Shown here piece by piece: positions 1 to 42,174 of a DNA stretch of 42,174 nt. The stretch comes from a virus. The notes under the pieces are model-generated. The model saw only the letters and a program-made list of their open reading frames with translations. It made no database searches and was not told the DNA's origin. Numbering within the stretch: the first letter of the stretch is position 1; each line of letters opens with the position of its first letter. The stretch lies in the IMG/VR virus record IMGVR_UViG_3300045988_054358. One strand, given 5' to 3'. The translations under genes were made by a program, and so were the position numbers.

Positions 1-142
1 TAGGCATTACGGTAGCTTCTTCAATGAGTCTCTTAATGGGAATAGCTCGTGAAGAACTAGCATTACGGCTAAACATTCGGTGAGTCATAAACTCACTGTG
101 GATAAACCTAGGATAAATAAGCTCCAAGGTAGTAACCGTAAT
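1..142. repeat. Exact duplicate of 42033..42174 (window-end overlap of a circular or circularly permuted assembly)
   Basis: The first 142 nt are identical to the last 142 nt. The duplicated segment is the 5' coding part of the thyX-like gene, so it is not a genuine T7-type terminal repeat. Confidence 0.9.
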
Positions 143-246
143 GTTATTATAGGGGTTCTTAGTGGAGGCAATCACAGTTGCCATGCAGTTACCCACACGA
201 GTACTACTGGAGTTCTCAGTGTGATTCAATAAGTATTCATTCATTA

Positions 247-822
247 TTAATGCTCCACTTTACCAACAGAAATCCCCGTGTCTCCCTGATACTTCCCATT
301 ATAGACAGCACTAGGCTCTTCTCCAGTAAAGAAAAGAATCTGACAAATAGGCATTCCGGGATAAAGAGCAATATTACGAGTAGTCTTATTGAACAACTCA
401 AGGGTAATATTACCAGTCCAGTTAGGCTCAATCACCACAGAGGCTACATCAAGCCCAAGTCTAGAGAGAGTACTCTTGGGTTTCGTAATGCCAACAACAT
501 TAGTAGGCATCTTAATGAGTTCCAAGGTACTAATCAGGCATCGCCTCAAAGGCTTCAACAGGAATACCCCATCCTCAGGAATCGTAAAAGTACTATAAAG
601 AGAACTCAAGTCTTCCATTGTGGTGTTAATCGTGGGAACATCACGCTTGTTCTTCTCAGACAGGATCTTAACAGTATTATCCATTCTGAGATCATAACCA
701 AAACTTGATTCCCCAAAAGACATACCAAAGGCATGACTCTTAGTTACATGGGGTGTAATAATACCTGCTTTTGAAATCTGATAATCAGCCAATACGGTCA
801 TTAGTTTTTTCTCCTTTGTCAT
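247..822 (-). CDS. dcd: dCTP deaminase (dUTPase-superfamily Dcd-like)
   Basis: 191 aa. The C-terminal half (SRLGLDV...IEPNWTGNITLELFN...LYPGMPICQILF) matches the Dcd signature SxARxGL..IDPGWxGxIxLE..PGMxIxQLxF. Confidence 0.75.
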   Translation of the reverse strand: MTKEKKLMTVLADYQISKAGIITPHVTKSHAFGMSFGESSFGYDLRMDNTVKILSEKNKRDVPTINTTMEDLSSLYSTFTIPEDGVFLLKPLRRCLISTLELIKMPTNVVGITKPKSTLSRLGLDVASVVIEPNWTGNITLELFNKTTRNIALYPGMPICQILFFTGEEPSAVYNGKYQGDTGISVGKVEH

Positions 823-970
823 TCAAACTTTCAATATACTCTTCATATTCTGCTTCCCACAGAGACTTATCGACATCTTCCTTGTCTTCCTCATAGGGGT
901 CAATTAAGTCTTCATCATATGGATCAATTAAGTCTTTATCATTCTTTACAGGTACCTGAGTATTAGACAT
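785..970 (-). CDS. small acidic hypothetical protein (first in-frame ATG taken; the listed 785..1009 ORF begins on a non-ATG codon inside the tRNA)
   Basis: ORF track frame. Highly acidic C-terminus (DLIDPYDEDLIDPYEEDKED). The upstream part of the listed ORF overlaps the tRNA. Confidence 0.3.
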   Translation of the reverse strand: MSNTQVPVKNDKDLIDPYDEDLIDPYEEDKEDVDKSLWEAEYEEYIESLNDKGEKTNDRIG

Positions 971-1008
971 ATAAATAACACCAATATTAAATAAAATAAA
1001 TGGTACCA

Positions 1009-1085
1009 CTGGTGAGACTCGAACTCACATAATACAATTTAGAAGATTGTTTCTTTGTCCAATTAAGATACAGTGGTGTGACTTA
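1009..1085 (-). tRNA. tRNA-Arg (anticodon UCU, reads AGA), 77 nt with encoded CCA
   Basis: Folded by hand from the minus strand: acceptor ACCACUG/CAGUGGU, D-stem UCUU/AAGA with GG in the loop, anticodon stem ACAAU/AUUGU with loop CUUCUAA (U33, UCU at 34-36, A37), 5-nt variable loop, T-arm GUGAG-UUCGAGU-CUCAC, discriminator A, then CCA. Confidence 0.8.
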
Positions 1086-1111
1086 GGGTATATTTTGTAC
1101 CCCACCTTAAA

Positions 1112-1543
1112 CTATTTCTTCTCCTCCTCCTTAATAAGAGTATTCAAAGAATCAACCCTTAAGGATTCTCTTCGATATCCTTCAAGAGCCTGTTTAAGTA
1201 ATTCTGCACCTTCAAGGTTAAACTCTCTACATCTTTCGAGTGAGACTCTTGAAGGGTCTGAGGAATTGTTTGCTTTAAGTCGTTTGTTGTCTTGGGATAA
1301 CTGCCACAACCTACCAAGAGACTTGTCAAGATCAGACCTGAGGCTATTCCCTTCAGTGAGCAATAAGTTAATTGTTGCATCTTTTTTACTAGCATTTTCT
1401 TCAGCCTGCTTCTTAAGGTTGACAATGACAGTCTCTTGGTATTCTTTAACTGCCTTATCATAGCCACTACTATGACCCCACAAATAGGCTCCCAAGACAA
1501 TTAAAGAACTAAGGCCCAACATGATAGCCTTAGGGTTTAACAT
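1112..1543 (-). CDS. i-spanin (Rz-like): N-terminal TM segment plus periplasmic coiled coil
   Basis: Start moved to the ATG (MLNPKAIMLGLSSLIVLGAYLW...) that follows a GGAG SD, directly downstream of the phage promoter at 1573..1597. One TM segment, then a charged coiled-coil region. Sits right after the lysozyme gene. Confidence 0.55.
   Translation of the reverse strand: MLNPKAIMLGLSSLIVLGAYLWGHSSGYDKAVKEYQETVIVNLKKQAEENASKKDATINLLLTEGNSLRSDLDKSLGRLWQLSQDNKRLKANNSSDPSRVSLERCREFNLEGAELLKQALEGYRRESLRVDSLNTLIKEEEKK
1159..1380 (-). CDS. o-spanin (Rz1-like lipoprotein) embedded in another frame inside the Rz gene
   Basis: ORF 1159..1500 in an alternative frame lies wholly within Rz. It has a signal peptide with lipobox LLVGC (GIASGLILTSLLVGCGS). 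This is the classic embedded Rz/Rz1 arrangement. Confidence 0.45.
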   Translation of the reverse strand: MQQLTYCSLKGIASGLILTSLLVGCGSYPKTTNDLKQTIPQTLQESHSKDVESLTLKVQNYLNRLLKDIEENP

Positions 1544-1572
1544 ACTTTTCTCCAATAGTCGAAGACTAGTGT

Positions 1573-1597
1573 CTTCTCCCGAAATGTGTAACCTAAT
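1573..1597 (-). promoter_or_regulatory. phage-RNAP promoter (minus-sense ATTAGGTTACACATTTCGGGAGAAG), followed by 5' hairpin GAAGAC-ACUA-GUCUUC
   Basis: One of five copies of a conserved 23-25 bp motif that resembles SP6/K11-type promoters. The initially transcribed sequence forms a hairpin, then GGAG SD, then the Rz ATG. Confidence 0.6.
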
Positions 1598-2069
1598 GGG
1601 TATTCTGAGCGTACCAAGGGATGACATCAAAACAAGGACAAGCCTTATTGACACCAAAGTCCCTATGGCCTAACACAGTGGGTTTCTCAGAGGCATAGAC
1701 ATCCTTCTGTAACCACTCAAGAAGTTTCAAAAGGCTATCCTTCTGAGCCTTCGTAAAGTTATCCATAGGAACACCCTTAAGGTTAGTTCCTCCAATAAGG
1801 CAGATGCCCACAGACTCCTCATTGTGACCCTTAACGTGGGCGCCAATGGTATCTAAAGGTCTACCTTCCTCAATAGTTCCATCGGTGCGGATCACAAAAT
1901 GATACCCAATGCAAATCCATCCTTTCTGTCTGTGCATTCTGTCGATAGTCTTCCAGTCAAAATCAGGACTGTTAACTGTAGCACTACAATGAACTACCAA
2001 GTATTTAGTTCTAGGTCTCTTCTTAAGAGACACAAAGAGCTTATTAGATTTAATCGTAGGTTTTTCCAT
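1593..2069 (-). CDS. N-acetylmuramoyl-L-alanine amidase (T7 gp3.5 lysozyme-like)
   Basis: 158 aa. VVHCSAT...GYHFVI..DGT..GR.....GAHVKG.N..S.G.CL.GG....F...Q...L...CP.FD aligns along its length with T7 lysozyme. Confidence 0.9.
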   Translation of the reverse strand: MEKPTIKSNKLFVSLKKRPRTKYLVVHCSATVNSPDFDWKTIDRMHRQKGWICIGYHFVIRTDGTIEEGRPLDTIGAHVKGHNEESVGICLIGGTNLKGVPMDNFTKAQKDSLLKLLEWLQKDVYASEKPTVLGHRDFGVNKACPCFDVIPWYAQNTH

Positions 2070-2094
2070 ATATACAACACTTACTTATTATTTC

Positions 2095-2544
2095 TCAATG
2101 ACTCATAAGAACCCCCTTAGGGATTCTCTTTTTAGGTTCCTTAAACCACTCTTCAGGAATCAATTTGTCTGCATATTTGATTCCATTGGCTTCACAGAAA
2201 GAAGCATAGGTAGTCTTAGAGCCTTTATAAATAGGTGACTTACTGCGAGAGAACACAAACCTAATATCAAGATCAGGATGTTGAGACTTAATAAGTAAAT
2301 GTTTCTTCCTGTCTTCTGAATCCCAAACACCCTTAGACTCAATAATGATCCCATTAGGTAAAATAAAATCAGGGGTGTACTTATGCTCAGAAGCAGGTAC
2401 AGTATACTTCAAATAATGAAGCTCATAAAGTCCATCAATGTTGTGGTCTCGAAGTTGATTATTAATCTTTTCTTCGAGACCACTGCGATATGTGCTCTTG
2501 CAGTGTCTCTTAAATTTACTATAAGCGGCACTGCGAGTAGTCAT
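2095..2544 (-). CDS. endonuclease I (T7 gp3 Holliday-junction resolvase)
   Basis: 149 aa. YTPDFILPNGIIIESKG.W.S.DRKKHLLI..QHP.LDIR.VF......YKGS.T.Y..FC...GIK.ADKLIP.EW.KEPKK is near-identical in pattern to T7 gp3. Confidence 0.9.
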   Translation of the reverse strand: MTTRSAAYSKFKRHCKSTYRSGLEEKINNQLRDHNIDGLYELHYLKYTVPASEHKYTPDFILPNGIIIESKGVWDSEDRKKHLLIKSQHPDLDIRFVFSRSKSPIYKGSKTTYASFCEANGIKYADKLIPEEWFKEPKKRIPKGVLMSH

Positions 2545-2973
2545 TTAGTATTTCCCATGTGCAATGAGAGGTTTAACCCAAATGTGACCCTTGTCAATGG
2601 CATCCTGAGTAAACCATTCAGGTCTCTCCTCACAATACTCACTAAAAGCCCAGTCATCAGCACAGTTAGCAGAAACACACTTGAGTCCACTAAGGTAGGC
2701 TACACGACGCTCACATGCGTTATTGCTATGATAGAGCTTATTGGGATCAGTAGTCCATACCCCCACGACAAAATCCTCATAGTCGTATGAATCCCAATAG
2801 TACTCTTCAGCATCCTTAAGGTTAACCCAAAAGTCCCCAAGGGACTTCAGCTTAGAGGCATCTCTAGCACAATCTGCAAAACATTCAGGCTTAATACTAT
2901 TGAGCATCTTATAGAGATAATCAAATTTTTCTTCGTCGGAAAAATCTTCAAAGTCAATATCAGTGTCTCTCAT
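2545..2973 (-). CDS. hypothetical protein (acidic, Cys-rich; T7 gene 2.8 position)
   Basis: ORF 2545..3093 trimmed to the ATG just after the SSB stop. No recognisable motif. Confidence 0.35.
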   Translation of the reverse strand: MRDTDIDFEDFSDEEKFDYLYKMLNSIKPECFADCARDASKLKSLGDFWVNLKDAEEYYWDSYDYEDFVVGVWTTDPNKLYHSNNACERRVAYLSGLKCVSANCADDWAFSEYCEERPEWFTQDAIDKGHIWVKPLIAHGKY

Positions 2974-2974
2974 A

Positions 2975-3598
2975 TTAGTAATCTCCATTGTTAGCATCTT
3001 CAGAACTACCATAGGATTCCTCAAAGGGAGGATCCTCGTCTGCATCCTTGGCTTCGTAACCTTCTTCCTCATCGAAGCCATAAGACTCAGCATTACCCGC
3101 AGAGTATTCTACCAGTTCAATAACCTGAACTGCAACAAGGCGAAGACTCAGGCCAACACCCTTATTGGTAGCATTGAAATAAGGGGCTACAGTAAAGGAC
3201 ACCCGACACACACTACCATTACCCAACTTGATGGATTCAGTAATGGGCTTACCCTTAGCATCAAACAAGGGAATCTTAACCTCAGAGGTAGTACCGTCCT
3301 TCCGCTTGATAATCTTGTTCTGTTTGAACTTAAAGACAAGATGCTTGCCGTCTTCAGATTCTTCAAAGAAAGGAATCTTATTGAGCTTCTTATTCTTTTC
3401 CTTGGAGAGAGTCTCATGTTCCTTATCAAGGATTACTGTAAGCTTCTCCACCAGCTCCGTAGTCTTAGGATCATCCTGAAAGCACTCAAGCTGAATATGA
3501 TACACACCTTCTTTAACAAAAGCAGTATCAGCAGTAATAACCCACGGATACATAGCGATACCCTTAGGGGAAACATATCGAACAATTTTCGTAGCCAT
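2975..3598 (-). CDS. single-stranded DNA-binding protein (T7 gp2.5-like)
   Basis: 207 aa. It has an acidic C-terminal tail ending in an aromatic residue (EDANNGDY). Overall similarity to gp2.5 (FKFK, KIPLFD region) and its position after RNAP. Confidence 0.8.
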   Translation of the reverse strand: MATKIVRYVSPKGIAMYPWVITADTAFVKEGVYHIQLECFQDDPKTTELVEKLTVILDKEHETLSKEKNKKLNKIPFFEESEDGKHLVFKFKQNKIIKRKDGTTSEVKIPLFDAKGKPITESIKLGNGSVCRVSFTVAPYFNATNKGVGLSLRLVAVQVIELVEYSAGNAESYGFDEEEGYEAKDADEDPPFEESYGSSEDANNGDY

Positions 3599-3618
3599 TT
3601 TAATTTAACTCCTAGAAA

Positions 3619-4164
3619 TTAATACAAATCTTTTTTATTGATACAAAGTTTATGAGTAATAAATGGATTGTCTTCATCCTTCACCCGAAGGACAATATAG
3701 TCATCTCCATCGTTTAACTGTCTGTTCCATTCCTTAATCAATTCAACTGCCCTTTCTGCACCACCTTCAAGATCAGTATTATAGAAGATAAAGTCATTAA
3801 AAGCAAGAAGGGCGTCCTCCTTAGCATTCGGATAGAACTTCTTCAGAGTATTCAGAGACAACTCATTAGTTACTGGAAGGGGCTTCTTAAGAACATACTC
3901 AGGCTTCAGAAGACAAGTAACAACAAGCCCCCCATTTTTACTGATGATACTAAAGAAATCCAAAGGTTTAGAAGAATGCTCATTCAGAACCTTAAGAAGT
4001 TCATATTCATGATCCAGTCGGTTCAGAAATGAGGTAAAAGTAGGATAATCTCTGCACCCTGCAAAGAAGTCTGCTACATCATCGGCGTTAACAAAGACTG
4101 TAGCAAAAGCCCCCGCATAGGTTGTATAGGAACGAGGAATGGCATCACTGAGTTTTTTGGTCAT
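3619..4164 (-). CDS. hypothetical protein
   Basis: 181 aa from MTKKL. The GGAG SD lies inside the alternative upstream MENIM codons. It is the first gene after the promoter at 4203..4227. Confidence 0.4.
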   Translation of the reverse strand: MTKKLSDAIPRSYTTYAGAFATVFVNADDVADFFAGCRDYPTFTSFLNRLDHEYELLKVLNEHSSKPLDFFSIISKNGGLVVTCLLKPEYVLKKPLPVTNELSLNTLKKFYPNAKEDALLAFNDFIFYNTDLEGGAERAVELIKEWNRQLNDGDDYIVLRVKDEDNPFITHKLCINKKDLY

Positions 4165-4202
4165 AATATTCTCCAAAATTAAAAACTAGAGAAGACTAGT
4201 AT

Positions 4203-4227
4203 CTTCTCCGAAATGTGTAACCTAACT
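4203..4227 (-). promoter_or_regulatory. phage-RNAP promoter (TTAGGTTACACATTTCGGAGAAGAT) plus 5' hairpin GAGAAGA-UACUAG-UCUUCUC
   Basis: Consensus copy. The transcript 5' end would fold into a 7-bp hairpin, then SD GGAG and an ATG. Confidence 0.6.
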
Positions 4228-4231
4228 AAAG

Positions 4232-6838
4232 TCATGCGAAAGCATATGCAGACTCCTTAACAAGATCAAGATTTAAAGTTCCCTTAGAGGGTACCTCAGG
4301 TAACTCCTTAGCTGACTCATCAGGTAACATATTTAAGACATGGTCATGAAGGTCCTGAAGGACATCATTATTTTTGTAGGTATCCACAAAGACCTCTCGG
4401 ACAGTCTTAAAGAGTACTCCCGCATTCCCCGCATGGGTACCATAAGAGTCATGGATCATTGCAAACGAATGAATACCCTTAGACACACAAGCATTCACAG
4501 TAAGCATCAGATGAGAGGCATCCATAGAGTGAACAAAGTTAGGTGCAATACCCTGTCTCTGTTTTCTCTTGTCTATCGTACCCGGCACATCTTTCCCAAT
4601 GAGGGGAGCAAAGATTTTAGTAGTCTTCTCTCTAGTATCTCCCGTGGTATCCTCACAGTTAAACATAACAGAAGTGCCCATGGCTAACTTAACTCGCTTC
4701 ATCTCTGTCTTGTGGTATTCTTGTTTTACAGGGAATCCAGCAGGGGTAACCCAATAGGTAGGCAAAGCATTACCCATGGTATCAGTCTGAGATGCCAACA
4801 ACCCTGAGGCATCCTGAAGCCATGTCATAGCCTCTACAGCCTTAACTACAACCTTCTGAACAGAATCCCAAATGAGTTTAGCCATATAGGATGACGCTTG
4901 TTTAGGCTTAGAGAATGCCAAAGGGTTATCCAATACAGCAGGCATGACAGTATCCTCATAGACCTGCTCAGAGAACCCATATTGTTTAGACCCATAGCAA
5001 AGAGTCATGACAGAACGCTTAGTTACCTTACGGGTAACCCCATGTTTCAACCATTCGGTAGCTAAAGACTGCGTACCCTTCTTAAGATACTCTGCCTTAC
5101 TCTTAGGGTCTACTACATAGGCATCATCTGTGCCATTCTTAGCATCCTCCTTAAGAATCTCATTAACCTTCTCAGCGACAATACCATAGATATCATGTAC
5201 CTTAGTATCAGGCACAAGGTTTACAGCAGTAGCACCTACCTCATCTCTGAGCATAGCCGAGTAATGCTGAAGTCCTGAACATGATCCATCGAAGGCTACA
5301 GCAATATGGGACTTATATGTAGTACCTTGCTTGAGATATTCAGCCCATTCAAAACAGAAACTCAAGAACTCCCAAGGTTCATCAGCAGTAGTCCAGTCGA
5401 GATTACTCAAAGGATCCTCAGCAATTCTAGAGATCATCTCAGGATTTTCATAGACCCAAAACAGTCTCTCCTCTAAGGGTTTCTTATCAAGACCCCAACA
5501 GTTAGCACCATGGAAGGCTAGCCATTTAGCCCCATCCTCACCAAGTTCAACCCCTTCAGCAAACTCTAAGAGTCCCTTAGTGAAGTCATTACCCTGAGGA
5601 CTCAAAAGGGTCATAGGATAGACACGACCCCTAAAGTCAATACTGTGAGGGAAATAAATCTTATCTTCTTGGAGGTAGGTTTTGGCTTGCTCCATAACCA
5701 TATCAACCAACAGACGCTTACCCTTTCGAGTGTTATCAAGCTGATAATAACGCATCATGTCCTTTCGCCATTTCTTTTGGACTTCAGGATTAGTATCAGC
5801 ATCGACAGGCCTAATGGGCTTCTCAGGTGCCTCCTTAGTGGGCATATCAAGGGCATCAGGTGTATTAGTCCATCCTGAGATTTCTTCAGCTACTCTATAG
5901 ACTCTCTTATTAATCCTCCATGCTGTGGACTGGATAGCATTAACTGCGCCATAGACCGCAGGCATATCAACATCCATGTAGAAATCTAATGAATGCTTAT
6001 TAACCTTGATGAATGAGTCATCCTTCTGTAACTTTAAGAGATACCCGCCATCGACCGGAGAAGTCCAGTCGAGGGGTTTAATTAACATAGGTCTCTTAAA
6101 ATACATGAAAGAAGCCATTTCTTCATCTGTCTTTTCAAGATACTCCATAATATAAGAATCTACATGCAACATATATGTAAACCCTTTCTTATTGGATACC
6201 TTTACTAATCTAGCTAATCCAGTAGCCTCAATAAATAACTCAACAAGTTTTAATCCTAGACGGACTAAATCAGAATCTTGTAGTTTTTCCTCAGGGGCTA
6301 AAAGATTATCTTCAATAAGTTTATTTGCTACTGCACTATAAAATGCTTTCTTATATGTTTCCCCTATGCGTTTATCAGCGGATACCTGAGTATATTTAGG
6401 GGCAACATCTAATATTTTCTTTACACGGATTTCTTCTCTTACCTTTTTGCCTATACCTTTAGAGATACTGACAAGAGTTAACCCCGTCATATTCTTAAAA
6501 GATGCGGCCAAAATAGCCCTAAGAGTAATTAAAGACAACTCATCATCAGATAACCCTTCCATAAAGACAACAGTAGAGTTTTTCCTACCGGTTTTCCCTG
6601 AGATAGCCTCCTTTCTAAATTCATGTACCTTTTTAACCATAGGGGCCATGGCTTCACTCATAAGCCGATAACCAGCCCCCATAATATTACCCTCAGATTT
6701 AGCCTTATTAAGGTTAGACATAAATCTATTAAATGCAATAGTCTTAGATTCTAACTCTAAGGCTATCTCCCGGTCTACTATGGTTTTATTCCCATAGTAA
6801 TCGTAAAGGTCATCTAAGGATTTCTTAAACTGTTCCAT
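4232..6838 (-). CDS. DNA-directed RNA polymerase, single-subunit T7-type
   Basis: 868 aa. Motifs DFRGR, PQGND, HGANC.G.DK, FDGSCSG.QH.SA.LRDEVG, TRKV.KRSVMTL.YGS, IHDS.GT and a C-terminal FAFA, as in T7 RNAP. Confidence 0.97.
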   Translation of the reverse strand: MEQFKKSLDDLYDYYGNKTIVDREIALELESKTIAFNRFMSNLNKAKSEGNIMGAGYRLMSEAMAPMVKKVHEFRKEAISGKTGRKNSTVVFMEGLSDDELSLITLRAILAASFKNMTGLTLVSISKGIGKKVREEIRVKKILDVAPKYTQVSADKRIGETYKKAFYSAVANKLIEDNLLAPEEKLQDSDLVRLGLKLVELFIEATGLARLVKVSNKKGFTYMLHVDSYIMEYLEKTDEEMASFMYFKRPMLIKPLDWTSPVDGGYLLKLQKDDSFIKVNKHSLDFYMDVDMPAVYGAVNAIQSTAWRINKRVYRVAEEISGWTNTPDALDMPTKEAPEKPIRPVDADTNPEVQKKWRKDMMRYYQLDNTRKGKRLLVDMVMEQAKTYLQEDKIYFPHSIDFRGRVYPMTLLSPQGNDFTKGLLEFAEGVELGEDGAKWLAFHGANCWGLDKKPLEERLFWVYENPEMISRIAEDPLSNLDWTTADEPWEFLSFCFEWAEYLKQGTTYKSHIAVAFDGSCSGLQHYSAMLRDEVGATAVNLVPDTKVHDIYGIVAEKVNEILKEDAKNGTDDAYVVDPKSKAEYLKKGTQSLATEWLKHGVTRKVTKRSVMTLCYGSKQYGFSEQVYEDTVMPAVLDNPLAFSKPKQASSYMAKLIWDSVQKVVVKAVEAMTWLQDASGLLASQTDTMGNALPTYWVTPAGFPVKQEYHKTEMKRVKLAMGTSVMFNCEDTTGDTREKTTKIFAPLIGKDVPGTIDKRKQRQGIAPNFVHSMDASHLMLTVNACVSKGIHSFAMIHDSYGTHAGNAGVLFKTVREVFVDTYKNNDVLQDLHDHVLNMLPDESAKELPEVPSKGTLNLDLVKESAYAFA

Positions 6839-6982
6839 CTTGAATTTATCCTTATAAGATATATTAAATAAGATATACTATAAAGATTATTATCTTAAGT
6901 ATATCCCCTAAAGATTACTTAAAGATACCCTATGGCCCCTTTTAGGACATCTTTAGGTAGCCTATAGGTGCTACCTTCTGTC

Positions 6983-7006
6983 TTCTCCGAAATGTGTAAC
7001 CTAATA
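6983..7006 (-). promoter_or_regulatory. phage-RNAP promoter (ATTAGGTTACACATTTCGGAGAAGACAG) upstream of the RNAP gene
   Basis: Consensus copy, followed by a hairpin GGUAGCACCUAUAGGCUACC. Confidence 0.55.
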
Positions 7007-7025
7007 GGGTAAAACCCTAATATCC

Positions 7026-7295
7026 CTAGTCTAAGTTATTGTTTGCCTTAAAGATTTTGAAGCACTCAGCGATAGACTTCAAGGGGTATGCTTCAAGAGT
7101 ATACAAGAGATCTAAATACCATGTTGCTTTACGTCTGTCTTCTTCTTCTTGTCCCTTATAAGGTGCCCTGAGAGAATACTTAAGGATATTACCTTTTAGA
7201 AAACCTTTAAACTCCTCCCGGGTAAAACTAAGACACATATATTCAATAGGCTCAATTACAGCTTTAGAATAGTGCTTATCTTGTTCAATAATCAT
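7026..7295 (-). CDS. DUF3310-like protein related to the C-terminal domain of T7 gp1.7 nucleotide kinase
   Basis: 89 aa. FKGFLKGNILKYSLRAPYKG..EDRRKATWYLDLL matches T7 gp1.7 FKGYCFGNILKYRLRAGKKSELAYLEKDL. Confidence 0.5.
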   Translation of the reverse strand: MIIEQDKHYSKAVIEPIEYMCLSFTREEFKGFLKGNILKYSLRAPYKGQEEEDRRKATWYLDLLYTLEAYPLKSIAECFKIFKANNNLD

Positions 7296-7454
7296 GTTAA
7301 AACTCCTTATTGTTATTGTTACTGGAACCTATAGATTTCACTGTCAGTTAACCCCGAGGGATCATCATCACATAGTAGCGTGATGTATTTCTCAGGGATA
7401 GACATGACTGTCTCTAAAGTATCCATAAAGCACCCCCGTAAAGGCCCTAAAAGC

Positions 7455-7495
7455 CTCTATATTGACCGTTGTGAGGGTTACCCTAGTGTACCCAT
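7455..7495 (-). promoter_or_regulatory. intergenic stem-loop (GGGUUACC-14 nt-GGUAACCC), candidate RNase III processing site or attenuator
   Basis: Perfect 8-bp inverted repeat in the 236-nt gap between early ORFs. No U-tract follows. Confidence 0.35.
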
Positions 7496-7532
7496 TAGGT
7501 AACCCCCTGCATAGCCCTATAGCCCCTTATTT

Positions 7533-7895
7533 TTATTTCTTTACGTAAAGCACTGGATAGACATTACAGGCATACCCAAAGGATGGGTTCCAACAGAATG
7601 CGGGGGATGGATCAGGATCAATTTCATACTCATATTCCCCATCACCTTGATTATCGCAGTCCCATCGAATAAAGTTAAAATCATCAGGTTCAAAACCTTT
7701 CTTAATCATCTTAATTTCATACTTAATGATTTGTTTAACATCTTCGGGTGTTAATTCCGTTGTATGATTATAATCTAAATACCCCATAATATAATAAAGT
7801 GCCCATTCAGGGATATACTGGACGTCCCAGTCCTTAAAAGAATCTAATTCTTCCTTAGTGATGCCCCGTTCATTATCTTCGTTGAGTTTCAACAT
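7533..7895 (-). CDS. early hypothetical protein (acidic)
   Basis: 120-aa ORF co-oriented with the early block. Confidence 0.4.
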   Translation of the reverse strand: MLKLNEDNERGITKEELDSFKDWDVQYIPEWALYYIMGYLDYNHTTELTPEDVKQIIKYEIKMIKKGFEPDDFNFIRWDCDNQGDGEYEYEIDPDPSPAFCWNPSFGYACNVYPVLYVKK

Positions 7896-7939
7896 AATAT
7901 AAACTCCTTATTAAATTTAATATGTCTACTGTCGTAGAA

Positions 7940-8149
7940 TTAGTGATTAACCTTAATGATAGCCTCGATATTGTCACCGAGTAATGCCCGAGCAGTCTCA
8001 GTATGCTTTTTAAGTAACTTTAATGGGATTGTGTTTTGGTAGGTATACCCAAAGACTAATGAGCCATTAACACAATATAAGACAGACACACTATTAGGAT
8101 ATTTAGTAGCCTCAGATTCATCTCTAAAGGTATTCAAAAGGTATTTCAT
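7940..8149 (-). CDS. early hypothetical protein
   Basis: 69-aa ORF preceded by the repeated UTR element and an AAGGGGG SD. Confidence 0.35.
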   Translation of the reverse strand: MKYLLNTFRDESEATKYPNSVSVLYCVNGSLVFGYTYQNTIPLKLLKKHTETARALLGDNIEAIIKVNH

Positions 8150-8164
8150 AATGCCCCCTTTGGG

Positions 8165-8225
8165 TTAGTTAATTAAGTGAATATATTGGTATCCCCTGAG
8201 ATTACAAGGGATACTATATATTTAC
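8165..8225 (-). promoter_or_regulatory. repeated early 5'-UTR hairpin element, copy A (GUAUCCC...GGGAUAC), putative RNase III site
   Basis: About 90 nt, homologous to 9425..9515. Contains the inverted repeat TATCCCCTGA...AGGGATA. Confidence 0.45.
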
Positions 8226-8233
8226 TCTAGTCC

Positions 8234-8596
8234 TTACAAACAATTATACACTACTGTTTCACCCTTTTCATTAGTGTAGTCTACTGTAATAATACCATTA
8301 AGCACCTTCACGATATTAGCCCTTTCCATAAAGTCCTTGAGATTCCTAAAGAGTTTATATTTATGGATTAAATCCAATACGGTATCTAACATATGTGTCT
8401 CATCTAGGAAAGCTTTCATATGCTTGCCGGTGGTGACACTCCAATAATGAGAATTCATCTCAAGAGTTTCACCATAGCTACCCTCAAAAGACTGCGTAAG
8501 GGTAGCCATAAGGGTATCATAAGATTGAAAATATACTGCATCAGCATGGTAGGTGATGAATTGATTCTTATGACCCAAAAGATTAAATACTTTCAT
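8234..8596 (-). CDS. early hypothetical protein
   Basis: 120-aa ORF. Confidence 0.4.
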   Translation of the reverse strand: MKVFNLLGHKNQFITYHADAVYFQSYDTLMATLTQSFEGSYGETLEMNSHYWSVTTGKHMKAFLDETHMLDTVLDLIHKYKLFRNLKDFMERANIVKVLNGIITVDYTNEKGETVVYNCL

Positions 8597-8660
8597 GATA
8601 TTCCCCTAATAAAGAGATATTTAATTAAAAGACAATCGAATTATAACACACAAAGTTAAA

Positions 8661-8912
8661 TTATTTAATGTATTTCTCAGGGTGTAACCCCCGAGACTTA
8701 AGGAATTCTACGAAGTGTTTCAAAGTGGGGGTATCAAAGGAACCATCAAGAAGTTCAATTCTATAGGTACCCTCATTATCTACGCTTGCCACTGCCATAA
8801 AACCGGTAGAGTACTTTATGTATATTATAGTATCCTCAGATCTATTGATAAGGCACCTTTCGTTAGGATAATCAGTAAAATCAATAGCTTTCATAATAAT
8901 ATCCTTAGTCAT
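8661..8912 (-). CDS. early hypothetical protein
   Basis: ORF 8661..9005 trimmed to an internal ATG, giving an ATGA overlap with the upstream ORF. Confidence 0.35.
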   Translation of the reverse strand: MTKDIIMKAIDFTDYPNERCLINRSEDTIIYIKYSTGFMAVASVDNEGTYRIELLDGSFDTPTLKHFVEFLKSRGLHPEKYIK

Positions 8913-9099
8913 GCTTACGGACTTCAATAACGAGCCCTTTATTCTGTTCCATGAGTTTATAGGCCACACTTTCAGCTTTAGCTTTATCATTGAACAATGA
9001 GGCAAACATAATGTTTTTTACGAAAGCACCTTCAGATAAGTCTAAAGGCATAAACCGTGTCATATCTTCAGTTTTACCATAGAGAATGTAATATTTCAT
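8905..9099 (-). CDS. early hypothetical protein
   Basis: 64-aa ORF. Confidence 0.3.
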   Translation of the reverse strand: MKYYILYGKTEDMTRFMPLDLSEGAFVKNIMFASLFNDKAKAESVAYKLMEQNKGLVIEVRKHD

Positions 9100-9169
9100 G
9101 ATGATACCCCTAAGTTAATTAAATTTAATTAATTGTACAATCGACTATAGCTAATCAAATAGGTTTTAT

Positions 9170-9418
9170 TCAGGCCACAACCTGCATATACCCCGAGTAT
9201 ACAACCTGACCCGGGTTTTCTACTCTGATGGCCGAACCATCATTAAACTTGTATACTGTTGTGGGATCACAGGAGCCCGAGCCCTCCGCTAACTCCTTGA
9301 TAGCCTCATTATGGATTTTATCCATAAGGGGCCCCCATTCGTCCCAATCTTGACAATTATAACCCCAATCGTACGACATATTCGTATATTCTTCATAAAA
9401 TTTTTCAGCGGTTGTCAT
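9170..9418 (-). CDS. early hypothetical protein (acidic, Trp-rich; gene 0.3 position)
   Basis: 82 aa. Strong SD AAAGGAG 7 nt upstream. One of the first early-region ORFs. Confidence 0.45.
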   Translation of the reverse strand: MTTAEKFYEEYTNMSYDWGYNCQDWDEWGPLMDKIHNEAIKELAEGSGSCDPTTVYKFNDGSAIRVENPGQVVYSGYMQVVA

Positions 9419-9424
9419 GATATA

Positions 9425-9515
9425 AACTCCTTTAGGGTTTAGTTAAGTAAGTATATTGTTATCCCCTGATGCCTCAAGGGATAATGTATAGTTACTCTTT
9501 TGGAGCCTTACAAGT
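9425..9515 (-). promoter_or_regulatory. repeated early 5'-UTR hairpin element, copy B, putative RNase III site
   Basis: Homologous to 8165..8225 (gttaagtaagtatattgttatcccctga...agggata). Confidence 0.45.
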
Positions 9516-9602
9516 AAACATTACAAGTTCGCCCTGATTGTTCTTGTATTCTACAGTGACATTCCCCATGAATAACTTAAGTTTCTGTACCCTTTCCATA
9601 AT
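9492..9602 (-). CDS. possible 36-aa leader ORF (MERVQKLKLFMGNVTVEYKNNQGELVMFTCKAPKE)
   Basis: Hand-translated. Below the ORF-track size cutoff, weak SD, lies downstream of a sigma70-like promoter. Confidence 0.2.
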   Translation of the reverse strand: MMERVQKLKLFMGNVTVEYKNNQGELVMFTCKAPKE

Positions 9603-9614
9603 TGAACAATGCGA

Positions 9615-9643
9615 ATATTAAAGAATAGGCAAATAGCTGTCTA
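9615..9643 (-). promoter_or_regulatory. sigma70-like early promoter (TAGACA-17-TAATAT on the minus strand)
   Basis: Hexamers read by eye. 17-nt spacer. Points into the early genes. Confidence 0.35.
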
Positions 9644-9760
9644 TAGGGACAAACCCTAAGGTGCTATTGGTTACCCTTTGGCCTCTCTTTTGCATTCCAG
9701 TCGCACCCGCGTAACACAAGGATTTCTATTTGTCAAGTGTCAGCTTGATGCTGTCAACCT

Positions 9761-9888
9761 AGGGTTTTCCCTATTAGCTGCCCTGTTGGCTCTATACACT
9801 AATGACTATTAGTTGTCAAGCATCATTAGGGTTTTCCCCTATTAAGAAGCCCTAGCAGATTAGCTATTAGTTGTCTATTAGGGTTTTC
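9761..9888. repeat. three copies of the palindrome TAGGGTTTTCCC(C)TA at roughly 55-60 bp spacing, next to -35-like boxes
   Basis: Copies at about 9761-9776, 9826-9842 and 9871-9887. Confidence 0.6.
9791..9819 (-). promoter_or_regulatory. strong sigma70-like early promoter (TTGACA-17-TATAGA on the minus strand)
   Basis: Perfect -35, 17-nt spacer, 5/6 -10. Preceded by the palindromic TAGGGTTTTCCCTA element. Analogous to T7 A1-A3. Confidence 0.5.
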
Positions 9889-9920
9889 CCTAGGTACCAA
9901 CAGATAATCATAAAAGTACC

Positions 9921-9962
9921 CCTAAAGTAGTACCCCTAAAGTAGTACCCCAACTACTCCCTA
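9921..9962. repeat. short tandem array GTACCCCTAAAGTA x2 plus a degenerate third copy
   Basis: Sequence aaaagtacccctaaagtagtacccctaaagtagtaccccaactac. Confidence 0.6.
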
Positions 9963-10469
9963 ATAGGTAATCCCATTGACTAACCTAAAGAGACAGAGGC
10001 CCATCAAGATTATACTACAGTTTCCAAATGATAACCATAAGGGTTATCCCTAATTGAAACCTCTTGACTTTTCTTTAGTTTCTCTTTAGAATTACCGAGG
10101 GCTCCGAGGCACCCCACCGGGGGACACTCAGGGGGGAGCTCTACTTAATTGTCTACATAGATTTTTACTCAATTTTTCTAAAGACACCCCTAAAGATATC
10201 CCCATTAGGGAATACCATTAGATAGACCCCACAAGGAACCTCAATAACCCATCAATATCACCACTAGCAAGATAGATAATCAACAGCACTATGGTAACTA
10301 TTAGTTTAACAGTAGAGACCACTCTAGGGGTTCTTAAGAGGTCTCTTATAACCTTAATCATCCTCTTCATAGCTAGCAACAATAAAAAAATCCCCTAGGG
10401 AACCCATTCGGTAATCTCATTACCATTCGGGAACACTAGGGGAGCAATCTAGGAGTTATCTATTAGATA

Positions 10470-10556
10470 CCTTAAAGGGGCATTAGGATACACCTTAAAG
10501 GGACATTAAGTAATACCTTAAAGGGGCTTTAAGTATACCCTTAAAGGGAGATACCG
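10470..10556. repeat. four copies of ACC(T)TAAAGGG(G) at about 21-bp spacing (terminal-repeat-flanking array?)
   Basis: Sequence ataccttaaagggg...acaccttaaaggga...ataccttaaagggg...atacccttaaaggga. Confidence 0.6.
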
Positions 10557-10586
10557 GGATATGCTTATATATATACCTGTCGGGGG

Positions 10587-10610
10587 CCCTTCCGAAATAT
10601 GTAACCTAAT
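10587..10610 (-). promoter_or_regulatory. variant phage-RNAP promoter (ATTAGGTTACATATTTCGGAAGGG), phiOR-like position after the terminase gene
   Basis: Differs from the consensus at two positions. Located at the right genome end. Confidence 0.4.
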
Positions 10611-10675
10611 TAAGTAGGTTATTAGTGTAACCTTATAATTTTGAAAAGGTATAATTAACGGTATACTTTTTCTTA

Positions 10676-11971
10676 TTATCTTCTTATATGATATCCTGTC
10701 TTAGGTCTACTGTAGTAGATTGTACCCTTAGAGACACTACTAGTAGAGGTATCCCGAGTATCTTTAATGTTGTCTCCAATATCATTAGTGACAAACCCAA
10801 AGAAGCTCTCAAGATGCTCTTCAAGCCACTGCTCAGTAACCTCATTGATGCCTTCATCAGCATCTATACCCATGAAGTCAATAAGATAGGCTACACCCTG
10901 AGCTAGTGCATCAAGTCTATCATCATGCTTTAAGGAACCTTTGTCTCTTGTAATTCTAGTTAATTGATAGAAACAGGAGTACTTATAGTCACTTTCAGGA
11001 ACACTTGTAGCATCCTTTTGGATACACTCAGGGGACACTACCATTTTATGATTAGTAATGACAGGCTCAAGTGTATCAATAATGCGTTGTTCCTTCTGTC
11101 CCTTTGATCTCACTTCAGTACACCCACAGCCCCCATAGACAGCCTTTAAGACAGGCTCAAAGAGCTTAGTGTACATCCCGTCACCAAAGTTACCTTCAAT
11201 GACTACCTCATTTACTTTCCATTTCTTAGCAACCCTAGCTAATTTATCAAGAGTGACATCAGAATACCCACTAGTGAAGCCCCCTGTTTCCATCACATAG
11301 ATGAACCCATTGAGCCAATACAGTACTGCATATCCTGTTTCATCTGAGCCTCTACCTGATGGGTCAATAGACATCATTTTGTACCCATAAGGTTGCATCT
11401 GATCAGAAGCAGAGAAGAAATAAAAGTAGCCATCACCCTTAAGACCCAAGTTGGTAACCTGATTAGGATCACACCTCTTAGTTACGTCAGGAAGCCACGA
11501 GAGCTTCATTGGAGCCTCAGAGGTATCAAAGGTACCCACAAGCAAATCTCGAAGCTTTAAGGGGTATTTATTGGCATCATTGAGGGTAGTATCGAGCATG
11601 AACTGAAGCATGAAACCAGCTCTACCATAAGAGAGTTCACGCTTCTGTAAGTCCATATCATCGAATCTTAAGGGATCGGTAGGTTTCCCTGCAATCTTAG
11701 GATCATTATCGTACTTATCAGCAATAAACTTAGCTAAACGAGTACCATAAGTTCTCCTATGTTTTTCATCATAAGGGAATCTCGCAGGGTAAATGATACA
11801 GGTATACCCTCTTTCTTGTAGCTCATTATAAAGAGACATCTCATTCTGAGGAGTACCTAGGTAAATAATCTGAGATTTATCCCCCGGTTTAATCACAGAG
11901 TCAAACTCCTTCACGAGTTCTGAGAGTTTATCTCTAAGTACCTGAGTAAAGGAGTTCTTCGGAACTTCCAC
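10676..11971 (-). CDS. terminase large subunit, exon 2 (C-terminal 431 aa)
   Basis: Begins VEVPKNS... and aligns with T7 gp19 VEIPSNS...VIYLGTPQTEM..., continuing to the C-terminus (GYAVLY.LNG.IY.ME.GG...DGMF.K, HDDRLDALA). Confidence 0.9.
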   Translation of the reverse strand: MEVPKNSFTQVLRDKLSELVKEFDSVIKPGDKSQIIYLGTPQNEMSLYNELQERGYTCIIYPARFPYDEKHRRTYGTRLAKFIADKYDNDPKIAGKPTDPLRFDDMDLQKRELSYGRAGFMLQFMLDTTLNDANKYPLKLRDLLVGTFDTSEAPMKLSWLPDVTKRCDPNQVTNLGLKGDGYFYFFSASDQMQPYGYKMMSIDPSGRGSDETGYAVLYWLNGFIYVMETGGFTSGYSDVTLDKLARVAKKWKVNEVVIEGNFGDGMYTKLFEPVLKAVYGGCGCTEVRSKGQKEQRIIDTLEPVITNHKMVVSPECIQKDATSVPESDYKYSCFYQLTRITRDKGSLKHDDRLDALAQGVAYLIDFMGIDADEGINEVTEQWLEEHLESFFGFVTNDIGDNIKDTRDTSTSSVSKGTIYYSRPKTGYHIRR

Positions 11972-12754
11972 CTTTATGTTAGGGTAAGGTCGTTAGTCTT
12001 ACCCCATCGTCTTTTTAGTGAATCTACTGCATTTTCAGTAGCAGATACAAACTTACAGTGATCCCTAGAGTAGATCCCACAGTTGCCCTTCTTGATGTCC
12101 TTATCAAGATGCATACTAGAATCTTTCTCCCAGTCTTCATAACCTTCAACCTCATGAATTGTATTCAAAAAGGTAGTAAAGTTATGCCACCTAGGATCTA
12201 CCACACAGCCTACATAGCTAGTCTTGTAGTTACCATAGGCTCTCTTAAGCATATTAGCCCACAGGTCATAGATTCTACGGATGATGCTATTAGAGCCTCT
12301 ATCAGGTATTCTAATAGGAGACCCCATAAAACCCACACCATAGACTGTAGGTTTCATAAAGTCCTCAAACTTGCCTGCCTTAATGTTACACGTCTGAACA
12401 TCTATGACTGTACCAGTCTCGACAAACTGAATGACAGCCCTAGGATGTTTGGTTTTACCATTAGGAAGTTTTTGTTTCTTAGTCCTAGACAGAATCTTAA
12501 TAAGACCTTTAGGAGTTTCGTAAGTTTTGTTAATTTCGTACATAGTTATGTTCCTTATAATTGACGATGCTTCATATCTCTATGAAGACCAGACTATATC
12601 TTGTGCTCACTTAGAGCACCCCCATTTTTCGAGTCACTTGGCTCTACATAATAGTCGTTACACCTGCTATAAAGCTCGGCTCGGTATTGTCTTTCCTAGT
12701 TAGGACTGAGTTTCACCGAATTTAAGGGGTTTAGAGACGACATGGTTAAAGTTT
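11972..12754 (-). mobile_element. group I intron (783 nt) in the terminase large subunit gene
   Basis: Removing it restores ...[11 protein letters not shown]|VEVPKNS... (T7: ADDVEIPSNS). The 5' exon ends GAU, the intron ends ...CAUAAAG. Core elements: P AAUUCGGUGAAAC (12713-12725), Q GACAAUACCGAGC (12677-12690), R GUAACGACUAU (12651-12661), S CAAGAUAUAGUCU (12581-12593). Confidence 0.8.
11974..12543 (-). CDS. intron-encoded ORF, 189 aa, family not recognised (candidate homing endonuclease)
   Basis: Sits in the 3' half of the terminase intron. Its stop TAA is 2 nt before the 3' splice site. No clear LAGLIDADG, GIY-YIG or HNH signature. Confidence 0.5.
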   Translation of the reverse strand: MYEINKTYETPKGLIKILSRTKKQKLPNGKTKHPRAVIQFVETGTVIDVQTCNIKAGKFEDFMKPTVYGVGFMGSPIRIPDRGSNSIIRRIYDLWANMLKRAYGNYKTSYVGCVVDPRWHNFTTFLNTIHEVEGYEDWEKDSSMHLDKDIKKGNCGIYSRDHCKFVSATENAVDSLKRRWGKTNDLTLT

Positions 12755-13228
12755 ATCGTCTGCCACAATGAGATCAGCACGGGAACCCGTAAGTTGCCCT
12801 TCGATGCCCACAGATTTCAAGCTAGGGGAGTGATCGGGTCTAGCAGGGCCTACATCAAAGAGATTCTGTGTATCTCTCTGTCCTTCTCTAGCCTTAAGGT
12901 GTTCCAAGAAGGGAAGAGTATTCATGATTTTCTTAATAAAGACAGCATTAGCATCAGCTCTTTCTTTATTAGCAGAGACAATCATGATCTTAATCTGTGG
13001 GTCTCTCCATAGTCTCCACACAGAGTAAGCACAAGTAATAAAACTCTTGGCTACCCCTCGGAACCCTTCAAGGATAAATCTGTTGTTAGGGAGATTCTGA
13101 AGTGTCTTAGCGATATCCAACTGGACAGCAGTAGGTCTAGGAAGCCCAATGTACTTCCATACAAGACCTACAAACAGAGGAAAATTATCATAGAAATCTT
13201 TAAGAGATTCTTGCGAATTCAATTTCAT
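12755..13228 (-). CDS. terminase large subunit, exon 1 (N-terminal 158 aa)
   Basis: [47 protein letters not shown]...[11 protein letters not shown] matches the T7 gp19 N-terminal ATPase region. The unspliced reading frame stops 2 codons later (KL*). Confidence 0.9.
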
Positions 13229-13454
13229 CTCCTAAGTTTTCTTTAACATTCTCCATGATTTTCTTTAAGGTATCTCCTGCCTCATCTCCAGCCTTAGGGA
13301 CACAATCAATGCCATTTCTCTCTAACTCCTTAATGACAGCATTATAGAGCTGAGGTGTTCTCTTTTCTGGATTTCTTAAGTCTTCGAGCATATCGTTTAG
13401 CATAGTTTTGTGTATATGCCCAAGAATATCTTCTAGTTCTTTTCTTTCTGTCAT
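13200..13454 (-). CDS. terminase small subunit (T7 gp18-like)
   Basis: 84 aa. [22 protein letters not shown] matches gp18 ADLSDHERRSPQLYNAIINKL. Confidence 0.75.
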
Positions 13455-13665
13455 TTGTTTCCTTTGTGATTACAATCTTTGGAAAGAAAGTCTTCCTGAT
13501 TAACACTACAACAGCAATTACTGTATAGATGATAGTAACTACATAAATCCATTCGTGTAGTGTTAAACCAAGAAGAGTAAAAGAGGATACAGCTACAGGT
13601 GGGACGGCATAAGTACACACTGAGGGTACATCAACTGATTCCACTATTTTCTCTATCCTCTCCAT
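13342..13665 (-). CDS. holin-like membrane protein (two hydrophobic segments, basic C-terminal tail)
   Basis: 107 aa. The 3' 113 nt overlap the terminase small gene in another frame, so the exact extent is uncertain. Confidence 0.35.
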   Translation of the reverse strand: MERIEKIVESVDVPSVCTYAVPPVAVSSFTLLGLTLHEWIYVVTIIYTVIAVVVLIRKTFFPKIVITKETNDRKKRTRRYSWAYTQNYAKRYARRLKKSRKENTSAL

Positions 13666-13667
13666 AG

Positions 13668-13922
13668 TTAGACGCTAAGGAAAGCCTTAATGTTCTCTTC
13701 AGTGAAGTCCTTATACATCTGCTTCTTGTTCCATCTCAGAGTAGGCAACCCATGAAGAGACAAGTCCTTTAAGGCTTCCTCTCGAACGCCCTCCAAATGG
13801 ACATCCACAAGGATAACCCCCTGTTCATTACAGACACGCTCAACAATAGGGGCAACCTCTTTACAGGTCTTACAATTGGGCATCATATAGAAAAAAGCTG
13901 TAGGTTTCATATTATCAGCCAT
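13668..13922 (-). CDS. glutaredoxin/NrdH-like redoxin (CxxC)
   Basis: From MADNMKPTAFFYMMPNCKTCKE. Thioredoxin-fold pattern. Immediately follows NrdD. Confidence 0.55.
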   Translation of the reverse strand: MADNMKPTAFFYMMPNCKTCKEVAPIVERVCNEQGVILVDVHLEGVREEALKDLSLHGLPTLRWNKKQMYKDFTEENIKAFLSV

Positions 13923-13941
13923 AGTAGTATTCCTTATTATA

Positions 13942-16071
13942 TTACATTGATTTTCTTTCTTTAATCTCAACCATCTTGCCATCATTCATTCGAGTATGGC
14001 CCTTAATGTTACTGTAGCCCAAATAACCACAGACACGAGAGACAACAGAGATATTACTAGAGCCACACACAGGGCACTTAAAAAGTACGTTAGTGCTATG
14101 ATTATGGCAATCCTCACAGTATGCGGCATCAAAGTTAACACCCTGATAAAATCCCTGAGACATTCCCTTAAGGATAACCGCCTCAAGTGCCTTGAGATTC
14201 TTTGGGTTAGTAATCTTTACATACTGAATGTGACCACCATTACATTTGTGGAAAAATTCGTACTCTTCATCTTGTTTTTCAAAAGGCGTGACGTCTTCGG
14301 TAACTTTAAGATGAAAGGAATTAGTGAAGTATTCTCCAAATTGAGTATCACCAGTGAAATCTCTATATTGTTTTGCTTGGGTTGCACACAAAGACTCCGC
14401 AGGAGTACCATATAAAGCATAAAGATAATGATCTTCTTTTTTGTAATCCTGAATGAGTTTGTTAATGAAGTCCAAGCATTGATTAGCAAATTCTTTAGTC
14501 TCATGAAGTCCTTTACCATTAGTCCATAACACAGTAGCCTCATGAAGGGCAGTAATACCAAAAGAGGCTGTCATATAGTTTACAAGATCACCAACTTCAT
14601 CATCAGGCTTTAAGAATCCCTTATAGAATCCCCCTTGAGTGAATGCCATAGGATTAGTAGAAGCCCTAGTGTGTCTGATGATGTCATAGCGTTTCTTAAG
14701 GAACTCTCTGATTGCTTCCATTCGATCCTTAAGGACATCCCAGAAGTGATCTCTCCAAGATTCTCCAAAGTCTCTCTTACAGACTGCCATAATGACAGGA
14801 AGGTTAAGAGAAACTGCTCCAATATTGCATCTACCAATAGTGATATACTTGCCTGTATCAGGATCAGCCCAAGGAGTGAGATACGCCCGGCATCCCATCG
14901 GTGACGTAATAGCCCCGTGGTTAATAAAGGTATCTGCTACAACATTATGCTCAGGATCACCCCTCAAAGAGAGCCAATCGGGATACATACACTTAGAGGA
15001 ACACTCGATAGCCTTAGTGTAAATCTGTTTGGAATACAAATCGTTATTAACTTGTTCTTCATCAAACAGGTAGACCAGCTTAGGAAACACGACCTGTTTT
15101 CCCCCATGCCCCTTCATTCGAGTGTCAAGCATGATGGTATCAATAAGACAAAGGATATTACGATCTTCAGCACTCAGGTGTTCCCAATCGAATTGCCCAA
15201 AAGTAATCGTAGTGAAAGCAAAGTCACCACGAGAGCACGGAATGGTATTTACCTTAAGTTCCATACTCTGAAAACCCTGAGTGAGTTCTCTAGTTAGGGT
15301 TTCCCACACAAAGTTCTCACACTGAGAGTCATCACTGAAGTATTTCTTATAGAGTTCTCTAGCAGTTTTCATAGTCTTCTTGCAGTAAGGCAAAAGAACC
15401 TTATCGAGTTCTGCAAGGGTGAACCCACCGAACTGCTGAGCTGTGGCAATAAGAGTAACATCACCGATAACCTGAAGGGCACTAAGGACACTATTAGGTT
15501 CTGTATAGGTCGTATTGGACATCTCAAAGCCACCCTTCAAGACAGTCCCAATATCAAAAAGACAACAATTGACAGACCCTAAGATCATATCTCGGAGATC
15601 ATGAATATAAATGTCACCTCTCTTGGTGAGTGCCTTTTCTTCTGTGCTCAGATAGAATTGCTTATAGAGAGCCTTAGTGAGATACCCACGGATGAGACTA
15701 CCTTTGGTAGAACTAAGAGAGCTATCAAAGTTAGCATTCTCTTTGTCTCCCAAGAAGAGAACATTATCAGCTTCTTTCTTAAGGTTCTCAAATTCCTTCA
15801 CGTAGGTGTTCTTATAGTCCCTGTATTCCTGATAGGCTTTAGAAATCTCAGGGAAGTTCTCAAAGGCTAAGTAATGGATTACCAAAGAGTGAAGCTCAGA
15901 GACACTTACTGAATCCCTATCTTTGATCTCAGAGAGAACTCCGAGAATAACTCTTTCAATGGAGAAATCAGTAATAGGACACTTGCACCTTTCAGCGGCC
16001 TTATGGATAGCCACTTTGATCTTATTAGTATCCCAAGGTTCCTGAGTGTTGTCTTTCTTTGTAACGTTCAT
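13942..16071 (-). CDS. nrdD: anaerobic ribonucleoside-triphosphate reductase (class III RNR, NrdD)
   Basis: 709 aa. N-terminal ATP-cone, C-terminal Zn-ribbon CEDCHNHS...CPVCGS, and the glycyl-radical motif RVCGYLG. Confidence 0.9.
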   Translation of the reverse strand: MNVTKKDNTQEPWDTNKIKVAIHKAAERCKCPITDFSIERVILGVLSEIKDRDSVSVSELHSLVIHYLAFENFPEISKAYQEYRDYKNTYVKEFENLKKEADNVLFLGDKENANFDSSLSSTKGSLIRGYLTKALYKQFYLSTEEKALTKRGDIYIHDLRDMILGSVNCCLFDIGTVLKGGFEMSNTTYTEPNSVLSALQVIGDVTLIATAQQFGGFTLAELDKVLLPYCKKTMKTARELYKKYFSDDSQCENFVWETLTRELTQGFQSMELKVNTIPCSRGDFAFTTITFGQFDWEHLSAEDRNILCLIDTIMLDTRMKGHGGKQVVFPKLVYLFDEEQVNNDLYSKQIYTKAIECSSKCMYPDWLSLRGDPEHNVVADTFINHGAITSPMGCRAYLTPWADPDTGKYITIGRCNIGAVSLNLPVIMAVCKRDFGESWRDHFWDVLKDRMEAIREFLKKRYDIIRHTRASTNPMAFTQGGFYKGFLKPDDEVGDLVNYMTASFGITALHEATVLWTNGKGLHETKEFANQCLDFINKLIQDYKKEDHYLYALYGTPAESLCATQAKQYRDFTGDTQFGEYFTNSFHLKVTEDVTPFEKQDEEYEFFHKCNGGHIQYVKITNPKNLKALEAVILKGMSQGFYQGVNFDAAYCEDCHNHSTNVLFKCPVCGSSNISVVSRVCGYLGYSNIKGHTRMNDGKMVEIKERKSM

Positions 16072-16097
16072 ATAACTCCTAGATTGTACTTATTAAA

Positions 16098-16241
16098 TTA
16101 CTTATTAGCCTTCTCAATGCTGAGCAGATAGTAGATAGCCTTATAGGCATCCTTATACTTTCTAATATCCTCAGCACTGTGATAAGATTCTTTATTAAGC
16201 TTTTCTACAGCTTCAAGAAGCTTATGCTTAGACATAGCCAT
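16098..16241 (-). CDS. small hypothetical protein (47 aa, no TM segment)
   Basis: ORF 16098..16352 trimmed to ATGGCTATG, which follows an AAGGAA SD. Confidence 0.3.
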   Translation of the reverse strand: MAMSKHKLLEAVEKLNKESYHSAEDIRKYKDAYKAIYYLLSIEKANK

Positions 16242-16587
16242 CACTTTCCTTACGGAGGAACTTAGGCACAGCAGGCCAACGAACATTTCTAGGGAAACCT
16301 TCCTGAACAGGGAGGTCTCTAAGAGCCTGTCTGTAAACCTTAAGTTCCTCAAGGTTCTGAGGATTCGCGGGGTAGTCAGGCATGAGATAGTAGTCAGTCT
16401 CAGTAATGAGTCTGTCTCTCTTAGCCCTTACTATCATAGCAATCTCCGAATCATCAGGTTCGGGATTCTGAATAATTTGATACCCCCCGTCTATCTGTTG
16501 AATACTACAGTCACCCCTGGTGTTACACCAAATAGCCGCTTCGGGGGGGTAGATATTGGGAAACTTTTGATTAATATAGAAGTCCAT
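16228..16587 (-). CDS. tail fiber assembly protein (Tfa-like chaperone)
   Basis: 119 aa. The C-terminal KVYRQALRDLPVQEGFPRNVRWPAVP matches the conserved Tfa C-terminal motif (YR..L..V....P.IEWPAVP). Confidence 0.7.
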   Translation of the reverse strand: MDFYINQKFPNIYPPEAAIWCNTRGDCSIQQIDGGYQIIQNPEPDDSEIAMIVRAKRDRLITETDYYLMPDYPANPQNLEELKVYRQALRDLPVQEGFPRNVRWPAVPKFLRKESDGYV

Positions 16588-16598
16588 TTATGATCCTT

Positions 16599-17444
16599 TT
16601 AATAACCACAGGCATACCACCCACGTGTGAGCGTATCCCTGTAATCATCTTGGTTATAGCCGTGTGGTTCAAACGATGTAGTTGATATAGAATTAACGAA
16701 CACAGGGTCAATTACCCCGACACACGCCACACAGGGAATACTAGTGAAGGGCCATCCAAAGGATCTAGTACCCCTTCCTTGCGCCGTATCCCCCTGCTCA
16801 ATAAACCCATCAGACCACTTGCGGTACCACATAGTGCCTTTATTTGCAACTGTGGTTACATAAGCATTGGGGGTAGGCCCAGACGATCCAGCAGGCCCCT
16901 GTGGACCACGAGGACCGGTATCTCCCCTGTCACCCTTATCACCCTTAGGAATACCAAATGTAAACACAGGAGCCGCATCAGTTCCTGATTTAGTTACTGT
17001 AGCGGCACTTCCTGAATCAAGAGTTTTAGCGGCTACTGAGATAGTCGGGGGTGTCACCAAGAACCCCGAATCATTAGAAAGCTGAGATGTCTTAGTAGGA
17101 ATCTTATTATTGATGGTATTCAGAGTAGTCTGTAAGTTAGTCACATCAGCTACAGCATGAGTATGAGCCTTGTTGGCTTTACCTGCAAGCCCATCTGTAA
17201 GGGCCTTAGTAGTAGCATAGTCCCCTTTAGGTTGCTTACCATCAAGGGTAGTCTGAAGGTTAGTCACATTAGAGATACTGTGTGTATGACTTTCAGATGC
17301 CATAGGGTAGTTAGTACCAGCAGTACCACTCATGCCTACCCACTTCTTCTTTGTCTTATCCCAGACTAACTGACCCTCAACACCAGCATAAGCATTGATC
17401 TGTGCAGTAGTACCAGTTAATTGTTTTCTTTGTTTAATTGCCAT
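16599..17444 (-). CDS. second tail-fiber or receptor-binding protein with a collagen-like segment
   Basis: 281 aa. Two copies of the HTH..ADVTNLQTTL.GKQ.KGDYATTKALTDGLAGKAN module also present in the main fiber. GDKGDRGDTGPRGPQGPAG collagen-like run. Immediately followed by Tfa. Confidence 0.65.
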   Translation of the reverse strand: MAIKQRKQLTGTTAQINAYAGVEGQLVWDKTKKKWVGMSGTAGTNYPMASESHTHSISNVTNLQTTLDGKQPKGDYATTKALTDGLAGKANKAHTHAVADVTNLQTTLNTINNKIPTKTSQLSNDSGFLVTPPTISVAAKTLDSGSAATVTKSGTDAAPVFTFGIPKGDKGDRGDTGPRGPQGPAGSSGPTPNAYVTTVANKGTMWYRKWSDGFIEQGDTAQGRGTRSFGWPFTSIPCVACVGVIDPVFVNSISTTSFEPHGYNQDDYRDTLTRGWYACGY

Positions 17445-17452
17445 AATTCACT

Positions 17453-19867
17453 TTAAGGGGTACCTAAGTCCCCGTAATCTACAAATCCTTCAAAAGTAGC
17501 AACACTAAGTTTACCATTAAGTGCATCCTGAAGACCAGTCACATTAGCTACCGTATGGGTATGTGATGTGTTAGCCTTACCAGCAAGCCCATCTGTAAGA
17601 GCTGTAGTTGTCGCATAGCTCCCCTTGGCTTGCTTACCATCAAGAGCAGTCTGAAGACCCGTAACGTTAGCTATAGTGTGCGTATGGGATGCATTAGCTT
17701 TACCTGCAAGACCATCTGTAAGAGCCTTAGAGGTAGCATAATCGCCCTTAGCCTGCTTGCCATCAAGAGCAGTCTGAAGACCAGTCACATCAGCTACAGC
17801 ATGGGTATGAGCCTTGTTGGCTTTACCTTCAAGACCAGTACTAAGAGCCGTAGCTGTAGCATAGATACTCAGATCAGGTTTATTCTTAATGAAATCCTTC
17901 TGAGTACTATCGGACTGATTCCAGTCAGACTGAAGCTGACCTGTAGATGCCTGATCAGCATAACTTCTAGCTAAATCTGCCTGTTTCTTAGCTTCAGCTT
18001 CAGAAGCCTTAGCTTTATCCGCAGAACTACTAGCAGATTCCTTATGGGTAGCCGCAGTGTCCTCAGAGAGCTTAGCCGCCTTAGCTGAGTTAGCACTAGC
18101 AGTAGCCTGTGTGGTAGCTGTAGTGGCACTACTAGCAGAACTCTTTGCGCTAGCATCTGCCTGACTAGCTGAGGTACTAGCAGAGGTTGCACTAGCTTCA
18201 GCTTCAGAAGCCTTAGTAGTAGCAATGGTAGCCTGAGCAGTAGCCTTAGTTACCTCAGCCTTAGCTAAGTTAACCTGCTTAGTACCTTCAGCCTGTACGG
18301 ACTGCACAGAGGTAGCTTCAGCATCAGTCACCTTCTTTACAGAGCTAGTACCAGCATCAGTTACTCTAGTTACCTGTTTGGTACCCTCAGCAGTAACCAA
18401 GGCAGTCTGTTGCTTAGCAATATTGGCTTGCTCAGTAGCCTTAGTTACTTCAGCCTTAGCTAAGTTAACCTGTTTAGTACCCTCATCAGTCACTTGCTTG
18501 ACAGCTGAGGCAACAGCCTGATTAACTGCCTGACCCCCATCAGTCTTAGCCTTGTTAGCATAATACTTAGCAGAATACTCAGTATCATCAACAGTGCCAT
18601 CCATCTTGTTAGCCCAGTCCTTTGCAAGACTAGCACTACCTGATGCACTCACCTTAGATGCCTGAGCACTAGCTTCAGCACTACTCGCATTAGTAGCACT
18701 TGTTTCAGCACTCTTAGATGCCTTCTCAGCTCTTGTGGTAAGGCTAGTGACAGTGTTAACTGACTCAATAACTGTCTCAAAGTCAGGAGCTAAGCCTGCA
18801 ACAGTACGGACTGACTCAATGTTGTCTGCAACAACCTTGATGTTACCACCAGTGATTGTCGGTGAGGGAGCACTCGGATTCCCTAAGTCCCCATAGTCAT
18901 CATAGAGGGTATCTGAAAGAGAACCTGTAAGGTCGTTACCTACAATGTTAATGTTGCTGATACTATTTGAGTCAGTAACAACACTATCAATGTTATCAGC
19001 TACGACCTTAATCTCAGGAGCAATAGGGACAATGACATTAGCTACTGAGGTAACCGCCTCTTCAGATTTCTTAGCGTTAACCTCAGATTCCTTAGCGTTC
19101 TTAGCACTAAGGACAGCCTCATCAGCTCTTGCTACAGTGATTGCAGTGTTATCTTTGGTTTCCTTATGGAGAACCCGATCCTCTGCAATGATCTCTCTAG
19201 CTTCCTTAATGATAGCTCTATTCTCAGTCCTTACTTCATCAGCATGAGCAGAGGCACTTACAGCATTCTCTTCAGAAGTCTTAGCCTTTGTCTCAGACAG
19301 CTTAGCATTCTCTTCGGACTTCTTAGAGTTAGTCTCAGCTTCAACAGCTCTGTCTCTAGCTTTCTCTGCGGCAATCTTTGAATGAAGGGCACCTAAAGCA
19401 TCAGCCTTATAGATGCCATAAGTCATAGCATCGTTATCAGCTACAGGGGTACCAACATTGATAATTCTCTTGTTTCTAGCATCCCAGTTATTCTCTCTGT
19501 CGACAACAAGAGCATCATTGATGACATCACGTGCTTCTTCAGCAATATGAAAAGCCTGAACTTGAGCAGTATCCAAGTCCTTAGAGTACAACACAGAGCC
19601 ATCTCTAAAAGATGCCACTCTTTCTTTAACTGAGGTATATCTTCGGATAGTGATTGTCTGTGCTGTAGTAGGGACAATCTTTCTCAGTCTGATTGTAGTA
19701 GCATCCACAAAGTAATAGTCCGCAGAAGTATCTGTAGTGCTACCACCTTTGAGTTCTGTAACGGAATCTAAAAGAACCTTCACAAAACTCTTTCTAAGGT
19801 AATCGAAGGGTACTGCAAAATCAGTAGTACTTCCATCACCCCTATAAATAATAAGTGTGTTTGCCAT
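17453..19867 (-). CDS. tail fiber protein (T7 gp17-like N-terminus, long Ala/Ser/Lys-rich repetitive shaft)
   Basis: 804 aa. N-terminal MANTLIIYRGDGSTTDFAVPFDYLRKSFVKV...HIAEEARD is equivalent to the gp17 tail-attachment domain. The C-terminus carries three copies of the 32-aa module. Confidence 0.85.
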   Translation of the reverse strand: MANTLIIYRGDGSTTDFAVPFDYLRKSFVKVLLDSVTELKGGSTTDTSADYYFVDATTIRLRKIVPTTAQTITIRRYTSVKERVASFRDGSVLYSKDLDTAQVQAFHIAEEARDVINDALVVDRENNWDARNKRIINVGTPVADNDAMTYGIYKADALGALHSKIAAEKARDRAVEAETNSKKSEENAKLSETKAKTSEENAVSASAHADEVRTENRAIIKEAREIIAEDRVLHKETKDNTAITVARADEAVLSAKNAKESEVNAKKSEEAVTSVANVIVPIAPEIKVVADNIDSVVTDSNSISNINIVGNDLTGSLSDTLYDDYGDLGNPSAPSPTITGGNIKVVADNIESVRTVAGLAPDFETVIESVNTVTSLTTRAEKASKSAETSATNASSAEASAQASKVSASGSASLAKDWANKMDGTVDDTEYSAKYYANKAKTDGGQAVNQAVASAVKQVTDEGTKQVNLAKAEVTKATEQANIAKQQTALVTAEGTKQVTRVTDAGTSSVKKVTDAEATSVQSVQAEGTKQVNLAKAEVTKATAQATIATTKASEAEASATSASTSASQADASAKSSASSATTATTQATASANSAKAAKLSEDTAATHKESASSSADKAKASEAEAKKQADLARSYADQASTGQLQSDWNQSDSTQKDFIKNKPDLSIYATATALSTGLEGKANKAHTHAVADVTGLQTALDGKQAKGDYATSKALTDGLAGKANASHTHTIANVTGLQTALDGKQAKGSYATTTALTDGLAGKANTSHTHTVANVTGLQDALNGKLSVATFEGFVDYGDLGTP

Positions 19868-22800
19868 TTATTTGTTATCTATATGTTCATAAGCAGTTTC
19901 CTTAAGTTGATTCTTTAAGTAATCAACATTAGGAATTACTGCAAGGAAATCTCTTACAAGAGCCTTTTGGGATCTCTTAAGGTTTCTATCTATTTCAGCA
20001 TCACTATAAGTACCCTCACCTTCAAGATATGTATAACGAATAATATTAGCCATATCCGCAGGGGTTCTTAAAGCAGTATTAAGCATTCTAGCCGCTGGAA
20101 AGAAGTCTACAATGTTCTCAACAGAGAAAGGCTCAAATTCACCTGTCTTAGCTCTTGGTGTAGTAGTAGACTTTAAGTCACCACCAACAAAAGGACTAAG
20201 AGGTAAAGAAATAGCGGCATACATCCCTGAGCGTAATCCTGCATTCATAAGAAACCTAAAGAAGGTTCCATAATCTGCTTCGTCAAGAGATTCTACACCA
20301 TAGTTTCTTTTCCACCACCTCTTTCTGTCTTCATCAGACATACCAGCAGTTTTAGCACTAGACTGTGCAATAACACCTAACCCTGCAAGAGCTGTTGAAA
20401 TACTATGTGTCTGAAGTTGTCCAATAGCATCACCTTCTTCGAATCTATGGATAGACTTCATAAATCTATTATTCCAAGAGGCTAATGCAAAAGTCTTAAA
20501 CTGGAATAAAAGACCAAGGAGAGGGGAGGCTTTAGATCCCTGCCAAAGCATAGTGTTAGCTAAAGAATTCCTTTGGATACACTCAGAAGCCACATAGTTT
20601 CCCAAACGTCTCAAAGTAAACATAGCTCTTGGATCATTAAGTAATGCCATATGGTCAGTCACTTTGAAACCCATGGAGGCATCTGCAATAGCAACAGGCT
20701 CAAAGGCTTTTCTCATGGCAGTTTCAAGGTGCTTAAAATCAGCCATAGAAACACCTGCTCTTCTTAGAGTAGTCCTATTGAGAAACCCCTTAGCCCAACC
20801 TTTAGGATCACCTAAAGGAGAAGACTTATAGAGATACCTCATGTATTCCCCTAAGAACTCATCTTGGGCAGTCTTAACGATGCTTTCCTGAGTGGCATTA
20901 AGGAATCTAGTTAAAGGAGACCACTCAGCTAACTGTGCTGTGCCTGCCACAAGTTTAGCACTAATAGAGCCTTCACCATACTTGTACTCAGCTCTTGCTA
21001 AAGTTTCATCCCAAAGCCTAAGCCCTCTAGTTTCATAACCAAAGAGCATATTCATAAAGGAACGTCTCCATTCAGGAGTATATTCACCTTTAGACCAGCT
21101 TGAGAATTTACCTGCAAGACCCGGAATAGACTTAATAAAGAAGGTGCCCCCATAAGCCTTAACAGCTTCAGCCTGCTCAGTTAAATTCAAGAGACCCATG
21201 TAACCATTAGATGTAAAGAAAGTCAGATTACGAGCAATATCGGCAATAGCACTTAAGACACCTCTAGCTTCATCAGTGTCCCTTTCGGTAGTCCTATAGA
21301 TAGCCCTTTCTACTGTATCCATAACTCTCTGAACAGCTTTCTCTTGGGAATCTCTCAAAGAAGGCTTAACTGCATTAGCTTCAGCCTTAACGTACTTCTT
21401 AAGCTCCTTCTTTAGTTTTTGCCTAATAGAACCCTTAGCATCAGTACGTGCCCCAAACAGAGAAGAAGCAATAGCATCCCCTGTAGTCTTTCTGCCATAA
21501 GCCATAAGGGTCTGAATGGGATCAGCTCTGAGTTGGTCTACTCTCCAACCATCTGTATCTTCATAACGATGGTTCCAAGGAGTACGCCTATGCTGATAAC
21601 TTGCCAAGAAAGCTACATCTTCACCATTAGCATTTACAGACTTACTTTGATCGACATAACCAAAAGCATCCTTTCCTGCTTGTTTCTTAGCCCACTCAAC
21701 AAACTCTGCATCAGTAGCTTCAGCAGTATCCACACCTTTAGCCTTAAGGCTATTCATCCAGAATTCCTTAAGTCTCTGTCTATCTGTGGGATTATCAAGA
21801 GTCTTCAAAAGAAGCTTCTTAACTTTATCTGAGAGTAACTTCTTGGCAGTATTATAGTCTTTAGCTTCAGGGAACAGCTCTGACATCCACCTTTTAGCTC
21901 TATTCCAATCTGTTCTAAAAGGAAAATAGTTTTTACCAAAGTCCCCAACTTCTACCCCTGCATTACGCAGTTTAGCAAATTGACCATCAATGTAGCCTCT
22001 CATGTCTTTAATAATATTATCAAAGCCTTCTACCTGATGCAACTTAGAGGTACTAGGCATTCTACCTTCAAGGGCATCAAACATAGCCTGTCGGAGGCCT
22101 TCAGGATCATCATAGAGTTCTTGAAGTTTCCTAAGAGTATCCTGAGCTTTATCAGAGATACGTCTAAGATGAATCTCATCGTCTCTAATGAGTTCTTCTA
22201 CCGTCTGAAGTCCTTCAGGTGCCTGAGTATACCCTGTAGCAGTCTTTCGTCCCTTTTGGGAAATAAAGACTTTATTAAGCATCCTTTTAGTAGCTTCATT
22301 CTTAATTACTTCATCATAGGCACCCTCAAGAGACCAAAAAGGATTAGCATTTTTGATTCTTGTAAGGGTATCTGAAGCAAACTCTTTGACGGCATTAGGG
22401 GTATTATCTTGAATAACTTTAGCTACCTTTTTGGCTCCATCAGAAGCCTTACCACCAGCAGTATATAAAGTATTATTGATAAGGTCTGACTTAGTGGCTG
22501 TCTCTTCAAGGGCATCACTAACACCACGCATACCCCTGATAAACTGTGTTGCTCCCACAAGACCACCAAGAGTAGCCCCTCCAAGGATAGTGCTATAGGT
22601 AATCTCTTGTTCAATACCTGTGCCCTGTTCTTCAGCTACAGCAGAACCCATGCCCATAAGGGCACCTGTAAGAATAGCTTTAGGGACTGTTGCTCCTGCC
22701 GTTACTGGAATAGTCAAGAGGTCTACAGGATTACCAAGCATATTACCAAGACCAGACTGAAGAGAATCTACAAGTCCAGCCTTGGCAACACTTTGGGCAT

Positions 22801-23125
22801 AATGGACATTATCCTTATAGTTATCAATAAGAGGCTGGATGTCTTCAGGTTTAGTAATCTTATTCAGGATGTGCCTCATAGCAGTATCATTCCAGTTTAC
22901 TGCCTGTCCAACCTTCATGATTTCTTCTTCAGAAGGGACATAGTCAGAGTCTTCAGCATTAAAAGAACCTGTAATCCCTGCTTCCCTAAAGTAGTTACCT
23001 AAAGGACTACGCTTGAGACCTTCAACGAACCCTACTTCATCGTCCGCTTGCTGAATATAAGTCTCAGGTTCTTTAGGGGTGGTATCAATAAAATACCCCC
23101 TAGAGTAAGTATTAGGAATAGGCAC
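19868..23125 (-). CDS. internal virion protein D (gp16-like)
   Basis: 1085 aa. Size and position (after gp15, before the fiber) match T7 gp16. Confidence 0.65.
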   Translation of the reverse strand: MPIPNTYSRGYFIDTTPKEPETYIQQADDEVGFVEGLKRSPLGNYFREAGITGSFNAEDSDYVPSEEEIMKVGQAVNWNDTAMRHILNKITKPEDIQPLIDNYKDNVHYAQSVAKAGLVDSLQSGLGNMLGNPVDLLTIPVTAGATVPKAILTGALMGMGSAVAEEQGTGIEQEITYSTILGGATLGGLVGATQFIRGMRGVSDALEETATKSDLINNTLYTAGGKASDGAKKVAKVIQDNTPNAVKEFASDTLTRIKNANPFWSLEGAYDEVIKNEATKRMLNKVFISQKGRKTATGYTQAPEGLQTVEELIRDDEIHLRRISDKAQDTLRKLQELYDDPEGLRQAMFDALEGRMPSTSKLHQVEGFDNIIKDMRGYIDGQFAKLRNAGVEVGDFGKNYFPFRTDWNRAKRWMSELFPEAKDYNTAKKLLSDKVKKLLLKTLDNPTDRQRLKEFWMNSLKAKGVDTAEATDAEFVEWAKKQAGKDAFGYVDQSKSVNANGEDVAFLASYQHRRTPWNHRYEDTDGWRVDQLRADPIQTLMAYGRKTTGDAIASSLFGARTDAKGSIRQKLKKELKKYVKAEANAVKPSLRDSQEKAVQRVMDTVERAIYRTTERDTDEARGVLSAIADIARNLTFFTSNGYMGLLNLTEQAEAVKAYGGTFFIKSIPGLAGKFSSWSKGEYTPEWRRSFMNMLFGYETRGLRLWDETLARAEYKYGEGSISAKLVAGTAQLAEWSPLTRFLNATQESIVKTAQDEFLGEYMRYLYKSSPLGDPKGWAKGFLNRTTLRRAGVSMADFKHLETAMRKAFEPVAIADASMGFKVTDHMALLNDPRAMFTLRRLGNYVASECIQRNSLANTMLWQGSKASPLLGLLFQFKTFALASWNNRFMKSIHRFEEGDAIGQLQTHSISTALAGLGVIAQSSAKTAGMSDEDRKRWWKRNYGVESLDEADYGTFFRFLMNAGLRSGMYAAISLPLSPFVGGDLKSTTTPRAKTGEFEPFSVENIVDFFPAARMLNTALRTPADMANIIRYTYLEGEGTYSDAEIDRNLKRSQKALVRDFLAVIPNVDYLKNQLKETAYEHIDNK

Positions 23126-25254
23126 TAGTCACTCCCTCCTTCCACAGGGTTATTAAGAGTCTTTGTAATAATCTTCTTAGTTACACCCCAAGACTTATAA
23201 TCAGCTGTTTGTTTCTTAGTGAACTCATCCCCAAGTGCCTTAATGTCTGCCATGCTGTACCTCTTTAAGACAGTAACATAGTTCTGTCCAATAACATCAA
23301 TAGTACCCCTCAGCATATTAAACCTTACGGAACCAACAGGCTTCTTAAGAGACTCAATGTTCTCATCAAGGAGCTTGGTGGTAAGGTCATTATTATTGAG
23401 ACCACTAGAACTTAAGAGATTATTAGGAATGAAGGTACCACGAAACTTTGTATGGGAACTAAGAAGCTGATTCTTGGCGGCCTCAAATGCTTTATCTGCT
23501 TTAAGCCCTGTGTGAACGATAGCACTAGCAGAACTAGTCAAGAGATAATTTCTTGAATAAAAATCTTCATAGTTCCCTACCTCTTTCGAGATAAGATTAA
23601 GAAGATTCTCTCTAGTGGCTCTTGAGTTATAATCCTGAGCACCCTTAAGTTTATTCAAGTCTCTCATACTGTGAATAATCTCTTGAAAGGAGATACCACT
23701 AGCTTTAGCCATTAAGATAGAACCAATAGCCTCAGTAGACTTGTTTCCTGTCCTAGCTACTACCTGATGGAACACATTAGGGTCTTTAGCATAGAGTGTC
23801 CCTAAGAACTGAATCTCCATGGGGATATGTTCATTATCAGGAATCTCAGCCTTTGGATCATTTATATAACCCTCAATAAGAGATAACCCAGCAGTACTAT
23901 AGGTATTCAAGAACTTAGCCGCAGGATTATTAGCTTCAACTGAGGTGTTCCCTGCTACAGCTACAATTTCATCATCAGTAATACGCCCACTAAGGCGCTC
24001 CATAGTGAACCACTCTTTGAACTGGTTCTCAGTAAACCCTACAACACCCTTCTGACCAGCAGGGGGCACAGCACCTACTTTTGCCGCATCCCAATATTTC
24101 CTACAGTTAATGAATGCCTCTGCATTAGCTTTAGCCTTTTCTGCTTCACCTGCGGCTTTCTTCTGAAGAGCAAATCTGTTATCTTTGATTTTTTCAGACG
24201 CCCTAAAAAGCTCTTCAGTCTGCCAAGTCTTAACATTACCGTTAGCCTTAAGCATATCGTCAAGCATTTGATTAACGGTATTCAGGTCATCCTTCTTGAC
24301 TAACTCATTGACACCAGCAGAAAAAGCATACTTATCAGAAGCATCTTGAGAAGCCCTATAGGCTACAGCCTTAGTAATCAGGGGATCAATTAAGTCCTTA
24401 TCAAACTTTCTCCCCTGAAGACCAATCATGTCTTTACCGATAAGTCCCTTAAGGATTTCAGCTCCATTAGGACTTTCAGCAATAGCCTGAAGATGCTCCT
24501 TAAGCTGTCCCTCCCAAGAATCAGGAGTCTGATGGTATCCCCCTGAATTATACATTAAGGAGAAACCATTAAGGGCACTCGCAGTATCATGCACGGTTCC
24601 ATCTTCAAGACCCTGTTGGAACAGTGCAATATTAGCATTCTTGTCTTCCTGAAGCTTAATCCCCTGTTCTCTCTTTTGGTGCATCTTCATTGCACTCAAA
24701 CGATTAGCAGGGGATTGTGCCCAGAAGGACTCTTCAAAGATTTTACCTGAGAATTCTCCCTGAGTATCATCATTGATCTCAGAGAGTTTTTCTCTCATAA
24801 ACTTATAATGCTCTGCATCAAGTTCTGCTTCAGATAAACCCTTAAAGTCTCCATCTTGGATTCTCTGTTGGAATTCAGTTTCAGCTAATCCAGAATAAAT
24901 AGAGCCATACTTGGTCTTAAAGACCTTCATGGCAATGGGGTCGTTCTGAAAGGGTAAACCTTTAGCCTTAATGTGATCTTGATATTCCTGAAGTGAATGC
25001 GACTGAAGATACTTATCGACATCCTTAGAGACATCCTTCTCGTATTCATCAGCTACAGCATTCAGTCCAGAAAGAACACCTGAGGCTACATTAAGCCAAT
25101 CAGTCTCTTCTTTAATACCGCCCTGATAGGGCTTACTAATAGAAGGTGTTCTCCCCTGATAACCTGAGAGTTTCCCTAAGCCTAAACTAAAAGAAGCCCA
25201 TTGACCCCATGAAGTTTTAGCAGAAGTACTGCCATAGTTACTCTTAAAAGGCAT
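23125..25254 (-). CDS. internal virion protein C (gp15-like)
   Basis: 709 aa. Assigned by position and size. Confidence 0.6.
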   Translation of the reverse strand: MPFKSNYGSTSAKTSWGQWASFSLGLGKLSGYQGRTPSISKPYQGGIKEETDWLNVASGVLSGLNAVADEYEKDVSKDVDKYLQSHSLQEYQDHIKAKGLPFQNDPIAMKVFKTKYGSIYSGLAETEFQQRIQDGDFKGLSEAELDAEHYKFMREKLSEINDDTQGEFSGKIFEESFWAQSPANRLSAMKMHQKREQGIKLQEDKNANIALFQQGLEDGTVHDTASALNGFSLMYNSGGYHQTPDSWEGQLKEHLQAIAESPNGAEILKGLIGKDMIGLQGRKFDKDLIDPLITKAVAYRASQDASDKYAFSAGVNELVKKDDLNTVNQMLDDMLKANGNVKTWQTEELFRASEKIKDNRFALQKKAAGEAEKAKANAEAFINCRKYWDAAKVGAVPPAGQKGVVGFTENQFKEWFTMERLSGRITDDEIVAVAGNTSVEANNPAAKFLNTYSTAGLSLIEGYINDPKAEIPDNEHIPMEIQFLGTLYAKDPNVFHQVVARTGNKSTEAIGSILMAKASGISFQEIIHSMRDLNKLKGAQDYNSRATRENLLNLISKEVGNYEDFYSRNYLLTSSASAIVHTGLKADKAFEAAKNQLLSSHTKFRGTFIPNNLLSSSGLNNNDLTTKLLDENIESLKKPVGSVRFNMLRGTIDVIGQNYVTVLKRYSMADIKALGDEFTKKQTADYKSWGVTKKIITKTLNNPVEGGSD

Positions 25255-26216
25255 TAATAATACGTCCCTCTTCTGTTATTTGGGCCTACATAAGATCTGA
25301 AGGTCTTATAATAGTTCATATACTTATTCATATTATTATAATAAGTACCCCAGTTATTCATCACATTAGACCAACCACCAGCCCAGCTAAAGCTACTACC
25401 AGCGACACTTGAAGCAAGTCCTGTGTTAGACAAAGCACTTACACCTAAGCCACCAGTACTCGAACTAGCTCCTACACCTAAAGAACTTAAAGCACTACTA
25501 GAGGCACCCGCAGAACCAGCAGAGCCTAAAAGACCAAAGCTAGAGCCACCACCTAATGTAGCCGCTCCTGCTCCCCCAAGAGTAGAACTTCCTGCTCCTG
25601 TAAGACCAGCAGAAGCCCCTGTGGCACCCGCAGTTAACCCAGTTCCAGAAGCTCCTCCCATGGCGCCACCCATGAAGGCACCACCGACAGCACCCCCAAA
25701 GTAGCCCATAGCAACACCTTGGGCAGTAGAATCAGCAATCTTCCAGAAGGCATTCCATCCTTTAGTGATCTGTGCCTGATATTGGGCATGAAGATTCTGG
25801 ACATCCTGAGAGTATTCCACATGGAGGGAATCTTTCTTAGACTTGATGGAGTAAATAGCATTCTCGTAGCTACTCTGAATGTTATCCTTCTGTCTCTCAG
25901 ATTGCCCTCTAACATCTCTAGCAACAGCCCTCTGTGAACGTCCTTCAAGCCCCGACTCACCAAGAGAGGCTTCTACAAGAGAATTATTACGGAGTCCATT
26001 AAGAGACAGTTGGTACATCTCTGAGATAGCACCATCACGCTCATACACAGCTTGCTTATCAAGTTCATTCTGTGCATAAGAGTAATTTCTGTTCATTACA
26101 GCTAGGTTTTTGTTGAAAGCTTTAATTACTTTCTTGTTAGCCTTACGGACATTAAGGCCACCACTAGAGAACCCTGCAATCCCACCAATAACTGCACCAG
26201 CAATTACACCACTCAT
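25254..26216 (-). CDS. internal virion protein B (gp14-like), Gly/Ala/Ser-rich C-terminus
   Basis: 320 aa. N-terminal TM segment. Assigned by position. Confidence 0.55.
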   Translation of the reverse strand: MSGVIAGAVIGGIAGFSSGGLNVRKANKKVIKAFNKNLAVMNRNYSYAQNELDKQAVYERDGAISEMYQLSLNGLRNNSLVEASLGESGLEGRSQRAVARDVRGQSERQKDNIQSSYENAIYSIKSKKDSLHVEYSQDVQNLHAQYQAQITKGWNAFWKIADSTAQGVAMGYFGGAVGGAFMGGAMGGASGTGLTAGATGASAGLTGAGSSTLGGAGAATLGGGSSFGLLGSAGSAGASSSALSSLGVGASSSTGGLGVSALSNTGLASSVAGSSFSWAGGWSNVMNNWGTYYNNMNKYMNYYKTFRSYVGPNNRRGTYY

Positions 26217-26653
26217 TTATTCTCCTTATTGGTAGTCAATAGTTCCCACTCATCTGTAAACTCTTTCTCAGCATCTTTAGTATTAGTAGCTGTTACTTTA
26301 CACAGCATTGTTACATAGGTATCTTCATAGGCATAAAAAATACTACGTCTATTGGGTTCACCAAAGATGGTGCAATACCCATTGATACCTTGAATTTTAA
26401 TACCATCAGATACAAAACAAGAACCACTAATGACCAATGTAGTAGGAACCTTAATGAGTGCTCCCATAATCATGGCACCCTTGGGAAGGAACATGGTTCT
26501 AGTATAAATCCCCCCATGAACATAATCATAAATAGGGGGATCAAACTGTCTAGGGTGCTCCTTAAGGCACCCATAGACTTCCCCACAGATTCTCTCAGTT
26601 TCCTTAGTGACAGCCCCTAGAACACTATCAAACCTTTTGAGTACGTCTGACAT
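26213..26653 (-). CDS. internal virion protein A (gp13-like)
   Basis: ORF 26213..26710 trimmed to the internal ATG MSDVLKRF. Assigned by position. Confidence 0.45.
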   Translation of the reverse strand: MSDVLKRFDSVLGAVTKETERICGEVYGCLKEHPRQFDPPIYDYVHGGIYTRTMFLPKGAMIMGALIKVPTTLVISGSCFVSDGIKIQGINGYCTIFGEPNRRSIFYAYEDTYVTMLCKVTATNTKDAEKEFTDEWELLTTNKENK

Positions 26654-29120
26654 AAAGACCCTCCCATCCACCTGAGACAATCGTAAGAGGCAAAGGACTG
26701 TCATCAACAATACTGATAGCTACATCATCAGTGTTTCTTTGCACAGGGATCTTAAATTTACCTGAATGCAGTGTAACCTTACCCATGATGTTGTCACTCT
26801 TAGAGAAATACTTAGAGGTAGACTTATAGCTATACTCTTGGTTTCTCCCTGTGTCTTTCACCTTTACAGTAAACACACCACTATCAGCAAAATTAACCCA
26901 AAAGTATCTGAGCTGAAGACGTCCAGCATTTTCACTAGTTACTACTCCATTATTACCTTGTTTAATCTTAAGGGTGCTCAATTGATACTCTACAGGAATA
27001 TTCTTGCCTACAATAACATCTCTGCCTCTCCAATCACCCGAGAGAGTTATCTTAGTTCTATTGAAGTCCTGAGTGAATCCCTTAAGGTCTACCAATAAGT
27101 AGCCATCAGAAAACTCACTAGCCCCAGTAGAATCAGAATAAAAATCTGTAAGGCTGTATGTAGTAGTATTAGAGTAATCATCGTAATAACTGCTCCCTTC
27201 AGGTAACTTAACAGAAATCTTATGATCCAAAAAGACTCTATAGGGTTCATTAGAGAAGTCCTTAAGGTTATTCCTTAAAGACAACTTCTCAATATAGAAG
27301 TTACCCCCAACCTTATTTCTAAAGATCAGCCAAATAGTGTCATCAATGACTTCAGCAACATGAACTTCTACTCTGTCCCCAAAGTCCCATTTAGACCACG
27401 ATTGCTGTAACTCTTGTCCACTCTGAATGATATACTTATAGAGATAAACAAGATTAGATTTATTTACTAGAGTTACAATATCGAAGGTAGTATTCCCTGA
27501 TAATCTTTGGATATCATTAGGGATATAACTAGGAATATGAGCAGAGCAATCTTCAGCATCCTTAAGGTCTGATACGTCCTGTACTGTATAGAATCTCATA
27601 AGAGACCCATAGTCTACTCTTGTATTAAAGAAGTAAATGCTAGCCCCAATGTTAATGGGAGCCACAGTAGGCTTATAGACAAACCCCGTAATCTTATCAC
27701 ACTTGACACTCTTAGGTGTCATAGTGCCATCAGAAGACAAAACAAACTGACCCTCTCTTGAGAACAAAATAAGTTCTCTACTAAAGGGAATAGCATGAGT
27801 AAGGTTAACTACCTTATTATCACTTACAGCTACGTCAATAGTATCTGTATCAGCAATTACAGCACTAGACTTAAACCAGAAGTTAAAGAAACTAGAGGCT
27901 TCACTTAAGATAATGTTTTCCCCAGAGATAAACCCGAGTCTATTTCTGAAGAAGAAAATATCATTGATAGTGTGTCCCACAAAGGAAGGCTCAGGATTAG
28001 AGTCATCATCTCCTGCTTCTCGTTCGTCCCAGTCAAGTTGCTTAAAGGTGAATGTCCCATTGGCTTCCCTAATGAGACCCCAAGGCATTGTAGAGTTCTT
28101 AAGTTTATACTTATGATTAGGGGCTACACATTCCTGCCATACGGACTTAGCAGATACCCACTTGACATAATAGTCATCATCAGTGGAACTAGAAGTTCTA
28201 CCTTTGACTTTAATAATGTACCCTTCAGGGGCAACCACAGGAAGCTTATTTACATTGTCTACTTCATTACGGATGAGCAACATAGACTGCCCACCGTAGC
28301 CATCTCTTACATCTGACTGAAATGTACCCCTGTCTCTTCTCTGAAGGTAAAGCACAGAGGATCCTAAAAGACCTCTATTCCATGTACCACTTGGTAATGG
28401 AGACCCATTAGTCCAATGAGTATAGCCCCATTCAGCAGTCCCTGACTCGGCTACCCATGAATCGTAACTATAGTCATCTTTAGGATAACCACCATTAGGA
28501 TCATCCCCGTCACCATTCATGGATTTCCACAAGGCTCTTGCAACAATATCTGTAGTAGCCCAAAGAGCCTGCTTAGCTTCACTACCGTCGGCTGTAATCA
28601 TGTTGGCAACTTCACTGTTGTTCACACGAATACTAAAGACTCTACCATAGTTGGATGTCTTTACCCAATAGAGGGTACAGTTTTCCCAACCACCATCAGA
28701 CCAGTAGGGTTCCATTTCTACCTTCACTTTAGTGTTTACAATGAAGGTATAATCAGCTACAGTGACTAACTTAATATCAGTCTCAGGGTTACTAATATTA
28801 GACAGGTAGGCTTTACCATTAGGGAAATTAACTGTGAGCTTATTACCATTAAAGTCAAATACTTCGAGGTCTCCATTAACGATTCTCACAAAGTATCTTT
28901 CATTAACATCACGGTTAATCACGTGCCACTTACTAGTCTTATCCCCAAGGGTAGTCTTAAGTTTCCCTACACGAACACTAGGGGGTCTCTTCTGAAGCCC
29001 ATAGACTTCACTAGAGAACCCATTGATTTGTTCTTCAAGCTGATCAGGATAGCGGATAATAGGAGGTTGCTGAGACACACCACCCTTAAAGGACAGAATG
29101 TCTTGAGAGATTAAACTCAT
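26628..29120 (-). CDS. tail tubular protein B (gp12-like)
   Basis: 830 aa. N-terminal MSLISQDILSFKGGVSQQPPIIRYPDQ..Q.NG.SSE..GLQKRPP is near-identical to T7 gp12. Confidence 0.9.
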   Translation of the reverse strand: MSLISQDILSFKGGVSQQPPIIRYPDQLEEQINGFSSEVYGLQKRPPSVRVGKLKTTLGDKTSKWHVINRDVNERYFVRIVNGDLEVFDFNGNKLTVNFPNGKAYLSNISNPETDIKLVTVADYTFIVNTKVKVEMEPYWSDGGWENCTLYWVKTSNYGRVFSIRVNNSEVANMITADGSEAKQALWATTDIVARALWKSMNGDGDDPNGGYPKDDYSYDSWVAESGTAEWGYTHWTNGSPLPSGTWNRGLLGSSVLYLQRRDRGTFQSDVRDGYGGQSMLLIRNEVDNVNKLPVVAPEGYIIKVKGRTSSSTDDDYYVKWVSAKSVWQECVAPNHKYKLKNSTMPWGLIREANGTFTFKQLDWDEREAGDDDSNPEPSFVGHTINDIFFFRNRLGFISGENIILSEASSFFNFWFKSSAVIADTDTIDVAVSDNKVVNLTHAIPFSRELILFSREGQFVLSSDGTMTPKSVKCDKITGFVYKPTVAPINIGASIYFFNTRVDYGSLMRFYTVQDVSDLKDAEDCSAHIPSYIPNDIQRLSGNTTFDIVTLVNKSNLVYLYKYIIQSGQELQQSWSKWDFGDRVEVHVAEVIDDTIWLIFRNKVGGNFYIEKLSLRNNLKDFSNEPYRVFLDHKISVKLPEGSSYYDDYSNTTTYSLTDFYSDSTGASEFSDGYLLVDLKGFTQDFNRTKITLSGDWRGRDVIVGKNIPVEYQLSTLKIKQGNNGVVTSENAGRLQLRYFWVNFADSGVFTVKVKDTGRNQEYSYKSTSKYFSKSDNIMGKVTLHSGKFKIPVQRNTDDVAISIVDDSPLPLTIVSGGWEGLYVRRTQKV

Positions 29121-29129
29121 GTATCCTCC

Positions 29130-29708
29130 TTAGCTTCTACCAATATTGCCACTATTGAAAGTATCATCATTGTAGACATTATAATTACCTGTCTTAAGTT
29201 CAAAATCTACAATGGCACTATATGCTTCACTTTCAGCAAACTGTAAAGAAGCATCAATTTCCTGAGCACCCAAGAATCTCATCTGAAAGAGCCTAGCAGT
29301 TCTAACAGTGATATACTTGCGGAACACCTCAGGTAATTCATCAAACTGCAAGTATCTAATAAGAGTTACAGTAAGACCATTTGGAAACTCAGATGTTCTA
29401 CTTGCAATGTCGAAAAAATAGCCTGACTGCCGAACCAATTGATACCCATCGCTATAGAACACTAAATAGTTCTCAGGACAAGGCACCCTATTGGAATCGG
29501 TGTCAGGCTGTAAAGTTACAGAATCTTCGGTATTAAAATACCAACCCCTAGATTGAATCTCTCTGCTAGTAGCCTCAAGGAGTCTCTTAGCATTGATAAC
29601 ATCTACATCAAGACTTTCATCAAGGGTATCTACAGGGCTAGACCCAATAGAGGATAAAATTTCATTAACTGCCTCAAGTTCACTTTGAGGTGTCGGTATG
29701 TACGTCAT
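29130..29708 (-). CDS. tail tubular protein A (gp11-like)
   Basis: 192 aa. ELEAVNEILSSIG..PV.TL......NA.R.L....R.IQSRGW.FN.E matches T7 gp11. Confidence 0.9.
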   Translation of the reverse strand: MTYIPTPQSELEAVNEILSSIGSSPVDTLDESLDVDVINAKRLLEATSREIQSRGWYFNTEDSVTLQPDTDSNRVPCPENYLVFYSDGYQLVRQSGYFFDIASRTSEFPNGLTVTLIRYLQFDELPEVFRKYITVRTARLFQMRFLGAQEIDASLQFAESEAYSAIVDFELKTGNYNVYNDDTFNSGNIGRS

Positions 29709-29796
29709 TCTTCTTTCTTCCTCTCTTAGGTTTATCTACTTTAGGAGTCTCAGGAGGAGTTTCTTTAGGTTCCTCCTGAGGCTTCTTCATAGATTC

Positions 29797-29842
29797 CAAA
29801 ACAGAGGAAGCATAAATGGTAACGATACTCATAGATGCTTCC
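29797..29842 (-). terminator. candidate late terminator (T-phi analogue): 8-bp stem GGAAGCAU/AUGCUUCC followed by UCUGUUUUGG
   Basis: Inverted repeat 13 nt downstream of the spliced capsid stop. A U-rich tract follows. The loop is large (21 nt), so the call is tentative. Confidence 0.35.
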
Positions 29843-29852
29843 TTTTGGTCAA

Positions 29853-29919
29853 TTAACCCGCAGACTGAGCAGTCTTCACAAAGAGACCCACAGCTTCAGG
29901 ACGGAGACCACCGTGGCCC
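29853..29919 (-). CDS. major capsid protein, exon 2 (C-terminal 21 aa: (M)GHGGLRPEAVGLFVKTAQSAG)
   Basis: Hand-translated. T7 10A ends AMGHGGLRPEAAGAVVFKVE. The split AUG codon is completed by AU from exon 1. Confidence 0.8.
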
Positions 29920-30815
29920 CAAACTAACATATTTGTTAGCTAGACTATCGCTTACCCCTTAGGGTTCTTTTCATTTAGTCGTTGCTTGTGCCAATAAAGG
30001 ATCATCTCCGCATCATGACGTTTAAGTCTTAGATGTGGAATGATTGCCTTTAATACTTTAGTAGCAATTCCGTAGAATGATGCACCAAAGTTTAAACGAA
30101 ACTCTTTTATGTTCTCTTTAGTTGTCTTGTAGATCTTACCACCGTAAGTTCTCTGTATCAACTCTACAGAACATACATCGGATTTTTGTACATGGATCTT
30201 AAGCCAATGCTCTCTTTCTGAGTGCCTAAGATATCCGTCACCATCAATATACCCTGCCAACCATGCAGGACTAGCGTTCTTCTTATATCTAGTAGGCCCT
30301 GTATCAGCCCTAGATTCTTTGGCAAACTTTCTTAATTCGTCTACCTGCTCTTGAGTCAGGTTTACCCCAGCTAGCTCTCTACGCTTTTCGAGCATTCTCT
30401 GAAAGTGTTTGCCTTTGATTACCATATGTTTAATGATATGTGGCAAGAACTTCTCTAAGTCATTCTTACCTGCTACTTTCCAAAATTTTTGATTCTTGGA
30501 TGTTATATCAGTGACACTGCCTACGTCGTAAGCATCTCTTAAGAATTGTAGAAGTTTAAATCCTCTACCTCGATTATCAATCTGAGTAATCCCAAACTGT
30601 AGTCCTATACGAAAGAATCCATCTACAGTTTTATTAAAGTGGAAAGAAATGGCTCCGTCAGCATCGGCGAAACCTGCAACATATTTATTTAGAGTTTCAT
30701 TATATTTACTCATCTTTGTATATACCTATACTGTTTTATGAGTTAATTGGCTTCAATCGGGTTGTCTATAAAGAGTTTCCCGTTGTTTAGAAAAGATTAC
30801 GCGACAGGTTAGTTT
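29920..30815 (-). mobile_element. group I intron (896 nt) in the major capsid gene
   Basis: The 5' exon ends ...GCGAU. The intron ends ...GUUAGUUUG. Core elements: P CAACGGGAAAC (30771-30783), Q CAACCCGAUUG (30744-30756), R CAACGACUAAAUG (29972-29984, inside the HEG ORF 3' end), S AAGCGAUAGUCUAG (29939-29953). Confidence 0.8.
29952..30713 (-). CDS. LAGLIDADG homing endonuclease (double-motif), intron-encoded
   Basis: 253 aa. Motif 1 YVAGFADADGAISF and motif 2 AWLAGYIDGDGYL, each with a downstream helix. Confidence 0.85.
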   Translation of the reverse strand: MSKYNETLNKYVAGFADADGAISFHFNKTVDGFFRIGLQFGITQIDNRGRGFKLLQFLRDAYDVGSVTDITSKNQKFWKVAGKNDLEKFLPHIIKHMVIKGKHFQRMLEKRRELAGVNLTQEQVDELRKFAKESRADTGPTRYKKNASPAWLAGYIDGDGYLRHSEREHWLKIHVQKSDVCSVELIQRTYGGKIYKTTKENIKEFRLNFGASFYGIATKVLKAIIPHLRLKRHDAEMILYWHKQRLNEKNPKG

Positions 30816-31756
30816 ATCGCGAATTTAGCAATGATCTGATCGGCCTGATATTCAGCTCGGCGAGCACGTTCAAGAGCCAAATCTTTCAGCTTAACAGTAC
30901 CCACAGCGGAACGATGGAAGACAATACCCTGAAGACCAGCAGTAGCAACCTTCGTATTCAGAGTGTGCTTACCATCAATGCCTTCATTGAGGAGGTTCGG
31001 GGTTTCGATAATCTGGAAACCACAAATGTTCTGAATCTTAGACCCATCACCACCCCAGAAGGCTTGATAGTTGGCAGAATCGGGGAACAAAGCACGGATC
31101 AGAGCAGAGTAACCATCAGGGGTGAGCAGGCAGTAACGGTCACCCTGAGGCACATAGTTCTTGGTGAACTGTGCACGAGCCGCCACAAGACCCTCAAGAA
31201 TCTTGTTGCCATAAGCCGCAGTCTGATCAATATCAGCACCAGTCACAAACTCAAATGCCTTACCAGTGCCCTTGGCGCCACCAGTCACGTCAGGAATGTT
31301 ACCATCCTTACTCGTAGCATCAATAGCCGCCTCATTGGCAAGTTCATTGATAATAGCACAGTCAGCACCCTGAGCAAGTGCTTCACCCAACTGCTTGGAG
31401 TATTCCGCACGAACGTCATAATGGTTCATTGCGTCTTCAATATCCGTAATAAGGACATCAGAAGTCAAGAGACCGTCAATAGAAATAACTCGTTCGTTGT
31501 GCTGAATAGCTTTACGCTGATCATCAAGAGAGTTACCGGGTTCAAGGTACTTAGCAATTGCACGACCCATCACAGGAAAGCTCGCGCTCTTTCCACTTGA
31601 AATAGTACGCACAATGTGCTTGTTCATCATGGTGGATGTCCGAGTGAAAGCCGTAAGGACTTCACCAGCAAACACCTTCAGGAACAACTCACGTCGATCA
31701 GAACCACCGAGTTTCTGACCAGGATCGGAAATAGAAGTAGCAGTAAGAGCCGCCAT
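30816..31756 (-). CDS. major capsid protein, exon 1 (313 codons; unspliced frame ends ...AKFAIN*)
   Basis: LFLKVFAGEVLTAFTRTS...HIVRTISSGKSASFPVMGR...FHRSAVGTVKLKDLALERARRAEYQADQIIAKFA is about 60% identical to T7 gp10A. Confidence 0.92.
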
Positions 31757-31802
31757 ATTAGTTTTATTTTCCTTTTTTAGATTTACTTTAGTTAGTTTTT
31801 AT

Positions 31803-32627
31803 TTAAAAAAGACCATTAGAGAGGGACATCTTGCGTTCCACACTAATAGTGTAAGCACGATCAATGCCATAACGAGGATCACTCATAGCTTTGATCATTT
31901 CATCACGCCCAGAGAATCCCTTAGGGGCACTCTTAGAGACACCCCCAAGGAGGGTAGCCTTTCGAGTTCCCTGTTTAGCAACTCTCTTAGCCTGAATACC
32001 ATCAAGAATAAGCTTAACAGCATTCAAATTGTCACTATTGACTGCCTCATTGTAGGCATCAAGTTCAGCCTTAGAGAGGTTCCCCTTCATCCAAGTCTGC
32101 AACTCTCGGAAGTCCTTCTCACCACCTACGTGATTCATGACATCCTGAGCATACTTATTGTCAATAGCCTTTCGGGTTTCTACAAAGCCCTGAATGACTT
32201 CCTTGGGATACCCTGCCTTCTCAAGAGCCTCATAAGTCTTCTGAGAAAGTTCACCATTGTTCTGATATTCTTCAATGGCACCAAGGAAATCAACACCTTT
32301 AGAGATCAGGTCTTTACCAAGTGCTTCAATAGCCTTATCATTAGATTCTCTCTGAGTATCTAAAGAGGCTTCTTCACTAGCCTTGGTGTCTTCTGCACCC
32401 TCCTGAGGTTCTTCAGGTGTTTCTTCTTTAGGGGCTTCTTCGTCAGCAGAACCATCAAGGTCATCAGTGGCACCTTCAGTGCCCATCTGAAGGATTTCCC
32501 CTGAGTTAGTTTCTTCAACAACTACATCCTTAATAGCATCTGCTTCACTACCCGTAACTGCATCCTTACCATAAAACTCTTCATTAGAGTTTACTTCAGG
32601 ATTTTCATTGGTTTCAATATCTGCCAA
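31803..32627 (-). CDS. scaffolding protein (gp9-like)
   Basis: 274 aa. Very acidic N-terminal half. Lies between portal and capsid. Confidence 0.7.
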   Translation of the reverse strand: MADIETNENPEVNSNEEFYGKDAVTGSEADAIKDVVVEETNSGEILQMGTEGATDDLDGSADEEAPKEETPEEPQEGAEDTKASEEASLDTQRESNDKAIEALGKDLISKGVDFLGAIEEYQNNGELSQKTYEALEKAGYPKEVIQGFVETRKAIDNKYAQDVMNHVGGEKDFRELQTWMKGNLSKAELDAYNEAVNSDNLNAVKLILDGIQAKRVAKQGTRKATLLGGVSKSAPKGFSGRDEMIKAMSDPRYGIDRAYTISVERKMSLSNGLF

Positions 32628-32663
32628 AATTAATCTCCAATAGCTTGCTATTCACAAGCCTAG

Positions 32664-33108
32664 TTATTGCTGAGTAGCTTGGTTTACAGCTACCTCATTG
32701 GCTCCCTCAATGGCTTGCTGATCCATCTGAGCCTGATTGATATCTGCCTGAGCTTCTTCAGGCGTCTTAATGATCCCATTAGCGTCAATCCCTGCCGCCG
32801 CAAAGATTCTCGTAAAGAGACCCGAGTAGTTCAATACCTGTTGCCCTTCAGGGAACTGAACAATCAGCTGAGTAACTTCTACAAGTTTCTGTAAGTCTGC
32901 CCCACGACCAAGAGCATCAAGACCAGTAATAATAGTAGGCTCAATGTTCTCACCAATGTTGGCATCCGTGGGGAGCATGCTCATAGACTGCATCTGATTA
33001 AAGATACAGTTCACCAAAGGAATCTGAAGTTCCTGAGAGAGCAAGCTATAGACACCACCAAGGGTATCTTCAAGTTCTCCAGCAACATATCGGATTTCTT
33101 CTGCCGTT
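32664..33108 (-). CDS. head-tail connector (portal) protein, exon 2
   Basis: TAEEIRYVAGELEDTLGGVYSLLSQELQIPLV... matches T7 gp8 TAEEIRYVASELEDTLGGVYSILSQELQLPLV. Confidence 0.88.
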
Positions 33109-33859
33109 CTTTTATATTATCGGGGAGTCGTTAATTCCCCACTTATAGTTACCTATAAGAATAGACTATCTCTTACCTAAAGGTTTCTACATTTCGAGCC
33201 ACTTGGCCCTACTCCTTGCGGATAGTCGTTACACTCACTTAACCTTCTTGGCACCTGTAACCTTAGCCCAAGATTTACCCTTCCAAATACCACTGATAGT
33301 AGTCCTAGAAACGTCCATTTTGTAGCGATTCTTGAACTGTGTGGGTGTCAGCCCACTATCTCGGAATTTGTAAATAAAGAGAACTTCTGATGAAGTTAAC
33401 TTATGAGTCCCGATAAGTTCCCCGTATTGCTCCATATGGAAACCGTTGTCTCTACAGTGTCTGATGTTCTGTTGAGCAGTACACCACTCTAAGTTATCAG
33501 CAGAGTTATTATAACGATTACCATCCTTGTGATTAACTTGGGGGTAATTATTAGGATTCGGGATAAATGCTTGAGCAACAAGACGATGCAAGGGAATAAA
33601 CTTAGAGCAATGGTCTGCCCCTAAGTGTATCTTCACATATCTGTTGTTCTTGGTTATAGATGTACCTTTAACCCATTTACCATTATCATTATTCAAGATA
33701 GTTCCATCTTCAAATAATGTATAGTTGTAATAGCACGGAAAAGGTAATAATTTATTAAGGTTGGTATTTCTCATAGAGTTAAACACCTCGTTAGCTCGGT
33801 ATTGTCCCCGAAGGGAGGTTCACCGAATTAGTAGAATTTATAGAGAGCCACTTTAGTTA
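33109..33859 (-). mobile_element. group I intron (751 nt) in the portal gene
   Basis: Exon 1 ends ...AGGGU. The intron starts UAACUAAAG and ends ...AUAAUAUAAAAG. Splicing gives GUA (Val) then ACG GCA GAA = V-T-A-E as in T7 (GERVTAEE). Core elements: P AAUUCGGUGAAC (about 33818-33829), Q GACAAUACCGAGC (33793-33806), R AACGACUAU (33231-33240), S AGAGAUAGUCUAU (33161-33175). A UUCG tetraloop hairpin is present. Confidence 0.85.
33235..33774 (-). CDS. HNH homing endonuclease, intron-encoded
   Basis: 179 aa from the ATG. HLHRLVAQAF...VNHKDGNRYNNSADNLEWCTAQQNIRH is the His-Asn-His core. Confidence 0.85.
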   Translation of the reverse strand: MRNTNLNKLLPFPCYYNYTLFEDGTILNNDNGKWVKGTSITKNNRYVKIHLGADHCSKFIPLHRLVAQAFIPNPNNYPQVNHKDGNRYNNSADNLEWCTAQQNIRHCRDNGFHMEQYGELIGTHKLTSSEVLFIYKFRDSGLTPTQFKNRYKMDVSRTTISGIWKGKSWAKVTGAKKVK

Positions 33860-34974
33860 ACCCTCTCGCCTTGTCTTTGTACCGCAGAATTCAAGAGGAA
33901 GCAGTAAGACAGTCTAGCTTCAATATCAGAAGCAGTAGCCTGACACACCTGCAAGTCACTTGTCTTCTGAATCTGCACAGGCATAATATCTTCAGGTTTA
34001 CCCTTTACGAAGGCCCCATTTTCACACTTGGCAAGTTCCCTAATATTAGTCTGACAAGAGGGACTAACCAAGAAGATAACCTTGGCACTCAGCATGGAGA
34101 TATCGACAATAGCCTTAGAGAGATTCTCAAGGGAAATTAAGTCACCCAAATAGTCATCAATAAAGCTTCGTCCATAGGATTCCCCATCACGCTTAAAGAA
34201 TCGAATAGGAATCCAAGGGAGCTTATTCATGGGGAATGTCTGTTCACTCCCCTCGACTACCTGCTCATTGATTTCCTGATAAGACTGCCACTGATAGGAC
34301 TCACCTTGATTGACTCGGAACACATGAGTATAGATATCAACTTTCTCATTGATCTCTGCATCATCAGCATTTTCCATGTATTCCAAAAGGTTCTCAGGAA
34401 GAGAACCCTTAGAGACAGTATCTTTAGTGACAATCTGAAGGACATTCCCAGTGCCATCTCTCTCTACTACATAGTCTCTCAAGTGGTAACACTTTACACC
34501 ACCTTCTTTAGGCGGAAGAAACAGCAGTGCATTACCTGAAATGATGAGCTGTTTGAGAGCATCAAAGAGAGTAGGTCTAAAAGAAATACTCTCAATGTAT
34601 CTCATCATAGCTTGTTCCATCATAGACAAGCCATAGTCAATCTGTTCCTTAGTATCAGGGTCTGCCTGATCCAACTTCTGCTGATTCTCAGTATCAAGAC
34701 CCAACCTAAAGAAGGGCTGAGAGGGGGGCAACAAGGCAAGCAAAAGTTTAGAAGCTAGATTGTTTACACCACGAGCACCCACAGAGTTATAAGGAGTGTC
34801 ATAAGTCGTAGAACTATTATCAGATTCCTTAGGGAATGCCTTGGGAATCGTATAGGTAGCACACTTCTCTGCTCTCTGAGTGTAATCATCACGCTCCTGA
34901 GTAAGACGATTATAGGTTGTCTTAGCACCTAATTCTTGCATCTCTGCAAGTACATTATCACTACTAGTTGCCAC
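33860..34974 (-). CDS. head-tail connector (portal) protein, exon 1
   Basis: YNRLTQERDDYTQRAEKCATYTIPKAFPKESDNSSTTYDTPYNSVGARGVNNLASKLLLAL...NSAVQRQGERV aligns with T7 gp8 residues 1 to about 375. Confidence 0.9.
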
Positions 34975-35000
34975 TAATCATCCTTTTCTCATAAGAAATA

Positions 35001-35522
35001 TTATTTCTCATACATAAACTCATATGTTGTTTTGTACCCTGTCTTCTCAAAGGCATTCTTGACAAGTTTGGCATCATTGGAAGACCCCCCTCCAACAGCC
35101 CTATCGGCTACACCCTTGTCAACCAAATCCTTAAGGTATTCTGCTGTGTGCCTAGAGACCCCAGCAGAGTATCGGGTACTATCAAAGCGAATCTGTAATT
35201 GTTCTATCAGTGTCTTAGTTGTTGCCTTACTAAACCACCCACCCACTCCCTCACAATAGAACAATGAGAGACCCCTCTCAGTACCCGTTTCTTCATCACA
35301 CCAAAGAACCATATAGATCTTACCCGGGATTACTTTAGTGTGATCCTGATGAATTTCTACATTATTTCTTATTGCTTCCTCAAATACTTTCTTAATAGAA
35401 AAACTATCAAGATCAGCATAGAGTTTAATTCCCTTATAGCAATTACTCTTATCAATATACTCTAGGCTCTTCTTAAGATAATCCCCAGCCTTAGAGACAT
35501 CATAGGGTACAAAAGCAAACAT
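35001..35522 (-). CDS. hypothetical protein (gene 7.7 position)
   Basis: 173-aa ORF. Confidence 0.4.
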   Translation of the reverse strand: MFAFVPYDVSKAGDYLKKSLEYIDKSNCYKGIKLYADLDSFSIKKVFEEAIRNNVEIHQDHTKVIPGKIYMVLWCDEETGTERGLSLFYCEGVGGWFSKATTKTLIEQLQIRFDSTRYSAGVSRHTAEYLKDLVDKGVADRAVGGGSSNDAKLVKNAFEKTGYKTTYEFMYEK

Positions 35523-35617
35523 AACGGTTTACCTATTTACAAAATGGGAACCTTTCTTAGGCCCCTGTGGTTTCTGAGGATCATCCCCAACAAAGGGGTC
35601 TCGTTCTTCAGTATTAC

Positions 35618-35863
35618 TCATACAACATTAAGACCTCTAGTAGCCCCACCAGAGTTTTCTCCGGTGCTTACCGACAGGCTTCTCTTACCTGCTCTCTTCT
35701 TTTTGGTAACAGCCTTATCAGGGATGTCTTCAGACCCTGAATACTGACCAGTGATATCTGTAGGACTAACTGCGGGAGCAGAGATTTCTACAGTTCCCCC
35801 ATCAGAGCCCCCACCAAATACATGCCCTACGACCTTCTTAAATGCTTTTTTAAGTCCACCCAT
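35618..35863 (-). CDS. gp7.3-like tail/virion protein
   Basis: 81 aa. C-terminal KKKRAGKRSLSVSTGENSGGATRGLNVV matches T7 gp7.3 GRKKARAGGKKSLSVARSSGGGINI. Confidence 0.6.
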   Translation of the reverse strand: MGGLKKAFKKVVGHVFGGGSDGGTVEISAPAVSPTDITGQYSGSEDIPDKAVTKKKRAGKRSLSVSTGENSGGATRGLNVV

Positions 35864-35889
35864 AGTTACGACCCTGTTTATGCAATTGC

Positions 35890-36120
35890 TTACGCCACAT
35901 TAAGACCAGCATTACTTCTAGTAATCCCTGAGTCAATTTTAAGAGAGGATTTCCCTCTACGTTTCTTAATACTTTCCTGAGACTGACCACCAAGTTCAGG
36001 ACTCTTGACTTCCTGCGGTGGTTCATCCAGTTTAGGAGCCGCCTGCTTATTGATAACATCTACGTTACCCACAGAAGTAGCCCCAAAGATTTTATTAAAT
36101 ACTCTGCCAATAGCACCCAT
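35890..36120 (-). CDS. gp6.7/gp7.3-like paralogue
   Basis: 76 aa. It shares its termini with the neighbouring ORF (N-terminal MGAIGRVFNKIFG and C-terminal ...KKRRGKSSLKIDSGITRSNAGLNVA). Confidence 0.55.
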   Translation of the reverse strand: MGAIGRVFNKIFGATSVGNVDVINKQAAPKLDEPPQEVKSPELGGQSQESIKKRRGKSSLKIDSGITRSNAGLNVA

Positions 36121-36124
36121 TTAA

Positions 36125-36337
36125 TTATCCCCTATGAATACAAGACTCAATCTTAGAGTCCTCATTATTCTCAGATTGTTTCTTATACATATCTTCTAAT
36201 CTTGAGAGAACATATTGGATACCCCTAAGGGTATCTATAGAATACTTATATATTCCTGTATCATAATATCTTTCAAAGATAAGTTTTCTTATATCTAACT
36301 CTTCTTTAAGATCATCTAAAGTATCTTTAGTAATCAC
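36125..36337 (-). CDS. hypothetical protein
   Basis: 70-aa ORF directly downstream of the exonuclease. Confidence 0.35.
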   Translation of the reverse strand: MITKDTLDDLKEELDIRKLIFERYYDTGIYKYSIDTLRGIQYVLSRLEDMYKKQSENNEDSKIESCIHRG

Positions 36338-37185
36338 TTTTGTTCTTCCCGAAATGTGTCACCGAAAGGTAACTTGTTATATGTGTGACTTATCTTTGTG
36401 AAGTCCTCAAAGGTAGGCTTAGGAAGCGTCTTATGAGACAAGTCATCAGTAGCATGAAGAAGATAAGCCATATTAAAATTAGCTAATGCGTCTTCTTCAG
36501 TTAACCCTGCTTTCTTGAATTTCTCTACTACAATATTAGTCCATAATAAACTAATATCCGTATTATTAGTATCAATTAGTTTCTGAGCTGTTACAGGTCC
36601 AATCTTAGGACAACCCTTATAGTTATCTGCTGTGTCTCCTGTTAATACCTGCTTTAATAGGTTCTTATATGCAGTCTTTTCATCAGTATACCCAAGAGTA
36701 TCCTGCATGAAATTATAGAAGAAACTACAAGGGACTGTTTTGAAATCCTTATCCCCAGAGATAATCACAGTGTTATTCTTAAGGCACGTAGAGATTACCG
36801 AGATAATATCGTCACCCTCTAAGTCGCCATAAGAAACACTATTGTAATTCTCTTTGATATACTCAACTAATCCTTTATAACAAGTGGGTTTTCTATGGGA
36901 TATTCTCTGAGCTTTATATTCAGGATTTAATTTCTTTCTGTAATTCTCTGATGAACTAAAACAGAATACAATATTGTCCCAATCTAATTTCTCAGGTCTA
37001 TTCCATTTTAAATCCAAGGCACTGTGGATCTCACCCAATAACTGCTTGAGATAATCCACAGCATCATTGAGAAAAGCATGACACGTCCAAAGGCCATCAC
37101 CCCAGTCAATGTCTTTTTGAACTGCTGAAGAACATACATAGGCAATAATATCCCCATCAATTAGAATCTTCATAGCTTTCTTCAC
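36334..37185 (-). CDS. 5'-3' exonuclease (T7 gp6-like, FEN/PIN family)
   Basis: 283 aa. N-terminal KILIDGD..AY, DKDF..., GD..DNY.G fits a 5' nuclease. Follows the DNA polymerase. Confidence 0.7.
   Translation of the reverse strand: MKKAMKILIDGDIIAYVCSSAVQKDIDWGDGLWTCHAFLNDAVDYLKQLLGEIHSALDLKWNRPEKLDWDNIVFCFSSSENYRKKLNPEYKAQRISHRKPTCYKGLVEYIKENYNSVSYGDLEGDDIISVISTCLKNNTVIISGDKDFKTVPCSFFYNFMQDTLGYTDEKTAYKNLLKQVLTGDTADNYKGCPKIGPVTAQKLIDTNNTDISLLWTNIVVEKFKKAGLTEEDALANFNMAYLLHATDDLSHKTLPKPTFEDFTKISHTYNKLPFGDTFREEQK
36346..36370 (-). promoter_or_regulatory. divergent phage-promoter-like sequence (CCTTTCGGTGACACATTTCGGGAAGAAC)
   Basis: Shares the ACACATTTCGG core with the consensus. The upstream recognition region differs. 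Confidence 0.3.
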
Positions 37186-37372
37186 CCTCCCACCAATGCT
37201 CCTCTTCTACCTTGTAGCCAAGTTTCTCAAGAAGCTCCGTATAACATTCTTCAGGAGTAAACCTAACGGCAGTATAGATAGGTTCATCATCAAGTACGGC
37301 TGTAAGATGAAACGTAGGATCATCATCTTCTGTAGGTGTATAGTGATCCCAAAATAATTTAAGATTTTTCAT
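37157..37372 (-). CDS. small acidic, Trp-rich protein (gene 5.5-5.9 position)
   Basis: 71 aa, with a very acidic C-terminus (EEEHWWEGEESYEDSN). Confidence 0.35.
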   Translation of the reverse strand: MKNLKLFWDHYTPTEDDDPTFHLTAVLDDEPIYTAVRFTPEECYTELLEKLGYKVEEEHWWEGEESYEDSN

Positions 37373-37381
37373 ATTAACTCC

Positions 37382-39298
37382 TTAATGACATTCTGACCAA
37401 TTTTGACCAATGATTCCCTCAGTGTCCAATTGGGCTCTAAAATTAAATTCCTTTTGGACTTGCCTCATAGATTCCTGAGCAATTCTTACACAGTCATCTG
37501 CAATTTCCTTAGTACGACAAGCATAGGCCCCCTCATCGTGAATCCAGGCCATTAAACAGAAGTCCCCATCCCATCCATGTTTATACCCAGCTTTCCTCAT
37601 GTTCTCTTCCCATCTGACCATCCACAGTTTACAAATAAGTGCACCTGCGGATTGCAAGACGGTATTCAATGCGGAATGCCCTGAGCGAACATAGACAGGG
37701 CGCCCATCGAGACCAACAATACAGTGACTGTAGTCTAGGCCATTCCTGATGCGCTTCTTCCATGTTACCTTATTGATCCCTCCAATCCACACCGAGGATG
37801 CAATAAGGGAATTCTCAATGCCATCCCTTAAGGTTTTAATTGCAGGTACAGCCTTAAGGAACTTCTCTCTGAGTCTCTTTCCTTCAGCTTTATCTTTACC
37901 TACGATCTGTCCAATCTTTTCGTCCCCTGCTCCATAAAGGAATCCATAGATAAACGTCTTAGCGTTATCTCTAGTAGGTAACCCAGCGGCTTTCTGATTG
38001 GCAGTGTGGATGTCACCATTTAGGATTTCATGAAGATAAGCCCCATTGTCATAGGGGTAGAGGAAATGACTAAAACAGCGCAACTCAAGACCACTAGCGT
38101 CCACACCAACCTCGTACCAACCTTCTGGAGCCTTGAATAGGCTTCTACATTCCATCCCATACGGAGAATGTCCTGAAGGCACTTGTGCAACATTAGGATA
38201 GCTATGAGTAGCTCTACCAGTGACAGCCCCATTAGGGTTAACACTACCATGGATCCTAGTAATTCCATCTTTATCATCCTTCATCATCTTTAGCCAAGCG
38301 TAATCCCCCTCGGCTAACTGAGATATTCTCTTTTGGATCAAAAGGTATTCCAAGAGCATAGCCTTCTCAGGAATATCAGGAGCATCCTTAAGAGTCTCTT
38401 CATTAACTTGAGGTTTCCCACCAGCAGTAAACACTGTTGGCTCCCATCCACGCTCCTTCAATACCTTAGCTATATGATCTCTTGAAGAAGGATTAAAGGT
38501 TTCTTCTTTATAGATAGGGTAAGTCTTCCCTGCAATGATACCCCTCTTAGCGTTGTCTCTCTTATAAGTCTTATAGCCCATGAGTCTCTTCCAAGAACCA
38601 AAAGACTTTACAAGAGCTTCCATAAGAACCTGTCGTCTTTCTGAAAGTTTAGCATAGAGTTCTACTGCTTTGTCTTTATCAAAACAGAATCCATTGCGTT
38701 CCTGTTTAGCCATTAACCAAGCAATATTATGTTCTAACTCAATAGCCATCAGGGGGAACTTCTTAGAGATTAACTTGTCGAAAAGCATAGAGGTAACTTT
38801 AACGTCCTGCTTACAGTAGACAAGCATATCCTCATTAAATTCCTTCCATGCCTCTTCTTGTTCACCATAGGTACCCTTAAGCTCCCCTAAGCGATAACCC
38901 CAAGCCTTCAGAGAATGACTCCCCATGAGTTTCTTAGGGAAGTCTTTACGCTTAGAGTCTCTTTCAAGCATCTCAGGATAGATCAATCGAGCCATCACTA
39001 AGGTATCAATAACTTGCTCTTTAGGGTCTACCTTGAAGCGTTTCTTATTGAGCAACTTTAAGCAGGGTAAGTCAAACTTGACTATATTATGTCCTACTAT
39101 GACATATCCTTTTCCAAGAGCTTCGTCCAAATAATCAAATAATATAGAAGAATCCCTAAAAGGTATATAGGTATCTGCATCAGCGCAATAAACCCAACCA
39201 CAATGAAGCCGAGAAACAGAGTCAAGAAGACCATCGGTTTCAATATCAAATACAAGATACTTTTTCTGAGAAATTCTCTCATATAAATCCTTAATCAT
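37382..39298 (-). CDS. DNA polymerase (T7 gp5-like family A)
   Basis: 638 aa. FDIETDGL exo I motif, NPSSRDHI, GSVNPNGAVTGRATH, RDNAKTFIYGFLYGAG and HDE motifs. No interruption. Confidence 0.95.
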   Translation of the reverse strand: MIKDLYERISQKKYLVFDIETDGLLDSVSRLHCGWVYCADADTYIPFRDSSILFDYLDEALGKGYVIVGHNIVKFDLPCLKLLNKKRFKVDPKEQVIDTLVMARLIYPEMLERDSKRKDFPKKLMGSHSLKAWGYRLGELKGTYGEQEEAWKEFNEDMLVYCKQDVKVTSMLFDKLISKKFPLMAIELEHNIAWLMAKQERNGFCFDKDKAVELYAKLSERRQVLMEALVKSFGSWKRLMGYKTYKRDNAKRGIIAGKTYPIYKEETFNPSSRDHIAKVLKERGWEPTVFTAGGKPQVNEETLKDAPDIPEKAMLLEYLLIQKRISQLAEGDYAWLKMMKDDKDGITRIHGSVNPNGAVTGRATHSYPNVAQVPSGHSPYGMECRSLFKAPEGWYEVGVDASGLELRCFSHFLYPYDNGAYLHEILNGDIHTANQKAAGLPTRDNAKTFIYGFLYGAGDEKIGQIVGKDKAEGKRLREKFLKAVPAIKTLRDGIENSLIASSVWIGGINKVTWKKRIRNGLDYSHCIVGLDGRPVYVRSGHSALNTVLQSAGALICKLWMVRWEENMRKAGYKHGWDGDFCLMAWIHDEGAYACRTKEIADDCVRIAQESMRQVQKEFNFRAQLDTEGIIGQNWSECH

Positions 39299-39300
39299 GG

Positions 39301-39343
39301 TTAGAAATCCTTAGTTTCTTAGTTAGAAATCCTTAGTTTCTTC
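39301..39343. repeat. tandem 22-bp duplication (TTAGAAATCCTTAGTTTCTT x2) straddling the primase stop and the DNAP ribosome-binding site
   Basis: Read directly from the sequence. Confidence 0.8.
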
Positions 39344-40981
39344 TTTAGAGAAATCTTCACTAATAGAATCCTCACTAGTAAAGTCTCTCAGTCTACCCGT
39401 CTCAGGGACATACTCAAGATAACCACTAACACCAGTTTCGCCACTAAAACGATTCTTGAGGATTCTCAAAGTTAAGATATTAGGGGTATCCCCTTGTTGG
39501 TTTCTCTCAAGACCAATCACCATATCAGAGAGCTGTGCAATAGCTCCTGAGCCTCTAAGTTGGCTTAAAGAAACCTGAGCACCTTCTTCATGACCCTTCT
39601 TCTCAGGTCTCTTAAGATGAGAGATTACAAACATACGACATTGAGTTTCTTCTACAAGAGACCTCAAGTTAGTCATAAGTTTATCAATGGCTTTTCTCTC
39701 TCCACCATCACCATCGGTATCCATTCCTGAGACCACAATAGAGATATGATCCAAGAAAATATTACGACACCCAATGGCCTTAATCATGTACCTAAGTTTA
39801 CTAAGGAGATTACCTGAATCAAGAGAACCAAAGTGGTCGTACAGAAAGAAGTTCCCATTACCCACAGTGTGATCAAATGCCCCCTTAAGTTCTTCTTGAG
39901 ATAACCCCTCAGAACCTAAAATGAGTCTCTTGTTGAGATCAATTGACATGAGTTCAAGCCCTGTCTTTCTAGTGCTCTCCTCAAGGGCAACTACGCCACA
40001 GATCTCCCCTTTGGTAACCCCAAAGTAATATTCCAGTTCCCTGAGCAGTGTGCTTTTACCCATACCGCTACCACTAGTGAGCGTAATGAGTTCACCATAA
40101 CCGACACCCCTTGTTTTTGCATTTAAGGCTTCCCACGGGTATTCTTCTCTATTGGCGAACTCAGAAATATGAAGCACGCAATCATCAAATAAATCGCTAC
40201 CGCAAACAATACCATCAGGGCGATATATTTTAGCATTCCAAATAGCCTTAATAACTTCTGAAGATTTACCCTCTTTAAGACACTCATTGGGATCCTTAAA
40301 GGGTAATGTAGCAATATAAGCCTTCCCCACAGGTAATACCTTAGCGGCCTCTTCAGCTCCCTTTCTTCCAGCATCATCCATGTCAAACATGATGATAACT
40401 TTATCGAAGCTTGAGAGATATTCAAGGTTATCCTCAAAGGCTTTCTTAGCCGCCTGAGCCCCATTAGGGATACTAACAACAGGCCATTGATTGTTCTGAA
40501 GTTGACTAACAGTAAGACAATCAATCTCACCCTCAGTGACTACAATCATCTTACCCCCTGATCCCCACAGCTGAGAACCAAAGAGTTGCCCTGAGACTTT
40601 ACCAAAGATAGTAAAAGTCTTGTCTGCGAATCTAAACTTCTGTCCTACTACACTACCTGTATCGTCACAATAACAGGCTACCTGTACTGCCTTACCTTTG
40701 TATTTACCAATGTAATATTTGTATTTACGACAAGTATCCTCATTGAGTCCACGTGTCTTGATAGCTCTAAATTCCCCTTCAAGTTCTTCCATAGGGATGC
40801 ATTCTTTACTCATCTTTTTAATACTCCTAGTATTCGAGACTTCCCCTGAGGGTTTAAAGTATTTATTACAAGAAAAACAAAACCCATGTCCATCATCATA
40901 GATCCCACAGGCATCTGAGGAACCACAATTAGGACAGGGGCAATGAAAGAGGAATCTAGAGCTATCCATAACTACCACCAA
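39323..40981 (-). CDS. DNA primase/helicase (T7 gp4-like)
   Basis: 552 aa. N-terminal Zn ribbon CPCPNCGSSDACG...CFSCNK, TOPRIM region, Walker A GSGMGKST, Walker B/DEAD-like FLDHIS. Confidence 0.95.
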   Translation of the reverse strand: MVVVMDSSRFLFHCPCPNCGSSDACGIYDDGHGFCFSCNKYFKPSGEVSNTRSIKKMSKECIPMEELEGEFRAIKTRGLNEDTCRKYKYYIGKYKGKAVQVACYCDDTGSVVGQKFRFADKTFTIFGKVSGQLFGSQLWGSGGKMIVVTEGEIDCLTVSQLQNNQWPVVSIPNGAQAAKKAFEDNLEYLSSFDKVIIMFDMDDAGRKGAEEAAKVLPVGKAYIATLPFKDPNECLKEGKSSEVIKAIWNAKIYRPDGIVCGSDLFDDCVLHISEFANREEYPWEALNAKTRGVGYGELITLTSGSGMGKSTLLRELEYYFGVTKGEICGVVALEESTRKTGLELMSIDLNKRLILGSEGLSQEELKGAFDHTVGNGNFFLYDHFGSLDSGNLLSKLRYMIKAIGCRNIFLDHISIVVSGMDTDGDGGERKAIDKLMTNLRSLVEETQCRMFVISHLKRPEKKGHEEGAQVSLSQLRGSGAIAQLSDMVIGLERNQQGDTPNILTLRILKNRFSGETGVSGYLEYVPETGRLRDFTSEDSISEDFSKEETKDF

Positions 40982-41463
40982 GGCATTACATAAAAGTCAA
41001 GAGGCTCCTCCCAATAGAGCATCTTAAGTCGAACATCAGAGAGCATCTTAAGACAGTCATATTTGCTGTATCCGTTGCTTTCGTCAATCCAGTACTCTAG
41101 TTCATAATCTTTGATAGCATCCATGCAGTCTTTAACCATCTTAGGAGTGAGCTTCAAGTAAGAACAATTAAAGTCAGCTTCGTCAGCATTGTACTCATCC
41201 CCTTTGTCTTCACTCAGAACCTCATAGTACCTAGCACCAAAGAAGTCACAAATGAACCAATTCTTACGCCAATAGGCTTCTTCATAAAGGTCATCCGTAG
41301 CGCCATAATTAGTGTAGCACCCAAACTCAGAATCCCAACGCAAGAAAGGATAACTCTTACAAGTACCCTGAGTGTTTACCGAAGCACCCTCAATATAATC
41401 GGGGTTGCTATCATGGTGTTTAGTGGAATAAATAAAGAGATCAAGACCCATTTTTGGCTCCAT
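40972..41463 (-). CDS. hypothetical protein
   Basis: ORF 40972..41550 trimmed to the ATG nearest the thyX stop. Trp/Tyr-rich, no recognisable motifs. Confidence 0.35.
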   Translation of the reverse strand: MEPKMGLDLFIYSTKHHDSNPDYIEGASVNTQGTCKSYPFLRWDSEFGCYTNYGATDDLYEEAYWRKNWFICDFFGARYYEVLSEDKGDEYNADEADFNCSYLKLTPKMVKDCMDAIKDYELEYWIDESNGYSKYDCLKMLSDVRLKMLYWEEPLDFYVMPWW

Positions 41464-42160
41464 GTTCAAACTTGTAACGAGCAGAATACCAACCCTTAAG
41501 ATTGGCATAAGCTTTTTTATCTGAGGAAGAGGCATAGCAGAAGTGCTCAAAGGGTGTCATGTGTCCGCCCTCAATAAGACTCTCTGCAAGCTTAAAGTCA
41601 TCATCAGTAGATGGCGGGGTACCATCATGCTTATTATAACTCACTCTAGCACACCTAGCGGCACTCAGATGGATGATCTTCTCCCACTCCTCACAATAAG
41701 GAGCATGAATGAACCCTACAACAGAATAAACCTTACTCATAGCCTTCTTCATTGCATTCGCAAGGTCTCTCATGTGAGGCTCAGCATCATCAGCCAATCG
41801 GAGCTTAAAGAAGTTATCCCATTCAGTAGCCGTAACAACTACCTTAATGAAACTAAAAGGCTCCAAGAGGCGATTTACGATCTGCTTATGGAGACCCAAA
41901 GATTCAAGCCTCTTAGCATTACTAATAGCCTCCTTACGGGCTAACTTCCAAGCATTCTCATACTGCCCAACCTTAGTAGGATCAGTGATTTCAGCATTGT
42001 TCACCATGCCTTTACTATTCTGCATCCAATGTGTAGGCATTACGGTAGCTTCTTCAATGAGTCTCTTAATGGGAATAGCTCGTGAAGAACTAGCATTACG
42101 GCTAAACATTCGGTGAGTCATAAACTCACTGTGGATAAACCTAGGATAAATAAGCTCCAA
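41441..42160 (-). CDS. thyX: flavin-dependent thymidylate synthase (ThyX)
   Basis: 239 aa. The ThyX signature RHRMFSRNASSSRAIP (RHR-x7-S) and a C-terminal conserved region. Confidence 0.85.
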   Translation of the reverse strand: MELIYPRFIHSEFMTHRMFSRNASSSRAIPIKRLIEEATVMPTHWMQNSKGMVNNAEITDPTKVGQYENAWKLARKEAISNAKRLESLGLHKQIVNRLLEPFSFIKVVVTATEWDNFFKLRLADDAEPHMRDLANAMKKAMSKVYSVVGFIHAPYCEEWEKIIHLSAARCARVSYNKHDGTPPSTDDDFKLAESLIEGGHMTPFEHFCYASSSDKKAYANLKGWYSARYKFEHGAKNGS

Positions 42161-42174
42161 GGTAGTAACCGTAA

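Follow-up and report, generated by a model that had tools for sequence, protein, structure and literature searches.

The class III (anaerobic) ribonucleotide reductase (RNR) NrdD encoded by this phage is most likely activated by the NrdG of its host. The window, that is, the whole 42,174-nucleotide stretch analysed here, has an intact nrdD and no nrdG. The best explanation, to which we attach a probability of about 0.7, is that nrdG was deleted from an ancestral cassette and that a working, formate-type NrdD now receives its radical from the host activase. That nrdD genes stay intact under dN/dS of 0.03–0.08, also in a clade without nrdG, while gut Sutterellaceae keep nrdD and nrdG together, supports this dependence well, though indirectly. 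The sequence-only reading had proposed a dependence on host NrdG and an anoxic or anaerobic host, and this is still the best reading of the data, given the purifying selection, the gut metagenomes in which relatives are found, and the Sutterellaceae gene pairs.

The first 141 nt of the window are the same as its last 141 nt. The window is thus a complete circular assembly with a terminal overlap of 141 nt, and no gene can be hidden past its ends. From its gene content, it is a T7-like phage (Autographiviridae-type, with a single-subunit RNA polymerase) of the gut. It encodes the RNA polymerase (RNA_pol, 372 bits), a T7 helicase-primase, and a DNA polymerase similar to T7 gp5 (1e-183), and its virion and lysis genes are of T7 type and in T7 order (Gp10A-like capsid, nozzle, gp14, a fibre with the T7 N-terminal domain, T7-family holin, and terminase). 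All its relatives come from gut or faecal metagenomes. In this 42-kb genome nrdD is the sole RNR gene; ThyX and a dCTP-deaminase/dUTPase-like enzyme are also encoded. Around nrdD, the minus strand carries, in this order, T7-type fibre, fibre tip, Tfa, a small gene, nrdD, redoxin, holin, terS, and terL:

17453..19867, minus strand: T7-type tail fibre
16599..17444, minus strand: fibre tip gene
16228..16587, minus strand: Tfa, tail-fibre assembly chaperone (Pfam Phage_tail_APC, 6e-23)
16098..16241, minus strand: small conserved gene of 47 aa (57 aa in L008), the upstream border of the cargo slot
13942..16071, minus strand: nrdD, class III (anaerobic) ribonucleoside-triphosphate reductase, 709 aa, intact (profile matches and alignment to the T4 structure)
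13923..13941, minus strand: nrdD–redoxin spacer of 19 nt, the site of nrdG and a mazG-like gene in relatives
13668..13922, minus strand: short thioredoxin-fold protein (redoxin), 84 aa (AlphaFold, Foldseek, and a phrog_22 match)
13342..13665, minus strand: T7-family holin, the downstream border of the slot (Pfam Phage_holin_2_2, 27.1 bits versus 25.4)
13200..13454, minus strand: small terminase subunit, terS (Pfam DNA_Packaging_2, 1.6e-15)

This order confirms that NrdD and the redoxin lie between the tail-fibre/Tfa genes and the lysis/terminase genes. The place had been called atypical; the location stands but its oddness does not, as the slot is a hot spot where indels and cargo recur in this clade. 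In relatives it contains nrdD-nrdG-mazG (L008, which is MT835695, and L017) or a decaying copy (L007), and in L019 it is empty; comparison of these loci marks the stretch from the tail-fibre genes to the holin as a slot for variable cargo in this clade of gut T7-like phages. No promoter of nrdD's own was found: a promoter-like repeat of 15–24 nt occurs five times, never near nrdD, and a scan for sigma-70 promoters gave matches at chance level only. From the fibre tip gene to the holin, no terminator-like sites were found outside coding sequence. The genes nrdD and redoxin are probably co-transcribed, and the transcription of nrdD with its neighbors would be late.

Profile matches and alignments identify the NrdD of the window as a full-length class III RNR of the E. 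coli/T4 type, with every catalytic motif intact. The gene starts with an ATG that has a ribosome-binding site (AGGAG) 5 nt upstream. The whole protein scores 366.1 bits with Pfam NRDD (cut-off 26.2) and 444.1 bits with the NCBIfam NrdD equivalog TIGR02487 (cut-off 326.35), and it aligns to the T4 NrdD structure (E = 3e-78, 267 bits) with five features conserved. Its principal features are:

15811..16071, minus strand: ATP-cone domain, residues 1–87 (Pfam PF03477, 54.4 bits, cut-off 25.8)
14890..14904, minus strand: finger-loop motif S390-P-M-G-C394, with thiyl-radical Cys394 and Met392 (Cys394 corresponds to T4 Cys290 by alignment)
14065..14118, minus strand: zinc-ribbon cysteines C652/C655/C666/C669 (alignment to the CxxC...CxxC of T4 NrdD)
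14017..14037, minus strand: glycyl-radical motif R679-V-C-G682-Y-L-G685 (Gly682 corresponds to T4 Gly580 by alignment)

In the structure alignment, it is the 'SPMGCRAY' segment that pairs with T4 Cys290, the motif SPMGCR being identical in the two proteins, and 'GRCNIG' is the counterpart of the T4 'GRNNLG' loop. The second active-site cysteine falls in N168-C169-C170 ('NCCL'), aligned with the T4 Asn78/Cys79 region, and the four zinc-ribbon columns are invariant in the NrdD alignment (A5). The description of a full-length NrdD with ATP-cone, zinc ribbon, and RVCGYLG made from the sequence alone is therefore upheld by Pfam, TIGR02487, and the T4 alignment. Nor is the glycyl-radical region degenerate, since Gly682 has its T4 equivalent and Pfam Gly_radical scores 23.4 bits (cut-off 22.2). 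NrdD is far closer to the formate-using T4 enzyme (E = 3e-78) than to the NrdD of T. maritima (E = 1e-6); the latter falls, together with the thioredoxin-using enzyme of N. bacilliformis, in the NrdD2/NrdDh grouping, and NrdD2 is defined by a third active-site Cys and a Glu (PMC4493059). Formate would thus be the reductant of the window NrdD, and one would not expect the redoxin to play this role.

The absence of an activase was confirmed by motif, similarity, and profile searches of the complete genome. No CxxxCxxC motif occurs in any real ORF in the six frames of the window, and the best tblastn hit of a phage NrdG against it has an E of only 0.07. The profile search for the radical-SAM/NrdG family that had been suggested, done with an HMM built from four phage NrdGs, revealed no NrdG-like ORF in the circularised six-frame translation (best E = 2.2, versus 4.5e-63 and 2.8e-49 for the positive controls). 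Completeness was checked for the window, and the relatives that lack nrdG beside nrdD are partial loci.

The relatives suggest how nrdG was lost. L101, whose NrdD is 98% identical to that of the window, has an intact nrdG, the ORF passing TIGR02491 with 148 bits (cut-off 126.1). In the sister genomes L010 and L105, which lack nrdG, nrdD is followed by ATGTGATTTTTAACGAAAATCTATGTGA, and in L101 the same stretch comes after a truncated mazG-like gene. It is thus a deletion scar, of 22 nt, and its sharing indicates that nrdG was lost by deletion. The absence of nrdG, as judged from these loci, is a recent and polymorphic deletion and not a designed arrangement. Related assemblies in a single accession series (ERZ10349xx/ERZ10350xx) yielded siblings both with and without nrdG, and L101 nests among near-identical genomes without the gene. 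Hence, some losses may have happened very recently, and the purifying selection measured may in part be older than the loss.

Substitution patterns indicate that purifying selection on nrdD is strong in lineages without nrdG. Each of the 12 nrdD alleles keeps its 709 codons intact, and dN/dS ranges from 0.027 to 0.079. Within the scar-sharing clade, which lacks nrdG, pairs differ by 14–102 nt and have nrdD dN/dS of 0.044–0.075; against the more distant L015, where a redoxin gene also follows nrdD directly and NrdD is 86% identical, dN/dS is 0.11 at a dS of 0.9. T4 NrdD reportedly requires its own NrdG, which counts against activation by the host. If the phage NrdD could not be activated after the deletion, nrdD would be an orphan, a remnant yet to decay. 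The polymorphism of nrdG among near-identical genomes, exemplified by L101, allows for such a recent loss, a decaying nrdD/nrdG cassette is present in a related T7-like phage (L007), and glycyl-radical activases have been described as specific to their own enzymes (PMC13450708), which also argues against activation by the host. Yet, a remnant should evolve with dN/dS of about 1, not 0.03–0.08, and not one of the 12 alleles is broken; within the scar-sharing clade, where the genes differ by as many as 102 substitutions, neither stop codons nor frameshifts have arisen, and the adjacency of nrdD and redoxin is kept out to L015. We consider this explanation unlikely. The decay in L007 counts against the main reading too, as it illustrates that the cassette can decay.

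The nearest cellular NrdDs are those of gut Sutterellaceae, with 57–64% identity over the full length, and the nearest cellular NrdGs are again from Sutterellaceae, with 51–57% identity to the NrdG of the sister phages. These bacteria carry nrdG immediately 3′ of nrdD. The NrdDs of the phages are not nested within those of Sutterellaceae but make up a separate sister clade. In the zinc-ribbon/Gly-loop region, the proposed contact with NrdG (PMC4493059), the window protein is 75–77% identical to Sutterellaceae NrdD, as close as it is to the NrdD of phages that carry nrdG. Several Sutterellaceae nrdD loci have a GC content of 40–46%, and the phage has about 41%. The host is probably a low-GC member of Sutterellaceae, a call based on GC content and on NrdD/NrdG similarity, the search for which was biased by its peptide patterns. 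Comparison of the tail-fibre and Tfa DNA with E. coli genomes gave no match, scanning 185,579 genomes for a Tfa pattern gave no relative, and nothing relevant was found in the literature linking Sutterella and Autographiviridae.

Activation in trans might also come from elsewhere than the host NrdG, namely from the NrdG of a co-infecting sibling or from another host activase such as PflA. Siblings of both types do exist in the related assemblies, and the NrdG of L101 is weakly similar to PFL-type activases. Nevertheless, reliance on routine co-infection would be an unstable strategy and would not hold dN/dS near 0.06 across several lineages without nrdG. We found no precedent for PflA activating NrdD, and a close host NrdG is a simpler source. 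Such activation is therefore improbable, and activation by host NrdG remains the preferred reading.

The second gene of the slot had been described as a small CxxC redoxin beside nrdD, and this is correct: it encodes a thioredoxin-fold protein with an NCKTC site. The ORF is listed as 13668..13985, yet its conserved start codon is an ATG at 13922, past the nrdD stop, and all called homologs begin at the equivalent position. Two sites can be located in it:

13863..13874, minus strand: redoxin C17-K-T-C20
13743..13745, minus strand: cis-Pro-type P60 of the redoxin

An earlier structure model from a 6-sequence alignment was too weak (pLDDT 63) and was replaced by one from 18 sequences. The AlphaFold model obtained in this way has a pLDDT of 82.6 and the succession strand-helix-strand-helix-strand-strand-helix, with C17-K-T-C20 directly before and at the start of helix 18–34. 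The cis-Pro-type 'HGLPT' is invariant, as is P60 in the 18 aligned sequences. The top PDB matches of the model in Foldseek are all thioredoxins or PDI domains (TM 0.70–0.79, probability 1.0), and the sequence matches phrog_22 'thioredoxin domain' (3e-5). The Pfam Thioredoxin score (21.4 bits) is below the 23.5 cut-off, the site is NCKTC and not the canonical WCGPC, and the N-terminal strand-helix unit of classical thioredoxins is absent (84 aa versus about 105). According to the model, the 84-aa protein has a thioredoxin fold, and its disulfide reductase activity is putative. Homologs are few: tblastn against 50,697 phage records gave no match, an exhaustive HMM search of 1.84 billion representatives gave only 2 matches below 1e-10, and an IMG/VR search returned the same close relatives only.

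One may ask whether NrdD and the redoxin form a module, in which the redoxin either is the reductant, as in NrdD2-type enzymes, or keeps the C-terminal cysteines of NrdD reduced for a foreign activase. The two genes adjoin across a 19-nt gap with no terminator-like site and are probably co-transcribed, the redoxin has the thioredoxin fold and a CxxC, and every close CxxC-bearing homolog found adjoins nrdD. An activating role of thioredoxin on the class III RNR of E. coli is attributed to Padovani 2001 where that work is cited in PMC4390871. Against this, L019 has a member of the family with serine at both cysteine positions and has no nrdD, and in L017 the redoxin has lost its first cysteine and occurs with nrdG. 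In L101 the CxxC redoxin coexists with nrdG, and so it does not compensate for nrdG loss. In addition, the adjacency seen in the window was made by the deletion, NrdD resembles the formate-using T4 enzyme much more than the NrdD2/NrdDh type (PMC4493059), and the constraint on the redoxin is weaker than on nrdD (dN/dS 0.27–0.64). A module of this kind is thus quite improbable. A functional pair is not supported for a family that also occurs without nrdD, without cysteines, or with nrdG; the comparison of loci identifies the redoxin as a gene resident ahead of the holin in these phages. It is equally doubtful that the NCKTC redoxin is a dedicated helper of NrdD, keeping the zinc-ribbon/C-terminal cysteines reduced or otherwise conditioning the enzyme for host NrdG. 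If true, it would make the phage nrdG dispensable and explain its repeated loss where nrdD and a CxxC redoxin are kept.

Three other readings of the redoxin were considered. That it is a remnant or replacement of NrdG is ruled out by its thioredoxin fold and by its coexistence with nrdG in L017 and L101. That its CxxC tracks the absence of nrdG is ruled out by L101, which carries both. A T7-style role as processivity factor of the DNA polymerase is disfavoured. The window does have a T7-type polymerase and its own thioredoxin-fold protein, recalling T7 gp5 and host thioredoxin, but T7 residues 270–317 (~48 residues of the thioredoxin-binding loop) are missing from its polymerase, which has about 10 residues instead. 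In T7, this loop lies in the polymerase thumb, at residues about 262–338. Without it, a processivity role is unlikely.

Among known systems, T4 NrdD/NrdG (NrdD1, or NrdDc, type) shares with the window the catalytic architecture and all key residues. Relatives L003 and L005 have a group I intron with a homing endonuclease at the nrdD finger-loop site, and such an intron also interrupts nrdD in T4 (PMC2988022). Unlike the window phage, T4 encodes its own NrdG. Its NrdD (605 aa) has no N-terminal ATP-cone, a domain that the window protein does have, and its alignment to the latter begins at window residue 92; overall, the similarity is only moderate (267 bits). Phages with nrdD and without nrdG are already documented by Dwivedi et al. 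2013 (PMC3653736), so that the window is a further case. The phages described there are large and have class Ia nrdAB as well. In the same survey, podoviruses carried only class II RNR (PMC3653736). For the window phage, the missing nrdG is traceable to a deletion, and siblings still have the gene. The closest NrdD of a cultured phage (52–53% identity) is in the nrdA-nrdB-grx-nrdD-nrdG region of FelixO1-like phages (Ounavirinae), such as Citrobacter phage Moogle, which have the same C-terminal tail motif in NrdD and MazG-like and redoxin genes nearby. However, these are myoviruses of ~88 kb with full class Ia and class III sets, including nrdG, in a nucleotide-metabolism region and not in a late one. 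The chromosomal nrdD-nrdG operon of Sutterellaceae matches the gene order of the sister phages, but it is cellular and nrdG is always present.

Under activation by host NrdG, the ancestral cargo would have been an nrdD-nrdG(-mazG-like) cassette, as still found in sister phages. The deletion would have taken nrdG and the mazG-like gene, leaving nrdD beside the resident thioredoxin-like gene. The host NrdG, which is a [4Fe-4S] radical-SAM enzyme that takes its electrons from host flavodoxin, would then install the radical at Gly682, from which it would move to Cys394 for the reduction of NTPs with formate as reductant. The outcome would be more dNTP for phage DNA synthesis in an anoxic host, alongside the action of ThyX and the dCTP-deaminase/dUTPase-like enzyme. 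In most respects this is a routine auxiliary metabolic gene and a fairly ordinary case. It adds small T7-like podophages from the anaerobic gut to the phages with class III RNR cargo, and it gives in Sutterellaceae a host lead for an uncultured clade of gut phages. With phages that are near-identical but differ in having nrdG, with the scar of a deletion, and with nrdD still under purifying selection, the case amounts to a clean natural experiment; taken together, this argues that a host activase can serve a glycyl-radical enzyme of a phage.

The window is a complete, circularly assembled genome of about 42,033 bp, because its first 141 nt (1..141) exactly match its last (42034..42174), the gene for ThyX (flavin-dependent thymidylate synthase) crosses the junction, and a commonly used metagenome assembler has 141 as its largest k-mer. 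Every gene lies on the minus strand. The phage is T7-like, and its hallmark genes are in T7 order: the helicase-primase and SSB are of T7 type, a 5′-3′ exonuclease, endonuclease I, and an amidase are also present, and the DNA polymerase matches T7 gp5 with E = 1e-183. The virion genes (portal, scaffold, gp10A-like capsid, tail tube and nozzle, gp14, and a fibre whose N-terminal domain is that of T7) are accompanied by both terminase subunits and a holin of the T7 family. By DNA polymerase, the nearest cultured relatives are T7-like phages of Vibrio cholerae (~51% identity), and the nearest of all sequences are human-faecal scaffolds labelled "Bacteriophage sp." that carry no annotation. Other features are as follows.

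247..822, dCTP-deaminase/dUTPase-like gene
1001..1077, minus strand, tRNA-Arg, anticodon TCT (ARAGORN; Rfam, 64 bits)
4232..6838, minus strand, single-subunit RNA polymerase, a T7 hallmark
13668..13985 as listed, minus strand, redoxin of 84 aa from the ATG at 13922, a start shared by its homologues
13942..16071, minus strand, nrdD, 709 aa (Pfam, NCBIfam, phrog_487)

In the segments 10467..10552 and 10586..10609, just downstream of terL, three tandem 23-nt repeats (ACCTTAAAGGG core) adjoin one of the five copies of a promoter-like 15–24-nt repeat (GGTTACA[C/T]ATTTCGG; the others are at 1579, 4208, 6987, and 36349). The T7-like chromosome probably has its physical end and its early promoters here.

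NrdD, the class III ribonucleotide reductase (RNR), passes the NCBIfam equivalog TIGR02487 (444 bits, cut-off 326), matches phrog_487, and scores 366 bits with Pfam NRDD, 54 with ATP-cone, and 23.4 with Gly_radical. A residue-level alignment with the solved T4 NrdD (E = 3e-78) places all catalytic elements: NCCL corresponds to the T4 Asn78/Cys79 region, SPMGC394RAY to Cys290, GRCNIG to the GRNNLG loop, and RVCG682YLG to Gly580; the zinc-ribbon cysteines are C652, C655, C666, and C669. The NrdD proteins of T4, E. coli, and L. lactis use formate and make up the NrdD1/NrdDc group, and that of T. maritima shares the NrdD2/NrdDh grouping with the thioredoxin-using N. bacilliformis enzyme (PMC4493059, PMC4390871). 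Because similarity to T4 NrdD is far above that to T. maritima NrdD (E = 1e-6 only), we read the window NrdD as probably formate-type.

All homologues of the redoxin share a start that corresponds to the ATG at 13922; this ATG follows the nrdD stop and has AAGGA upstream. The protein carries C17-K-T-C20 and an invariant HGLPT; it scores 21.4 bits with Pfam Thioredoxin, slightly under the cut-off of 23.5, and matches phrog_22 ("thioredoxin domain") with 3e-5. Its AlphaFold model (18-sequence alignment, pLDDT 82.6) retrieves thioredoxins in Foldseek (TM 0.70–0.79, probability 1.0), and is that of a predicted short thioredoxin without the classical N-terminal strand-helix unit.

The activase NrdG was sought in three ways. 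The CxxxCxxC motif is absent from all real ORFs in the six frames of the window; the lone intact coding-strand occurrence, at 29892, opens a stop-to-stop segment of 71 codons, where it precedes the first start codon, and does not resemble NrdG. Searching the window by tblastn with phage NrdG gave only noise (best E = 0.07), and an HMM of four phage NrdGs gave a best E of 2.2 on the circularised six-frame translation, when in leave-one-out controls it recovered the NrdGs of the related phages L008 and L007 at 4.5e-63 and 2.8e-49. There is no second RNR gene among the scanned ORFs of the window, the unscanned ones being all below 90 aa. Hence, the sequence-only reading of a full-length NrdD with ATP-cone, Zn ribbon, and glycyl-radical motif holds, Pfam, TIGR02487, and the T4 alignment being in agreement and the Gly682 motif intact; its small CxxC redoxin beside NrdD is borne out by the model, Foldseek, and phrog_22, and the absence of NrdG stands in full after profile search, motif scan, and tblastn.

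From the small gene (16098..16241) to the holin, this phage clade has a cargo slot of variable content, for which five states were found.

Full cassette (L008 = MT835695, human faeces): fibre, Tfa, small genes, nrdD, nrdG (CxxxCxxC), mazG-like pyrophosphohydrolase, holin, terS, terL
Full cassette and redoxin-like gene (L017): nrdD, nrdG, mazG-like, redoxin-like (A-P-I-C, first Cys lost), holin
No cassette (L019): three small genes, redoxin-like (S-Q-L-S, both Cys lost), holin
Decay (L007 = MT835557, 42.9 kb, T7-like; 31349..33701): nrdD without ~70 internal residues, nrdG without its first ~20 codons and start; record flagged "UNVERIFIED", assembly error possible
nrdD only, CxxC redoxin gene directly after: window, L001–L004, L010, L011, L015, L102–L109

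In L007, the 3′ end of nrdD continues, in a different frame, into the start-less nrdG. The decisive case among relatives is L101, a locus on a 41,958-bp contig, whose NrdD is 98% identical to that of the window. Its nrdG is intact (TIGR02491, 148 vs cut-off 126; protein 86% identical to L008 NrdG) and is followed by a truncated mazG-like remnant and then by the CxxC redoxin gene. The nrdD stop of the nrdG-less L010 and L105 is directly followed by the string TGATTTTTAACGAAAATCTATGTGA, which L101 has after its truncated mazG-like gene; this is a deletion scar, and its microhomology is of the ATGTGA type. The nrdD-redoxin spacer is shorter still in the window and L102. The nrdG-less state is thus derived by deletion, and near-identical phages are polymorphic for it.

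In the window, nrdD and the redoxin gene became neighbours as a by-product of the deletion. The redoxin family is tiny, with six close homologues in a word-indexed search and two matches below 1e-10 when 1.84 billion representatives were searched exhaustively with a profile, the weaker matches being short WCxPC thioredoxins and PDI-like proteins. All members with known context belong to T7-like phages and lie just upstream of the holin, and the family occurs without nrdD, alongside nrdG, and both with and without cysteines. The redoxin could conceivably be a helper of NrdD, as thioredoxin was reported to activate the class III RNR of E. coli (Padovani 2001, cited by PMC4390871), but none of the present findings speaks specifically for this role. 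A role as DNA polymerase processivity factor is unlikely because the T7-type polymerase (37382..39298, minus strand) has ~10 residues in place of ~48 that T7 gp5 has in its thioredoxin-binding loop (T7 270–317).

All 12 full-length nrdD alleles have 709 intact codons, with pairwise dN/dS of 0.027–0.079 (NG86); the redoxin gene is under weaker constraint (0.27–0.64). Within the scar-sharing clade (L010 and L105–L109), where divergence should post-date the deletion, pairs differ by 14–102 nt and nrdD dN/dS is 0.044–0.075. Between the window and L015, which also has nrdD and redoxin directly adjacent, NrdD is 86% identical, with dS of 0.90 and dN/dS of 0.11. This pattern looks like that of a functional gene, not of a decaying one, with the caveats that genome completeness is established for the window only and that recombination is evident, because the nrdG genes of L101 and L008 are far closer than their nrdD genes. 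Transcription of nrdD is likely late, together with the fibre and lysis genes: the gaps are 26 nt from the small gene to nrdD and 19 nt from nrdD to the redoxin gene, with good ribosome-binding sites, no convincing terminator was found between fibre genes and holin, and the promoter-like repeats are in the early and middle regions, never near nrdD.

In the window, terL (exons 12746..13228 and 10676..11971) is split after "...IVADD" by a ~793-nt insertion (11963..12755, minus strand) with an HNH ORF (11974..12543; phrog_2081, 1e-39) and a group I intron match (12570..12785) of 48.6 bits (E = 3.7e-11; Rfam cut-off 50). This insertion is present in L010, L011, and L102 and absent from L002, L004, L101, L103, and L105–L109; L011 has a second one in terL (3186..3680), with a GIY-YIG endonuclease-looking ORF ("...KIYVGMHSTDNLNDGYLGSG..."). 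The portal gene (33853..34974 and 32664..33044) is split at 33045..33852 (minus strand) by an HNH ORF (33235..33786; Pfam HNH_3, 1e-9), and 33142..33310 matches a group I intron weakly (26 bits, E = 2e-4, far under cut-off). The third homing endonuclease of the window is a LAGLIDADG ORF (29952..30713, minus strand; Pfam LAGLIDADG_1, 1e-9) between the capsid and tail tubular protein A genes. The window nrdD has no intron, and in L003 and L005 a mobile insertion interrupts the finger-loop codons SP|MGC, the thiyl-radical site (window equivalent ~14896/14897). That of L005, a 188-kb phage, is a group I intron (11129..11427; Rfam 56.8 bits, over cut-off), and that of L003 (1318..2089) has 772 nt, a 171-aa HNH ORF, and a 32-bit intron match.

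A pattern-based NrdD scan of one genome per bacterial species, biased since it sees only proteins sharing two peptide patterns, gave 80 loci, overwhelmingly from Sutterellaceae (Sutterella, Duodenibacillus, Mesosutterella, "Aphodousia"). Their NrdDs are 57–64% identical to that of the window over the full length, closer than the best cultured-phage NrdD (FelixO1-like phage Moogle, 52–53%), and neighbour-joining places the phage NrdDs together in one clade, with that of the Sutterellaceae as its sister. In nearly all scanned Sutterellaceae genomes nrdG is immediately 3′ of nrdD, scoring 200–277 bits with the phage NrdG profile. Sister-phage NrdG is 51–57% identical to that of low-GC Sutterellaceae, and several Sutterellaceae nrdD-nrdG loci have 40–46% GC (phage ~41%). 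Contact with the activase has been conjectured for the C-terminal part of NrdD that comprises the zinc ribbon and glycine loop (PMC4493059); in the window this part is 75–77% identical to Sutterellaceae NrdD, and equally so to the NrdD of nrdG-bearing phages. These identities and GC contents make a Sutterellaceae-type host NrdG a plausible activator of the window NrdD. The main suggestion of the sequence-only reading, reliance on host NrdG, is thus reasonable and now better supported, by the selection on nrdD, the deletion, and the Sutterellaceae nrdD-nrdG loci. The host is likely an anaerobic gut bacterium; the tail fibre had no match in E. coli genomes, nor Tfa in a scan of bacterial genomes. 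Two MAG contigs labelled Bacilli/Bacillota (L042 and L093, GC ~0.30) encode NrdDs 59–62% identical to that of the window, with no nrdG detected near nrdD within the fetched flank, and may be phage contigs binned into MAGs.

Class III RNR is common among phages, and podoviruses of a 2013 survey had class II RNR only (PMC3653736). Our literature search found no paper on an Autographiviridae-type phage with nrdD. What this genome adds is a traceable nrdG deletion with nrdG-bearing sister genomes, evidence of continued selection on nrdD, and a lead to the host.

Follow-up and report, generated by a model that had tools for sequence, protein, structure and literature searches.

Mobile group I introns carrying homing endonucleases are an already known kind of selfish element. 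In phage T4, group IA2 introns with I-TevI, I-TevII and I-TevIII occupy td, nrdB and sunY (nrdD), and in the T7-like phage phiI/W31 a group I intron lies in the DNA polymerase gene. The T4 introns have been reviewed (PMC2988022). DNA polymerase introns have also been described in K1F (group I; PMC4925675), phiL7 (group I; as cited in a passage of PMC10580990), LUZ24 (group I; PMC10914365) and Pf-WMP3, in which the intron is accompanied by I-PfoP3I (PMC3428280). Elsewhere, 45 introns occur in the Bastillevirinae (PMC11878797), Cluster J mycobacteriophages have capsid and tail introns (PMC3706429), and a terminase intron is attributed to Lactobacillus phage LL-H (as cited in a passage of PMC9610469). 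In the literature searched, the introns described from T7-like phages were found in the DNA polymerase gene only.

The DNA analysed here (the window, 42,174 nt) is the complete genome of an Autographiviridae-type (T7-like) phage, with its genes on the minus strand and a terminal repeat of 141 nt. Its clade is known largely from metagenomes, human faecal samples among them. A group I intron splits each of three genes, those for the portal, the major capsid protein and the large terminase (Table 1). With a probability of roughly 0.87, these are mobile introns and three separate members of site-specific lineages circulating among related phages; no new mechanism is involved. The intron boundaries, the core structures with their covariation, the family assignments of the endonucleases and a presence/absence polymorphism are shown by the sequences. 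A first-pass annotation had already recognized three interrupted late genes, and removal of the introns indeed gives full-length proteins aligning across the junctions without a gap to uninterrupted homologues of each. The coordinates it gave, 29853..34974, cover only the portal-to-capsid part, which leaves the terminase intron (11972..12754) about 17 kb beyond them.

Table 1. Coordinates of the three interrupted genes, their introns and the intron-encoded reading frames.
Feature	Position	Strand	Description
Portal exon 1	33860..34974	-	codons 1-371 plus 2 nt; ends ...GAGAGGGU
Portal group I intron	33109..33859	-	751 nt; starts UAACUAAAG, ends AUAAAAG (terminal G)
Portal internal guide sequence	33842..33848	-	GCUCUCU, pairs with exon AGAGGGU
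Portal intron 5' core	33795..33836	-	P3 5' strand UUCUAC, P4 UUCGGU/ACCGAG, P5 with UUCG loop
HNH homing endonuclease ORF, P6 loop	33235..33786	-	HNH_3, I-HmuI similarity
Portal intron 3' core	33122..33234	-	R/P7 5' strand, P7.1, P7.2, P3 3' strand GUAGAA, P8, S/P7 3' strand, P9, P9.2
Portal exon 2	32664..33108	-	starts AACGGCAGAAGAA, giving V-TAEEIR
Major capsid exon 1	30816..31756	-	ends ...UUCGCGAU
Capsid group I intron	29920..30815	-	896 nt, without P7.1/P7.2, terminal G
Capsid guide	30800-30805	-	GUCGCG, pairs with exon CGCGAU
Capsid intron helices	P9 at 29924-29939	-	P3 CUUUUC/GAAAAG; P4 AACGGG/CCCGAUU; P7 ACGACUA/UAGUCU
Double-motif LAGLIDADG homing endonuclease ORF	29952..30713	-	253 aa; LAGLIDADG_1
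Major capsid exon 2	29853..29919	-	21 codons, GHGGLRPEAVGLFVKTAQSAG
Large terminase exon 1	12755..13228	-	158 codons; ends ...GCAGACGAU (LIVADD)
Terminase group I intron	11972..12754	-	783 nt; contiguous core 12570-12754; terminal G
Terminase guide	12735-12741	-	GUCGUCU, pairs with exon AGACGAU
189-aa ORF, LDKD family (PHROG 2081)	11974..12543	-	in P9.1 loop
Terminase P9.1 3' strand and P9.2	11983..12011	-	P9.1 3' strand GACGAUG; partner CAUCGUC at 12563-12569
Large terminase exon 2	10676..11971	-	starts GUGGAAGUU, VEVPKNS

Where do the introns begin and end? All three have a U at position -1 and a terminal G, and their 3' ends (...AAAG or ...UUUG) lie at the sole boundary that restores the reading frame. 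An in-frame stop codon occurs at most three codons past each 5' splice site (two codons in the portal intron). The guide pairs with the exon over 7 bp in the portal intron (by direct reading of the sequence, counting the U.G at the splice site), 6 bp in the capsid intron and 7 bp in the terminase intron. P10 comprises 3-4 bp in the capsid and terminase introns, being CCAU/GUGG in the latter, and none convincing was found in the portal intron. The spliced portal protein (519 aa) matches T7 gp8 (PDB 6r21) with E = 4e-148 and with no gap at the junction (...QRxGERV/TAEEIRYVA..., the slash marking the insertion site); the spliced capsid protein (335 aa) is likewise gapless against the T7 capsid structure PDB 7y23 (...AKxA/MGHGGLRPE...), as is the spliced terminase (589 aa) against an uninterrupted relative, L002 (...IVADD/VEVP.NSF...). 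The LIVADD sequence ending terminase exon 1 is taken to be the Walker B region. For the capsid intron, an intron-less allele confirms the boundary: a 98% identical relative, L011, lacks exactly the 896 nt predicted. Identity within 15 aa on either side of the insertion sites is 62-89%, as against 51-68% over the whole portal, capsid and terminase proteins, which bears out the earlier view that conserved segments of essential genes are hit.

In the portal and terminase introns the ribozymes are members of a single large family that bears P7.1 and P7.2 (IA2-like). Both helices are present in the portal intron; in the terminase intron P7.2 is present with one C.A mismatch and P7.1 is reduced. In the covariation set, which consists of 82 cores of this portal/terminase family, 95.3% of cells are paired, compared with 34-43% when the partners are slid; changes on both sides occur in 27 of the 42 pairs, and the covariation score is 0.441, compared with at most 0.106. 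P7 includes a switch from A-U to G-C, and throughout the family P7.1 and P7.2 show covariation. Compensatory changes in P9.1 and P9.2 of the terminase intron, the latter a hairpin of GGUAAG-ACUAACGAC-CUUACC, are found in three relatives (L070, L100 and L118). Guides at other sites in relatives also match their own exons, and re-targeting of the family's guides has reached at least 7-8 sites within this phage clade. Against the Rfam model Intron_gpI (RF00028), the terminase intron scores 49.1 bits (E = 6e-11), the portal intron 26.2 bits (E = 0.0017) and the capsid intron 17.5 bits. None of the three reaches the gathering score of 50 bits, the terminase intron falling 0.9 bits short and the portal and capsid introns scoring low because ORF insertions split their cores; family members at other sites do reach it (52-64 bits).

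The capsid intron is a structural subtype distinct from this family and of a more distant type. It has no room for P7.1 and P7.2, because only the three nucleotides AAU separate the 5' strand of P7 (...ACGACUA) from the 3' strand of P3 (GAAAAG). Compensatory changes relative to its orthologues and to the L151 type are seen in P3, P7 and P9, by direct reading of a few variants comprising few independent sequences.

That each intron has an ORF of a different type, in a different peripheral position, had been noticed at first reading, and the homing endonuclease genes are placed accordingly: an HNH_3 gene in P6 (portal), a gene with two LAGLIDADG_1 motifs starting from P6 (capsid) and a 189-aa ORF 3' of the core (terminase). 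The portal ORF (183 aa from a GTG codon, or 179 aa from the ATG at 33774) has its stop codon directly adjoining the R element; it scores 38.3 bits against Pfam HNH_3 (cut-off 24.8) and is homologous to I-HmuI (PDB 1u3e; E = 1e-6). The capsid ORF begins in the P6 loop and spans R, the 3' strand of P3 and P8, with its stop codon just ahead of S; it matches Pfam LAGLIDADG_1 in two stretches (39.4 bits), with the motifs YVAGFADADGAI and WLAGYIDGDGYL. In the terminase intron the last codons of the ORF also make up two helical elements, P9.1 (its 3' strand) and the hairpin P9.2. The first-pass annotation had rightly placed this ORF at the 3' end of the intron; its type was then given as unknown, and it matches PHROG 2081, annotated as 'HNH endonuclease' (E = 1e-39). 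The canonical His of HNH enzymes is absent from it, and fold searches gave no decisive match to a beta-beta-alpha fold with a catalytic His and a metal-binding Asn/His. The LDKD family is a candidate for an uncharacterised endonuclease.

How are the three introns related to one another? Near-identical blocks common to all three had been reported, and from them a single lineage that spread within the genome had been proposed. The blocks are real for the portal and terminase introns: GTGTAACGACTAT is found exactly twice in the genome (12651-12663 and 33222-33234), AATTCGGTGAA..GACAATACCGAG is also found exactly twice, compared with 0 expected, and with the ORFs removed the two cores align at z = 13.1 against shuffles. 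They do not extend to the capsid intron, the core of which, ORFs again removed, aligns with the other two at z = 4.7 and 1.6 and the R element of which departs from GTGTAACGACTAT at more than two positions. Of the three cores, the alignment of which had been suggested earlier as a check, those of the portal and terminase introns are akin, and that of the capsid intron barely aligns with them. A single lineage that recently copied itself to three sites here and then gained different endonuclease genes would account for the exact shared blocks of 11-13 nt and for genes that differ in type and position. However, the shared P/Q block belongs to the ribozyme core of the family as a whole, and at least 120 IMG/VR contigs contain it. 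In a neighbour ranking over 83 unique family cores, the portal and terminase introns stand far down each other's lists (64th and 71st of 82), their core identity being about 55-56% compared with about 58-59% to unrelated members. Each of them has cores 95-99% identical at the same site in other phages, and the capsid intron lacks P7.1 and P7.2 altogether. We therefore regard recent copying within this genome as improbable. Whole introns are 89-99% identical to same-site copies, whereas the host proteins are only 61-79% identical. These observations fit separate acquisition of each intron at its cognate site by homing from related phages, and jumps between sites fit older events in a shared gene pool.

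The distribution among relatives points to mobility. Genomes 97-98% identical to this one show intron differences from it, one in the presence of the capsid intron and another in a deletion of the terminase ORF (529 nt), and introns 89-94% identical are found in phages with host proteins 61-79% identical. Presence/absence polymorphism at a fixed site in close relatives, together with an intron-encoded endonuclease, marks a mobile intron, and both were found here; no exon co-conversion gradient was seen around the intron sites. The portal site is occupied in about 15 loci among relatives. The capsid LAGLIDADG ORF recurs in 26 related contigs (83-97% identity), and all of their loci holding both sides of the junction are split at the same capsid site; this intron was found in no cultured phage of the collection searched. 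A 97% identical relative, L020, has a DNA polymerase intron of IA2-type/HNH kind, which is absent from this genome. A survey of occupancy in cultured Autographiviridae, also suggested at first reading, did reveal portal and terminase introns at the same sites. In gene 19 of Salmonella phage Vi06, the terminase is interrupted at aa158, as it is here, by an intron with guide GUCGUC, an LDKD-family ORF and the P9.2 hairpin (Rfam 45.1 bits). In Pectobacterium phage Clickz, the portal is split at the same ERV/TAEEIR site by an intron whose core blocks are the same and which contains an HNH ORF, yet the portal protein is only 29% identical. Same-site introns also occur in Yersinia fPS, Klebsiella and Edwardsiella phages and in Pectobacterium PP90 (portal). 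Annotation of the cultured-phage copies does not recognise introns: the pieces are entered as a pseudogene, or as individual genes for 'collar', 'HNH' and 'connector'. The papers searched go no further than describing endonucleases as 'splitting' ORFs or as 'unusual' among late genes (PMC6115819, PMC5923468).

Do the endonuclease cassettes split these genes without any RNA splicing, the fragments being translated separately and assembling later? NrdA/mobE of Aeromonas phage Aeh1 provides a precedent (described in PMC7344957), and the annotators of cultured relatives call the pieces separate genes or a pseudogene (PMC6115819). Such an arrangement is very improbable here in view of the conserved ribozyme cores with their strong covariation, the exon-matched guides, the U at -1 and the terminal G. 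Moreover, capsid exon 2 has merely 21 codons, and the homology in portal and terminase exon 2 starts upstream of any start codon. In the relative L110, the terminase gene is still interrupted by an ORF-less intron of 255 nt, which makes no sense without splicing; this intron has a folding z of -3.9, and P4-P6, P7.2, P8, P9, P9.1 and P9.2 are recovered in it. Decayed introns or a defective or chimeric assembly, leaving non-functional genes, could be read from the single C.A mismatch in terminase P7.2 and the Rfam scores below the gathering score, but this is scarcely credible given that many independent contigs have the same introns, as do cultured phages that form plaques (Vi06, Clickz and the fPS series), that all other helices are intact and the endonuclease ORFs open, and that the genome is complete with its terminal repeat.

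An outline of the predicted life of these mobile introns, for which splicing, cleavage and homing are inferred from sequence, is as follows. The intron RNA would fold into P1, the P3-P9 core with its P3/P7 pseudoknot, and peripheral helices, and the guide would pair with 6-7 nucleotides at the end of the exon, the final pair being the U.G. An external guanosine would then attack the 5' splice site, after which the terminal G would set the 3' splice site, and exon ligation would yield the intact portal, capsid and terminase proteins. The stop codon close to the 5' splice site would free ribosomes ahead of the core. The endonuclease genes sit in insertion-tolerant loops, namely P6 (portal), P6 through P8 (capsid) and L9.1 (terminase). 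Where a co-infecting relative has an intron-less allele, their products would cut it, and repair by recombination would then copy the intron into the cut allele.

A wider interpretation is possible, and we advance it tentatively, as something rather doubtful. One ribozyme family may have had its guides re-targeted to at least 7-8 portal, capsid and terminase sites, with other intron types elsewhere and at least six endonuclease families, the introns serving as weapons between co-infecting relatives and LDKD representing a new catalytic class. If so, the introns would cut a rival's essential late genes during co-infection, and the terminase-intron protein with its invariant LDKD would represent a catalytic class of homing endonuclease not characterised before. 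An intron endonuclease of phage phiPA3 has been shown to act as a weapon between competing phages (PMC11620839). Other intron types hold further sites, including capsid aa314 and, in a close relative, DNA polymerase.

In T7-like phages, virion and packaging genes can thus host mobile introns, several to a genome, and cultured Autographiviridae carry the same introns mis-annotated as pseudogenes or as split 'collar' or 'connector' genes. Such interruptions can distort gene calling and phylogenies based on terminase or portal. Near-identical genomes differing only by an intron or an endonuclease ORF offer a natural system for homing and for endonuclease gene loss.

Like T4, this lytic phage has three group I introns, with P7.1 and P7.2 in the portal and terminase cores, the portal ORF looped out from P6 as in td and the terminase ORF from P9.1 near the 3' end as in sunY, stop codons just inside the intron, and a sporadic presence among relatives. 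Unlike those of T4, which lie in nucleotide-metabolism genes of a myovirus, they lie in virion and packaging genes of a T7-like podovirus, and the endonucleases are I-HmuI-like HNH, LAGLIDADG and LDKD proteins. The DNA polymerase introns of T7-like phages share the phage group, the IA2-type ribozymes and the intron-encoded HNH endonucleases, but interrupt a replication gene, whereas here three introns interrupt late genes. The portal ORF is a sequence homologue of I-HmuI from the SPO1/SP82 DNA polymerase intron, but differs from it in host phage, gene and target site. The Bastillevirinae, Twort-like phages, Cluster J and LL-H resemble the present genome in that a genome or clade has several related group I introns, placed within conserved stretches of essential genes, capsid and terminase among them; the phage families, hosts and insertion sites are different.

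In three late genes of this T7-like phage, those for the portal, the major capsid protein and the large terminase, a premature stop interrupts the reading frame, which resumes several hundred bases further on. The boundaries chosen restore the frame and leave U as the last nucleotide of the upstream exon and G as that of the intervening sequence; predicted splicing there gives proteins of 519 aa (portal), 335 aa (capsid) and 589 aa (terminase). The spliced portal aligns with the T7 portal structure (E = 4e-148) with no gap at the junction between QRxGERV and TAEEIRYVA, and the spliced capsid protein with a T7-like capsid structure (E = 1e-95) with no gap between AKxA and MGHGGLRPE; relatives' uninterrupted genes for the terminase, portal and capsid likewise give gapless alignments over each spliced junction. 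The strongest single evidence for introns is an intron-less capsid allele: IMGVR_UViG_3300045988_034786 (L011) matches the window at 98% identity on either flank and lacks exactly the capsid intron. Inteins are ruled out because in-frame stops come after every 5′ junction, at most three codons inside the 5′ splice site in all three introns, and an assembly artefact is ruled out because the introns are found again in many contigs and in cultured phages. The first-pass annotation was right to read three ORF-bearing introns in late structural and packaging genes; the range that it gave for them, 29853..34974, has the capsid stop codon at one end and the portal start codon at the other, and thus contains only two, without the terminase intron.

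Coordinates of the introns, motifs and other features in the window and in comparison loci
Feature	Sequence	Position	Strand	Size or remark
Portal intron	window	33109..33859	-	751 nt
Capsid intron	window	29920..30815	-	896 nt
Terminase intron	window	11972..12754	-	783 nt
Terminase P7.2	window	12631-12644
P9.2 loop motif	window	33122-33140 and 11983-12003
AGACGAU, terminase exon 1 end	window	12755-12761
AGACGAU, P9.1 3′ strand	window	12006-12012
DNA polymerase intron site	window	37537/37544		unoccupied
Direct repeat	window	1-141 and 42034-42174		141 nt, exact
tRNA gene	window	1004-1077	-	64.4 bits
NrdD, anaerobic ribonucleotide reductase	window	13942-16071	-	709 aa; ATP-cone and glycyl-radical domains
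Tail-fibre-like ORF, shorter	window	16599-17444	-
Tail-fibre-like ORF, longer	window	17453-19867	-
DNA polymerase intron with HNH ORF	L020	5205-5834		~628 nt
Terminase aa421 intron	L041	12890-13311		GIY-YIG ORF, 52 aa
Terminase aa421 intron	L123	2793-3267		GIY-YIG ORF, 86 aa
Terminase region of Salmonella phage Vi06 (L217)	Vi06	34546-37140
Portal region of Pectobacterium phage Clickz (L218)	Clickz	16298-18535

At its gathering threshold Rfam reported no intron in the window, and its permissive mode was required for detection. The contiguous core of the terminase intron scores 49.1 bits against Intron_gpI (E = 6e-11; gathering score 50), and the portal and capsid cores, which are split by their ORFs, give 26.2 and 17.5 bits; introns that relatives carry elsewhere, from this same sequence family, reach 52-64 bits, above the gathering score. 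A scan of the whole window for R...S pairs and with Rfam revealed no fourth intron. In all three, a guide sequence complements the end of the intron's own exon (exon/guide: portal AGAGGGU/GCUCUCU, capsid CGCGAU/GUCGCG, terminase AGACGAU/GUCGUCU). A short P10 is present in the capsid and terminase introns, and a convincing one was sought and not found in the portal intron; among relatives, no clear guide pairing could be made out for the terminase intron at residue 178 (L001/L112), nor a P1 for the L151-type intron. AGACGAU occurs twice, at the end of terminase exon 1 (last 7 nt) and in the 3′ strand of P9.1, so that the terminase guide sequence could pair with either copy; the duplication may be a coincidence, since diverged orthologues (L070) do not have it.

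Covariation supports the core structure of the portal/terminase family. An alignment of 82 distinct cores from IMG/VR was scored against a structure written from the terminase intron (P3, P4, P5, P6, the P7 pseudoknot, P7.1, P7.2 and P9); P8 was omitted from the count because the MAFFT alignment shifts its register between sequences. Standard pairs fill 95.3% of cells, as against 34-43% with the partners slid by 1-3 columns, 27 of the 42 pairs are changed on both sides, and the covariation score is 0.441 versus at most 0.106. P7 has a clean A-U to G-C switch adjoining the bulged nucleotide; P4, being invariant by construction, is uninformative for or against the structure. An ORF-less relative of 255 nt has a folding z of -3.9, and its minimum-energy structure contains P4-P6, P7.2, P8, P9, P9.1 and P9.2. 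P7.2 of the window terminase intron has a C.A mismatch (GAGCC/GACUC), intermediate between the compensated states of two relatives (GAGUC/GACUC in L110, GAGCC/GGCUC in L026). A motif in the P9.2 loop, (A)(G/U)UAACGAC, is a second copy of the R-element core, conserved among introns at differing sites (also in L051, L054, L112 and L217); no pairing partner was found for it.

The capsid intron is of a different subtype. It has the same P4 and P7 motifs as the other two introns, and it is without P7.1 and P7.2, because P3′ comes directly after P7. Its P3, P7 and P9 have compensatory changes relative to orthologues and the L151-type relative in a small sample, 17 unique sequences that are near-identical except for one outgroup. 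Of the near-identical core blocks that had been ascribed to all three introns, the P/Q block is indeed common to the portal and terminase introns; the capsid intron is not near-identical to them.

The proposal that one intron lineage had spread within this genome is not supported by comparison with other phages. The P/Q block common to the portal and terminase introns is found in at least 120 viral contigs. The two window cores share about 55% identity over the well-aligned columns, and in each other's list of neighbours they stand only 64th and 71st of 82, no closer than unrelated members, whereas same-site cores elsewhere are 95-99% identical to the window portal core and likewise to the terminase core. 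The introns are not recent paralogues inside the window genome; each belongs independently to a site-specific mobile lineage that the phage clade has in common. Between phages, whole introns are 89-94% identical where the host proteins are only 61-79% identical, a contrast that fits horizontal movement by homing. The flanking exons gave no clear decay with distance that would mark a co-conversion gradient.

As had been noted from the sequence alone, each intron carries its own type of ORF in its own position. The portal ORF encodes an HNH_3 protein, an I-HmuI homologue, in the P6 loop, enclosed by a 7-bp P6a (GUUUAAC/GUUAAGU), with its stop codon adjoining R. The capsid ORF, for a LAGLIDADG protein with two motifs, begins in P6 and runs through R, P3′ and P8. 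The 189-aa terminase ORF has no sequence match in Pfam, NCBIfam or PDB; it matches PHROG 2081, annotated as 'HNH endonuclease' (E = 1e-39), and has 126 unnamed homologues. This family has an invariant LDKD..Y..F..N and lacks the usual His, and the structural model (pLDDT 91) comprises an SH3/Tudor-like barrel, helices and a terminal beta-beta-alpha unit; the product is probably a divergent beta-beta-alpha-Me nuclease. The ORF lies in the P9.1 loop (helix CAUCGUC/GACGAUG), as does that of the T4 sunY intron. Codons for the conserved RRW motif supply the 3′ strand of this helix, which covaries in three relatives (L070, L100 and L118).

To survey occupancy, the spliced window proteins were mapped to the retrieved loci. 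About 15 loci have an intron at the portal site and 6 lack one, and the intron at terminase residue 158 is present in about 10; L001 and L004 have intron-less portal alleles, and L002 has an intron-less terminase allele. The LAGLIDADG intron at capsid residue 314 is carried by 26 related contigs, and all loci holding both sides of the junction are split there. Further intron sites in the clade are capsid residue 55 and terminase residues 178, 366 and 421, where the introns carry genes, partly truncated ones, of the endonuclease VII, HNH or GIY-YIG type. A 97% identical relative (L020) has a group I intron near the 3′ end of its DNA polymerase A gene. In L110, 97-98% identical to the window, the terminase intron is shorter by 529 nt: the ORF body is gone and its last 55 nt, including the RRWGK codons, are retained, so that it is most simply read as a deletion derivative. 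The GIY-YIG ORF at residue 421 has 164 aa in L026, whose intron is equal in length to that of L045, and its shortening in L041 and L123 indicates that the endonuclease gene decays within a retained intron.

Every long ORF of the window is on the minus strand, in a T7-like order: primase-helicase, family A DNA polymerase, portal, scaffold, major capsid, tail tube proteins, internal virion proteins, tail fibre, anaerobic ribonucleotide reductase and terminase, after which comes the early region, encoding a T7-type RNA polymerase and the single tRNA. The recurrence of the first 141 nt at the window end indicates that the genome is complete at about 42.0 kb and terminally repeated or, alternatively, that the assembly is circular and overlaps itself. 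NrdD, whose gene separates the terminase genes from the tail-fibre region, is to our knowledge an unusual cargo in a T7-like phage. The two adjacent tail-fibre-like ORFs have in common the repeated motif HTH..VTNLQTxLDGKQxKGDYATxKALTDGLAGKAN, and the shorter contains a collagen-like GDKGDRGDTGPRGPQGPAG stretch. The 50,697 deposited phage genomes include no close relative; the best match, in human faecal contigs, covers the capsid gene only and is 75% identical.

The terminase ORF family and core are found in deposited Autographiviridae. Gene 19 of Salmonella phage Vi06, whose record marks it as a pseudogene containing an 'HNH endonuclease', is split at residue 158 like the window terminase and shares its guide sequence and P9.2 hairpin (Rfam 45.1 bits). 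The portal gene of Pectobacterium phage Clickz, annotated as 'collar protein', 'HNH endonuclease' and 'head-tail connector protein', is split between ERV and TAEEIR as in the window and has the same core blocks, the protein being only 29% identical. Both public records probably need re-annotation. Nothing in the cultured-phage collection corresponds to the capsid LAGLIDADG intron. A connector ORF 'split' by endonucleases (PMC6115819) and 'unusual' endonucleases in T7-like late genes (PMC5923468) have been described and not termed introns. In the incompletely covered literature no paper was found on portal, capsid or terminase introns of T7-like phages, the introns so far described being in the DNA polymerase gene (PMC3428280, PMC4925675, PMC10914365). 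The self-splicing and homing predicted here are an established kind of biology; what is new is the host genes, for T7-like phages, and introns that have escaped annotation.

Follow-up and report, generated by a model that had tools for sequence, protein, structure and literature searches.

The 751-nt insert that divides the portal gene of a T7-like phage (positions 33109..33859, minus strand) is very probably a mobile group I intron of the td type, subgroup IA2, and we infer its splicing from the comparison of sequences. It was found in virus record IMGVR_UViG_3300045988_054358, a stretch of 42,174 nt that was analysed as a whole (the window) and in which every long open reading frame (ORF) lies on the minus strand. 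The evidence comes from the restored portal frame, from a covarying ribozyme core shared with known phage introns, and from homologous insertions, and one empty site, at the same codon in other phages. Positions of all features are collected in Table 1.

The portal protein of this phage, a relative of T7 gp8, is encoded in two pieces. Without interruption, the 5′ piece reads as an ORF of 373 aa (33853..34974) which starts with GTG in the ORF list and ends in ...QRQGERVN and a stop codon, and the region 32664..33108 carries the portal on in a different frame. The first-pass annotation had described two portal pieces 751 nt apart, and had predicted that removal of 33109..33859 rejoins QRQGERV with TAEEIRY in line with T7 gp8; the coordinates and the length were found to be correct, and so was the rejoined frame. 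Deletion of these 751 nt leads to a single frame of 519 aa, ...QRQGERV/TAEEIRY..., in which the 3′-end of exon 1 (...CAA GGC GAG AGG GT) and the 5′-end of exon 2 (A ACG GCA GAA GAA ATC) complete codon 372 (GT/A, Val), and the predicted ligated junction sequence is ...GAGAGGGU/AACGGC.... In the Pfam profile PF12236, positions 4–371 are matched by the N-terminal piece and positions 372–487 by the C-terminal piece, thus the break in the portal is exactly colinear. Moreover, the joined portal aligns with T7 gp8 (PDB 6R21) at E = 4e-148 and without gaps over the junction, which falls between V369 and T370 in T7 gp8 numbering. The intron is placed between bases 2 and 3 of the Val codon, inside the most conserved stretch of the portal, the nearly invariant NSAVQRxGERVTAEEIRYVAxELEDTLGGVYS. 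The boundaries had also been said to follow the group I rules, and indeed the 5′ exon ends in U (33860) and the intron ends in G (33109).

When the portal region was compared with phage genomes by megablast, no close relative appeared, the sole match being 84 nt of Kvp1, and relatives were found beyond megablast by protein and distant-DNA searches. In tblastn, residues 1–519 of the joined portal match the intron-less portal genes of the nearest relatives as a single piece, these being the human-faecal ‘Bacteriophage sp.’ records MT836074 (63% identity) and MT835557 (58%).

The frame of exon 1 continues for two codons into the insert and then stops (GTT AAC TAA). At the junction exon 2 lacks a start codon, and its first in-frame start is a TTG located 21 codons downstream (ORF 32664..33044), the use of which would remove the conserved TAEEIRYVAGELEDTLGGVYS segment; its frame is closed by a TAA stop three codons upstream of the junction. 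With an in-frame stop in the intron and no usable start for exon 2, a full-length portal needs splicing.

Table 1. Positions of the portal exons, the predicted intron, its proposed RNA helices and its endonuclease ORF in the window (numbering of the whole 42,174-nt stretch)
Feature	Position	Strand	Remark
Portal (gp8-like) exon 1	33860..34974	-	codons 1-372; PF12236, T7 gp8 alignment
Predicted group I intron, 751 nt, 5′ UAACUAAAG ... 3′ AUAUAAAAG (terminal G)	33109..33859	-	
Portal exon 2	32664..33108	-	codons 373-519 and stop; PF12236, T7 gp8 alignment
HNH homing endonuclease ORF, 179 aa, in P6 loop	33235..33774	-	Pfam, PHROG, I-HmuI
P1 5′ strand AGAGGGU (last 7 nt of exon 1)	33860..33866	-	
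Internal guide sequence, P1 3′ strand GCUCUCU	33842..33848	-	
P3 5′ strand UUCUAC	33831..33836	-	6/6 pairs compensatory
P4-P5 hairpin domain (P and Q elements)	33795..33827	-	pair count
P4 UUCGGU / ACCGAG	33827-33822 / 33800-33795	-	
P5 UCCC-UUCG-GGGA	33816-33805	-	
Proposed P6 5′ strand CUAAC	33790..33794	-	tentative
Proposed P6 3′ strand GUUAAG	33238..33243	-	overlaps last ORF codons; tentative
P7 5′ strand GACUA, inside R element	33223..33227	-	invariant in 12/12 sequences
P7.1 hairpin UCC-GCAA-GGA	33213..33222	-	2/3 pairs compensatory
P7.2 hairpin GGGCC-AAGU-GGCUC	33196..33209	-	3/5 pairs compensatory
P3 3′ strand GUAGAA	33185..33190	-	P3 and P7 form pseudoknot
P8 hairpin ACC-UUUA-GGU	33175..33184	-	3/3 pairs compensatory
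P7 3′ strand UAGUC, inside S element	33164..33168	-	RF00028 partial match, high posterior probability
P9 hairpin CUUAUAG-GUAA-CUAUAAG	33142..33159	-	5/7 pairs compensatory; also Rfam match
Terminal hairpin (P9.2-like) GGGGA / UCCCC, loop AUUAACGAC	33122..33140	-	MFE and centroid folds

The RNA of the insert could be arranged into a group I core. The P, Q, R and S elements recognised in the first pass are all present, and the P4 and P7 pairings named there lie at the positions given in Table 1. At the 5′ splice site, U33860 makes the U•G pair. P2 is absent, with only AUAAA between the guide sequence and P3, and the P10 pairing with exon 2, judged by eye, is weak (about 2 bp). A P6 helix around the ORF can be drawn in every homologue, but at non-aligned positions, and in the window copy it has only 4–5 bp (CUAAC/GUUAAG), hence its assignment is tentative. 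The loop motif of the terminal hairpin, AUUAACGAC, is common to td, polymerase and terminase introns. For the 3′ strand of P3, AGUAG (33212-33208) was also tried and was dropped for GUAGAA (33190-33185) on the basis of the comparison with td and of the covariation count.

Pairing was examined in an alignment of 12 distinct copies with their ORFs removed (nine portal introns, two polymerase introns and one td intron), in which pairs were counted for the structure derived from the window sequence, i.e. 46 pairs in nine helices, or 552 cells. P6 and P9.1/P9.2 were left out of this formal count, where the MAFFT alignment is inconsistent, and the terminal hairpin at 33122..33140 likewise stands outside it. 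Standard pairs fill 97.1% of the 552 cells, compared with 33–47% when the 3′ partners were slid by 1 to 3 columns, and changes on both sides are found in 27 of the 46 pairs; the observed values were reached by none of 500 shuffles in any measure. P1 covaries with the exon, as alignment pair 4/40 changes from G-C in the window to A-U in PP90 and to C-G in one of the metagenome copies (L017). The splice-site U•G pair occurs in 11 of the 12 aligned sequences, and the exception, td, is misaligned at this position because of its P2; U at -1 and the terminal G were present in every copy examined. P7.1 and P7.2 are both 100% paired across the 12 sequences, and P7 is invariant and thus gives no covariation signal for or against it. 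Taken over the aligned copies, covariation supports a predicted group I core (the P3/P7 pseudoknot, P4, P5, P8 and P9), with P6 supported qualitatively, and the pattern of substitution indicates that the core helices are under purifying selection with compensatory changes.

Rfam at gathering thresholds reported no group I intron in the window and found a tRNA alone. The covariance-model scan that the first-pass annotation had suggested as a check gave a partial result: a permissive search matched RF00028 at 33142..33310 with 26.2 bits (E = 2.6e-4 for a local search, 0.009 when calculated for the full window), which is below the 50-bit gathering score, and the match is confident over the P7′–P9 part alone, namely the S element, the P7 3′ strand and P9. 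The low score arises because the 540-nt ORF in P6 splits the core, and the same behaviour of the RF00028 model has been described in a survey of Bastillevirinae introns (2025; PMC11878797). In single-sequence folding, the ORF-deleted intron was no more stable than its shuffles (z = -1.08) and P4–P6 was misfolded, the pseudoknot being outside the folding model.

A blastn search with the 3′ non-coding part of the intron matched 132 phage records, which include introns of known host genes. In Salmonella phages CGG4-1 and STP4-a the core matches the td intron (78.7% identity over 68 nt, E = 7e-5), and in these T4-like phages thymidylate synthase is annotated as a joined CDS around an I-TevI homologue. 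With the T4-type td intron (IA2) it has in common the order P3, P4, P5, P6 with looped ORF, P7, P7.1, P7.2, P3′, P8, P7′ and P9, and a terminal hairpin with a UAACG loop. Differences from td are the host gene, the absence of P2, the shorter P8 and P9.x, and the enzyme, which is an I-HmuI-like HNH protein in the portal intron, whereas td carries the GIY-YIG enzyme I-TevI. Also homologous are the polymerase introns of Erwinia phage phiEa100 and Pectobacterium phage Jarilo (85% over 74 nt, E = 2e-12), which reside in phages of the same family (Autographiviridae), have nearly identical P, Q, R and S elements, carry their ORF in the P6 loop, and have an equally compact 5′-end without P2. In contrast with these, the portal is a late structural gene and not a replication gene, the guide sequence differs, and the ORF is annotated as endonuclease VII in Jarilo and as hypothetical in phiEa100. 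By this homology the RNA belongs to the td-like family of phage introns. P7.1 and P7.2 between P7 and P3′ are the subgroup IA arrangement, as in td; the absence of P2 was treated as a variant of subgroup IA2 and no ground for exclusion.

The ORF inside the insert had been read as an HNH gene in a peripheral loop, which agrees with our searches, and the loop is that of P6. It runs from ATG at 33774 to TGA at 33235 and matches Pfam HNH_3 (38.3 bits against a cut-off of 24.8), PHROG 59 (E = 4e-38) and I-HmuI (PDB 1U3E, E = 1.3e-6), the intron-encoded nicking enzyme of phage SPO1. Its motif NHKDGN...NN..NLEW aligns with DHKDGN...NN..NLRW of I-HmuI. A Shine–Dalgarno sequence, GAGGUG (33784-33789), directly follows the proposed P6 5′ strand and ends 9 nt before the ATG, and the closer homologues of the portal intron (PP90, Ep4 and L009–L018) keep its ATGAGA start. 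The DNA-polymerase intron of SPO1, with I-HmuI, shares the HNH family, while its host gene and target site differ. The same holds for I-PfoP3I of the T7-like cyanophage Pf-WMP3, which is described as a nicking HNH enzyme of an IA2 intron in a T7-like phage, as here, with another host gene and target site (PMC3428280).

The closest relatives of the HNH protein in phage genomes (44–47% identity in tblastn) are encoded in about 35 Pectobacterium phage records, including PP90, Clickz and Phoria, and in Pseudomonas phage Ep4. In the four contexts examined (PP90, Ep4, Clickz and Phoria) the HNH gene is located between two portal fragments, and the records annotate separate portal CDSs and an HNH CDS, with no intron. 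These insertions occupy the same codon and have homologous core helices; they differ from the window copy by an additional P9.1 hairpin and by a longer P8, and their portals are about 29% identical to that of the window. Among metagenome sequences, a scan of IMG/VR with a pattern of the 3′ junction gave 98 matched stretches, from which at least 24 contigs carry the portal intron and the others are chance matches. Of the copies in IMG/VR, L009 shares 99% identity with the window, L010–L018 form a group with a portal identity of about 61%, and in the distant ones (L019 and L021–L023) this identity is about 29%. In tblastn all their portals break at residue 372/373, the match ending a few residues earlier in L017 and L018, and inspection of the sequences places the insertion at the same site. 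The identical codon is occupied in three portal lineages with 29–62% protein identity. Among the 24 IMG/VR contigs with the portal intron there is no natural ORF-less form, an ORF being present in all. From these comparisons the portal intron is evidently not unique to the phage of the window, and it seems to have gone unrecognised in dozens of public phage genomes. Moreover, PP90, Clickz, Ep4 and others are cultured phages, and a homologous intron in their essential portal gene argues for splicing in vivo.

The comparison of intron-bearing and intron-less relatives provides evidence of mobility. L018, with the intron, and MT835557 (L008), without it, have portal exons that are 97.5–97.7% identical and differ by precisely 752 nt at this site, where the intron-less portal reads ...AGAGATAGAGTGACAGCAGAGGAG...; the boundaries of the intron are thus fixed independently by an empty-site allele. 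Near the site the two differ otherwise in just five synonymous substitutions between -6 and +12 (GAT/GAC, AGA/AGG, GTG/GTA and twice GAG/GAA), and this cluster is compatible with co-conversion as the intron homed, with a need of P1 to pair, or with a protected target site. In comparisons of the window with L010 and L011, the intron cores are 92–95% and the ORF 87% identical, and the flanking exons only 64–67%, reaching 80% over the initial 100 nt of exon 2. Since the intron is more similar than the exons around it, these identities indicate a recent lateral transfer of the intron between diverged phages.

On this basis the following course of events is proposed. In the portal pre-mRNA, AGAGGGU of the exon would pair with GCUCUCU of the guide sequence to form P1 with the splice-site U•G, and the core, made of the P3/P7 pseudoknot with P4–P6, P7.1, P7.2, P8 and P9, would bind free guanosine. 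The guanosine would attack after U33860 and free exon 1, which in turn would attack after the terminal G33109, giving ...GAG AGG GUA ACG GCA... and restoring the 519-aa portal. On unspliced RNA, translation would end two codons into the intron, and splicing would be required for the full-length protein. During co-infection, the HNH enzyme may nick or cut the portal alleles of relatives that lack the intron, and repair from the intron-bearing genome would copy the intron into the cut allele (homing). In this scheme the catalysis, the endonuclease activity and its target are inferred.

The same arrangement could be explained by a free-standing HNH gene that split the portal into two separately translated genes, whose two polypeptides would assemble into one portal. 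GenBank records of PP90, Clickz and Ep4 list it in this way, with two portal CDSs and an HNH CDS, and the CB5 paper (2018) uses similar wording in speaking of homing endonucleases ‘splitting’ the head–tail connector of PP90 (PMC6115819). We regard such separate halves as very unlikely, however, as the flanks of the ORF are a covarying group I core homologous to the td and polymerase introns, and the split falls within a codon; exon 2, for its part, has no start at the junction, a TAA closes its frame three codons upstream, and a start at the TTG, 21 codons on, would cost the protein its TAEEIRYVAGELEDTLGGVYS segment. We give almost no credence to an intein, a group II intron or an assembly artefact, for which the interruption of the gene itself speaks and nothing more. 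The stop two codons into the insert and an ORF with its own ribosome-binding site and start codon contradict an intein, and a group II intron is opposed by the Pfam result, with an HNH domain alone and no reverse transcriptase, and by Rfam scans without a group II match. An artefact would have had to arise repeatedly, since the insertion recurs among independent isolates and several samples have yielded it, in at least 24 metagenome contigs.

It is also conceivable, if rather unlikely, that the insert is a group I intron incapable of splicing autonomously, which depends on a host or phage protein or is partly decayed, and which would then limit the supply of portal. All core helices are intact, as expected from purifying selection with compensatory changes, and the introns of the T4 td family, which are close relatives in the core, self-splice in vitro. 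On the other side stand the lack of P2, the short P6 and P8 helices, a weak P10 and an unremarkable MFE fold, and the Bastillevirinae survey describes phage introns that were spliced in vivo and not in vitro (PMC11878797). A mobile td-like group I intron which splices by itself is the reading that we prefer.

A second, related group I intron was observed in the same window, in the large terminase gene (11972..12754, minus strand). It matches RF00028 over the full length of the model with 49.1 bits (E = 1.3e-9), and its core has P, Q, R and S elements as in the portal intron but is without P7.1. Its ORF of 189 aa, located 3′ of the core, is HNH-like (PHROG 2081, E = 1e-39). The joined terminase has 589 aa, reads ...LIVADD/VEVPKN..., and aligns over the junction to the large terminase subunit 8DGC with E = 1e-189.

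In the searchable literature, introns of T7-like phages are described only in DNA polymerase genes (for example K1F gp5.3, phiL7 and Pf-WMP3), which agrees with the statement to this effect in the first-pass annotation. No explicit report of a portal-gene intron was found there, subscription journals being outside its coverage, and in the part covered, a phage-intron compilation from 2025 lists neither portal nor connector. The td-like IA2 ribozyme, the I-HmuI-like HNH enzyme and the logic of homing are all known, and the host gene, portal, appears to be new.

No concept is changed by this finding, as ribozyme, endonuclease family and homing logic had been established before. Recognition of the intron turns two portal genes and a stray HNH gene into one essential portal protein, and annotation corrected in this way mends gene counts, core-gene phylogenies and the matching of proteomes. 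With portal and large terminase, the two central packaging genes join DNA polymerase as hosts of group I introns in T7-like phages. The natural pair of phages with and without the intron (97.5% exon identity) offers a good system for the study of homing and of competition among gut phages. Speculatively, the efficiency of splicing may gate the supply of portal and terminase and hence the timing of packaging. Speculatively too, and with considerable doubt on our side, the portal and terminase introns may be more than passive parasites and serve as a weapon between phages. In mixed infection their HNH enzymes would cleave portal and terminase in relatives without the introns, so that late-gene alleles of the competitor would be excluded or converted, with their flanks co-converted. 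This would resemble the marker exclusion that has been described in SPO1 and SP82 for enzymes of the I-HmuI type. If true, this would explain the spread of the intron over gut and plant-pathogen phages with portals of about 30–60% identity.

The large terminase (gp19-like) gene of the window phage is interrupted by a second group I intron, inserted at ...LIVADD|VEVPKN.... Against the Rfam group I intron model RF00028 the intron scored 49.1 bits (E=1.3e-9), slightly below the gathering score of 50, its P1 pairing is GACGAU/GUCGUC and its terminal nucleotide is G. When the two exons were joined, a 589-aa protein was obtained, and its alignment with PDB 8DGC spans the junction (E=1e-189). This intron and the portal intron of the same phage have related cores, but P7.1 is absent from the terminase intron.

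Coordinates of the terminase intron, its host gene and other features of the window
Feature	Window position	Strand	Basis
Second group I intron, 783 nt	11972..12754	minus	RF00028 and joined-protein alignment
Large terminase (gp19-like) exons	12755..13228 and 10676..11971	minus	
189-aa ORF in terminase intron	11974..12543	minus	PHROG 2081 match
Anaerobic ribonucleotide reductase NrdD, ATP-cone and glycyl-radical domain	13942..16071	minus	
tRNA (one)	1004..1077	minus	

The ORF of the terminase intron lies in the P9 region, 3′ of the core, and not in P6. It gave no Pfam match at 1e-3 and matched PHROG 2081, ‘HNH endonuclease’, with E=1e-39, a different HNH family from that of the portal-intron enzyme. 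In two homologous portal introns, L017 and L018, the HNH ORF is 184 aa long and its 3′ end extends into the ribozyme core, the stop codon TAG being located within the P7/P7.1 sequence GACUAG; thus, the coding sequence and the catalytic core overlap.

Around the portal insertion site, we compared the intron-containing allele L018 (IMGVR_UViG_3300045988_028403) with the intronless allele L008 (MT835557.1), and found five synonymous differences grouped at −6 to +12 about the site, the two alleles being 97.5–97.7% identical elsewhere. Co-conversion, a requirement for P1 pairing or resistance of the target site could each have caused this cluster. Additional portal intron variants were seen in other samples, namely L101 and L106 (IMG/VR 3300001525 and 3300001528), L091 and L105, and the P element of the L101 and L106 introns differs from AATTCGGTG.

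The split portal gene also concerns existing GenBank records, i.e. NC_031096 (phage PP90), MK095193 (Clickz), LC776701 (Ep4) and ∼30 records of related Pectobacterium phages. For the three that we inspected, PP90, Clickz and Ep4, the portal is given as two separate CDSs, labelled ‘collar’ or ‘head-tail connector’ plus ‘hypothetical’, with the HNH gene in between, and neither an intron nor a joined CDS is annotated.

The closest relatives of the window phage come from human faeces and, taken together with NrdD and the tRNA, this fits an anaerobic gut host.
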